DNA of 64,000 nt from Rhina ancylostomus (lineage: Eukaryota), in assembly GCA_030265395.1 (NCBI GenBank), contig JARFYF010000017.1, positions 39,276,767 to 39,340,766 on the forward strand, read 5' to 3'. The position numbers were made by a program, and so were the translations under genes. Below are positions 1 to 64,000 of the stretch, in pieces. Position 1 is the first letter of the stretch. Each line of letters begins with the position of its first letter. The notes beneath the pieces were generated by a model. It made no database searches. It was not told the DNA's origin and saw only the letters and a program-made list of their open reading frames with translations.

Positions 1-236
1 GACCACACTCAGAGAAAATCAAGTTGAATGATTTACTCCATTCCAGGCCATTCAGATCCACATCACAGCAGAAGGAAAGAAAAAGAGAGCGAATGGAAAC
101 AGTATGAGAACAAATCCTCAAGTGTTGGTCCACTGAAGGCTTACACATAACTTCATTTTGAATAGAAGCTTCACCAAAATACTTTGAGTTTTACAAAGGC
201 TGGCATATATGCCGAAAATTGAAAATGAAGTCTGAC

Positions 237-427
237 CTGTTTATAATTCTACGATGTACCACTTTGAGGATTATAATCCTTTCTGTGCTGTCCTTTAGAA
301 ATTCTGTCATCTTATTTTTTAAAACAGGCTTTGTTTCATGTTTAGCTATAACTTTCAAGTGATCCCACGAAGCTTTGCATTTCTTTTCCAGCTGAACAAG
401 ACTTTCCGCCAGTTGGTCAAAGTCAAC
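237..427 (-). CDS. FHOD1: FHOD1 FH2 exon (VDFDQLAESL...VVHRRIINR), 191 nt, phase 0->2
   Basis: cag|GTTGAC acceptor at 428-429 and AG|gtcaga donor at 235-236; strong FHOD FH2 similarity. Confidence 0.95.
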
Positions 428-1084
428 CTGTGAACACAGACCAGAGGCTCTGTAATGAGAACAGCCCGAGAACAGCTTGGCATCGCATAAACACTCACAG
501 GTCAGAGCAGAAATAGAACGTAAATTCACAGTGCAAGAATTACAGCAGCTGGCGACAAATGTGGCCCAGTAAACAAAAAGACACGGCATTTAAGTAAACT
601 TTGAAAGTTTTAATCACATACTTGTGGTCCAAAAATATACAAAATGATCTAACTTAGGATCAATTTCATTTGCTTACATTGGGAAAGATAAGTTCTATGT
701 TCTGATTGCAAGTTATCCTCTGGTGTTTATGTTATTGTGATAACTAAGCTGCTTAAATTAAAATGGTTCTTCAACAACAAACATCTATAGATTTTCAGAA
801 AACTACAGTTCAGTCAGAGCCCTTGCATTTGGTAGGGCAGAGAATCTGCTTCTTTCCTGGTATGACAATTGGAATAGGAAGAGAAAACCATGTGAATGCA
901 AAGGCCCAGTCCCAGAATGATGCTGACTGCAGCACCAGCACCTAACTCTGCTGGGGCACAGTGGCATCAACTTGAATTTTTATGGTGTTGACATATATTA
1001 ATGTGGTAAAACATCCAAGGCAGTAGAAGTAACAAACAAAGAAGTCACACTGCACTGGACAAGTGACTTGTCCAGAGATGGAAT

Positions 1085-1319
1085 TTTTTTTATATTTAAA
1101 TTTTTTTAATTTTATTTACAGCGTGGTAACAGGCCCTTCTGGCCCAACGAGTCTGCGCCGCCCATTTTAAACCCCAAATTAACCNNNNNNNNNNNNNNNN
1201 NNNNNNNNNNNNNNNNNNNNNNNNNNNNNNNNNNNNNNNNNNNNNNNNNNNNNNNNNNNNNNNNNNNNNNNNNNNNNNNNNNNNGCGTCGTGCTAACCAC
1301 TACGCTACCGTGCCGCCCC
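1085..1319 (-). mobile_element. tRNA-derived SINE (middle part is N)
   Basis: Minus strand starts ggggcggcacggtagcgtagtggttagcacg (tRNA-like A box) and ends ...gggccagaagggcctgttacc...A-rich tail. Confidence 0.75.
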
Positions 1320-1629
1320 TTTGAAGTTGCATTTCAAAGGAGGAGAGAGAGGGATGATGATAAGCAAAGGATTGGGGAAGGAATTCCAGACATGGGGCCA
1401 AGAAGAGAAGGGGCAGCACTAACTGTAGGGCTTACAGCTCATATGTAACTACAAAGATAATTTGAACATTGACCAAATACCACACCGTCCAGCAGTTGCA
1501 GTACTTCTAAGACTGAACTAAGATCACTGATGACTCAATGTGTCAGAAGCCTCATGGAGTACATAACCTGTGTGGATCATGTTATCCTGCACTGAACCTC
1601 AGTATGGCATGTCCCTTCTTGCTACTTAC

Positions 1630-1791
1630 CTTGGCAGATCTTGCAATCGCTGCAATTTCTGAATATACATCTGTTGTGTCTGGGAAGTTCTCCACTACCA
1701 GGTTACATGTATGATACAGCAAAGATTGCCTCTGGATAGTATCTTTCACTTCAGACACTTTCTCCAAATAACTCAGTTCAAATCCTTTGGC
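1630..1791 (-). CDS. FHOD1: FHOD1 FH2 exon ([18 protein letters not shown]...IARSAK), 162 nt
   Basis: ttccccctag|GCC acceptor, AAG|gtaagt donor; 54 codons. Confidence 0.96.
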
Positions 1792-1890
1792 CTAGGGGGA
1801 AAAATAAATTGAACATGTAAACTTCAAGCGTGGAATTTTTGGGGTTTCGGATTGCAATCCCACTGTTTTGAAAATAGAATGATTTCTTAC

Positions 1891-2010
1891 ACTGGAGTTA
1901 TTCAGAAAATTTCCAATAGCAAGCAGAGTTGCCAAAAGCGATTTAAAGGTTTTATTCTTCGCAAGCTGCTCCATTCCAAGCTTCAAGTCAAACAATGGTT
2001 CGGCTATTTC
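1891..2010 (-). CDS. FHOD1: FHOD1 FH2 exon ([10 protein letters not shown]...IGNFLNNSS), 120 nt
   Basis: acag|GAA acceptor, AGT|gtaaga donor; contains the formin GNxxN post motif (GNFLN); followed by a 99-bp intron. Confidence 0.96.
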
Positions 2011-2644
2011 CTGTGATAAAACAAAACCCTCCATTTTAGAAGTTTCCATTCAAACCTCTTTAGAGATCATTTTAAACATGCTATCAGTCATTAAGGTATT
2101 AAATGTGCAGACTGTAGGTATAAATCTATAGCAATGAACAGATTCACAAACTTCTTGAATTATTCTTTTCTACTAAAAGCCTGCCTTCCCAGACTTAAAG
2201 CTGCATATCCAATGTGCAGATGAAAGATCATCATGTTCCAAATGTACTTTGTAGAGTACTTAAGCATCACTAACTACCACATGCCTGTCAATTCAAGTAT
2301 TTCAATGTGGCTCTAAATATACAAGTGAAGTTAAATTATACACAGTTAAACATCTAGAATTACACAAACTGCCCATTATCTGCAAAATCAACTAAAGTGT
2401 ACTAGCATTAGGACTTCCATTATGACTGTTAATTACTTAATAGGGAATTTGAATTGCAATTCACTTTTCTTGCTTTATCTATGAAGCTCTCTATGTGTAT
2501 TTATAGTCTTCTCAATGCAAATCATTTTCAGTTCTACATTACACAAGGTTCAATACACCTGACAGAAAATCTAGTTGTCCAATTTGAGATTACATTTCTT
2601 TTAAAAGCTGTAGTATTTGTTAACTATGTATGACATAGCTTCAC

Positions 2645-2827
2645 CTTTTCCATGACCTCATAGTCTAGTTTAAAAGCCCAGAGCTGCAGCCTGGCCTTGA
2701 TCCCATTGATGGAGGACAAGGTTAAAAGGAATTGCTCAGCTGTACCCAGGGGAACATCAGGATTTGCCAACTGAGCTTCTTGGATCTTCTGCTTCTCTTC
2801 TTCAGTGGGAACCATGGTCAAAATTTT
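2645..2827 (-). CDS. FHOD1: FHOD1 FH2 exon ([14 protein letters not shown]...YEVMEK), 183 nt
   Basis: ttgcag|AAA acceptor, AAG|gtgaag donor; 61 codons. Confidence 0.96.
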
Positions 2828-4059
2828 CTGCAAGGAGAATGAGCGGGGTGAGAGCATGGTGAGCAGCGGAAATCACAAACAACATAATACTTTGACTTAA
2901 AGCTAATGATTAAACTCCTTTGAGAAGGGAAATCCTTCAGTTTTATGCACACATTTAGTTTTAGTTATTTGATATCTTAATTTCAAATCGGTGCAGTAAT
3001 GCATGTATATAATCTTCCAAAGACTCCTTAATAATTACAAGAAATATTTTAAAGGAGACTCAGACAAAATTCTTGATGGATTTACAGGGAATCAAATAGG
3101 GCTTCCTAAAAAAAAATCGATGCAGTATATGAATTGTACATTTATTACAGAGCACAGAAAATATGTAAACTCAGATGAATAGATTTTTGAGAGATATGGA
3201 TGTTTGGGATGTTAAGCCAAAGCAGGAATATAAGCTGAAGGTCAGTGTGTTCTGGAGAAAGAGGCAGAAGTGGTTGAATGATCTACTCTTCTTCCTGTAC
3301 AGTTGATGCAATCCAGGTAAATAGAATGGTAAAGTAGGTCTTTATTACACCATATTCACTGTAAATTTTGAGAACAAAATGATGATCGAGGTAGTTGATA
3401 TGTCCATTAATGTTGAGCATTAGGGAAATGTAAAAGTCATTGCCACAGTGAGCTGGTATACAGAATGTCAGTGATTCAATTGTGTAAGAGCACAGTTGAT
3501 AGCTAAAGTAAACTAGAGTCTTATAATTAATCCCAGATTTTATTAATAATAAGACTCAACATGACTCAACCAAGAGCCAGATTTTTGCTGTGAAAGTTGC
3601 CACTGTGATTCATTTAAAACCTATGTACCAGGACTTACACCCTTTTTGCCATGAGACTCTCAGACCTCCAGTTTCCAAGCAGTCTTCATTAAGTGTGCTA
3701 GAACCAGTGAAAACAAGCCAGAGATTGGCACCCGTGGGTGAGTAATATTCTCCTAATGATCCTAGCACAGACAGTGCTCAAGCAAGGCTTGGTCATTACA
3801 CTGACCATTTTAATCTTCTTCTCCATAATACCACACCTCAACTTAACTTCACAAGCTTCCCACTTCTTCTCCACTTCTGAAACAAGTTAACCTTTACTGA
3901 TGCACAGGAGAGGGTCATGTTTGCACTAAATATTAAGAAGACAGGGGTTCTCTGCCAACCTGTCCCTGCTGCATGACACCAATCCTAACAATCAAGCTCC
4001 ACAGGAAGGTCCTGACAAATGGCATACCCTTTCCATATCTTAAAACCACTTCCCAGTAA

Positions 4060-4650
4060 AGGTTAGCCTTGAAAGACAATGATCAAGAACTGAAACCAAT
4101 ACCAAGTTTAAAGTCTACCAAACAGCAGTGACCCTCACCCTCCAGTGCACATTAAGGACATGGACAACTGGCATTAGACACCCCAAAGCATTGGAGTGGG
4201 ACCACTAATGCTGTCTCCATGGAATCCTCCAAATTCTTGGGAAGGTGTGGCAAGCAAGTGTCAGCATCCTCTCCCAAGCCAACACTGTCAGTATCGAGGT
4301 TCAGGACATGTTCAATCAGCTCAACACCAGATTCCTGAGATAAGCACTCATCTCCAAATTCCGACACAAGAAAGATTTTTTTGGGAGGAAAGGGAAAATT
4401 CTTTGAGGACATTCTCCTTGGAAAAATCCCTTACCTGAGATGATCAAACTGGAAAAGAATCACCTGTGAAGACATTGGGCACCTCTGTCCAATCAACAAG
4501 GGCAAATGGAGACCAGGACCAAAGAACAGAAGTGGACAATTTACCAAACAACCAACTCACTCGCCCCATCAAACACCACCTGCCCCACCTGTGGCAGGTC
4601 TGCCAACCCCTCAGAGGATTCATCAGCCACAGAACTAGAGTGGAAGCAAG
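4060..4650 (+). mobile_element. RTE-clade LINE 3' fragment (decayed)
   Basis: TKFKVYQTAV-like and C-terminal CPTCGR (tgccccacctgtggcagg) remnants typical of RTE ORF ends. Confidence 0.65.
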
Positions 4651-6769
4651 TCAACCTCAATCTTCAGGGACCACCAAAGAAGGAAAAGAGGACCAAGAGA
4701 AGTGTGCCTGGGAAAATGGTACTTGGAGATGAACAACATTCTCCTTGTAATGGAGTATAATGTACAATATTTGTTACTGACAGTTTGGTCACAGCCAGAT
4801 TACGATTCTATGCCAAAGTGGCTTCCCTTCCCTGTAGGAAAATATAACTTGAAAGATAACTGACTCTTTAAATTCCAGCTGAATATATATCTGATAACTG
4901 AGACAAGGGAAGGAAAATAAATAAAATTAACACAAAATAAATTAAATTTAATTGTTCTTGGACCGTAAAGATGTCTTATACCCAACAAGAAGGGATTGAT
5001 GTTAGAAGGTTACATCTATGAAGCAAAGTCTAATACAAAATGTTATCCTCGAAACACTGGCAGATGATTGGTTGGATCATCTTTGGAACTAGGTTAGAGG
5101 CTACAATGTGTCCAGTGTGCTCCCTGGACACAGGCAGGGAAGAAACCAAACAAACATCTAACTAGTCCTGTACACTTTCGAACGAAGAAGTAAAATGGTG
5201 GGAAATTTCCATGGGAAGATTTTGAGAAAAATAATCAAAACAGAACAACCAGGAGTATTGCCTTGCCCCCACCAACAGAATATTCCTTAAGCTGGGAAAA
5301 TATTGCCATACTTTTAAAGACAAGCCAGCACTGAAATGTATTTCTTGCCAGAATGCCATGTTTAGTCACATTGATCAGCCTTTAAAAAAAGTTTTCCACA
5401 GAGTGCTGCCAGCTTTGTAATAGCCCAAGTCAACATGTTGAAATGCTCAGAGCCACAGTAGAGATTAGTCAGCAGCATGCACAATAAATTATATTTGACT
5501 GCTTTTGGAAGGGCATATTTGCATATCCTTGATATACCAACTCATATTGCCTCTCCCCAACCCCACTTGCCTTTGAGATAAAAATCACTGAACATCACAC
5601 AGTTCGACTGGTGGAAAGTGTTTTTTTCTGGAGCAGCTGTGGACAACACAATGTCAGTCTAGGAATTGAAGCAGAAGCAACTCATAGCAAAACAATCCAC
5701 TCAGAAGACAGTCTATTTAAAGATTGAAAGGAAATAGAAACCACAAATTCACTGAAGAAAGCAGGGTAATTTCTCTAGGAAAATGTAGTGAGTGGAGGAT
5801 GTCAAAAATAAATAAAATGGGGAGGAATTATCTTTTTACTGGCACACCCTGGATAGGCTGTATGGCCTTCTGTGCCATACATTTTCTATGATTTCTTATG
5901 GTGCTGCAGCATTTAAACTCCCATGTGCCTCTCCACACTTAAATGTGCTTGTTTGATGCAAGGTTGAAACCTGATATTATACATGGCATTTGGATGTAGA
6001 GCAAGGATGGGGGCAGTGAGATGGAGGGAATAAGGTGGAGGGAGAACGTTTAGTCATGATGCTCCAGCCATCATTGTGTGGGGCAGGATCAATGGATTCT
6101 TAATCTTCTCTTGTTGCTCAATTTTGTGTGCTCAAAGTAAAACTTGGAGTGTCTTATTGACTGACACTTGGAATAAAAAAGAAGTGCTGGGAATGCTGAA
6201 CGAGTCAGCAAACATTTTCATCCTTGACAACACTGGATTAGTGATGGTAGTGGTAGATGAGGAAGAAACTAAAATGGACTCTGTGACACAATCAACCACT
6301 ACTATGAATGAACTATTCAATAAATTTTGAACTTGACAATAGCCACCTCTTATCCTGATACTTTCACCTATACATCCACCTTTTGGCCAAAATCTTCCCT
6401 AATACCATCACCCCAAGCAGACCCTTTCTCCGACCTTTATATTCCTGATCCACACATTTGATGAGGATGGAGATAGGTGGAGAGTGGCTTCACTTCCATT
6501 AAAGGAAGGAACTTTACACTTTCCATGGACTTCCATGGTGAAGGATAGAGTGTGTAGAGATTGGATTTCTGTGATGCAAATGGGATTGTTAGGAATAGGA
6601 TGCTGAAAAGTGGATGAAGCCATTCAAAAAATCATGGATGTCGGAAGAATGAAATGGGATAACTGGAGAAATAGAATAAGGAACAGCTCTTGACCAATCA
6701 CATTACATCAACAACTTGAGATAATGATAAGCTACTCCCATTTACGCCTCCTCTAGACTACATGTTTTT

Positions 6770-6995
6770 CATGACTTGTCCTATTTCCATCTATCTTGGT
6801 CTTTGCACCATCGGTTTTGTCATTTAATCTCTTCTTCCTGCTGACCTTCCTTTTCTTCCCTCTCTATTTTTTCTGTTTTTTAAAACTTATATTATCTATG
6901 ATATTTTCTAGTTCTGATGGAAGGCCATTGATATGACTCAAATTCTCTACAGATGCTGCCTGACTTGCTGAATGTTTCTAGCAGTTTGTTTTCAC
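6770..6995 (+). mobile_element. Penelope-like terminal-repeat fragment, degenerate hammerhead remnant at ~6911-6940
   Basis: ...agttctgatggaagg...acagatgctgcctgacttgctgaatgtttctagcag; same family as 22528-23018. Confidence 0.55.
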
Positions 6996-7094
6996 TCTCT
7001 GCTTTTGCTGAATCCACATAAGCATACCGACCTGGGCCTGCAATTTCAGGGGGTCACGCAGCTGGGAAATAGGCCTTGGGCCTGTCAAGTCCGT

Positions 7095-7395
7095 GCCAAC
7101 AACCAAACATGCATTTACCCTATTCCCAAAGTAAACCCACTTTTTTCCTCCTCATATTTCCCTCAAATCCTCCCAGATTCTATTACTCACCTACACACAA
7201 AGGTCAATTTATAATGGCCAATCAATCCAACAGTCTGCACGTCTTTTGGGTTGTGTGAGGAAACTGATGCACCTGGAGCAAACCTATGCAGTTGTGTGGA
7301 GAACATGCAAACTCCAGACAGACAGCGTCCGAGGTCAGCAATACATCCGGTTCATTGAAACTGTGAGGCAGCAGCTTTACTAGTTGCACCACTGT
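7095..7395 (-). mobile_element. HE1/V-SINE-type tRNA SINE
   Basis: Reverse complement gives ggtgcaactagtaaagctgctgcctcacag...tctggagtttgcatgttctcc (V-domain-like). Confidence 0.75.
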
Positions 7396-7420
7396 ACTGG
7401 TTCAAGTCTGGATTCCTTAC

Positions 7421-7576
7421 CTCAATGCCTTCTTTGTTGATTGCATATTCATCAAAGTTGAGAATGGCATTTTTGATGATGTGTACTGGAGGCAACACTG
7501 TAAGACCGATGTTAATTGCGTTACTTCTCTTTGGATCCAGTACGATTAACCCTTGCTTCTTGGCATCCCCTCCTTT
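7421..7576 (-). CDS. FHOD1: FHOD1 FH2 exon ([32 protein letters not shown]...KEGIE), 156 nt; not in the ORF track
   Basis: ttctag|AAA acceptor, GAG|gtaagg donor; hand translation gives the conserved [13 protein letters not shown] actin-binding motif. Confidence 0.96.
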
Positions 7577-10500
7577 CTAGAAGTTAAAATAACACATTCT
7601 GTGAAATCATCATATCCCATTTAAAAAAAATACTTTAAGTGCAATAGTTGCTGAACCAAGGAGCTGCCAGCAACACCCATCCCCTCCTTCACTACATCCC
7701 AATCGCCCCACCTCCTGTAGACATACTACAGCTGCAAAATCAATCCATTGCCCATCGTTATATTAGCTGCCAGCCCACATCCAACAGGTTCAGATAAAAC
7801 AATTGACAGCTGCTTTGCAGAGAGGAAGTTAGTGAGTCCCTTCCTCCCCCAATTTCCTACACATTAGCTTCCTGAGACCAGATTTTCCAGGAAGGAGGAG
7901 ATAAATACAGTATTATGGAACAACTCATTGGGGCTACTTGAGAAATCTTTCTATGCAGCCAATCTGGTCCTGTGGAAAAAGATTGTCTGTCTGATATAAC
8001 AAGCTGCTTAACCACTCAATAAAAATTCCCCAATTTTCATAATAAGGCATTTTTTTTCCAAGAACAGTTTTTATAAGTTGGTAAATTATAAAATTTTCAC
8101 CCTTTTATTATTTAACATAGTTCATTTTAGTTCCCACACCCACTAGTATTCAGGAGTCACAGACCAGTCAGAACCAACAACATGATCTACCAGAGAGATA
8201 ACTGTGAAACAGACAAGAGTTCACATTATTCAAGGACTGGATCCCATTGCTTGCAACTTCATTGCTCCCTCAGGTGCTGAATACATTTTGCATTTATTGG
8301 TTTCATAAGAACCTTAAGTATTTGTGTTGTGCAGAATATGCCTTACGTTAGAACTCTGCAAGGTCCTTCATTGACCATAGAGTTTTGGGACACCAAGAAG
8401 TCACAAATATACCATGGAATTGCAAATCTTTCTTTCAGAAGGCGACTGATATTCAGCCAAAAGTGATCTTTGCAAGTGCATTTCAGCAGAACTTATGCTT
8501 TAAGAATGGCAAGGAAGGTAATCTTTTTGCAGGCCAATAACTCAGGCAAATACAGCCATTAGCTGACCTGGAAACCTAACATTATGAGTTTGCAAAGCCA
8601 AACGAAAAATCCCTCCACTGACGGATGTTGTAAGATAACCCTAACCCCTACCCTTTCATGTTTATATAGAAAATGAAATAACTCTGCATGGGATTACTTG
8701 AAGTTGCAGCTCAACAAGTTTATCCAGTGAGTTGTTAAACCAACAAGATGTGGAATTAATCATGGGTATGTGCAGAACTAATCACAGCCATTATTACTGC
8801 ATCCCGCTATATGTGCACTTGAGTGGATAGTGGATGAGCTCAGAAGCAGGCCCTATTATAGTGCTCTTGTGGGCAAGATGCTTGTTGACGCTCACCTTCA
8901 AAACTGGCATGTAAAATGACTACTGACCAAGGAGCTTATACTGGCAGTTTGGTCAGTACCCTGAGAAAATAAATATGGAAATGAAGAAAAAGTGCAATGA
9001 TGTAGCATCTTTCATGATATCAAGATGCTGCAAATTGCCTTACAGCAAATGAAGTAATCTAATTAGCATACAGATCCAGCCTAAAGCAAAAAAAGCTCAA
9101 CAGTTAAAATATTAATACCCCCTTCCGGTCTATGTTCCAAACCTTAAATGACAGGATGCTCAATCTGTTCATCCAAGCAATGCTCTACTGATAGTCAGCA
9201 AGTAACATAAGGAAACATCTTAACCTAATCGTCAACACTCTGCACAAAGACAGCAGCTCACACTCATTTCCAAGCTCATCTACTCTTCAAGAGTAAATTC
9301 CAAAATGGACCATTGGTAGTCTACAGTAACTTTTTAACAAGTTATAGGCTGGTTTGGTTTTCCTTGATGCTTAAACAGAACGTGATCCTCCTAAGATCCT
9401 CCTAAATGTTTTACTGAATTACTTGAATATTTATTAACTTAAGATAGTTATTTTTTTATTCTTTTAGTCATTTGAAGATTCATCAGTTAAACATTTAAAA
9501 CAGTTGCAAAACCTGGGAGTAATTATGACATTTTATTGCTTCCTTAAACATATTTAGGGCTAGAAATCATAGAATTTTAATTTCCCTAAGGGTCTAAAGC
9601 AAGACAATCAGAAAGATCTTTGTTCCAGGCTGTGGCTTTAAAAATGCTTTCCTTTTTTCAATAGGAAATGATTCAGAGAGTGAGGAATTAGTTTAAGTGC
9701 AGTAACTGAAGAGTTCATGTCAGTCTGTAAGCCCCTTTAATTTTGCCGACAAGTTCAGCAGGATTTGTTTTGGGACGTATTCATCAGGAATTCCAGTAAA
9801 ATCTCATGTCACTGCAGAAAATGGATATGTATTTTAACATTAATCAACAGTGTTCCCTTCAATATTTATTCATTTGCAATCTGTTCTCCCTCCTCTTCTG
9901 CTCGGGCATCAGGAGCACTGATGGTTAACCTGAGACAGCCCTCTGTAAAGGGTTCTCAATATTGATCACTCTGACAGGATGCACATAGAAGCCACTGATC
10001 GCTAACAAAGAAATCATCCATATTGACACTGTACTTCACTCCTCCCTCCCCACCTCTGAATAATTGTAGCCTCAACAAACCTTCAACTCTGTGGTACAGT
10101 GCACTGGTAACTGGGTATGTTTTGGGAACATCCTACATGGGTTTGTAATTCAAGTACAATGATTTAAATGTTTATACACCATAGAAACAGTAATTTCTTT
10201 GCACGATATTGACCAGTCACTAATGTTGTAATAAGGTAGAAACCAATAAAGCCATGAACATGCCTGTGCAGGGATTCAAAGTCTTTTGGATGAAGCATTA
10301 AATTATGATGTGTCTAGCCTCATGAAGAATACGATCCTCTGGCAGTAATTGAGTAAGTCAGACCTGGTTGTTCAGCTTAACGCTTATTTCTGAACTTGTA
10401 ACACTGAGAAAAAGATATCTTGCTATTATCATTATGCTGTTTGCTGGAACTTGTTATGTGAACATTGTTGTCACCTTTCCAACAGCAATAAACAGACTGC

Positions 10501-10898
10501 AAAATTATGTCACTGGGTAGAAAGTGTTTCAGGCACCAGGAAGTATTATTAACATGAATGTCTTCAATCTTTCAGCCCTACGAGGATGGCGTTAAAATTC
10601 CCAGAATTGCTCAAAACTAAAACACACATTGTTCTTGCTGTTTAGAATGTTAGATCATTCACTGTTTGCAACCCTGCAAACGATAAGGGCAGTGGACTTG
10701 AAGTCATTGTTTGGTGGACAGTAGCACAGGGTAGGTCCAGTGGAAATGCGAAGGGAGTTATTGCCTGGACGAAGACTGTGGGACTACTCCTGGAACATCC
10801 AGTTAAGCAATATTTAGGAAGCAGCTGCTCCAATCCAAAAGTATTGAATCACTGATAAAAAGTACTTCAGCTGTCATCGATCTCCCAGAGTATTGGGA

Positions 10899-11221
10899 GG
10901 GGTGGCGGCAGTGGGTGATGCAGTAGCGCAGCAGTTAATGCTGCTGACCCACAGCTCCCGAGACCCAGCTTTGATCCTGATTTCAAGTGCTGTCTGTGTG
11001 GAGTTTACAAGTTCTCCCTGAGACAACATGGGTTTCTGTGAGTGCTCCAGTTCCCTCCCACATCCCAAAGACTTACTGGGTGGTAGATTAACTAGCTAAT
11101 CTAAATTGCCACCAGGGTAAGTAAGTGGCAGGAGAATCAGGGAGGGGGCAGATGTTGATGAGGATGTGAGAGGAGAGATGAGATTACTTCAGGATTGGTA
11201 TAGGTGCAGTGGGCTGAAGAG
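10899..11221 (+). mobile_element. HE1/V-SINE-type tRNA SINE
   Basis: agtagcgcagcagttaatgctgctgacccacagctccc...tgctgtctgtgtggagttt...gttccctcccacatcccaaagac. Confidence 0.8.
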
Positions 11222-12571
11222 CNNNNNNNNNNATTCCATGATGCTAAAACCATCCAGTGTCCAATAGGCCTTGGAGAAAATGACAGAAACACAGATTGCA
11301 AGGCAATAGGATGTAGCAGCAAGGAAACTGGTTCACCAAGGAAGCCAGTTGACCACCTCGATCTATCAATTTTATTAGATGAGGTTCAATGAAAGGTGGA
11401 GGAAAGGAGAAAAAGGATAGTAATTACGTCTCACTTTTTTATTTATTTCTGTTTGTAGCAAAAGCGTCTCACTGTTACTGGAAGCACCACAGGCCAGAGC
11501 AAAGAAAAGGGGATACCTGGAACCCGAGTAAACAAGACAACCATTTGTGGATTCCCCAAGTCAATTAGACTAAAGAACCATGAAATTAACAGCTAAGGAA
11601 GTGGGGTTGAACTTAATGTCAGATTTGGTACTGAGGCCTAGACATTGCTGTGCCCTCTGAAAGGCACACTCTCGGCTTTCTGAGTAACACACCGACAATC
11701 ATTTTGGATACAGTGGGGGTGAAAGGACACCAGTGTTGGGGAGGAGGGTGGAGAGATTAGCATATCAGAGCTTTCAAAATACTGGGGCTTCTGTCAATCA
11801 GGGTGAGGAGGTCAGTGGTTGGGATGTGACCAATGGGACTTACCCAGATCAGGTCACTGGAGTACCCATGTTTCAATTTGATTTGGAAATGGTCAAAATG
11901 GCATCCAACTCTGGAAAGAGATGCCAACTTTCAGATGCTTAGTGTTGAATTAAAACTGCACAAGGCCTGTCCAAAGCTCCAGTTACAGAGAGACAAAAGG
12001 AAAGAATTGTTGGATAACAGGAAAGAGATGAAAGTGAAAGAAAAATGTTTTAGCTTTTTAAAAAATCTCCAATAAGAATTAACACCTGAAGGAGAGAATG
12101 CACACCCAAAACTGTCCGAGGAGGGTTGGCAGTAATTAACACAGCTCCACGTTCCAGGGTTGGTATCCGCAGCTGTAGACCCATGTGCTGCTCTCCTAAC
12201 TCAGTCTCTGTCATCCCTGCACGATCACAAGGTCTGCTCCTGGCCAATAGATACACTGGCCACACCAGCTGGCTCAGCACCAGGTTTGCCAACAATTGAC
12301 CTGGAATCCTCAGGAGCTTTCCCAACTCCTTATAAGGTGTAGCCCCTGGTACCATCATGCAGAATGCTGCAGAGAGGGGAAGAGCAGTGTGATCCCCCTC
12401 ACCCCATACCCTGCTGTCCCTAGGGCCCCGAACATTCTGGGTCCTGGGGCCAGGGGCCAGACTGGGGCTGGAACCGGGGAATTGGGGATGAAATACAGAG
12501 ACCCATGAACCAAAATGGTTTTGGAGTTCAGATGTAGGCTGCTACCGACTCTAGACACAGACACACTGTAC

Positions 12572-12736
12572 TGGGCACAGGAATGTCACCGTTATAACAG
12601 TGGGGTATAATCCTGTTAGGCATAGGTTTGTCATCATACAACATTGGGACATGCTAGTTTAGGACACAGGCTTGTCACTATATGACACAGGGGTATGATA
12701 CTTGTGGGCACAGGTCTGTCACTGTGTAACCATGGG
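12572..12736 (+). repeat. Degenerate minisatellite, ~44-bp unit x ~3.7
   Basis: Repeated gg(c/a)cacagg.(t)tgtcac.(g/a)tat.aca.(t)ggggta..at unit starting near 12572, 12618, 12662 and 12706. Confidence 0.65.
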
Positions 12737-13019
12737 AAACAGCACTTATAGCCATATATCTCATCTATGTGAAAATGAGGAATTCCCAGAAAAAGCAGGG
12801 CTGTGGGTATTATGAGTGGCAGGAAGCAGATGAAGAAAAACTTAGCTTTTATGTACTTTTCTAAATGAGCCATACTTTAGAGTTTGCCTCTGCCTCAGAA
12901 GCTCCACAGTGACCTTGTGACTGTCGGCTTTTGATTGGATCATTCAAATAAAATCCCTTTCTTCTCAAGAATCAGAGGAAGGCTCAAGTGCTTTTAATAA
13001 GAGCAGGGGAGATTTTTTA

Positions 13020-13196
13020 AAGAAACAAATACTATGGATGCTGGAAACCTGAAATAAGACAGAAAATGCTTTAAATACTCAGCAGCTCAGGCTGCATCTG
13101 TAGACAGAGAAATAGAGTTGACCTGAGTAATTAACTCTGCTTCTCTCTCCTTGGATGCAGCCTGACTTGCTGAGTATTTCCAGCATTTTCTGTTTA
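13020..13196. mobile_element. Palindromic Penelope-terminus-derived MITE-like element
   Basis: acagaaaatgct..aaatactcagcagctcaggctgcatc (13059-13098) is the reverse complement of gatgcagcctgacttgctgagtatttccagcattttctgt (~13154-13193). Confidence 0.75.
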
Positions 13197-13244
13197 AATA
13201 CGAAAATTTCTCACTTCCTCTGGATGAACGTTGCAATCCGTGAA

Positions 13245-13385
13245 CCCATGAACACTACCTCGTTATTCCTCTTTTGCACTATTTGTTTTTGTAACTTGTA
13301 GTAATCTTTACATCTTGCACTGTACTGCGACCACAAAATAACAAATTTCTCAACATATGTCAGTGATAATAAGCCTGATTCAGTA
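13245..13385 (+). mobile_element. Rex1/Babar-type LINE 3' UTR fragment (related copies at ~14480-14600 and ~35310-35395)
   Basis: ttgcactgtactgc...caaaa..acaaatttc..acatatgtcagtgataataa.cctgattc recurs in three places. Confidence 0.6.
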
Positions 13386-13949
13386 TCCCCCTTCACTGAC
13401 ACAAATTGATCCTTTTCTTCTTGCCCTGGGTTTTGTTTTCATCAAATGCACTGGTAAATTTTCCAACTATTCTATTAATATTCTACAAGAAAAAGACATT
13501 GCCTAAATTCCTTAAAGCAAACGTAAAATACTGTAAGGTGCTGTATATCTGAAATCAACAATCTTCAATNNNNNNNNNNNNNNNNNACCAAAGAGCTGTA
13601 ACTTGGTTATTATTAGACTTATAGTTTGCACACTTAACCACTGGAAACTGAACCCCTTTGACAATCTCCACAATTCCTTCTTCCCTCATTACTTCAAGGT
13701 GCAATCCTGCAAAATTTTGAACTCCTTTTTCCATTTAAGTCTCACCATCTAACAATGGTCATTATTGAATTTCATTGCCCCCACCCTCTCTGCCTGTTGA
13801 TGCAACCTCTGGATCACTGCACGTTAGGAAGTGCCCAACTTGCAAATTTAAATTCTTTAAATGAAATTTCATCCTCTTCACTCCTGCATCACCTGCTCAC
13901 ACCGGTACCCTTCGCTATTTTCCTTTCAAACACCTTGCCACATATCTGG

Positions 13950-14290
13950 TGAGGTCTGTTCCCTGGAGTAGGGGAGATTAAGAGGGCACATAATTGAGGT
14001 GTATAAAATTATGAGAAGTATGGATAGGGGAGATCGCAGGGAACTTGCAAAAGTTTTAGAGGGGATCAGGGGGTCTAGTATCACCCAGAGAGTGACGCAT
14101 ACCTGGAATGCACTGCCAGAGAGAGTCGCCAACAGCATTTAAGAAGTGTCTAGATGAGCACTTGAATCACCAAGATAGAGGAAGTTGCAGGCTTCCAAGT
14201 GCTGGAAGATGGGATTAATACAGATGAGTGCCCAGTGGTCAGCATGGACATATTGAGATGAATGGCCTCTTTCCGTGGTGTATGTCTCTT
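13950..14290 (+). mobile_element. CR1 LINE 3' fragment
   Basis: gagattaagagggcacataattgaggtgtataaaattatg...tggaatgcactgcc...tttaagaagtgtctagat (RLRGDLIEVYKI / WNALP remnants). Confidence 0.8.
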
Positions 14291-14722
14291 TAACCCTATG
14301 TTCCATAATCAAAGTCAATCTTATTATATGAAACTGTTTCAAATATTTTTCTGAAATCATTGCAGAAAGCATTTGCTGCCTCCTGACCCTGGAAGCACAC
14401 CAGAAATTAAAAGTATTCCAATAATTTGTACATTTATAATCTGTGCATATGATGACGTTTTCATTCAATTTCTCATTATTCCTTTTATTTGCACTATTTA
14501 TTTATTCTGTAATTTATAGACTATTATAGACTATTGCACTGTCCTGCGGCTGCAAAAACAAATTTCACGTCATATGTCAGTGATAATAAATCTGATTCCA
14601 AAATAGAATTAGAAATTAGTCATTCAATACCAAATGGAAACCACAAATAGTGAAATTCTTAGGAATGCAGCAGAGTCCTTTTTGCTTTATTATTTAAATC
14701 AATAGACTATTCAATCTCTTAC

Positions 14723-15630
14723 CTTTGTAGGTAGTTCCTTTGCTTTAGATTCAAACAAATGTTCTAATTTAGTAGTGTCCACAGTCACTTTATCTAAGGA
14801 AGCCCAGACTGTTCCCCGGCCAAATTTACAGCTCCTGAAAGGGCCTTCTGGTTGCTTTAGTTCCTTCCAGAAGAGCTTAACAGTTTTTCTCTTCTTCGTA
14901 AATGCAGAGCCTGCTCCTTGGGGTGACGATAAATTAGAAGGTGGAGGTGGGGGAGGGAGAGGAGGGCTGGGAACTTGTCCAAAAGATGGTGGCGGTGGTG
15001 GTGGTGGAGGAGGCGGTGAACACCCGGGTGGTGGTGGAGGAGGAGGAGGAGGAGGTGGTACAGGTGGAACCATTGAACTACCAAGTGATGGAACAGCTTG
15101 TTTATCGGCCACACCAGAGTCTGCATCCAAAACATCTATGTCTTCCTCATCTTGAAGGTCTGTGAAGTCTAAATCTTTGATCTTCAGCTCTCTTGGACTT
15201 GCTTCAAGTTGATCCCACATGTATTCAGAGTCTTTCTTCAATGGCATAATTATTGGGGTTTTCTCTACATTCTTCTCATTCAGTTCCGCCTCAATACTAA
15301 ACTGTTCCTTAAAAGCCTTCATCTGAGGTTCAGCAAATTTCTCCAAAGTGGCTTTTACATTCCCAGGGATGCTTTCAATTGCAGGCTTCTTTTGACTTTC
15401 CTCATTCTGATGGATGTCCTGCTTGGAAAAGCGTTTGATCAAGCTCTCAGTGGATTCCATTGAAGCCTCTTCTGCAAATTTCTTCTCACCTGCAGTAGGG
15501 ACCTCCTCCTGGGTTACTTGCAAGTTGCTGGCCTTGGTTTTTGCATACAACATGTCCAGCATGAACTTCTTGTCACTGGAGATTGCACTGCACTGATCCA
15601 AACTGGACTGGCGGATAAGGCACCGACCTG
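14723..15630 (-). CDS. FHOD1: FHOD1 large exon: linker ([19 protein letters not shown]), poly-Pro FH1 and FH2 lasso ([10 protein letters not shown]...[10 protein letters not shown]), 908 nt, phase 1->0
   Basis: ORF 14711..15637; tandem cagcag acceptor; AAG|gtaaga donor; FH1 poly-proline at ~14930-15075. Confidence 0.95.
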
Positions 15631-16281
15631 CTGCCAAACAAAAGAAAACTTAATAATGGCCCTTTTAATGCTCAAAAGCAAATAAAGTGTTTAAAAGAAA
15701 ATGGTGAACAATTGCTTAGTTTTTCAAACTCAAAATAAATTCAGGGTTAACAGTAAAACAATAACTTTTGCTTACTTCTGTGGTGGCTGACATTGGAACA
15801 AACTGCTGAATTTCCGCACGCCACCATTTTGAAGTCAAGGAAGAAAAATAACGCTACTCATCAGAACAGCAGAAGTAATGTGGAAGTGTTGCTGTAAGTT
15901 CCACCCTCTACACTGTGGAGTCCTCAAAGTGAGGAGAAACTAAACAAAGTACAACATTTGTTTTGCACCAAGCAAGAACGTGACCATCAGATCTAAACAA
16001 TTTACATACTTCTTTAACATAAACTTCAAATTACAAGTAATTTACTTTCCCCAAGCTAGGGAGTAGCAACTAAGTGTATTGCCTGGCAAATAGCCAAGAG
16101 GTTTCTTGATCATATCAAAAACCTTCAGTAATTTCAAAAAGCAACAAGTCTCCTTCGTTAATTAACAAAATAAAGCAAAGGCAGGTACAGTGAAGGGGTC
16201 GGAAATCATCATCTAAAAGTTGAGCAGAAGACTTATCTTTTCACAAGTAACTTTTCTCACTGTTTACTGAGGAATGTTTAC

Positions 16282-16515
16282 CCTTATCGTTTGTGAAACT
16301 GTTATCAGCAGATGTTCCTACAGTATGCTCTTGGGGAACGAACGGATGCAAAAAGATGCAATCTTTCTTGCCTGTCTCATTATCGCCCCCCTGTCTGTCT
16401 TCTCTCTCTTCCCTCTCCAACGTACTGCTAGTCGAAGAGCTGCTGGAGGCTGAACATGGTTCTCTTTCATTTAACGCTTCATTCTGTTGCTCCTTTTCAC
16501 TTAGCGCCTCAGTTG
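16282..16515 (-). CDS. FHOD1: FHOD1 linker exon (TEALSEKEQQNEALNEREPCSASSSSSTSSTLEREERE...), phase 1->1; 234 nt with the GT donor or 144 nt (16372-16515) with the GC donor
   Basis: ttctttccag| acceptor; open frame; resembles the FHOD3 NERDNCSASSVSSSSSTLEREE segment. Confidence 0.85.
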
Positions 16516-16879
16516 CTGGAAAGAAGAATGACTCAGTTTACCGAACTTCTGTTATATCTCCGCATATATTTTCAGGAACAGTCATATCCTCCAAAATTAA
16601 CAGTGTGAAAAGAAAACTCAGATGTTATAAACACATGCAAGCCTACATCCTAATATTTCCCAATAGTTCTTTAGACCCAGAAACAACTCAGAATTTATTC
16701 ATCTAACAAACTACTAAAATAGTTGCTGATCAACCAGCATAAATATCCTCAGATGGTTCTGAGTCATACCAATGAACATGTTTCTCAGGTATGGTTACTG
16801 GTCTTGGCATTTAGCTAGACTTAGTTGTGATAACAGTTTGGGTGCAAGAGTTTACCATCAGACAGCCAGTGCAGTATAA

Positions 16880-18250
16880 GAAAAGTAAACAAACTGCAGA
16901 TGCTGGAAATCTGAAACAAAACAGAAATTCCTGGAAACATTCAGCAAGTCACGCAGCACCTGCAGAGACAGTTAATGTTTCCGGTCCAAGACTCCTCATC
17001 AGACCTGGGAAACCATAGAACCATAGAACAATACAGCACAATACAGGCCCTTCAGCCCACCGTGTTATGCCGCCCATCGAACCACACCTNNNNNNNNNNN
17101 NNNNNNNNNNNNNNNNNNNNNNNNNNNNNNNNNNNNNNNNNNNNNNNNNNNNNNNNNNNNNNNNNNNNNNNNNNNNNNNNNNNNNNNNNCCTCCAGCCTC
17201 AAGCACTTACTGCAGATGTGGTCATCGCGGACCACAGCAAGGTCCACGGACTCCCACATCAAACAGGAGAAAACAAGTTTTTAGTAGCAGTGAAGGTAGT
17301 GGGGAGAGATGGATAGAACAAAAGGAATATTTTTGATGGAGTGAGACCAAGTGATTAGTGTGGCAGTTAAATGCATATCATGCTTTTTTGCCAGTGTTGT
17401 GCGTTGCTAATAGCAAGGATATGGGACATGCCCAGCAAGCCAGGCTATACAAAGCACTGAGGCAAAATATGACAGGCAGAAATGGCCAGTTCTGAAAATC
17501 AAAATAAAAATTGCAGATGCTGGAAATCTAATACAGAAAACAGAAAATGCTCAAAATAATCAGCAGGTCAGGCTGCATCTGTGGGAAGAGAAAGAGAGTC
17601 AATGTTTCAGATTGGAGACTGTTTCTCAGAAGTGAAAAGGAGACAAAAGAAGCTTGCAAGGCTGCAGGGAGGGGCTGTCTCTGAGACGGTAAAATTGGGT
17701 GTCCTTCGGGATAAGCTGTAAACAAGGTTATCTGGTCAATGAGTATACGGGAACACTTAGTGAATGAGAATATAAACAAAAGAATGTGCAAGTTGTGAAA
17801 TACAGAACAGAAGGACATGGTCAGCGGGTCAGGCATATCCTGCACTACCTGAGGGAGGAAAAACAATCCGCAGATGCTGTGTTCTGGATCAAAAACATAA
17901 GCTGAAGGAGCAACTCAGTGGGCCAGGTGGCAACTGTGGAGACAATGGGATAGTTGGTGTTTTGGGTGGAGACCCTGCATTAGGGTAGAGATTATAGAGA
18001 GGAGATTGCAAGTATAAGAGGTGAAGGGGAGGGGTGAGACAGGAGCTGGCAAGCAATAGGTGGATCCAGGTGAGGAGAGNNNNNNNNNNNNNNNNNNNNN
18101 NNNNNNNNNNNNNNNNNNNNNNNNNNNNNNNNNNNNNNNNNNNNNNNNNNNNNNNNNNNNNNNNNNNNNNNNNNNNNNNGCAAAAGATGCATATCACTGT
18201 GTGTTTCAATGTACATGTGACTAATAAAGATATCTGATCTGATCTGATCT
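16880..18250 (-). mobile_element. Nested cluster: Penelope-like termini with an inserted CR1 3' tail (~17010-17090) and a LINE tail ending (TCTGA)n at ~18180-18252
   Basis: Repeated cagatgctggaaatct...cagcaggtcaggctgcatc units; accatagaaccatagaacaatacagcaca tail; partly N. Confidence 0.65.
16969..17007 (-). ncRNA. Minimal hammerhead motif variant
   Basis: Minus strand: CAGGT-CTGATGA-GGAGTCTTGGACCG-GAAAC-ATT-AACTG. Confidence 0.55.
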
Positions 18251-19459
18251 GAGGTGAGACAACCTCATTTTGTGTGAGGTGCCAATAGTCAGTAGTCAAG
18301 ACATCACCTATATTCCATGGCATTTGACCTCATATGCCAATAGCTAACTCATTGCACTACCTATTTTACATAGAGAAAAACAACAAGATTTAACCCCTCA
18401 AAAAACACATGTTCCTCTAATCAAATTATTTATTTTTTTCAGATTCTGTATGACAATCCCAATGCCTACAATAAACGAAAGTGTGCCATGTGCCGCAGTT
18501 GACATCGTTTACTAAAACTGTATTCTATATTGCTATAATGTAGCTATATTCCAAGTAATATCAGATTTACTTTCTGTTTGCTTAATTACAAATAGGTCTT
18601 ATTTTAGAAGTTGTGATATGGCTGCTTTATTCCTATTCAATGTAATAGGGAGGAAGAACAGAGCATGAAAATATCATTTTATATTTATGAATATAACGTT
18701 GGATATCCCTTGATTATGGTTGGTAATTGGATTGGATCGTAGCAACCCTGTTACTTTATTGTACTGAGAAATTTAGATCAAACCCCAGGTCCATGGTGTA
18801 GAACACAATCAATATTGCCAAGAATAAAAGAGAAAGTAAGTTAAGACATAGTAGTTTTTTGACAGCAAATGAATTTTAAATATCTCCATATATTTCAGAA
18901 GATTGGAGGAGATATAAAATTCCAATTTTGAGGGATCTAGGAAAGAATCAGTTAAAATTAAATATAAAGCAATGACTCTAGACAGTAATAAAGGGCAACA
19001 GGAAATTTGCAGTCAATATTGTTCTTTCTGAACTGGTTTCATAAATCCCAGCAAAGTAGCTTGCATCTACCAAGACATGTATTTATTCAGGTATCTGTTA
19101 CAAATGTTATCTCTTGTAAGGTAAAATTTGCATGAATGTTTTCACTTGGACAGATAAATGTTAAATGAGATCTATAATTTACATATTGGAACGGGCTCAT
19201 TGCTGAAATTATTAACACCTGTCAAGATGTTGTGTGGTAGTGTGCAACTAACATTTTGAACTACTTATTACAATACCAAGTTTCCATAACAAATTGATGC
19301 AGGTTTTAAAGAAAGCAACAGAGATTTCTGATTGTTAATGTTTTTGGTATACACATAGCATTTCATGTACCTACCAGAGATTTCAATGCAAGGATATCAG
19401 GAGGAATCTGCAAACTCTTGTTGATTGGCACTTGACAAAGAACATGGATCAGAAGATGG

Positions 19460-19870
19460 AAAAGAAACAAGCTGCTGGAGGAACTCAGTGTCTCAAGCAG
19501 GATCTGTGGAGGTAAAGAGAAAGTCAAAGTTTTGGGTCAAGACCCTGCATCAGGACTGAGATTGTAAAGGGGAGTAGCCAGTATACAGAGGTGAGGGGGA
19601 GGGGTGAGGCAGGAGCTGGCAAGCAATAGGTGGATCCAGGTGAGGAGAGGTTGATGGGCAGATGGAGCCAGGTGGAGGTGGGAGGGGTGGAGATAGCGAG
19701 AGAGTCTGGGATGTGAGAGTGGAGACAACAAAGATCTGCAAATAATGGAATCTGATAAGAAAGGAAGGTGGCGAGTGGAACCAGATGAGAGGGGGGTGCT
19801 GGGCAAAAGGGGAACAGAAGGCGGTAAGGGACCAAGTGGGTAAAGCGTGTGGTTGATAAACAGATGAGAA
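19460..19870 (-). mobile_element. Penelope-like element terminal region
   Basis: tgctggaggaactcag...gggtcaagaccctgcatcaggactg; near-identical block at ~17900-18080. Confidence 0.7.
19521..19558 (-). ncRNA. Degenerate hammerhead motif
   Basis: Minus strand: CAGTC-CTGATGC-AGGGTCTTGACCC-AAAAC-TTT-GACTT (core mutated). Confidence 0.45.
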
Positions 19871-22588
19871 AAATATCTATGTACTAACAAAAATCTATCC
19901 ATAACTATGTAATCTCCTGCAGGAAAGTAATACAAAACTTCTAATTGAATCTTGTAAATGGTTATTGAACAAGTTTCAGGATTTCTAAAATAAAAACAGA
20001 AAACTTAGGAAATGCATTGTCCCCTTCTGTAAAGAGTGAGGATTTAATGTAACAATTTAATAATATTTTTACCTATACTTAACATGCTTTACGCCAATGA
20101 CATTCCCAAAGTTCCAAAGGGGACCAGGAACAATCTATTTATTCTTGTTCTTTTCTCTCCTTAAAACCTACCACTTTCACCAAGTAGTGGTAACCTATCC
20201 TGATACCACTTTCTTCTTCTCTGTATCAAATTTTGACTTGTTGAATTAATAAATTATCTGCCTTGAGATATTTCAATATGCTAGAGGTGCAGGTATTGTT
20301 GCTGCCTCTTTCGCATGGCAAGGGAGAGGCTGAGCTGAAATCTCCAGCATTTGGTTTCAATTACCATTGTACTCCATTACTTAGCTGTGTTATTTAGCCT
20401 ACTTATGGCAATACTATCATAACAATAGTAACTTGGATCTTCAGTAGATTTTCATATGGAGTAGCTGAAGGGCATAGGAGTTAAAGAAGTGCCCTCATGT
20501 TTCCTGCCATAGGTCACCTCCATGGACCAGGTAAACTTCGGGTGCTTCTCAGCCCTGACTGGGTCTCACAGTGGCATTAGAACTATTGCCCTGTTAATGG
20601 AAAGCAGCTTACAAAAGACCCCAAAACTCATGGATTAACAGGGTTGGGTGGGGGAGGGAAGTGTAATGATGCAGAAGGTGGATCAACAACACTTGTCAGA
20701 ACATCCCATATAATTCGACTGTCAATCACCACCTGCAGTTTAATTGGCTATCACATCTATAAGTGGCAAAACCTAGACGGTGACGTAGTTGTATCCTCCC
20801 TGGATTCTCAGCTCATTGCTCACAAAGGGTCTCAGCACTGTCCTGTTTGGGCAGGCAATCTCGATATCCTCCTTAACATTCTCTTTCATGGACCTGTGCC
20901 CTTGGTGGCTTATTATTAGACCCTAGTAAAGGAGATCTTATAAGTATCAGTGCTTTCAGTTTCATAAGCATTATCCCTTTGACTTATGGGCATGTCGAAT
21001 ATTAATTCCACCTTAAGAACACAATCAAGAAAATAAGCAAGATGATTTCCCTGCCACAGACCACTCTCTTTGTCTACTGAATGGTAAAATCTGACAAGGC
21101 ACTGATACGGATCTATACACAGAGTGAGAAAGATAGAAAGAGATGAAGAGACAAATCCTCAAAGTAAATTCCAATTTTCTTTGCAGTTAGTCAAATTGCA
21201 GTTTGTTTTTCCTAAATGGGCAATTTGATCTTGCAGAAAAAAATCTTTAAGAAGCTCGAATGTTATTTTTCAATTGGTCTTCGACAAAGTTTGTCGTCAT
21301 GCTTGTTATCATGGAGAGATAATTAGACATTCTTGAAAATCACCATAACTGGTATGCAACCCTTGTGTGACCCCTTAAACTTGCCCTACTATGTACTGTT
21401 CCCATTGCTTATACTTCCAAATATACAAGTGCAGAGCAGTTACATTGCTATTTGTGGTGTGGGAAGGGGGTAAGGTATGAATGCCTAGAGACACAACCAG
21501 ATAATACTGTTTTTGTCTACTCAAGTATTACACAATCAAAAATAGTTCTTTCCTCCCCACCACCCAAGAGTGAAGTGTCATACCAATCATTTCTGAATTG
21601 CTCTGCATCATCCTGGCAATGGGTGCAAGTGTTCCTGACATACAAGGAAACACGTCATTCCCCAACTCCAGCTCTTTTGGACTTTGCAGGGTAAGTTGGA
21701 CCTCACTGTTCCAGGAAGGACCATTGTTGGGCTCTCCCAAGACAATTAGATCTTCCCAGTTCAATGCCGGATTGGTGCCCATGTCAGCTAAGATCCTACT
21801 TGCCTCTAATTATTTCTCACATCTCCTACCAACCTCCGCTGACCCACCCCAGAGGGCCAAGGCCCCAATCTTCCTAGCCTTCTGACCCCCAAATGCCCGA
21901 CCCTATAAATTCCCACCTCCCAACATCATAATACAAGGAGCCTCCCAGCTCCAACTAGTCTTCAGACTACACAAGAATTTCAAAACTGTTGGTCTGCATT
22001 TTTATTTTCTGACTTATAATCAATAATGCCTTATTAATTAGGCTGTTATGGTTAGTTAAGTATCTAAGACTTCAGTTACATCATTAGTGATTTCCGATTG
22101 CAGTCACTGAGCAGAGTCAGACTTAACTGACTTATCTTCCAGACTGAGATGCATCTTTTCAAAGGTTAAAATTACACATCAATGCATAATTGAGCACGAT
22201 ATTCACAATAAAGTTCCAGTCANNNNNNNNNNGATATGCCCAATCTCCAGCATTTCCCATGCTATCATCTCTTGATGGTTGAGTTCAGGGATTTCCCCTG
22301 TTCCTATGCTTACTTCTTCTATGTTCTTCTTCAATCCCATGTGCTCCAATTATGTTTATTAATCTCTTGGGTGGCACCTACAAAGGCCTTCTGAAAGTGC
22401 AAACACACATCCAGTGGTTCCCTTCACTATTCTGGTAGTTATAACGTCAAAAAACCTAACAGGTTTGTTGAACATTATTTCCCTTTCATAAATCCCAATT
22501 GACTCTGCCTAGTCCTTTTATTATTTGAAAAACACGATGATGCTGGAGGAACTCAACAGGCCGGGCAGCATCCGTGGAGAAAAGCAGG

Positions 22589-22626
22589 CGGTCAACATTT
22601 CGGGTCAGGACCCTTCTTGAGGACTG
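22589..22626 (-). ncRNA. Minimal hammerhead motif, mutated core (CUCAAGA)
   Basis: Minus strand: CAGTC-CTCAAGA-AGGGTCCTGACCC-GAAAT-GTT-GACCG. Confidence 0.55.
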
Positions 22627-22908
22627 AAGGTAGGAAAAGGGGGAGCTCAATATATAGGAGGGAAAAGCAGAACAGTGATAGATGGACAAAAGAGGGGAGG
22701 TGGGGTGGGCACAAGATGCTGATAGGTAGATGCAGATAAGAGATAGTGATAGGCAGGTGTGGGGAGGAGGGGAGACCATGCCTCTTCTTGTCTTCCCATT
22801 CTTCTACCCCCCATTTTTCCTCCTTACCTTTGAGCCCAGTGGATCTGCTCTCCCCTCCTCCTCTGTGCCTGCCTATCACTATATTGGGCTTCCCCTTTTC
22901 CTATCTTT

Positions 22909-22946
22909 CAGTCCTGAAGAAGGGTCCTGACCCGAAACATTGACCG
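22909..22946 (+). ncRNA. Minimal type-I hammerhead-ribozyme motif (Penelope-associated)
   Basis: CAGTC-CTGAAGA-AGGGTCCTGACCC-GAAAC-ATT-GACCG: stem I, CUGANGA core, stem II GGGTC/GACCC, GAAA box. Confidence 0.65.
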
Positions 22947-23175
22947 CCTACTTTTCTCCAGGGATGCTGCCTGGCCTGCTGAGTCATCTAGATTCTAGCA
23001 TCTGCAGTCCTTTGTTTCCCTGTTGTTATTTTCCAAGTACCCTGTTCCCACTTCCTAATAATAGATCCTTACATTTTCCCTACTACTGATATCAGTTAAA
23101 CTGGCCTAATTCAGGGTAATTTAACAGGCTACAACATCAATGATTAAATTATGTCAGCAGAAGTGGGTAACTTAC

Positions 23176-23273
23176 CGTCAGGGGTTCTAACCGTGGACAT
23201 CCCATGAGATAAAGATGACTTGTTCACATCCCTCTCTTTTTGCGATGCAACAAGATTTTCTAAAAAGCGATTT
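23176..23273 (-). CDS. FHOD1: FHOD1 exon (NRFLENLVASQKERDV...RTPD), 98 nt, phase 2->1
   Basis: ctctttcag| acceptor, G|gtaagt donor; matches human FHOD1 ARFLENVAAAETEK. Confidence 0.92.
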
Positions 23274-24091
23274 CTGAAAGAGTTATAGCAGCAACTCAGC
23301 ACATATTCAAGCAACCCCAAGATCATTCTGGCAACCTGGACTTGGTTGAGGTCCCAAAAACACTCTAGTTCCACACCCCACTACACCAAACATTAAGTTA
23401 AAGAAATTAAACATTCTCAGAGTAAAGCACTTTTTAAAAATTGTATATATACATTTCAAACATCAATACCATTTACATCAAAGCAGCTCTTTTTTTTCCC
23501 CGCTCACCTTCAAGTGCAAACAGCTGGGAAAAGCCCATCAATCAAAATCAAAATTCATGGGAAGGAAAATATCACCCAATTTCCAAAAACATAACCACCA
23601 TCACACACTCATCGTGGCCCAACCACCATTGCACAATTCCTATTAAGATATTCCACTTATTATAGGCCAGTCACTTGCAAAATAAACATACTTATACACT
23701 GATAGAGCAGGCTGGTTTCTAAAAGAAGTACTGATTGTCAATGAACTTTAAACATGAATGGAAACAATTAATATAATTGGTTTAGTTACAGTGATTTATT
23801 ATAAAAAGCTCAAGATGTGTTTAGTTTTTGCAATATAGAAATCGATACTGGTTTTAGATACAAAGTACCAGCCAACCCAGATTCAAGGAGGACTTGATCA
23901 GTTATCAATGAGAAAAGTTGTTATTCCTTTGTTGGAATAGGATCTGCTCAAATGTCCCAACCTTGCTTAATCTTGTACAGGCCTATAATACCATCACTCC
24001 AAAATTTAGGACCTATAGCAGAAGAGACAAATCGCAAAGCAAACCTAGTGCGGCTTTCAAACACAATCTCCATTCCACAGCCAATACTTAC

Positions 24092-24139
24092 TCATACTTT
24101 TTCAGAACTGGTTTATCCCTAATAGGAATCCTCTCAGCC
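24092..24139 (-). CDS. FHOD1: Candidate FHOD1 cassette exon (AERIPIRDKPVLKKYE), 48 nt, phase 2->2
   Basis: tctttttctcag| acceptor and GA|gtaagt donor, both strong; frame-preserving with no stop. Confidence 0.75.
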
Positions 24140-25713
24140 CTGAGAAAAAGACCAGTTTCAAGACGCATTGTCATTAAGTAGCTGGTAACAAGTCATTAGT
24201 GGTTCTGGGAAAGGTAGATTTATAACAAGATATTAATGACTAATGATTTAATTGTTCTAATATTAAATGAAAGCTTCCCTGAAGCAAGTGGTATAGTTAT
24301 CGTAACAACTGTGCACCCCAGAGGTGTAGCCATTCACTGGCATCGAAGTGCAAAATAATCTTGAAGTGGAAAGGCATCAATCCTTATTTCAACAGGAAAA
24401 GGTATTCACTGTACCTCTGCCTCCTGTCACTCCACCATCTTGTTATACACAAGATATTGGCCAAAGGCAAAAGGATCAGCATTCAAAAATACACCAACAC
24501 TCATCTTTACCTTTATCTTCGTGCTCAGTGTAAAGTTATGCATAGGACAATGGAAAAGGTTAAAGACTTCCAATTCGCTTTACTGAAACTTTGCAGCTTC
24601 CTCTGTACCATCTTTACTACCTGAACCAAATGACGTGCAAACTACAAACTATTGAACTCCAATCTCAATTATCTGCTTCACATTTGGCCTTCTGCCAGAT
24701 TCACGCATTTCATCAGTGAAAATCTCATTTACATCTTCTTCATCCTAAGCTTGATTTCCCCAGTGCTCCCCCCCATTTGTTTCTTAGGCTCCATACTGTT
24801 CAAACCTTAAATTGCCCACAGTTCTGCTCCCTTAATCCTATCCTGTTCTTGGACCTTGTTCACCCATCACCCATCTACCTGCCCCCACTTCTCACTGCTC
24901 CTCTCTCGTGCATCCTCTATTGATCCAGGTTTCTACCATCCTCCTCCTTCATTCCCAAATTCCCGTGGACACCATCTTCCAAAAAAAACAAATCTGTACT
25001 ATTCATTGTGGGGTTTTTCAAATCACCTAATAACATGAAACTACAAATTTAGTTTTCTTTCTGTACATTGTACTTTGTGACATGGCAAGGTTTTACTAAA
25101 ATAATTCATCCCCCAGGTGCGGACTTCTTTGGCAAGCCCAGCATTTATTGCTCTTCTAACTGGCCCCTGAGCAGCTTGCTAATTAATTTCAAAGGACAGT
25201 TAAGAGTCAACTGCTTTACTGTGGGTTGGTCTGAAGCCACCTGTAGGGAGATTTCTGTGCCTGAACTTCATTGGCGAACCAATGGGTTTTTACAACCCCA
25301 GAGCTGCAAGGGCACCATTAGCAGATATTTATTCCATATTTATCTTTTTAATTAAACTTAAATTTGCCATCTGCCATATAAACTCAAGCTCTAAATCATT
25401 AGTCTAGGCTTCTGAACTACAAGCACATAAATGTAACCATAATGCCACTGTACCCCAATTATTGAAGGGGGAAGACTAAATATTAGTCAAAATGTTTTTT
25501 TTAAACTCAGGGTTTCATCTTAACTTGCTTTGATCATTTAAGTGAACATTATTGTCCAACATAGGAGCCCTAAAAATTCATGCTCTGCCAAGCCACCTGA
25601 ATACTAGAAAATGATAGCAGAAACCATGGTTTTGTTAGTAAGGATAATGAGTTTAGAGCACCAACAGGTTGGTATTGAATGGAATAAAAGGTAAAGGTAA
25701 TGTGAAGACGAAC

Positions 25714-25761
25714 CTGTGAAGTGACGTTAGGGCTCTTGTGAGAGCTGAATCCACTTTAATA
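25714..25761 (-). CDS. FHOD1: Candidate FHOD1 cassette exon (IKVDSALTRALTSLHR), 48 nt, phase 2->2
   Basis: ttttctgtttgtag| acceptor, weaker AG|gttcgt donor; frame-preserving. Confidence 0.5.
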
Positions 25762-26263
25762 CTACAAACAGAAAACTCGTGGCAACAGATCTTAAACTTG
25801 ACATTTAAAGCCACATTCCAACTTGCACTGGAAATAAAATCTCAGGAATGTTCATACTTTGGACTGATAGATAAAGTGAGTAATTGGAATGCAAAATCTA
25901 CAATTAACTGTGTGGGATCAGAGAATTTGAAACAGCAACAACAACTTTAATGCCGTAAAAATCCCCAAAGTACTTTAAGAAGAGCCTCAATTATTTCCCT
26001 TAATTTTAAGGATTCCCCCTGTAATGTGATGAACCCTGAGGTACCTGAAGGCAAGTAACAGAAGAAACATTGTAGCTTTTTCCACTGTGGAAAAATCACA
26101 CACAACATTTAGCTGAGTAGAAATTTCTGCCAGACACTTGGATTGTGGATACTTAAAGCTTCACCTTAATCCCAGTTACTCCAGTTCTATTGTTACATTA
26201 AAATGAACCTTCAAATGCTAAAAACAGATGATATCTAAATTCCCTCTCACTGATCTGACTTAC

Positions 26264-26338
26264 TTGAAAATACTTCTTTCTCCAGGGCCTGCTTTCATGG
26301 TATTCTTTTCTGAAGATGTGCTCAGCAGATCTGGCTTA
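26264..26338 (-). CDS. FHOD1: FHOD1 exon (KPDLLSTSSEKNTMKAGPGERSIFK), 75 nt, phase 2->2
   Basis: tcatttag| acceptor, AA|gtaagt donor; ERSIFK matches human FHOD1 ERSIYK, which precedes ARFLEN. Confidence 0.85.
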
Positions 26339-27719
26339 CTAAATGATGAATATAAATTTTGCACAGCAGGCCTGTGGGTAGAGAAAAGAAAGATCTTTTA
26401 AGCATATATGCTTCATAATAATATTTTTCTTAAATAGAAGAGAAGAAAATATAGTGAAAAGTCCCAATAATCTTGCAGTGAAATCCCACAATGATTCACC
26501 AGCTAGGATGTGACCCAGTATCATCCGAGTCTACAGACTGGACTACTTCCTGTCAATCACTGATCTCCAATATCAGCCTGGTACTCCTTGAGTCACTGGG
26601 ATATTACAATACCCAAGAGCTGTTTACTGTTCATGTAAGAAGGTGATTCTTACTTGTACCCAGGCTTTGGAATGACTACTTCAAAATTAAATGAATTAAA
26701 ATACTTTGAGGAGGAAAAGCCAAGTGATGTATATTGTCTGTTAAACTTCAGTTTTGGAACCTAGCAAAATAATTATTTTGCATTTACTTCTAATGTACAA
26801 ACTAATATAATCTGATGAACAGCAGTTAAAAGAACAACTTGGCTTTATTTTGAAAAGACATATAATTTAAGGACATAACTAACAGCTCAGGAAATCAAAA
26901 CCAACATGTCTCAAATGATATGTAGATCATGAAAATGAACATAGAAAAGTGGAATCTGAAACATTTGATTTTTAGAAATGGACCATGGGGATAAAAGTCT
27001 CAAAGCCAACAGTCTTACTAAATAAAAATCAGGCCAACAAAAGCATTATTTTTACTCAGTGACTATGTTGCTGATATGATTGACAGGAGGCATCTCAATC
27101 ACCTGTATTGAAATTGTCCAAAGGAAGACACTGATCAGAACATGAGGTTCATTATGGTACATTTTCTTCAAATTCTGCTGCAGAAAGTGCACTCCCATTG
27201 GCTCAACTGGACTGCCGTGTATTTGTTTCTTGTACCCATCCAGCATCCTATGTTGTCCCGAGGCAGGGAGAGAGACATTTTGATGGACACAATGAGGTCA
27301 AATGTATTTGATCAAGAATCGGAACTGGCAACATGGAGCCACTTAGAGTGGGGAAGTCAAGTCTCCAGCTCTTGAAAAACCATAGGAAATGGGGAGCACT
27401 TGAAAGAATTTGCCATCAAAGGCAACCCCATTAAATAATGCTAAATAACAGAAGTATTCCAAGGCATTTATTGGGAATAATATCAATTCAATAATCAATA
27501 GTATTCAAAAATGCAAAATTCCTTAAACATCTCCTCATTCAACAATACTTTAAAACCAACAAAGTGGTCCCCTGCACAGAGTTAACCTTTGAACCTGTGA
27601 CTGGTACATTTGGAATTTGGACTATTAGACTAATTTCCAGAGATAATAGCTACCATTGTTTTTAGCTGATGATGAGACATTAAAATGTCCGAACAAAGAC
27701 AACAAAAGTTAAGACAAAC

Positions 27720-27824
27720 CTGGTGTGGCTCGGGGAGCTCTCATCTGATGCTTGACTAACAACCCTAGGTCTTGATGGAAAGATGAAAGAGGTTGCTACA
27801 TAATGGCTGACGTAGGAGCCTTCC
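27720..27824 (-). CDS. FHOD1: Candidate FHOD1 cassette exon (EGSYVSHYVATSFIFPSRPRVVSQASDESSPSHTR), 105 nt, phase 2->2
   Basis: ctgtcctttgactag| acceptor, CAG|gtttgt donor; open, Ser/Pro-rich, frame-preserving. Confidence 0.55.
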
Positions 27825-29619
27825 CTAGTCAAAGGACAGAGCTGTAAGAGAATGATCTGGGCAAAGAGGAGCTGGAAAAAGTTATCATGTTAACATTGCG
27901 TGAAATGTTTGGTAAGTTGCAAGCAGTACATGCCATAAAGATGTTAAATAGCTTAATGAAAGCATGAGAAGCAAAGGCATATGTGTTATGGTAATGTAAA
28001 AATCAGCATTTCATGCACTGAAAAGCTTTATGCAAGTTATTCTGATAACTGAAAGGAGGCACAGAAGCTTTGTAGAAGAATTGCTATTTTATGTCAGCAA
28101 TAGTAAACTTATTTTAAGATATAGGAAAATAAATTTCTATTGCATTGTTAGTGTGGTGATAGATTAGGGGATTCCAGTGATGAAATGAAAGGGTGGGATT
28201 CTGTGGGTGAGTACCCCCAGCAACAAATGGCACTCCCAGGAACCACAGCCATCAGAAAATAATAGACAAAAATTCAGGAATCTCTCATCTATTCCAAAGC
28301 ATGGATAAAAGCCCAGCCCACAATTTCCCAACCAATGCTGTCTGTGAGCAACCTCTCTCTATCCTACAGTCCGGAAAAGGAAAAGCCACCAACCTCACTA
28401 AAAACAAAGCAGAAAGTATCAGCTCGAAATATTTTAATCTTGTGAATGGCAAAAACGTTTCGAAGATTACTTCCATCATATATCATTATATGAGATCTTG
28501 ATTATCATCCCATTTACTCAAGTAATCAATGTGGGAAAAGGTCCTGAAGTTAATTCATTTAAATGGACCAGACCTCCTATTATACAGCTACACTTCTTAT
28601 AATCCAGTTGAAATATTTCAATATTTTTTTTCTGGTACTTCACAGATACTGCTCTCTCACATTTTAAGCTTTTTTAATATTAAACTACATCCACAGAATT
28701 TCTTCATGGACCATAATTAAGAACTTCTGAAAAGAAATATACAGCAGACACTGGCCACATTATTGAACTGAACACATAACATTATGGAATGGGGAAGTGT
28801 GTGTGCATGTGTTGCACTCTCACTTTCTCAGAGACCTTAAGCCTGTGAGATTCAAGTTGCTTATCCTGTTCATAAACTTAGTCTGAATTTGAACCTTAAT
28901 TCCCAATTACCTTTTGGACTCTAAACGACAGAATCTTTAACATGGAAAGAGGTTGAAATATTTTGGCAATGGATTTGGGTCAGAACATCAGAAGTGCATT
29001 AGTTGCCTGTTATTTTCATTTCCTTCCCTGAAAGTTCAGCAATGGAACAACCAGCAGACTGACAGTTGACAACATCAGCGGCTATGATTGTTGTTATACC
29101 AATCAATGGAAAGGCTGGATAGATTTATCAGCTCTTACCACATAGTAGGATCTGGGAGAAGATGATTGGACTATGGAGAGAATAAAATGGGATTACTGTA
29201 GGATTAGGCCTGAGAGTCGATATGCACTTGTTGTGTCAAAGGGCCTGTTTCCATGCTGTACAACTCTAAAGATGAATAGGAACTTGTACATTCAGACAGC
29301 AATTTGAAATGCAGGCCAAAGTTTTGGCGAAGACTCCCTGAACCCTGTACTTTCTAACTCAGGGGTAGAACACCTACCATAGACGCATGGTATTGCAGTA
29401 ACATTAAGCTCATCCGCTAAGTGCTCCAATGGTAAAGACACTACATGATGGTCCAGAAAGAAGTTACTAAGTATGATTTTTGGTTTGTGCTGAAAGAAAA
29501 CTGTTCGCAGCTAGGGAAACATAAGAGGGAATGAAGAACTGTGCCCCAAGCTCAGCAAATGGATACACCTGAAATTAATAAAACAGGATGAGCTCTCACC
29601 ACACTAATCCCCACCTGCT

Positions 29620-30090
29620 TGGGCTGTGGCTCAAGTTGTAGTATTCTAGCTTGAGCTGGAGAGCAGTTTTGATTCCACTCTCGAAACTTGAGCTCAAAAC
29701 TTAAGCCAGGATTGTGCAGAGAACATTCCAAAGCTGATCATCTTTCTGGTGAGAATTAAACTGATACCGATACCAGAGACTTGTCACCCCCACCCCCTCA
29801 GGTGGACTTAATCCCCTTGAATCGTCTTTTTTATTTCAACTACATTGGGGTTCAACTTCATTTAGGCGGTTCTTCTATCCTCTGGTCATGATTTACATTA
29901 AAACCTACATCACTAAGATGGATTTTCTGGTTCTTAACACATTGTTCTTTGTGCTTCGTTGCAGTCCACAAGTTGGCCACTGTGTTCCCTACATCTGACC
30001 ATAACCGCAGTTGAAAAGTACTTCATTCTCTGTAACAAAAATATTAAGCCACCCAGAGGATGAGCAAAGAGTTATACAAATGCAAGTCAT
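29620..30090 (+). mobile_element. Ancient Deu-domain SINE (SacSINE/AmnSINE-like), decayed
   Basis: gggctgtggctcaagttgtag...aacttgagctcaaaac...ctcaggtggac...tacaaatgcaagtc. Confidence 0.55.
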
Positions 30091-30674
30091 TATTTTACAC
30101 TCTTAAAATGCAACACAATGTATCTCATCTCTGGATGGAGTTAATAAAGAGAATGTCAACCCCAAATGTCAATTTTAAGTGACATTGGTATTTGTGCCAT
30201 TCAATCTGATTGAAGGCCTACATTTTAACAGGTGGAGTGGGAAAGAAATGTTCATCCCTCTGCCTTTAGCTATCACCATATCTGTGTTGGAATTTGAGCC
30301 AATTACATTTTGCACGTGGAAGTATTGGACTGTTGTGGGGGAGGAGGGGGAGGATTCACCTGTGAGCACAAATGTTATAATTCCTTGGCCATTATCCATA
30401 ATCCTGGGCTATAGGGAATGAATAATTTACTGACTGCGAACCAACTGGAATCCTATGGATATTACAGATGGAAACTACTGAAAAATACAACTACTCACCA
30501 CATTGGAAAATAAAATGTATTTGATACTTACCAGTGAACCTAATTTAAACACACACCATGAACATACCATGGCCCACGAAGAACAGGAGCAATAGAAGGT
30601 CATTCAGCCCCTTTCATCTGCTCTGCCATTCAATAATGCCTTGGCTGATCCAGAACCTGACAAGAAGTCCAGGT

Positions 30675-31295
30675 ACGACCACTGTCGTTGCCAGAATCTC
30701 AGATGGCGATGAAGAGGCATACAAGAGTGAGATAGATCAGCCGATTGAGTGGTATCGCAACAACCGCCTTGCACTTAACATCAGCAAGACCAAGGAATTG
30801 ATTGTGGACTTCAGGAAGGGGAAGTCAGGAGAACACACACCAGTCCTCATTGANNNNNNNNNNNNNNNNNNNNNNNNNNNNNNNNNNNNNNNNNNNNNNN
30901 NNNNNNNNNNNNNNNNNNNNNNNNNNNNNNNNNNNNNNNNNNNNNNNNNNNNNNNNNNNNNNNNNNNNNNNNNNNNNNNNNNNNNNNNNNNNNNNNNNNN
31001 NNNNNNNNNNNNNNNNNNNNNNNNNNNNNNNNNNNNNNNNNNNNNNNNNNNNNNNNNNNNNNNNNNNNNNNNNNNNNNNNNNNNNNNNNNNNNNNNNNNN
31101 NNNNNNNNNNNNNNNNNNNNNNNNGGGCACAACCCTCCCTGCCTTTGAGGACGTCTTCCAGAGGTGGTGCCTCAAGAAGGCGGTGCCTCAAGAAGGCGGC
31201 ATCCATCATTAAGGACCCTCACCATTCAGGACATGACCTCTTCTCATTACTACCATCAGGGAGGGAGGGGGGGGACAGGAACCCGAAGACCCACG
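30675..31295 (+). mobile_element. Rex1/Babar LINE reverse-transcriptase fragment (partly N)
   Basis: TTVVARISDGDEEAYKSEI...LNISKTKELIVDFRK and KAASIIKDPHHSGH.LFSLLPSGR motifs. Confidence 0.85.
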
Positions 31296-31895
31296 GCTCC
31301 ACTTTCCTTAAGTTTACTAGTTCACATTATTCTGAAATTCCTCCTTCAGTAAAGCAGAGTTTTCATTTCAATGAAAAATTAAAGGTGCAAGGAAAACAAA
31401 TCTTTAAACTCACCTAGATTTATGCAAGAATTCTGCCCTCTCTGGTGCAGAAGTTCTCTGCACTGTCCCAGCTTATATCTAGCCATCTACTAATATCACT
31501 ATATCTGTTTATCTGGCTTCTACAACATTGTTGTGTGTGGGACTGATCTGTGCACAAATAAGTTTCCTATATTCCTAAAGCTACGGAGGCCCCAAATAAA
31601 TTGCAAGATTTTCTTTTGCTTTAGCAAAGCTTGGAAGAGTCTATTCTATGTAAATGTGCTGTGTTACCTAGTGAAAATATTTTTTTCCGATACAATGCTG
31701 AACACTACATTAAATCAACATAAAGGATGAACATTTCTGTCAGTTAAGAATGCTAATAATTGCCTTTACAACACAAGCTGATCAGAGCCCTTTATGATTT
31801 CCAAATACATTTCGTAGATGGGTTCAGAAAAATGGTGCATATGGCATCTTGTTTTCACATTCCAATATGTTCAATGATTTTCCCATAATCATCAG

Positions 31896-31952
31896 AGTGT
31901 AATAGCTAAAATGAGTGTAATATTTGAGTGTAATAGAGTGTAAGAGTGTACT
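31896..31952 (+). repeat. Short imperfect tandem repeat of GAGTGTAA(TA)
   Basis: Five copies of gagtgta in ~57 bp. Confidence 0.6.
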
Positions 31953-32252
31953 AGTTACAAACTCAACTAAGAAATCTCAGCATTTGCACATTTAACCATA
32001 TGAGAAATGGAACCCCATCAGCTAAAACCCAAGAGTAATTTTATACGTGTATAACCAGCCAGCGAATGAATCCTAGAACGTTTGGCCCTATCCTCAATTC
32101 ATTCATAAGACAATTGATTAGTCCTGATTCATTTTTAAAAACTGGTTTTCATCAAGTTTCAGAAATCTTAGATTAAGCCTATTTTTGTAAATCCTTGAAT
32201 GCTTAATTTCTAGTTCTCTCTGAATATTAAATACCACAATTATTATTTAGCA

Positions 32253-34225
32253 CTAGCTGCTGCACCCAGCATTGCTCAGGTTATTTTGCTGGCAATCGTG
32301 ATATTTGCATTTATTTCTATTTCTTGTAAATGAAGTAAAATTTAGCTTAAATATATAATTATTTCATGAATAGTATAATCAGGAGGCTAGAATTATGTGG
32401 TTGAACTAAAGTTACGAATAAAAGCGTAACACTGAAAATAAATATGAATACAAAAGTCATATTTAAAATGGTTCTCTTTAAGTAGGTATGAACTTTTGCA
32501 CAATGTGTAAATTAACTTGATTTCAATGTTGAAGTGCATCAGAACACATTATATTTCTTTCTTTTGAATGTATAGATTACGCTCATCTCCAACTTTGGAG
32601 CAACCTACATACAGCTGACCATAGGAAAAGCATTGAGTTTTGAAATTAAGGCCAACAACTTTCAGTGATTGCCCTTGTGCCTTGTTAACGCTCACGGTAA
32701 AACGAAGTTGAACAGGGAACTGAAGTCGAATTGAAAAGACAGATCAGATGGGATAGTTGGTATCTAAGAGAAGAAGACATTTTTCACCAATAGCACTACA
32801 AGTCATTATTGTAGCTTCAATTATGTGTGGTATTAATTTTTGAATAGATAATCTCGTGCCATTGCACGGTATTGGTGGATTCAAATTCCTGAGTAACATG
32901 ATTGGAGCTCCTCCTCTTAGTTCAAGATTATGTGATGGCACACCAGGAGGTGACAGAGAGTTTAAAATTCAACAGAAAAATGCACAACCTCATTAATGTT
33001 TGTCACACTGTCAATAGATTTATATTGTACAGGTTGTTTGAAGGTCCTTATTCATAGCCTGCACTGCACCATTTGGTGTTAAGTTTGCTCTTTTACACAA
33101 CCATTGCTAATTCAAATTGTGTTAGGTGATATTTTGGAAATCAGCTTGCTTCAGATCATGAAGTGATGTAACAACTCACCCAAGTTTTTCACTGAGATCA
33201 TTCCTGTTGAATCTTCATATTTAATTTCCCCACTTCCTAATTTAAGTAAATTCAAAGCAAATTCTCTTGCAGATCACCTGTCAAAATGTGCTTGCATATT
33301 GGTTTTCAAGTTTAATTGAAAAACATTATCCCAAATCTATGTTGATTTAATACAGGCTTTCAGTTCATTAGTACCTCATGGAGTTACTGGAGGCATTAGA
33401 CAAAAATCTCCAGCTGGCACTAACTTAATTTCTAATTGTGTCTAAAATCTTGCAAAGTTTGATCTAGTGCTTCAGTGGCTGCTTTGTGAGCTATTGTACA
33501 TTCATCCCAGACAATAAGTTTACAATCATTTAGAATTATTTCCTTTGCAATTCCACGAACAAAGTTACATGTTGGAGTCTCCATGTGTCAAACCGAAAGG
33601 AAGTTTAAAAGCCAAATGTGCAACTTCCCCCATCAAAAGTGTTGAAGCAATGCCTGAGCAATCATGTTTTGTCTTCAAACTTCAACTAAAAGTAGATTAA
33701 TAAGGAAATGTTTTCCCATTCCACTCGAAGCATCCAAAAAAAATGATTCCTTGGTCATTGTAAACAGCCTCTGTGATAGGATCTAAGGCATTTCTTTGGT
33801 ATCTCACTAAACTTTTAGCTTTTGATCTAAAATCATCTAACTGGTTTAAATCACACTGATCAAACTTTTTTATATAATCATCTAACTGGTTTAAATCGGA
33901 GTTAGTCTCCTGCAGAAACTTGGTGCACAAATTTTCACTTTCTCTTTGTGGCTCAGGTAGACCAAAAATATTTAGGGTCAGGTCCGGCGAAATATCTAGT
34001 ACCTCAAACATAGATCTGAAAAAAAATCTCATGAATTTACAATGGGGAAGATTAAAATTAAGTTCCCTTTAGGCTATGAAAGGCCTTCTATGAGGGTTTT
34101 CAGAAAAACAGAGTGTAAGGTCCAACCTTATGCTAAACTCAATTTGCATGGAAAATGTCAGATTTCTAGGTTGTTTCATTATTGAGCTTTGCACAGTTCA
34201 CACAGACATCCTATTTTACTATATA
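32253..34225 (-). mobile_element. Helitron (rolling-circle transposon), internally deleted, with pseudogenised PIF1-family helicase
   Basis: Minus-strand remnants GIIFF..GKTF, LIVWDEC, AGDF, GVPSHNLELRGGAPIMLLRNLNPP.CNGTRL, QFPV...VNKAQGQSL, FSYGQLYVGCS; 3' end cctgagcaatgctgggtgcagcagCTAG|t; 5' start TATATAGTAAAATAGGATGTCTGTG. Confidence 0.9.
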
Positions 34226-35649
34226 TCTTCAGACTTAAATTTATAATTTCAAAAGGGGGAAGTTGATTATTCCAATAATGATTTGTTTGGCTGTCAAACT
34301 ATTAAATTTGCAAGCCCATTTGCTCTGTTGGGTGAACATCAAAACCACAAAGGAATTCTTCTGGTATCCTGGCCAATGTTCGCCCCACAGTCAAAACAAA
34401 TGGTCTGGTCCACTCCTGTTTGTGGAAGTTTTCTTGTACCACAAGGCATCCTATGATAATAGACAATATTTATCATCATTATTGACATACAAGTTATTAA
34501 GCTTTGTGTTGCAGCTAACTGAACAACAGGGACAAATAACCTTCATCTCTCAAAAGTCAGAGCTCCGCCTTCCATTACAACCACTTCTACCTCATTCATT
34601 TTTAAATATCTTTTCTCAGTTTTCTATCAGTTTCTACATCACTGTTTTCTGAACCACCAGAATATTTATTTTCATTGATTTCTTTCCTCTTCTGTTCTTT
34701 GTCCCTGTAATGATCAATCACACGCATTCCAAGATGCATGGCACGTTCCCAATCTGGGAACAGGATGAATACATAGGGAGAATAGGGTGCACAAAACATT
34801 GCTTTAAGTGAATCACTCATCACTGGCATTGTGCATTAATGCATCACCTTCCACCAAATTCATTGGCTAGAGCTTGACTTTGTCCATTTGTGTAAAATTG
34901 GTCAAAGCAAGCCAGCAGCTTGTCTTTCACCCTCCTAATTACTATTTCCAGGTTAATTCAGTATCCAGGTTATCGTCAAAGGTTATTCAGGTCAATACAC
35001 ACTGCCAATACACACTGTACAATACACACTGTACAATAGCCAGAAACTACAGATAACGGAGAGTGATGTGGTTCATGTCCCAGCAATGCAAAACCATTTC
35101 TGATGCTCGTGATTCAGCTGTTTGAGCAATGAATATTTACTGCGCTATTCTAAATTGAACACCTTACTCAATCCTGTTACATTTGTAAGTGTGAATTCAG
35201 TTACAGTTCCTCTGATGGCGGTTAACAACCAGAATGGGAAGTGTACAAAACCAAAAGAAACAACTTGATGTCATTTTAACGTCTTTGTCTTTTTTATTTT
35301 TGTCTTTTTTTGTCTTTATGTCTTGCACTGTACTGCTGCCGCAAAACAACAAATTTCACGACATGTGTCAAGTGAAAAAAACCTGATTCTGATACTTTTA
35401 CACTTCGAACTCCGTCATCAGAAAACTTCAGCAGTTATTATTTTGCCTTTATATTGTGGGGATTTGTTTGGAAAAGAACCTCACAATTAAAAGTTCCTGT
35501 TTTACATGATGATATACAGTGTAATTTAGACTCCAAAGTTACAGCATGTTTCCTGCCTCAAGGCACAAGTTAAATTGCTCAAAAGTATTTAAAAGCAGCA
35601 TTTAGTTTGGGAATATAGTCCCACCACTACTTTCTTCCCACGAAAATCT

Positions 35650-36720
35650 TCTCAGCCAGTCCCTCGGGGTTGTGGATGGCTTACTCCACTACAATCCTGT
35701 GGGTTCTGAGATGGCTGAAGAGTCCGATATGGGGGATCCGCAGACTGGCACAGTTGGAGGAGGTAGCCTTTGATTGGGCAGGTTGGCTGTTTATTTAGGA
35801 TATTTTGCACTCCTTCCAAGATTTGCACTGGACCTCTGTTTGCTGGGGACTCAAGATGCCTGGTATCCTCCTGGACATTTCATCTCCATTTTGAGTGATT
35901 GTTGGCCATGGCTTCCCACAAGTCAGTGAGGAGGTCACATTTTCCAAGAAAACCATTAAAGCACCCTTGAAGTGTTTTCTGTCTTCTTGAAGATCTCTTC
36001 CCATGACAGAGCTGAGAGTGACGGGCTTGCTTGGGAAGTTTGATGACAGCACGTGGATGATATGGCCCTTCCACCAGGGCTCCCTTGGTCATTGAACCAA
36101 TTTGTCATTGGCAATCGTGAATTTCATCATCAATGTCTGCCTTCACTGAAAGGTGGCTCCCGAGCTATCAAAAGTAGTGCAAGGTTTCCAGGGTCTCAAC
36201 ATCAATCTTGTTTGTTGGGGGAGTGGGAGGGGGAAAATAGCACTGAGCAGCACAGACAGATGGTAGAGGACTTCTGTTTTCCACATGTTTAGCAGAAGGT
36301 CCATTCTCTCGTAAACTTCAGTGAAACAGTCAACAATCACTTGGAGCTCAGCCTCCAAGCACATACATGCGGGGTATCACATGGGCTTTGTAACTTGATG
36401 AGTGAAGCCAGATTGGAGGAAACAAAGATTGAGGAGTTTCTTGTTTATCCTGTAAATTAAATCCATTGTGGTGGGGAGCTTGTGGAGAGTGGAAGTGCTT
36501 AATTGCAGAAAGGGAGATTGAACAGAAGGTTGACATGTTTAACCCCAGTCCACTCTATAATATCGTCTGTTGTCTGAAAGGTATTGTATTAGTAGATATA
36601 GAATGGTATTGAGTTTCTGAGGACAGCCAGACTTAAGAAGGATTTTCTCTAATCCCTCTGCGTTGACAGAGCCAAAGGCTTCCTTAGGTAGGGAGACGAG
36701 ACCAGTACACAATATTCTGA
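35650..36720 (-). mobile_element. RTE-clade LINE, decayed
   Basis: AFGSVNAEGL..IL.KSGCPQK, EAELQVIVDCFTE...LLLNMWKTEVL and RKHFKGAL remnants. Confidence 0.8.
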
Positions 36721-36859
36721 TTGCAGTAGCTCTGCATAAACTTCGGTTAAATCTCTTTACCCTGGTAATCAAATTCTCCCACAATAAAGGGCAAGCTATC
36801 ATGTATCTTACTAATTACTTGTTGAACTTGCACGTGAACTTTCAGTAAGTTTTTTAAAA

Positions 36860-39030
36860 CACACCAAGGTCTCTCTCTGAACACTAACATTTCTCATTTT
36901 CTCAACATTTATAAAGATGCTCTGCTTTTCATGATCTCTCCCAAAATGGATGGCTTCACATTTTTCCACATTATATTCAATTTAGCACACTCTCGTCCAT
37001 TTACTTAGCCTGCCAGTGCACTCTTGAAGCCTTTCTGCATCTTTCCCACAGCTCATGGAGCTGGGTGACACCGTGGTGCAGCTAGCAGAACTGCTGCTGC
37101 ATAGCTCCTGTGACGCAGGTTCAATCCTGAACTCTGCTGCTGTTTCTGTGGATTTTCCATATTTTCTGTGAATGCATAGGTTTCTTCTGGGTGCTCCGGT
37201 TTCCTCCCACATTTCAAAGATGTGCATGTTGCCGCATTACTTGGCCACTGTAAACTGCTCCTTGTGTGTAGGTGACTGGTAAAATCCAGGAAAGAATAAT
37301 GGGAATATGGGGACAATAACATGGGATTAGTGTAAGTGGGTGCTCAGAGGTTGGCACAGGCTCAGTGGGCCGAAGGGCCTGTTTATGTGCTGTATGACTC
37401 CCTAGTTCTATGACTCATATAGCCACCCAGCTTTGTGTCATTGGCAAAACTTGGATACATTACAAATAAAATCAGAAAGTGCTGGAAATACTCAGCAGGT
37501 CAGGCAGCATCCATGGAGAGTTATGCAGAGTTATAGTTTTAGATGAATGAATTTTCATTGGAACTGGGAAAAGTTGGAAATTAAACAAAGTTCAAGTTGC
37601 AGAGAAGGGGAAGGGGTGGAGAGAGGGCAGAGAGGGTGATGGGGCTCTCTGCAATAGGGCAGAGAGTGATGCCAAGTGCCAGTGGTGTCAGGTGAGAGAC
37701 GTGATGAGGACTTGCAAACCACAACTAATCTGTCTGGAGAAGAGAAATGAGAATAGAGGAGAGAAGAAAAGTAAATGGCTGGGACTGTGAGATACAAAAC
37801 ATTGCAATTGCTGCAAATCTGAAATCAAAGAAAGTGCTGCATATATGCAGTGTCAGGCAGCATCTGTGGACAGAGTTTAAAAACAGAGTTAGACTTACTG
37901 ATTGACCAGTTCTGATCAAGCTAGAAAGGCTAGTTATTTGAAATATTTTACAGGCTCTTTAGCCCTTCAAGTCTCTGCCAACCTTCAAGTATCTATAGCA
38001 ATTCCATTTTCCAGATTCTGCCCTTAGCCTTCTATGCCATAACTTTTTAGGTGCTCATTTGAGTAAATCTTTGTTGATGTTGTCTAACCTGCTGAGTTCC
38101 CAGCATTTTTGGGGTTCTTTTTTCTGGACTTCTAACAACCACAGTTCTTTTTTTGCATTTAGATATATTACACTCAATCCCCTCATCCAAATGATAGCAG
38201 ACTGGCAGGGCCACAGTCCTGATTACTGTGGCACTATACTTGTTACAACCTCTCAGAAAAATGACCTATTTATTTCTACCGTTTTCTATCTATTAATCAA
38301 TCCTTTAACCACACTGGTATATTACGCTCAATCCCATGTGTTCTAACTTTATTAAATAACCTCTCCCATGACATTTTACAAGGCCTTCTGAAAATCCCAA
38401 TGCACCACATGCACTGATTCCCCCTTATCCATTCAGCTCATTGAGACATAAAAACAAAATTAACAGATTTATCAAGTTTGATTTCCATTTGATAAGTCCA
38501 TGTTGATTATGCACAGTCATATTTCTAAGTGCTCTGTATCACTTCCTTAACAATATGTTCTTGTATTTTTCCTGCTACTGACATTCAGCGAACTACAATG
38601 AAGCTCCAGCTATCTAATTGTTCAGATATCCTGATGGTTCCACATCTGACTCACGGAGTCTTGATTCTCTCCAACACACCGGGGTCCTGGCTCCCATGTT
38701 CCTTTAACGCACTGAGGTCACAGTTCCTGGGCTCCCTTGAAAGTTACCAGGTTCATTGGAAAATTTGTTTTACGACCATACTATGTAACAATTTAAAAAA
38801 AATTAGGAATGTTGGAATATTAATTGTAATAATATCCAATAGTCTAGAACATCTGTCAGTTCAGTATTATCAAAGTCCTGAGTAAATTAGTGGAGTTTTA
38901 GTATGGTCTGCATTTTTCTCTTTCCCTCCTTCTTAAATAGTGGGCTTACATTTGCTACCTTCACATTTGTCAGAACTGTTCTAGTATCTTTGGAATTTTG
39001 GAAGATGCCAAACAGTCTGTCCACTATCTG
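36860..39030 (-). mobile_element. Fragmented CR1 LINE interrupted by SINE and Penelope-like inserts (~37460-37910)
   Basis: Reverse complement shows DAERLQEC..RLSKW, KFANDTK(LGG) and GFSEGLVK/DFQKAF-type RT remnants. Confidence 0.65.
37062..37412 (+). mobile_element. HE1/V-SINE-type tRNA SINE inserted in a CR1
   Basis: ggtgacaccgtggtgcagctag...ggttcaatcctga (B box)...gggtgctccggtttcctcccaca...gggccgaagggcctgttt. Confidence 0.85.
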
Positions 39031-41204
39031 GCCCAGACGTCTTGTTGTTTATCAGTTGTCAAATGGTCTCTTCCCCCCCACTTCCTGCCAGGCTGGGTTA
39101 GTGCTGTTCAGTCTGCTGTGAAATGGATTCAAAAACACTTTCATGTCAAAGACAACTTGGTTGAGGAGGTCTTTTAACTGTTCATTCCTGCAGGTGCTGA
39201 CTGCGTCCCGGGCCTCCACAAGCTCTCATCTGCCCCTGGCTCTCAGGCTGGGTCCTGGGGTGCTTGGGCTGTATGTGAGTTCCAATGTAGTGCACGTGAG
39301 GACACAAATTAACATGTTCAAGGAACAATTCAAGAATTATTTAGTTGGGGAACCTTGTCCCATCATTATATTTTTCTCGCTGAAAATGTGAGACATTTAT
39401 ACATCTTAGTAATCAAAACTAGAATGACATAGCCCACTGATTTCCAATGCAAAAATATTTTACAGCTATTTATTTTTACGAATAGCATCACGTAAGGAGC
39501 TTTAATACTGCAGCACAAAGGCTAGCTAAATCTGAAATGTAAAACTCACCACTGACACATGGTGGAGCTGGTCAGGAACTCCATTTGCATTAATATTGCA
39601 CCATGATATTACACCAAAGTTACTTTTTTATACAGCTGGCACTCCTATTTAATTTTATACTATTTTGTGGGTTGAATTCTATTCCTTGCCAATAACATGC
39701 AGAAACAATTAGTTCAAGCATTTTGGCTGTATGGAGATGTAAAGCACGGTACCAGAATATATTTAGAATTAAGTAATTTATTTTAGCCAGCTTCAAATGA
39801 TGTTTTTCTTTTTTAGTTTAAACCCTGATTTCAAACCTGTTGTAAAATTTGCAAGCACTCGAAAGTTTTCAGGAAACATACTCAAAAATAAGGCTGAAAA
39901 TGCAGAATATCACTTGTTGGGCATCACTTGGACAAATTACAGACTTTAAAAGGTACAGACCTTTACTAAGAATTTTCTATATCAAAGCTCTTCTGTACAT
40001 ACTAATTTGTAACATCTTATCTATGAACTTTATTATAAATAACAGCTTCTGGCTTCCAATTAACTCTTGTATAATATGTACCAGTATTTTGAGATTATAA
40101 TAAATTGTATAAAAAAATGTTGAAGAGTATCTGCCTCNNNNNNNNNNNNNNNNNNNNNNNNNNNNNNNNNNNNNNNNNNNNNNNNNNNNNNNNNNNNNNG
40201 TAAGATCACCAGATATTAAAAACTGGCGCAATATTACTTTCATGTTTTCACATGTCTTCTGTGCACCTTGAGACAACTAGGCTAACTTTCATCTTTCCAG
40301 AACCCCATGTAACCCTCTTTTGGGACTCTTATTGTGTTTTATGGTGTGCATGCCCTGATTAGTAAACAGTAAAAGTGTTCTCAGCCTAAACAAGGATCAA
40401 AGTCAAGTGTCAATGATAGGTCATGCTCTATCTGAACAATTTGCTGAAGCTAGTCATTTTTAAAGTGAGTGTTACTGTGAATTGATTCATGATTCCGACA
40501 GGAGCTGGCCATCATCATCGACGTACAATGTTCTTTATTTTCAGTCTTGATTAGAGAAAGTAGCTTCAGTAGCACCAAGTAATGTATCATCTCCAACTCA
40601 TTCTCTATCCAAAGTGGAGCTCTTAAATGCACACAGATTTTGCGATACAAGTGAAATGCTTTAAGTTAACATGAAGCTGGCTAGCCCATCAATTCTTTAA
40701 ATATCATTAAAAACAACTGAGGCAATCAAGAGAACTGCTTTGGAAAATTTCAACTTTTTTGCTTCATCATTTGAAGTGTCTCCTTTAGCTTTTAGTCAGT
40801 GCAAAATGAAAGTAGTGGGAGCGGTACTTGCATTGCGTCTGCTGGGTTAAATTGTACCATTAAAGTGAAACCATTACCCAGGTTGCAAGAGAAAAAGAGA
40901 AAACTGCAAACTCACAACACAATTGCCCATAATTTGGCCTGTGCTGCACATTTTCATGAATTAATTCTGTGATGGTGCTTTTCTTTTCTGCATGAAATTG
41001 CAGAGGAATTTGTTCCCCACCTGACTGGATGGATAGTGTAAAGCTGAATTTCATTTTACCTTTATAATAATGGTAAAGGGTTGATGTCGCCCAATCAGTT
41101 GTGATAGAAGAGAACAACGGGAGAGAAGTAAGCAAGTTATTTGTGGTGGCTATCACATAAAGACATTCTCCATCCTTTATTTCCAGCAATCATGTCCATG
41201 TTGT

Positions 41205-41580
41205 CACAGTTGGAACAGTACTCTCATCTCACATTGTTGAGGTGCTTGTACATTTCAGCCCTACAAAGAAGAGATTTGAACATAAAATCTAGACTGACTC
41301 ATTAACGTGGTACCAAAGGAGTGCTGGACCATGTGCTGAATGGTGCCATCTTCCAGGCGAAACATTCATCTGAAGCCCAATCTGCCTCAGAGATGGATGC
41401 AAAGGATGCAAAGAACATGGCCATATTTGGAAGATCAGTATTTAGTCTTCAACCAATATCAAGACAAAAGCTAGCCCTTTATTTCACTGGTGCTTTCAGG
41501 CCTTACATGACTACACACCAGCAGTATTTTCATTGGGTGAAAAGCATGTTGGTATGTCTCCAAATGGAAAGGCAAGTCTT
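41205..41580 (+). mobile_element. Ancient Deu-domain SINE, decayed
   Basis: aaaatctagactgac...aaggagtgctg...tggtgccatcttccag...gatggatgcaaagg. Confidence 0.55.
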
Positions 41581-42384
41581 TATTTGCTCACTTGACTATG
41601 GGACAAAGTTAATGATACAAGGAGGTGGCTAATGCTAAGGCATTATAGCACAATGTTGAATAATATAGGAAGATTTTTCTGAAGATTGTGAAGAATAATC
41701 CATAGCTAATGGGTTAATACTTTACAGCATTGGGTCCAATCATCATTTTCTAAGTACCAATTCTATAAAGTGTTTGCTGGCTAAATACAAGAGCTGTAGA
41801 CATGCACCATGGTTTCATTTTGGCTTGGCATCAATGTGGTCTCCTACGTTTATTTATTCTTGACGCTGAACCATTACTCACATCTTAAAAAAATGCTTAA
41901 TTGTGACAAGTGCTTGAAGATTTGGTCTTTGAGAGCAAAAGCAAAACTAGGAAACTGAGGTGAAAAGAAAAACAGGGTTGTTTTAAAATAATCTCTGCCC
42001 CAATGAAATTGCCTCTATACGTATCTCATTAGAAACAAACTGCATGTAAGATTAATTGTCATGGGGAAATGATGCACGAAAAGAGGAAAAGGTTTACAGG
42101 AAGGACAAATGATTTCCCCACCATTAACAGACTGATAAACTGATTCCTTCCATGAGAAATTCAAATTAGTTTTTAAAAGAACAGCTTCCCGCAGTAGTGG
42201 TTGTACTTCAGGGGAGCTGGGGGATCCAGCTTGATTTGTGCCCTGATATTTAAGTTGTATTGATGACATTAGATACTGAAGTAGGTGAGAAAAGACAACA
42301 TGGGGAACAGACAGAGTCAAAAAGCCATGAAAGCTGTAGAAAACAAAATATAATAATTGTATTCCAACAAAAACTCTGCAACTG

Positions 42385-42860
42385 GATATTCGACTTCCAC
42401 ATCAGCAAACCTCAGTAACGATTGGTAACATCTCCTCCTCGATGATCATCACCACAGGTTCACCTCAAGGCTGCGTGCTTAGCTCCCTGCTCTGCTCTCT
42501 ATACACACAAGTGTGTGACTAAGCACAGCTCCAAAGCCATCTTCAAATTCACCGATGACACTACTGTTGTTGAATGAATCACTGGTGGCAATGAGTCAGC
42601 TTACCGGAGTGAGATAGGACACCTGGTTGAGTGGTGCCACAACAACAACCTCTCACTCAACATCAGCAAAATAAAGAGCTGATTGTTGACTCCAGGAAGG
42701 GGAAGGAGGGCGAACAGGTGCCAGTCTACACTGGGGGATCAGCAGTGGAGAGAGTCAGCAGTTCTAAATTCCTGGGCATTAATATAATCAGATGACCTGT
42801 CCTGGGACCAGCACATAGATGCAATCATAAGGAAAGCACAACAGTGTCTTTACTTTTATA
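42385..42860 (+). mobile_element. Rex1/Babar LINE RT fragment
   Basis: TGSPQGCVLSSLL, FKFTDDTTVV, LVEWCHNNNLSLNISK, FLGI motifs. Confidence 0.88.
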
Positions 42861-43199
42861 GGACAATAAAACTCAACTTTGATAATTTGCCACTGTTCAA
42901 TAAAAACCCAAAATTAATCAGGAGCTTTGTGTTATGAGACGTGATCTCAGGCACTATGACTGAGAATGAGAGCCCAGGCTAGAGTTGCTCTCAGTGCCTC
43001 CAGGCTACATATGGAGTCATTAGTCCAGGGTTTTCGTTCCCAATTACTACTTGAAGAGCACTTGGGAAGGTCAGATGCTGCTACAAAAGGCCTAATGGCT
43101 TGTTAACACTTGTAGTCATGGAGATAGTGTGAAAAATATGTCTTTAAGGAAAAGTCCAGAGGGAAGCCTGTGAAAAGCTGGGCAGAGGAAGTGTCAATG

Positions 43200-45295
43200 A
43201 GGCATTTTCTGGAAATTTCCTAGAACACCATGTTCTGAGGCCAACCAGGGAGCCATCTATACTGGACTTGGTGTTGTGCAATGAAATGGCATTAATTAAT
43301 GACCTCATCATGAAGGTGCCCCTACCTAGTTAGGTATGACCACAGTATGATTGAATTTTACATTCAGTCTGATGGAAAGAACAATGCCTCCAAGGGTAGT
43401 ATTTCAAACTTAAACAGTCAACTACATAAGCACGAAAGCAGAACATGTTAAGGTGAACTATTAGGTGAAGGGACTTGTCACTTGAGAATGCAGTAGCAGG
43501 CATTTAAGGAGAGCTTCCAAAATATACAGTGTACATATATTCCAAAAGGGAAAGAAAAATTCCAAGGGAGGACCTACCATCTGTAGTTAATTAAAAGAGT
43601 TAAAGATAGCATCACATTTAAAGAAAAAAGCAGCATACACTTGTGTGAAGACGTGGGAGATCAGAAGATGAACAGAATGTAAAAAGAGCAATGAATTAGT
43701 AGAAGGTTAAAAAGGAAGGAAAAATTCGAGTACAATAGCCAAAAGCAGTAAAATAGACAGCAAGAGGTTTTATAGATATTTAAAGAAGAATTAACAATGT
43801 GTGTGTTGGTTCAATGGAAAGAGAAGATTTAACAATAGAAAACAAGGAGATGGCAGATGAGTCACTCTTCACTCTAAGTAACTCTCCAGAAAAAGCTAAA
43901 AGCTAAAAACTGGAAGCGAGAAAGAAACTCAGGAAAATTACAATCACCGGGGCAATGGTACTGAGCAAATTGCTGGAGCTGTGGTCTGATATGTCTACAA
44001 GTCCAAATGGACTTCATCTTAGGATCTTAAAAAAAAAGGGACCATTGAGATAACTGATTCAGAGAAGGTTCCATTAGACAGAAAAATAGAAAGAGCAAAA
44101 CATGGTTTTGTGAAAGGGAAATCATGTTTGACCAATTTATTCGAGTTCTTTGAAGAAGTAACATGCATATAAAGAAGACCTGTTGTACTATACTTAGATG
44201 TCCAGAAAGCACTTGATGAGGTAACATATCAAAGGTTGTGGTAGAAAATAAAAACAGCTGAAGGTAATATATTGGTATGAATAGAGGTTTGGCTGGCTAA
44301 CAGGAAACAGAGAGTAAGCACAAGGAAGTCTTTTATTGCTTGGCAGGATATAATAAGTGGTGTGCTAGTGGGAATGGTGCTAGGGGGCTCAACTTTTAAC
44401 AATTTATATAAATGACATAGGTGAAGCCACAGAAGGCAAGGTTACTAAATTTCCTGATGACACAAAGATAAGCAGGAAAGCAAGAAAGAGGAGTTAAGGA
44501 AGCTGCAAAAGGACGTAGAGATTTCAAGTGGTTGGGCAAAGATCAGGGAAATAGACTAAAATGTGAAATTGCCTTTTTGACAGGAAAAATAAAAAAGCAC
44601 GTGACAGATTGCAGAACTCTGAGATGCAGAGGGACCTGGATGTTCTTCACATGATTCCAAAAGGACCAACTTGCAAGTAAAACAAGTGATTAGGAAAGCT
44701 AACAAAGGTTACTGTTTATTGCTTTGGGAATTCAATGCAAAAGTAGAGAGGATATGCTTGAGTTATAGAGGGTATTGGTAAGATATCATCCAGAGATCTG
44801 TATACATTATTGCCCTCCTTATTTGTGGGAGGGTGCACTGGAAGCAGCTCAGAGAAGGTTTATGAGACTGATACCTGAAGTGGGCAGGTTGCTTTATGAG
44901 GAAAGGTCAGGCAGGCTACACTTGAATCTGGAGTTTAGAAAACTGCAAGTTGACATGATTGAAACCTACAAGAGATGAATCCTGACAGTGTGGACATGGA
45001 GAGGATACTGGGGATTACCATTTAAATATAAGGGCCACCCATTTAAGACAGAGGTGAGTTTTTGTTTCCTTTGAGAGAGTTGTATGTCTTTGGAACTTTC
45101 TTCACCAAATATTGGTGGAAGAGGAGTCCTTGAATACTTTCATGGCAAAAGTAAATACATACATGATAAACAAGGTGGCGAAAGGTTAGGTGGGAATGCA
45201 GAGTTGAGGCTACAATCAGATCAGCCATGATCTTACTGAATGAGGAGCAGCTTGAGGGGCCAAGTGGCCTATTCGTGCCCCCTAATTCATACATT
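43200..45295 (+). mobile_element. CR1 LINE, ~2.1 kb decayed, with internal deletions and 3' tail
   Basis: Endonuclease C-terminus (PTRE..ILDLVLCNE), QHGFVKGKSCLTNL.EFFEEV, YIND...KFPDDTK, 3' tail cagccatgatcttactgaatg... Confidence 0.88.
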
Positions 45296-47654
45296 CAGGA
45301 AAAGGTTTGAAGTGAAAGACGTATTAACTATTAAGTCAGAAGAAAGGCCAGTATTTTCACTCAAGATACCACAAGGCTGCTGAAACTCACTCTGATGAAT
45401 CCCACTTTAAAGATGGGTCATATACTAGAGTGTTCCTCTAGAAATAAAACCACTTCAAGTAATTAAAGAGGTCTTGATAGAAACTGGATGGTAACTGCCT
45501 ATAGGGACTTATAAATGGAGAACTCCACCAGTGTTAATGTCGCAATTGATCTCACCTGCAGTTGCTACTAGAAAACCCTCTATTTATATAATCTTTCTAA
45601 CTACTCCCCAAACTCACTCCAAATCATCTTTTCGTGCAATTTTCATTCTCTCTCTCTCTCTCTCGGCAAGCCCAATGATGAAGACAAAATTGTCTTAATT
45701 CAAGGAGCAGGTCCAATTCACAGCACCCTATCACATCTCTCATTACAACTCCAAACACTATACATGTTATAAATTACTTTGAAGTGCAGCCATTTGGTGA
45801 GTCAGCAGCCACCTCATACACATGGCCCAAAAAACATCAGCAAGGGACTTTGCTGTGGTACTGATACAAACACTGGTAAATGAGTAGACCCCAACATCAA
45901 CAGACATTGATATTTGCAATTAGTTACTTGAACGTAGAAACAAAGAACTTGCAAAATGGAGTTTGCAAATTCTCCAGCCAACTTTGTGGAGTGAAAACAA
46001 CACATATTTATATCCCAGCTGCACACTATAATCCACAAGATAGCATCTTTAATCGAGTGTAATATCCCTAGGTGCTTCACAGGAGCATTCAGGTAAAAAC
46101 TAACACAAAGCCAAAGGGCAGGTGGCCTGAAGCTTGGTCAAAGAGGTACAGATTAACAAACATTTCAGAGTTGGAGAGATTTATGGAGGAAAGCCAACTA
46201 TTAACTCAATACCTTGAAGATATGAAGCAACTTAGTCGCATGAAGAATATGCATGTCATTTCTTAATTTCCTTTCCTAATTTTTCTGAATTAAATTAGCT
46301 ACAATTTTTCTGTATATTTAATTGATTTATGAACATAGCTGATTAAATAATTCCCATGTGCTTATAAACTAATTAGGCAGCACCTGAAGTGTGAGCACAA
46401 CTTTATGAAGACTGTCAAGCACTAGAGAAGGCACAGAGGGTGGAAGCAGAGGTGAGGTGGGGGTCCAGGTCTGTGAAGAGTCTGGAGAAGCTGGGGTTTT
46501 CACTCCAAAGTGGAGAAGGCAGAGTTTTAATAGTGAAGTACATGGTAATAGGACAATAGGGGAATATCACAGGGCATTAACCACTCCACATGGAAAGACA
46601 TCAGCAGCAAATAACTGGTTTCTTTAGTTAGTCATTAGGGGACAGGGATTTTTATCTAACAGTTAAACTTTTTGCAGTAATTATTATAGAAAGCTAGGTA
46701 ACAGACTTGCTGATCCATCACAAGGAAAGAAGTACACAGATTTCACAACAAGACCCGGAGTACTCTCTCATGAGATGTACTTTGCTCAAGATATTCCCAT
46801 CAGCACAGGGAGATGCCAGACAAAACAGCCTCTTTGTTAGTGTATGTGAAATTAACAGGAATAGCTTAAGACCAGTAGCAAAGATCGCTCTAGAAAACCT
46901 CCAAGGATGATGCCAGAGTAATCCAACACCTAGTCACAGCAGTTGCTTACTGAGAGATGATACCTGAGCATGAAAACACAACAGTATAGGGTCTTTGTAA
47001 ACACTGGTCACACAAGGGGAACAAGTGGCTGATCATGAGCTCATCTGCACCCGACTGGCTCAGTGCTGATAACTATCCTTCTTTGCAATTGGATGAAAAT
47101 GCTGGACTTTATCTAAAAACATGTATCAGAACACCTTGCAATGCACAATTGGAAAGAGTGTGTGAACCAAGCTGAGGAAGGTGAATGAGCCCTTCTCCAC
47201 TTGTAGTGTACGATCGATCATAATAAATGAACTTCTGCTTGACCTAACAATGGACAGTGGGAGTGACTTGTAATATTAAACTTCTGATGAACAAGCAGCT
47301 AGGTCATCTTCTAATGTAATAGTTGGGTTCCATCAGGGTCCAAGTGCTATTTTACTCAGAGAGATACGTGAAGGCTTCCCACCTGGTCAAAGTTGCCAGG
47401 AGATGGACTGAACACCAGAGGTCATCTAGCTTTAACTTTGTAGATATTATTTTAATATGCTAATTGTAAAATAACCCTCATGGGAAGAAAGGAAAAAATT
47501 AATGACAATCTTTACGCTGGGGTTAACGGGACTTGGGACACTCCCCACAAAGAGCAGTGGGAGCAGAATCTAGAGGAGAAAAGACAGACGCATATTTGGA
47601 AAAGATACAGAGGGAGTAGAGTACAGGCTAAAATGTCCAAATGGATTGAAAATC

Positions 47655-47815
47655 AACCAACTGCAAATATTAGAAATCTGAAATAATAACAGAAAATGCT
47701 GAAGGTACTCAGCAGGTTGGGCAGTATCTGTCAAGAAAGAAACAGTTAATGTTCTGGGCTGAAGATCCAATGTCAATCCTGATGCGATGCCTCCAGCATT
47801 TTGTATTTTTATTCC
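47655..47815. mobile_element. Short Penelope-like terminus fragment
   Basis: aaatctgaaataataacagaaaatgctg...cagcaggttgggcagtatctg. Confidence 0.55.
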
Positions 47816-49274
47816 AAACGGATGATCTTTTCAGAGTCCTTGTAGGCACATTGGCTGAATCATCTCCTCCTGTGCCAGAGCACCCAACAATTCTAAGCCA
47901 CTGTAGAGATACTTATTAAAGGGTCAGAACCTTGTGCACATGGTTGGCTTATCAGAAACTGATCTATATATAAAAAAAATTATCTGCTCCCTCCAAATCA
48001 ACTCTTCAGTGTCTGTAGCTTGAGGAGGCCTTTAAAGGTTTGGATACTTTCCCCAAATGTGATTCCATTAATAAAGGTTACACATCGGTGTACATTTTGC
48101 AGTGACACCATTTATTTTGAAATACTGCAACTTCTCTTCATCGTTTTTTTATTTTACATTTTCTCCCTAAACAGGATTCCAGTATGAAGCTAAATTGTTA
48201 TACTGCAGGTGAATTTTTAAATTAAGCATGAGGCACTAGAAAGTAGAAAAATACATTTTAAAATCGTTTGAAACCTAGAGTTTCCCAATAATGGCTATAT
48301 AGACTTTATAGATTTTGTATACAATCCTTAGTATGTTTAATTGCAGTTGGAAGAAGCAAGATGGCTTTGATAGTTTATTTCCTGTAAACCAGCATTGCTA
48401 TCAACAGTTAGTACTGATTCATGTTCAATGCACGTACATTAAGTAATGAATATTGTGACCAGCATTTATCATGTAAAGTTCTTGCTTTCAACAGATGGGT
48501 TTTCGAACATTTGGTTAATGCAGATAGGGCTAACGTGACAGGAAAACAACAAATATTTTCCAGTTCTTTTCATTGGCAAACCATCAGCCACAATGCAATG
48601 CACAATAGTGCAACAATGAAACACCAGTTATTTGAAACAACAACCAGCCCTGCGTGTATAAACGAATGCACACCACAGAGCAAAAGATCTACCTTAGTGC
48701 AGGACAGAATCATGTCGCCTCTTTAAAAGCACTCTCCAGCTTGCTTCTTTCCCCTCTGCAATATTTTCCTATGTCTATTTCCCTCTGAAAGTTATTCGAT
48801 CTGCTTCCACCACCCTCTCAGGCAGTATATTCCACATCATAACAACTGCATGCAACTGCTGATTTGATACAGTCCAGACTTCATTAGATGCAAACCAGAA
48901 AACATTTCTTTTGGAATAACAACAAAAAGTATAGGATACATCTGATTACAAATGCCATCTTTGCTAATATTTACACTTTTGCACTGGTATTTTTATTTTT
49001 TCATGTTTATGATCTTTTCTCCCCCCCCCAGGAGTCAAAGATCTAAGCCATGAAATTTATCAATTCTTTCAAAAGTGCAGCGAACAGCCTGTGTATGTCA
49101 TCTGGAGATTAATGCCAATGAGGGTTTGTTTAGTGTTGCACATATGGACCAACAATTAAGAATTATCATGTGGTATAGGGAAATGTACAGGGTCTACACT
49201 CAAAATACTCGAAATGAGAATACACAGCAAAACGGGGAAGTGTTTGGGAATATCTATTTCCTCTTCTCATGTGA

Positions 49275-49590
49275 AAAAACAACAAGATGCTGGAGAAACT
49301 CAGCAGGCCAGGCAGCATCCATGGAGAAAAGCAATCAATGTTTCGGGTCAGAACCCTTCTTCAGGACTGAAGATAGGAAAAGGGGAAGCCCATTATATAG
49401 GAGGGAAAAACAGAGCAGCGATAAGTGGACAAAAGAGGGGAGGTGGGGTGGGCACAAGGTGGTGATAGGTAGATGCAGGTAAGAGACAGTGATAGGCATT
49501 TGTAGGGGAGGGGAGGAGAGCAGATCCACCAGGGGATGGGTCAAAGGTATGGAGGCTGGCGGCATGGGGGGAGGGGACGAGAGGAAAAAA
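49275..49590 (-). mobile_element. Penelope-like terminal repeat; close paralog of 22530-22770
   Basis: Near-identical sequence (ggacaaaagaggggaggtggggtgggcacaag...) and matching ORF-track pseudo-translations. Confidence 0.8.
49332..49369 (-). ncRNA. Minimal hammerhead motif, CUGANGA and GAAA boxes intact, sense to FHOD1 pre-mRNA
   Basis: Minus strand: CAGTC-CTGAAGA-AGGGTTCTGACCC-GAAAC-ATT-GATTG. Confidence 0.65.
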
Positions 49591-50717
49591 CTATCCTTAG
49601 TTCTGGACAATTACTACGGTGTAACTATACACCTAAATAAAACAATTTTCATTATCCTGTTACAGGCACGAAGAAATTGTCACTTCACAGCCAGGGGTCC
49701 CCTTCCATTATACTAATGTTCAAAGACCTAATACCCTCCAAACCTGGAATGTCAGGCAGGCTGTGGATTTTTCCAATTTTGACAATCCATTTGCATGGAT
49801 GAGCCAGGCAGCAGGAACATTTCTACATGGCATGATATGGTAAGGTTAAATTTAGGTTTTCATGTTTGGGTGTGAAAAATGCCTCAGACACACATGCAAA
49901 CATAAAGGCATACTCACGCCTGCTTTTGTTTCTAGGGTCAATTCAACCTTGGGCATCAGATGAAGGAGAAAATATTTAACTCTAAATGATCAAATCAACT
50001 CCAATATACCTTTGTAACAGTGTACCTAATTCTTCAGCTTTCAACACAGTATTGCTTCCTATTGGGCCAGAAGCTAATGTACCATTTGCAATTGACTATT
50101 ATACAAGTCTGAGCAGAAAATACTTCTCTGCAGTTAAAAGGCAAGGGGCCAAAGATTCCAACATCAGCACAATCACTTAAAACATGTTTGTACTGTCATA
50201 ATATCTTGGATTATATCTCTACGATGCTCCACATAAAACAGAACTAAACCATGAGCTACCCAGTGATATACATCATTCTAAGAATTAAAGACATATTAAA
50301 TTCTTCTTAGCTGGCAATACTATTGGCAACCAACAGACCCTTCTCTTTAAAATGGAATTGAATGGGTATAACTGGAACAAACTTAAAAATGAGCAACAGC
50401 TTCAAAGGTCAGCAGCTTAAAGCAAGAAAGCATGCACAATTTTACAGCATTTTCCATGATCTATGAACGTTCCAAAGTGTTTTATAGCTAATCAACTAAT
50501 TTTATTGAAAAAAAAATTAGATACTTGTTCACTACACTTAATCTTCAAAACAAAAATGCTCCTTCACTTATTTTGTGCAGTTGGACCTCATCATTGCCTC
50601 CTGAGTGCTAGAAGTTTATGTTCATAACTATACTAAAGCATCAAATTGCATGCACTCTGTCCAATATAAAATCAGTTAGGAATAAACAAACAGCTTTTAT
50701 GCAAAACAGAAACTTAC

Positions 50718-51073
50718 TGTGTTGAAGTTTTTACTTGGTTTGCGGATGGTGAATTTAGGTCTCTAGCAGGGGTTGCAGGTACGGTTGAAGTTATTGCAGA
50801 TTGTGTTTGGTCATCAGGTTGCTCTGGATGGATAGAAATCACCTTCGAAGTCTTAATGCCCTGTGTTGTGGGACTGCAGGGGCTCATTCCTTCAGGGGTT
50901 AGTTTGTGAGGAGCAGCCTGTGCTGGCCTGGTTGGTGACAGCTCGGCCATATTTTGTCCTGAAGATCGTCTGTTTTTTCGTCCATCATCCCCATTTGGGG
51001 TCAGCTTCCTTCTGTCCCTTCGTGCATTTGGTGTGTGCCCATCATCTTCACCATCCTCATGCTTCAGTGCATT
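50718..51073 (-). CDS. FHOD1: FHOD1 exon at the end of GBD/FH3 (NALKHEDGEDDG...RRDRRK...KTST), 356 nt, phase 0->2
   Basis: ttttcctttacccag|AAT acceptor, CA|gtaagt donor; matches human FHOD1 NALKLEDGD...RRERRK. Confidence 0.93.
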
Positions 51074-54000
51074 CTGGGTAAAGGAAAACCATTGCTCATT
51101 TTTATTTTTTTGGAGTGGGGGAGAAATAAAACAGTCTGAGCATCACCAGCAAGGCCAGCATTTATTGCCCATCTCTAAGTACCCTTGAATTTGCTGGCTT
51201 GCTGGGCCATTTCAGAATCAACATTCATGGGGCCTGGATCTCATAAAAATGGCAGATTTTCTCCCTGATGCAAATCAACGAACTAGCTGTGTAATCGGTA
51301 ATGGTAATGGGGGTTTTGTCTTCATCATGATTACACCATTACTGGTTTTATTCTAAATTCCAGATTATTCACCGAGTTTAATTTTCGCAGATGTCATGAT
51401 GAGATTTGAATTCGGCTCTGCCTTGTTTATCCAAGCCACCAGACTATGAGTTATGTGCCTTAAACACTATGTCACCACCATGTGTGAGATCCATAACATA
51501 AATGAGATTTGCGCTTCTTTCAGGGGATCATCTGGTAATTGACCTTTATACATATCGGGTCTGGAGATCTTGCANNNNNNNNNNAAGTTATACCGTTACC
51601 TCTTGTTCCTGAATGATAATCACTCTAAAGTGGACCAAGAATGCAAGACTGGGAGCAATTTCCAGGGCAGAATAAAAGGCTGTGAGCTGCAATTGTTGTT
51701 TATACTTCCATGCGTGCGATGCACTAGCTCAGAGGCTGCAGGATACTGCAGTGGCATCAAACAACATCCAATGCTCATTTGCTATTATGCCCACACTTAT
51801 GAGGGCAGCGAGACCACTGTCACAGCTGGTGGGTTGAGGCCTAATGCAGTTATAAAGGGCCTGATCCAACCTGGTCTGCTGCCCATTCTTTTCCAGGTAA
51901 GTGGCCCTAACTTACATCATTATTGATCACTTTTACCCCCACCTTGCTGCAGATATCCTCAGCCATCACTTACCCACCACTCCCACCATCCTTACCCACT
52001 ACTCCCACCACCTTGTTGTAAACATCCTCAGCTAACCTTGCATCATCTGCGTGACCCTACCCACCCCCACCCACCCAAATCATTCGCCCAACAGCCCCAG
52101 TCCAGCGATCCTCTCTCCAACCCTCCCAACTTCAACCTANNNNNNNNNNNNNNNNNNNNNNNNNNNAAACTCCTCCATTATACAATCCTGTCCTTGGGAT
52201 AAGCTAACACATGCAACTTTGCACATGCCAAATGTTCACTCTCCACCATTGACTGCTCTGCCTTCCGATGCCAAGCTCTGATCCTCTCCATAAGCCTCTC
52301 ACCCTTCCTTTAAGGAGTTTGCAAAGATCTGCATCTTCAGCCAAAAGTCCTAACAACCTAATATCTTCCTTTGTGATACTGAACCAGAGTTTGTCTGATA
52401 CCGCTGGAGATGGTTCCTTCCATTAAAGATGCTCTGTGAATACAAATCGTTATCAGATTTCCGGTAACATATAAATGAAATATTAAAATAACAACCACCT
52501 AGTGAATTCCACTTAATGGTCTCAAAGCCTTAAATTGCAAAGAGGGTATGTGCAGACTTAAACTTTGCCAATAATCTCTTTTCTTTAATAGCGCACTTTT
52601 AATGTGACTGGAATCAGAAACTTCAGCCAGGAACACGCTATTCTTTTTATAGAACATTTTGCTACCTTTCCCCCTACAATGGGCTGTGAATAAGAATGAT
52701 ACAGCAAATCAATTCCAACAGGATGGAAAGCGAAAACAGCTACCTATCATTGGGGAATAACAAGAGCAACTGCAGATCTGGAGGAAAGCAATAAAATATT
52801 TTATATGTAATTGACTTGCCCTATAAAATAGGCATTATTCTGGTATTTGCTTGTTAACTATTCATTTATGCACATAGCCTGGATCAGGACATTTCAACAA
52901 CTGTTTACATTTTGTTTGGCAGTGCTTCTTTCAATATAAAAGGGATGAATCAATTTCAAAACAAACTTTTGAAATGGTGGTAAAGTGAGAATGCTGATCA
53001 TGATCTGGAAAGATGACAAAGTAGTACGATCACAGACATACTCAGTGTTACCCAATACTTCCTAAGTGGACAGTTAAAACAGAACTAGAGATCATTCCAG
53101 AGAATTCTAAAAATAACTTAGTTATGCCTTATAAGGAAACAGAAAACCAAGTAATGCCACACAGTCATTCCATCCGCAATCATTCACAAACACATCAAGC
53201 TATAGGAACTGACAGGTTTTCCATGTTATGAGCGACACCTTATTTTGATCCGATTGATTTAGATGTGGGTTTTTGTACTCGAGTTTCATATGATTCCATG
53301 CAATGAGATTATAAAACATCTAGAATTTTAGTGCTCAGCAGAGTAAAACAGAAGTGAAGTAAGACTGTGGAGTGTTCAGCATGGAGTTAATTATGGAGAA
53401 GCACACCAATTTATCAAAACTTTGCATGTAGGCCAAACAACATGTAAAAATTAAAGGAATGAAGCGTAGTGTAAGCATTTCAAATAGAACAGCCTCCCAC
53501 AGCAAGTAATGCCAAATTACTTCACCTTTTGAATGCCATCCATTCCAGCTGAAAACTGCATGAAATCATTTGTACTTTGCCATACTGAATACATTCCTTG
53601 TTAAAACCAACATGCATGTGGATTTTCAGATCTAGCTGATATTCACAAATGCACTTAGTGAATTCTCATGGCCACCAGCAGATCAAACCAGTTTTATTCC
53701 GTACCGTTAATCCACAGTATTTTTGCTTTTGCTGTCCAAAGCCAAAATGACAATGGCCTGGTAACACTGCTATGAAGGTATGAAGAAATACCATGTGTTT
53801 TGATGTACATGTGACTCATAAAGAAATCTTATCTTATGAAGGGTATAAGGCCATTTGAAAAAAGGGCAAATACTAAAGGTTTTGCTCTAAATAATGCATC
53901 AATTCCTCTTCCCATTATTCCAGTGGTCCAATTCCGCAGTATTTTCTTTTGAAATTTGAGAATCAGATTTTTTTCCAGACATTACGCCCTATACCTTTGT

Positions 54001-55559
54001 ACCCACTGTTCCACTTTCCAACCTGTACCACTTCCAATGGCAAATGGTCCTAGGGTATTAATAGGTTTTATTTTCATAGGTTTTGGAAATAAACTATCCT
54101 GAACAAAATGGTAAATGGCATTATAGTATGCAAGAGAAGTCACTGGGTAACATCATAGATAAGTAAATAACACAAGATGGTTCTAGAAGGACCAAAACAT
54201 GGCCTATCTCAAGACAAAGCATCAGAATTTAAAAAACAAAATTAACAGAGAAAATTAAAATGAGTGTCGAGAACATAAGTTAGATAGCAACAAGAAACAA
54301 GTGTCCAATTCTTGATAAAAGAGAGGGAAACTTCAGCAAAGTCAAAGCTGTGGATGCAGTGGCTGGAGAGATTGGCCTCGGCTGCTGATGAGCTACTTTC
54401 CAAATCACCTTCCTTGCACACAAAGAGTGCTGCAATAGTTCATGTGCCAACGCATCATCAGGGTAAGTGACAGATAAGTAACAGGATAATTGAACAATTT
54501 ATCACAAAATCCACAGGAGGACCTAAATGTTAATGAACAGCTTAAGATCAGGCTGACTCGTGGGCTTCAGTTCTTCTAATAATGGAAGCTGGACAGGTTC
54601 AACTTTAGAACAATTTGAACACATCCATATACTCAAGGCAGAGATAGATTTTTAGATACCAATGGAATAAGGGATACGGGGTCATTTCAGGAAAGTGACA
54701 CTTAGGTAGATGATCAGCTATGATCTTATCAAATTATGGGGCAAGCACAAGGACTGAATTACCTCCCCTTGACTCTAATTTTTATAAAAGCCATCTACTC
54801 CTCATGAATTTCTCCAACATGAACTAGGGATCAGGGTTTTAAATGGAATGGAGGCAATCAAATACAATCAGTGGTTATGCTTGCAGTTGGATTAGGATAC
54901 AGTTGGTTCTAACGTAGTGAATCTAAGGTATGGGTATCTAATCTAAACTGTGATGGACACAACTTTGCCTTTCTCCACCCCTTCTGCACTTTTTGAACAG
55001 CTCTCATAGATTGGAGCACAATGAATTTTAGGAATGAGACACATTTCTTCCAATGGAAGAAAGGAAAATAATTTATACCAAAGTTAATCAGTTAAAAAGA
55101 GATGCAACTGGTGGTTCTCAGAGGAAACATTAAATTGGACAGATAGGTTTTTGACATTCTGTGGCACTGGACTCAAAAGGCTGAGAAAATCATCCCTGGC
55201 TTCTTTCAGTTTCTGCACAATCTTTAAGTAGCACAATTGAGAAGATGTTGTCTTCAATAACAATCATTCCACATTGTATTTGTCAATTGGCCAAGGATTA
55301 GACCGCCATCAGCATCCTTCAGCATCAAAGAGGCTTTTAATTCAATGAGAGCACAAATTTCTTTCTCATTAAAATAAAGAACACATGATTGTTACTGCTG
55401 ACATAAAAAAATGTCCCTAAGTGAGGTCATATGAAGATTTGATTTCCTTACCTAAAATAAGGGCATGCTTGCTATAGAAAGAGTTCAAGCAAAGATTTAC
55501 CAGGCTGGTTCTGAGGATGGCATGTCTGACATAGAAAGAAGGATTGAGTAGGGCAGCCC

Positions 55560-55930
55560 TCTACTCTCATTGCAGGATACACAATTCTTAGAGGGCTCAG
55601 AAGGGTTAAAAAGGGGAGAATGTTTCCCTGGCTGAGTAATCTGGAAATAGAGATCAGTTTCAAAATAAGGGGTAGGCCATTTAGGACACAAATGTGGAGA
55701 AATTTCTACAGTCCAAGGGGTGAAGAATCTTTGAAGGTCCTTACCTAATGATGTCTCGGTCATCATTCACCCAAAACAGAGATAAATTGTACTTCTGTAT
55801 ATTAGAGGAATCAAAGGATGTAGGGGTAGGACAGAAAAATGGCATTGAGGAAGAAGATCAGTAACACATTTATTGAGTAGGGTTATAACAGGGTTATAGA
55901 GCCCATGGCCTAATTCTATGACTATGTCTT
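55560..55930 (+). mobile_element. CR1 LINE 3' fragment (another at ~54590-54780)
   Basis: tcaaaataaggggtaggccatttaggaca...gaagaatctttg...ggaatcaaagg...gaagatcag. Confidence 0.65.
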
Positions 55931-56974
55931 GCAAATTTATATCCTTATCTAAACAGGAAAACCCTCAAAATACTTAATTTATTTTTGTAAAAATCCAATT
56001 GCATCAAACAGGGGTTTCTTCACTTTCAATTTGAAAGGGACGTGAGCTGGCAAAGTTAAAACAGATATGTACAAAAAGTTAATTCTCTTCCAGCTTAATT
56101 TCTTCTTTCAAAGCACCTGCAATGAAGTGAGTTAGTTCAATTTTCTTTAAGTAATCAGATTAGGGGAAAACAGATACAGATGTAGGACAGTGAAAACTGT
56201 TTAGAAATGGTTGAATCTGCTTCAGGTGAGAACTTCACTTGCGATGAGAGCTGATGCTGATAACCTCTGGGCTGCACCCAGAGTCTTTTCGCCAGTGTGG
56301 AGAGGGATATTTCTCTGGAGTTTATGGGGGGTGGGGGGAGAAGGTACTCTCCCCAGAATAACCATTGGAAACCACATTAAAATTCAGGAACACAAATATT
56401 AGATCAGCAGCAGCAGTGAGTGGGTTAATTAAACCATCTCCACAATCATTCATATGCTTAATTGCGCACCATGGGTGGGAAGGGGCAGTAGGATACAGAC
56501 CTAACAAGTATACTTCTACAGCACATTAACTAAGTTCTTAATTTAAAATAGTGAAAGCTTACTGTAAATATTTACAGTGAGTGCAAATGATAAATTGACA
56601 TGCAGACAGAAGACTCTTTCCAGTAATAACACTCATACACACTCTCCCCTTCATCTGTGATGCTATTTCTACAATATGCAAGAAGTGTTTCATGTTGACT
56701 ATCTTACCAAGTATTAGGCATTAGCTTATTTTTGGCTTTTTATGCATTTCCAAACTTTTTTTTCTTGCATGGTGTATTTGTACAGTATGAATGTAAAAAT
56801 AAAAGTTCTCTCTTCATCATGTGTTTATTAATCACTTTGGTAAGATAGCAGGCAACCAAGTTCCTCATGCAATATTCACTGTACCATCATTGAGGATAAA
56901 TCTTTACACTCTTGCTACTAGTTTTAGACTGGTGTCTGCTTTTGGTTGGGAGAAATGAGCTCTATTCTTTAGTG

Positions 56975-57170
56975 CCATAGAAAGGCACAGCACAGAAACA
57001 GGCCCTTCGGCCCACTGACTCTGTTCTGACCATCAACCACCCATCTACTCTAATCTTACATTAATGCTTTTTTTAAATTCTTCTCACTTTCCCCATCAAC
57101 TTCCCCCAGATTTTGCCACTCACCTACACAATAGGGGGAATTTACAGTGGGCAATTAACCTACTGACTCA
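56975..57170 (-). mobile_element. SINE/CR1-tail fragment
   Basis: catagaaaggcacagcacagaaacaggcccttcggccc...aatttacagtgggcaattaaccta. Confidence 0.7.
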
Positions 57171-57254
57171 CATTTCTCACCCTGATCAGAGAAATGGACC
57201 CATTTGCACAGTCTGGTATGAGCAGTCTGACACCAATGGCATAATACTGTCTGC

Positions 57255-57660
57255 TGTGGCTTCAGTTGGAGCACCCTACCTCAATCAGAAGGCTGTCCCA
57301 CTGAAGAGCTTCGAGCATTTAATCCAGGCAGATGCTCCTGTGCAGTATTCAGGAACTGCTGCATTTTCAGATCAACACTTTAACCAGGGTCCCATTTGCT
57401 CTCTCAGCTGGAAGTATAGGATCCCTTGATACTAATACAAAAGTGAGTATTCCTGGAGTTCTGTCCAGAATTTCATCATCATCAAACACCACTAATAAGT
57501 TCTCAACTGGTCTTTATCACCTTCCTATTTAAGGGAGTTTGTTGTGTGTAAATCTGTGGCTTTTTCCTATACTGAAACAGAGGCTATACTTCAAAGGAAG
57601 GATTTCATTGGTTGAAATGCCCTTCATGATTTTTCAAATACATTGTGTAAATATGGGCCT
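57255..57660 (+). mobile_element. Ancient Deu-domain SINE, decayed
   Basis: aatccaggcagatgctcctgtgcagtattcaggaactgctgca...ctctcagctggaagtataggatccc. Confidence 0.6.
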
Positions 57661-57760
57661 CCCTTTCTTCTCTAAATGATTGACTTACACTTGGAATACT
57701 TAATAAGTGAATCACACTGCTAAATTTGAATTAATACAAGTTTAAAACTGCTCTGTAAAA

Positions 57761-58790
57761 CTAGTATTATAGCTTATTAAGAACAAGTTTCACCTGCAAG
57801 ATCACTAGTCTCTACCACTTAAACTGCATGCATCGCAGTCCATGTGATTTGCTAACTCTCCAGGTTGGGGTAAAATTAAGAATGTAAGCAACCAGTAGAA
57901 AGAATGAGAACTCTCATTTCCCAACTTCGTTTGTTAGAAATTGTGCTCAAAATGTCTTTTCCGGGGGAACCATGATGCAGAATGTTGCTTAAAACAGATG
58001 GAAGACCTGAGTTTGCTTCAAATCAGCAGATCATTTTAAATTCCTAATTATCTAATGAACTCCTGATGAAAGAGTAGCGACGTGTTCAGCGCACTTAAAG
58101 CTTGGCACTTCCTGTCATCTAACATCCACTGCCATTAGGTGGACCTGACCTCCCATGTTTTGGTTTTATGTTATTTTTGAGTGGAGCCCTACTGAAAGTA
58201 TGATCAATAACATTGCATTGAGGGAAACCAGGAAACTAGGCATCCACTACGTTTGTGAACAGATCTAACAACTGCACATCTCCTTAACCAGTTAGACCAA
58301 CTGACCATGAAGTAAACAGGGCAAGGACTGAAGTGGAAGAGTCAGTTAGACTGAGCCAACTCAACATCTGAACCAAATTACTGCAGACATTAAAAATCAG
58401 ATAATCATCAAAGAGGAGGAGGCTATTCAACCCAATACTGGGTTTTTATACCGTTCTCTTTTATACTCCACCTGCTTCCTTCAAGTGAAAGCTGTTGCAA
58501 CAGGGACTAGATAATTAGGAATTTAAACTGATCATCTGTTTTAACTAACCCTCTGCACCACAGCTACCCCAGTGAAGAGATTTTGTGAGCAATTTCTAAA
58601 AAAAAACAGGACTGGGAAATCAGAGTTCTTGTTCTTTCTACTGGTTACTTACATTCTTAATTTTACCCCAATCTGGAGAGTTGGCAAATCACATAGACTG
58701 CGATGCACACATTGTAAGTGATAGAGAAGAGTGATCTTGTAGGTGAAATTTTTTCTCCATGAGCTAATGATGATGCTATAATAATATTAG
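57761..58790. repeat. ~1 kb element with ~270-bp inverted arms (probable non-autonomous TIR DNA transposon / fold-back)
   Basis: 57770-58054 is the reverse complement of 58508-58766, e.g. gcatcgcagtc.atgtgatttgc.aactctccag.ttggggtaaaattaagaatgtaag.aaccagtagaaagaa. Confidence 0.85.
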
Positions 58791-61479
58791 CTTATCGGCG
58801 GTGCTTGCCTCTTGTGGAACACTCTCTGTTCTGGTGCTGCTCTGGTCATTCCCTTGGCCCCTTTTCCACCACACTAATAACGGTGGCACCTTCCCTTCAC
58901 AGCTGAACTGGGAAAGTTCAGCATCGTGAAGCCTGACCTGCTGCATAGTTTCCCACACTGTCCAAATACAATGTCAAATCAGGCACAGACGGAAGAGAAA
59001 AATAGAGGGGAAAGTTTAGATCAGGAGATATAAAAGAGACAGCAATGAATAAGAAAAGGTCTTTGACGACTAAAGAATCGAGACTGTATAGTTTATAATA
59101 ATTTCCAGTGCCAGAGAGGTTGACTGGCAGTAGTTAACACACTTAGATTGAAATATTATTTTCTGAGATTCATGTTTTCCATGCAGAGGCAGCAATTTCT
59201 CATTGCTCAATGCATTTTATTGGTAAGACAGAGAGAAATACGCATATAAGCATTTCAGGTCAGGAGACGATGGATCAAGGGAGCCCCTTAGTTGTTGCCA
59301 AACCAGTAATCTTCCAACAGCCCACTTGGCAGTGAAGATGGTACCTTACCACACTCCTTGGGGTGAATCTTCTAGCCCCTGAATCAGCGGGCATTCTCCG
59401 TTTTCTAGGATTCAGGCCCTGCCAAGAGTTTTCGGTGCACACAGTCTGCCTCAGACAGTTTGAGACCCTGGGAATTCTGGGTCTTGAAGGCAGAGGTGGT
59501 GTGGTAGGGATGGGGAAGTAGGATAATGCAAAAAAAATCTTTGTACTTCTTAAATAAGGACAGCATCCTGGTTTCCAACAGACTTTCCAAGCAGTATTTT
59601 CAGTTATTGAAAATAAAACATCCTGACAAGCCCACTTGTCCCTCAGTGCTGGAGTATTTGTTCTGGGTTACTTCTATTTTTAGGTCTTCTTAAGAATCTT
59701 TTATGACACGTTATTTCTAGAGTCTATGCAAGTCTCAATGAATCTAAAGTTTTCACGACCAATGAGGTTTCTACAATGGTGAAGTAATTTTTCTTTGCAT
59801 ACAATGTCTGTATTTGCTAGAGTTTCAATGGTTGTACTTAAAAAAAATATAGAACTGGCAGAGAAAGATTTCTGTAAAATTGTGTTGGTTAATGCCTTAA
59901 TTATTTGCCACACAGCCCCAGAAAAAGCTAGCTACATAGAATCAGTGATGAACATTCAAATCTGGAAAGGTAAATTAAATTACAGTGCATTTAGTGTAGT
60001 CAATCAATGATTGTTTCTTTCATCCAGTTTTACAACTACAAGGATTTTCCTTAGAAACATTCATTGCAAATTATTTCTCAGATGGGACTTAATTATTAGA
60101 CAAAACTAAAGCCACCACATGTATTGAGCCAAATGCACTTCAAAAGGATGCATCCAAGATGATACAATACCGGAGTGGAACTCGAGCCATAATTTAAATT
60201 GAGGTCTGGATATTCTGCTTCTAAGATTATTAACATATGCTTTCAGACTGACTTTTTCTCCTGAATGTCCTCTCATAATGATTTTGTTAATGTGAATGTG
60301 TTAATTGCCGAATATGATCTTTCCTATGGAAATAAACACGCTTAACATTACAAATTCTATTCCGAAACACTGCCCTGTATATTTTCTTCCCCTCCTCTCC
60401 TCCCCCAAGGGGTGCTTTTTATTAAATTGAAGCTTGGGAATTTGCAACTCAAATTATAAAATTATTCCAGTTATAAATTGGACAAAGGCAACTTTACAAA
60501 CCTGCTAAAAATCGCTAAGCGAGCATTGGGGAAGGGTGTGGCTTTAACACTGATGTCACCAGTACAATTCAAGGGCTGGTCATAAAACCCCTACACAGCA
60601 ACAGTTGGCCAGTGGCACAGTATGCGCTGAAGTGTCAGCCTACCAGACCCATTTGGGAGCTTGATGGGTCCATTGATCATGGCTGAGTGATGCACGTAAC
60701 AGCCACAAATGAGATGGAGAGTGGAGAGTGGAGAGTGGAGGTGGAGTTCAGGTAGGACAATCTGATCATTGTGTTTGGCAAACAGCAGAATGGTGCAATT
60801 CAGTCCGAAAGATTCGTATGTTCACGATTATTCTCACATCTGCCCCAGGCTTAGAGCTGCTGTGACATTTTTCAATAACTAATGGTCAATGATACTTGCC
60901 ATATTAAAACTGCAAATGTCTTCGTCACTGACTCCTCTGGTAATGGTGAAATGCAATGCATTTCCTTGATAGAGGTGACTGATAAAGTTCACAAAAATCG
61001 AGAATGATTCATCAAACTGAGTGATAACAAACTGACTGTGAAGTGAAAGACTAAGCTGAAACCAAATGTATGCTAACCTCCAAAACAAATGTCTGCTGAA
61101 TCTTGCTGGTAAAATTCCAACCGCTCCATGTTGAAAATCCAGTAGATGCAACCAGGCCTGGGACTCTGGTGCATGGAGCAGGAGGCCAAACGTGCTGACA
61201 GATTCCTGCCAGTAAATCCATCAGCATGTTCCACCACAGCACTTTGCATGGACGCCATTTGCACAGCGCAAAATTGATGTGTGTTTATCGGCTCCTGGAT
61301 CTTGTAGCAGGTTAGTCCTGACACAGGGCTATGACTGCATTCATTTCAATAAGATTTTACAGTTGCAAGGAAGGAGGGTAGGAAAAAATTTACATTTTCC
61401 TTTCGTCATTTGTACAGGAAATAACACCCTAGCTGTTTATGATTTTTTTTATTATTTGTAAAAATATTACATTATATTA

Positions 61480-62000
61480 CATAGGAAACTGAGGGGTGGC
61501 CTGATAGAGGTTTATAAAATCATGAGGGGCATAGATGAGGTGAATAGCCACAGTCTTTTCCCCGGGGTAGGGGAGTCCATAGATTTAGAGTGAGAGGGGA
61601 AAAATTTTAAATGGACCCGAGGGGCAACATTTTCACACAGCGAGTGGTGAGTATATGGATCGAGCTGCCAAAGGAAGTGTTGGAGGAAGCTATAATTAAA
61701 ACATTTAGAAAGGCATTTNNNNNNNNNNNNNNNNNNNNNNNNNNNNNNNNNNNNNNNNNNNNNNNNNNNNNNNNNNNNNNNNNNNNNNNNNNNNNNNNNN
61801 NNNNNNNNNNNNNNNNNNCCAAAGGAAGTGTTGGAGGAAGCTATAATTAAAAAATTTAGAAAGGCATTTTGACAGGTACATGTTTAGTAAAGGTTGAGAG
61901 GAATATGGGCCAAACACAGGCAAATGAGACAAGCTCAGTTAGACAACTTGGTTGGCATGGACGTTGGGCTAAAGGACCTGTTTCTGTGCTCTATGGCTTT
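61480..62000 (+). mobile_element. CR1 LINE 3' end spanning an assembly gap
   Basis: RKLRGGLIEVYKIMRG, GNIFTQRVVSIWIELP remnants; 3' tail gggctaaaggacctgtttctgtgct. Confidence 0.85.
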
Positions 62001-64000
62001 ATATTTCAATATTTACTAAAAAACAGTGTATTTTTAATAGCTTTTGAATGCTTTTATACAACGGAGTGTCTATAAGCATTCTAAAAGCTTTTATAGAATA
62101 AAAGTCCAGGGGCTTGGCTTTGGTAATGGTCAAAGATTCGCGCAGCAGTTTTGTAGATGGGACTTATTCTGGCCTGTCCAAGAGACCTGTTTATGTTGCA
62201 CAGGGCCCTGGCACTGCTTGGCCGGCATTCAATCTTCCAGATCAGAGCTTGGTTAATGCAATGGGGACTCCAAGCAGCAAGAACAATTGCTGGGCCCCAC
62301 TCAGCATAATCTGGATCAAAAAGGCAACAGATAAAGTTACTTGAAGGTGTCTTTGATGAGATCAGTACGAGTGCAACAATTAGAGTGTTTCGTTGAATGT
62401 GCAAGACAAATTGTTTTCAATAAATCAGCACGTTGCAGAATCCTCAAATCACTTTTTAACAAAAATAACATAATGCAATAGTTAATTTAAGCTCTTTGGG
62501 ATATAAAAAAAATCACCACAGCAATAGATCATGATTGGCACTGCATGAAAAAAATATATTTGCAAGTCTGTAGGAAAAGATGGATTCAAAGATATTGGCA
62601 ATATCACAATTCGAAAATAGCCAAATTGAACAACGCATAGTATTTGCTGACTCCCAGCCAGAACCACAACTGCAGAGAATTTAGACAGTTGCTGTACTGT
62701 CAAAATGTCTCTGTTAGCAATTTGATACAACCACAGAAAATCATATTCAATTTTCCATAGTTCACTGTTCTCCCCATCATAGGGTGGGTGATAGAATGGC
62801 CTTGGAATAGTCAGACGAAGGCCAAAAGATCTACCTGCACCTTAAAGACATTTATATATTGAGATGGACAAAGACCTGATCTATGAACATTGGAGGCTAC
62901 CAAGTAGAATATATAAATTATTGAAAGGGCTGAATTGTGCACTTACTGATAGATCATATCAGATTACAGAAAAGCAATTGATCATGCACTAACATCTGCA
63001 AGAGGAGGAGACGGCCAGATGTTAGAGATTGCTCCATTACATTGCCCACTGCCCAACTAAACATTATCAAAAGTGAGCCAAACTGGTTTGATGCTGGGAC
63101 AGAGATCATTGCAAAGAAAATTTCAGCATTTAACTCATGTACAGTTCTTGAGATATCCTGGACCTGTTTCAAAACAACCAAGAGGAATAATGGAGAGTTT
63201 TTCAGCTTTGCTTTCTCTTGTTAGGCCTGTTTTTTTCCCTTTTTCTGCTTTTCCCAAGAGGGATGTGCATGCACACATGTATAATAGGAAGTGCCTGGTC
63301 AGGCATAATCTCCCGGCATAACTGTCAGGAAAACATGAACCATTGACTGGTGTATTCCTGCCTGTTACTTTGGCATGCTCATGGATAACATTTTTTTTAA
63401 TTTTCAGAGGCTCACAGAAAGTGTTTACCTGTTAAAGGCCTATATTGTCCAAAAAATGTGTTACACAGTATAGAAGAGTAATTAGGCAGAAAGATTTGGT
63501 AAGAACAATGAATAAAAATTTGAAGAAGACTTCAATACATCTCTTGGCCCAGCACACTGGGAAAGGTGGCTTGATGAGAACCCTGTTTTTTTTAAAAGTG
63601 CACCCTTCAAGAAATTCTCATCACAAATATTGTAACCTATTTATTTCTTCAAAATGCCCAGTGAGGTAGGCAAGGCAGAACGTTCATGCTGTGTTCCGGT
63701 GTAAGTAGTAGTAAGCAGGTAGAATGACCAGTTCTGATTAAAGGTCGTCAATCTGAGATATTAACTCTGGTTCCCCCTCCAAATGTGCCACTTAAGTGTT
63801 AGTATTTTCAGCATTTTTTGCTTTCATTGTGCCCTTGATACTTTGCATGACAAGATGCCATCTGTGCTGGATTGCGAGGAACAGACCATAGTATGAGCAC
63901 AGCCCTTTTTTCAAGAGGAAGCAGAAGCTTTCAATGAGAGTGCCTGGCTTTCAATTCTCGAAGCAAACCCTGCAGTAGTGGACTTGAAGGTGTTAAAGGT

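Follow-up and report, generated by a model that had tools for sequence, protein, structure and literature searches.

A Head-to-Head Pair of 5'-Truncated Penelope-Like pLTRs, Very Probably a Single Old Insertion, in an FHOD1-Like Intron of Rhina ancylostomus

Introduction

In EN+ Penelope-like elements (PLEs), a truncated copy lies next to an adjacent, inverted and likewise truncated one, with a tail of 30-40 bp on one side only (PMC8557442), and inverted pLTRs with target-site duplications (TSDs) of 9-10 bp have also been described (PMC3846280). A CX2-5CxxC linker before the GIY-YIG endonuclease is the mark of Neptune and Nematis elements (PMC8557442). The promoter of the Drosophila virilis Penelope is reported to be internal and TATA-less (PMC2377424), and a pair of TATA and Inr motifs in the pLTR has already been proposed for rotifer Penelope (PMC3846280).

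The minimal hammerhead motifs of PMC4209133 are mostly solo, with opposite-strand pairs lying 100-700 bp apart, and they occur in fish Neptune elements. Monomers did not cleave and dimers cleaved at a low level (PMC4209133). Sharks and rays go unnamed in the accessible text of that paper, whose supplement may list chondrichthyan motifs. For Poseidon PAc of Anolis, the purified protein cuts the two target strands, extends both and reverse transcribes from two internal starts that bound the tail; unprocessed RNA is the dominant template and, according to the accessible part of the report, reads do not end at the cut site of the hammerhead (PMC11167929). Animal non-LTR retrozymes are short, non-coding, PLE-derived sequences with a type-I hammerhead; they form head-to-tail tandem units, each with its hammerhead, and circular RNAs, and they have been reported in one chondrichthyan (PMC7229834, bioRxiv 10.64898/2026.07.22.740005).

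Here we describe a fold-back insert in the genome of Rhina ancylostomus. It shares with the Neptune units of EN+ PLEs the 5'-truncated copy with an inverted truncated neighbor, the tail of 30-40 bp at one end and the TSD; the CxxC linker before a C-terminal GIY-YIG, the TATA- and Inr-like motifs of the pLTR and the internal deletions are likewise the same (PMC8557442, PMC3846280). Unlike in those units, as far as they are described, both copies of the locus are truncated inside the pLTR with no ORF left, and the family reaches a very high copy number, about 200 per Mb. Compared with the motifs of PMC4209133, helix II has only 4-5 bp here, and at the locus one of the cores and both palindromes are mutated.

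Materials and Methods

The window is the whole stretch analyzed, 64,000 nt of contig JARFYF010000017.1 (GCA_030265395.1, positions 39,276,767 to 39,340,766), and coordinates below refer to it. Family positions are counted with +1 at the A of TCAGTC. An unbiased sample was made up of 134 segments, each 10 kb long and placed at a round coordinate of a large contig (1,134,850 non-N bases). For the subfamily set, we searched with three 34-nt patterns, matched exactly and placed entirely 3' of the hammerhead cut site (2,320, 1,087 and 1,095 matches), of which the first 30 matches per pattern, on one contig, were analyzed (n = 90), including about eight pairs of copies that represent both arms of a single insertion. 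The assembly contains gaps: of the 90 sampled subfamily copies (L215-L304), 33 end in N, running into a gap at the 5' side, in many cases inside the hammerhead region. This suggests that near-perfect fold-backs break the assembly.

Results and Discussion

Structure of the locus

Based on our data, the locus is very probably a single old insertion in which two 5'-truncated Neptune-type Penelope-like pLTRs are joined head to head, flanked by target duplications of 12 bp; it was likely made by nicking of both strands and double priming of reverse transcription (RT), and its hammerheads are predicted to be inactive here. The insertion spans 22526-23018 (493 bp). Its parts and surroundings are the following.

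22331..22525, minus strand: older LINE RT fragment, the insertion target, resuming after 23030
22514..22525, plus strand: left TSD copy, 12 bp, two mismatches to the right copy; single in empty LINE sites
22526..22778, minus strand: left arm, 5'-truncated pLTR, family positions -154 to +100, without tail
22589..22626, minus strand: remnant of a minimal hammerhead, its core broken (CUCAAGA, G5 to C) and its stem III altered by CpG decay (AUGU)
22649..22656, minus strand: TATA-like box (TATATATT), its start 31 nt upstream of the A (22625) in TCAGTC, with a putative promoter role
22775..22778, no strand: head-to-head junction, the arms overlapping by 4 nt
22775..23018, plus strand: right arm, 5'-truncated pLTR, family positions -245 to +132
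22909..22946, plus strand: minimal hammerhead motif, CUGAAGA and GAAA boxes intact, AUU triplet, putative cut after 22941
22985..23018, plus strand: PLE tail, about 34 nt, right arm only, as described in PMC8557442 and PMC11167929
23019..23030, plus strand: right TSD copy
23176..23278, minus strand: FHOD1-like coding exon, 5' splice site GTAAGT at 23175

The LINE fragment that received the insert is, as we take it from its motifs, CR1-like. Three of the six homologous LINE sites found cross the insertion position (L148, L165 and one at 38.3 kb of the window) and carry the TSD stretch once; since the stretch is single in these empty sites and present on both sides of the insert, the whole insert goes back to one insertion event. 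A LINE-like RT fragment with an assembly gap inside was also seen at 30549-31417.

The left arm is 94.9% identical to the subfamily majority (13 mismatches in 253) and the right arm 91.4% (21 in 243), the latter also having lost 91 nt at 22879/22880 and 23 nt at 22983/22984. No derived changes common to both arms were found when they were compared. A cluster in the right arm, from CACA to TGTG, looks like a micro-inversion. The inverted outer arms of the preliminary description were recovered at 22551-22654/22880-22984 (105 nt, 89.5%). Its inner inverted pairs are present, at 22743-22757/22868-22882 and 22763-22778/22846-22861, but they are not a separate feature: inner and outer pairs are a single homology, which the 91-nt deletion of the right arm interrupts.

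The 493-nt insert folds at -279 and -265 kcal/mol on its two strands (z -16.5 and -16.2), and none of 100 shuffles was as stable on either strand. In the predicted fold the hammerhead bases pair with the far arm (P 0.92-0.97), stem II having a probability of 0.0. A candidate ADAR scar was rejected, with A>G in six and T>C in four of 34 plus-strand arm mismatches and thus no one-strand excess.

Insertion mechanism

Such a structure could arise as follows. The target would be nicked on both strands with a stagger of about 12-13 nt; one cDNA would begin at the inner RT start and the other at the tail end; both would stop early and then be joined head to head over a short overlap, and about 5-9% of neutral decay would follow. 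The TSD of the locus is imperfect, with two mismatches in 12, and the double priming is what we infer from the outer ends, which fall in two 3'-end classes of the family, each abutting a TSD copy. An unlikely, though not negligible, alternative is that the inverted arm came from self-priming or template fold-back in one round of RT, without priming at a second nick. Self-priming was proposed for rotifer Penelope from palindromes at the junctions (PMC3846280), and the 4-nt overlap of the arms at our junction agrees with it. The junction is, however, without a long palindrome, and outer arm ends that sit at the two family 3'-end clusters, each against a TSD copy, fit independent priming better. 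Double priming also has a parallel in Poseidon PAc of Anolis, where two RT starts likewise bound the tail and both strands are cleaved and extended (PMC11167929).

A Penelope family of probable Neptune type

The Penelope origin proposed in the preliminary description was confirmed, as longer copies carry GIY-YIG, the CxxC linker and RT upstream. Upstream of the pLTR, many copies continue into the C-terminal part of a GIY-YIG endonuclease. Of six longer loci that we extended, three (L077-L079) run from GIY-YIG into RT on one strand, adjoining the pLTR; RT motifs were seen in L075-L079, upstream of the endonuclease and on the same strand, and in L078 and L080 the linker before GIY-YIG reads CPCHRCNTC, which corresponds to CX2-5CxxC. 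The Pfam matches to GIY-YIG (PF01541, E 8.7e-4) and RVT_1 (PF00078, E 2.6e-3) both fall below the curated cut-offs, which is explained by the shortness and decay of the fragments; two short GIY-YIG fragments gave nothing in Pfam and a third gave chance matches only. Homologues in the whale shark, stingray and skate carry PF26215 or PF00078. The family would thus be of Neptune type, an assignment made by motif and host range rather than by tree. A full-length, intact element was not encountered in the assembly. A stingray protein annotated as a kinase isoform includes the endonuclease of the element (P0003), through exonisation or mis-annotation.

A profile search of the unbiased sample returned 229 copies in 1.135 Mb, and none in the reversed sequence. 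Extrapolated roughly, and from large contigs only, the genome total would be some 380,000 copies and 72,000 fold-backs. Among 64 neighbor pairs within 600 bp, 44 are head-to-head, six tail-to-tail and 14 tandem (p 2e-13 against one in four), and 33 of the 44 fold-backs have a tail on exactly one arm (p 6e-4). Head-to-head is the commonest paired layout in this genome, and the layout itself is already published.

In the subfamily set, an inverted partner was found at 43 of 90 loci, with a single tail in 34 of the 43. The 3' ends of the 90 loci are bimodal, at +100-105 and +135-137, and the two arms of our locus sit one at each. TSDs of 10-20 bp (mode 13) were detected in 22 of 63 testable loci, as against 0 of 400 controls with mismatched flanks.

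Other copies occur in the window. Further pLTRs of the same and older subfamilies lie at 49275-49555, 19461-19664, 17861-17984, 17512-17636, 16893-17008 and 47649-47758 on the minus strand, and at 37468-37519 and 6941-6992. The stretch 13037-13195 looks like another short head-to-head pair, and an inverted pair of 234 nt (82%) at 57770-58000/58533-58766 falls outside the family profile matches. Elsewhere in the genome, one family fold-back (L043:1-970) adjoins other sequence, which presumably resembles the RT/RNase H region of an LTR retrotransposon.

The hammerhead of the family and of the locus

The consensus that the preliminary description derived from a few copies, CAGTC CTGAAGA A GGGT CCTG ACCC GAAA CGTT GACCG, was found to be the majority of 29 genomic copies, with ACGT intact. 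It has what a minimal type-I hammerhead is expected to have at the sequence level, that is, CUGANGA, GAAA, NUH, helices I and II and the palindromic 15.2-16.2, and the family may be assigned to that class. In the 98 copies that cover the motif, the core boxes prevail as the majority sequence, and position 17 is U or C in 91. Pair I.1 of the stem is C-G in 35 of the 98 and U-A in 23, a switch tied to one subfamily and therefore one compensatory event, and in the other stem pairs there is either almost no variation or a signal obscured by CpG decay. Subfamily copies that span the motif keep both boxes in 18 of 50 cases, and ACGU as well in seven. A two-molecule fold of the consensus gave no active dimer fold, a fold that the energy model cannot score. 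In a random sample (L081-L214), non-canonical cores were seen to have been amplified: CUGAUGC, with C at position 9 in 20 of 98 copies, and CAGAUGA, with A at position 4 in 21 of 98. Subfamilies with these cores spread despite their departure from the textbook core.

At the locus itself, the preliminary description saw CUGANGA and GAAAC in each arm. This stands for the right arm, which reads CTGAAGA A GGGT CCTG ACCC GAAA C ATT GACCG, but not for the left one, which has CTCAAGA and GAAAT. The ATT and GAAAT variants are indeed accounted for by CpG decay. Stem III of the right-arm motif has lost its palindrome (ACAU), and neither arm keeps ACGU. A bare CTGANGA-N(8-30)-GAAA pattern occurs in the window at the level of chance (seven against 5.7 expected), and an Rfam scan of the window had no match at gathering score; therefore the reality of the motif rests on the family. 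Over the locus, Rfam at E<=10 gave 15 weak matches, the hammerhead model not among them; the generic hairpin models, all sub-threshold, were dismissed as chance.

The same description expected a hammerhead whichever strand is read. This does not hold: each strand has a single sense copy, that of the minus (pre-mRNA) strand is the core-mutated one, and the arms pair with each other. As to dimers, the left core is mutated, both palindromes are lost, and the arms are opposed and mutually paired. With one sense copy per strand, a broken pre-mRNA copy and motif bases paired with the far arm, cleavage is predicted not to occur at the locus on either strand, as judged from sequence and folding. The motifs of the locus are inherited family cargo.

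Ends of the copies and the template RNA

The 5' ends of family copies are far from evenly placed. In the subfamily set, 22 of 57 ungapped copies end between -5 and +10, where the per-base stopping rate is 6.3 times that elsewhere (p 3e-9); in a simulation of uniform truncation this interval received 5% of the calls, against 8% expected. The pile-up is present in solos alone (10 of 25, 6.4-fold, p 6e-5), and 12 of 32 fold-back arms end there. No significant excess was found at the hammerhead cut site: four ends fall at +30 to +33 and 11 in the remainder of +11 to +41 (p 0.15), and none of the 25 solos ends at the cut site.

In the subfamily, TATATATT starts at -31. TCAGTC, which we take to fit the Inr consensus, is found at 22625 of the locus, where it doubles as the 5' strand of stem I of the hammerhead. 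Positions -31 to -24 are likewise A/T-rich in 17 longer copies from several subfamilies, chosen on upstream pyrimidine content and AG at +1/+2. The simplest reading is that the template RNA is short, initiated in the pLTR at +1, and uncleaved. In its full form, to which we give even chances, the proposal is that a TATA-Inr promoter in the elasmobranch Neptune pLTR starts transcription at the 5' strand of stem I, and that the RNA so produced, ~100-135 nt long and uncleaved, is copied in trans, in the manner of a SINE, as solos or mirror pairs, making up a large share of the ~380,000 copies. If so, copy ends would map the transcription start together with the two RT starts, and the ribozyme would be shown in vivo not to produce the template's 5' end.

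A rival reading of the pile-up takes the same bases as a 3' splice site, with branch point, pyrimidine tract and CAG acceptor. It has a precedent in D. virilis, where an intron of Penelope ends at helix I (PMC4209133). Copies that start near +1 are, however, without a common upstream exon, and an excess of starts is already seen at +4 to +10 (p 0.001), as expected just short of the 5' end of a template. An uncleaved template also agrees with the dominance of unprocessed RNA in Poseidon PAc, an element that differs in belonging to the Penelope/Poseidon clade and in having an ORF that starts in stem II; no 5'-end pile-up at stem I is reported in the accessible text on it (PMC11167929).

RNA reads (the organism at a word share of 0.10) on a family copy numbered 9,154-25,373 and covered both strands, with no pile-up of beginnings or ends, fragmented libraries being such that they cannot show a start. 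In the literature covered, mostly outside subscription journals and supplements, we found no paper dealing with Penelope hammerheads of sharks or rays, nor any that describes a pile-up of 5' ends at stem I. Both arms of our locus reach upstream of +1; they therefore derive from a longer RNA and do not belong to the short class.

The insert within the host gene

The preliminary description placed a long hairpin inside FHOD1 pre-mRNA, and exon translations and folding agree with a hairpin in an FHOD1-like intron. The translated exons match FH1/FH2 formins, best those of rays (84% Hemitrygon, 82% Rhinoraja, 79% Narcine). The close matches are mostly annotated as FHOD1, the top one as FHOD3, so the gene is named here by its matches and not by a tree; PDB sequence searches gave it no name. 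Within the intron that follows exon 23176-23278 and runs to about 16516, the insert is found 157 nt from the 5' splice site. In the FHOD pre-mRNA it would form a long duplex burying the only sense-strand hammerhead, the broken one.

Could this hairpin have been co-opted in FHOD1 RNA processing, as an ADAR or Drosha substrate or by modulating the splicing of the exon 157 nt away? We consider this very improbable. A strong duplex near a 5' splice site invites the idea, as do two sites on the pre-mRNA strand, a donor-like AAG/GTAAGG at about 22826 in the antisense right arm and an acceptor-like pyrimidine-CAG at about 22624 in the left arm. Yet about 70,000 similar fold-backs exist by extrapolation, and the arms have deletions and 5-9% of scattered changes, none of them shared. 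The donor-like (22822-22831) and acceptor-like (22622-22640) sites are about 200 nt apart, and the antisense family sequence also has CAG/GTAAGA.

The fold-back is not an amplified unit

With the locus as query, 6,941 first-look candidates were obtained and the best 40 scored; all 39 other places among these match the left arm as a unit (query about 1-251). A distinct non-autonomous fold-back family, as first suggested, would share the internal junctions among its members. Both junctions are instead absent from other family copies, the best relatives matching one arm each, and the many dispersed copies with identical internal junctions of a MITE-like amplified fold-back were not found. A locus with a near-identical 91-nt deletion (L035:1446-1587) has two mismatches at the junction, TAT microhomologies and no matching inversion; this deletion may recur or mark a small subfamily. 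The name retrozyme-like does not suit the locus either, whose arms are inverted: in retrozymes, units that each carry a hammerhead are repeated head to tail in tandem, and ours is one inverted pair (PMC7229834, bioRxiv 10.64898/2026.07.22.740005). A direct pLTR within 700 nt upstream was found in only seven of 90 subfamily copies.

In another view the complete fold-back would be the unit of a non-autonomous, retrozyme-like family, being transcribed, processing itself and inserting again as one piece. This view is very improbable and largely refuted: although one TSD bounds the insert as a whole and L035 has approximately the same internal deletion, the deletion junction matches only itself (one match at <=1 mismatch), the inversion junction has two matches at <=2 mismatches, the second without family sequence and in a search where a control pattern gave one match, none of the 39 other top-scoring places has both arms as one match, junctions vary among fold-backs, and there are neither tandem units nor a one-strand A-to-G excess.

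Significance

The locus is a decayed, ordinary PLE insertion of a kind already known, and it has little weight alone, being one among tens of thousands of such stubs. Taken together, fold-backs supply this genome with long inserts able to form duplexes, at about 40 per Mb, a load of relevance to RNA editing and to the gaps of short-read assemblies in sharks and rays. The ends of the copies are a genome-scale record of the poorly understood Penelope replication cycle; they agree with the two internal RT starts and the uncleaved RNA seen in vitro, and they point to a testable promoter.
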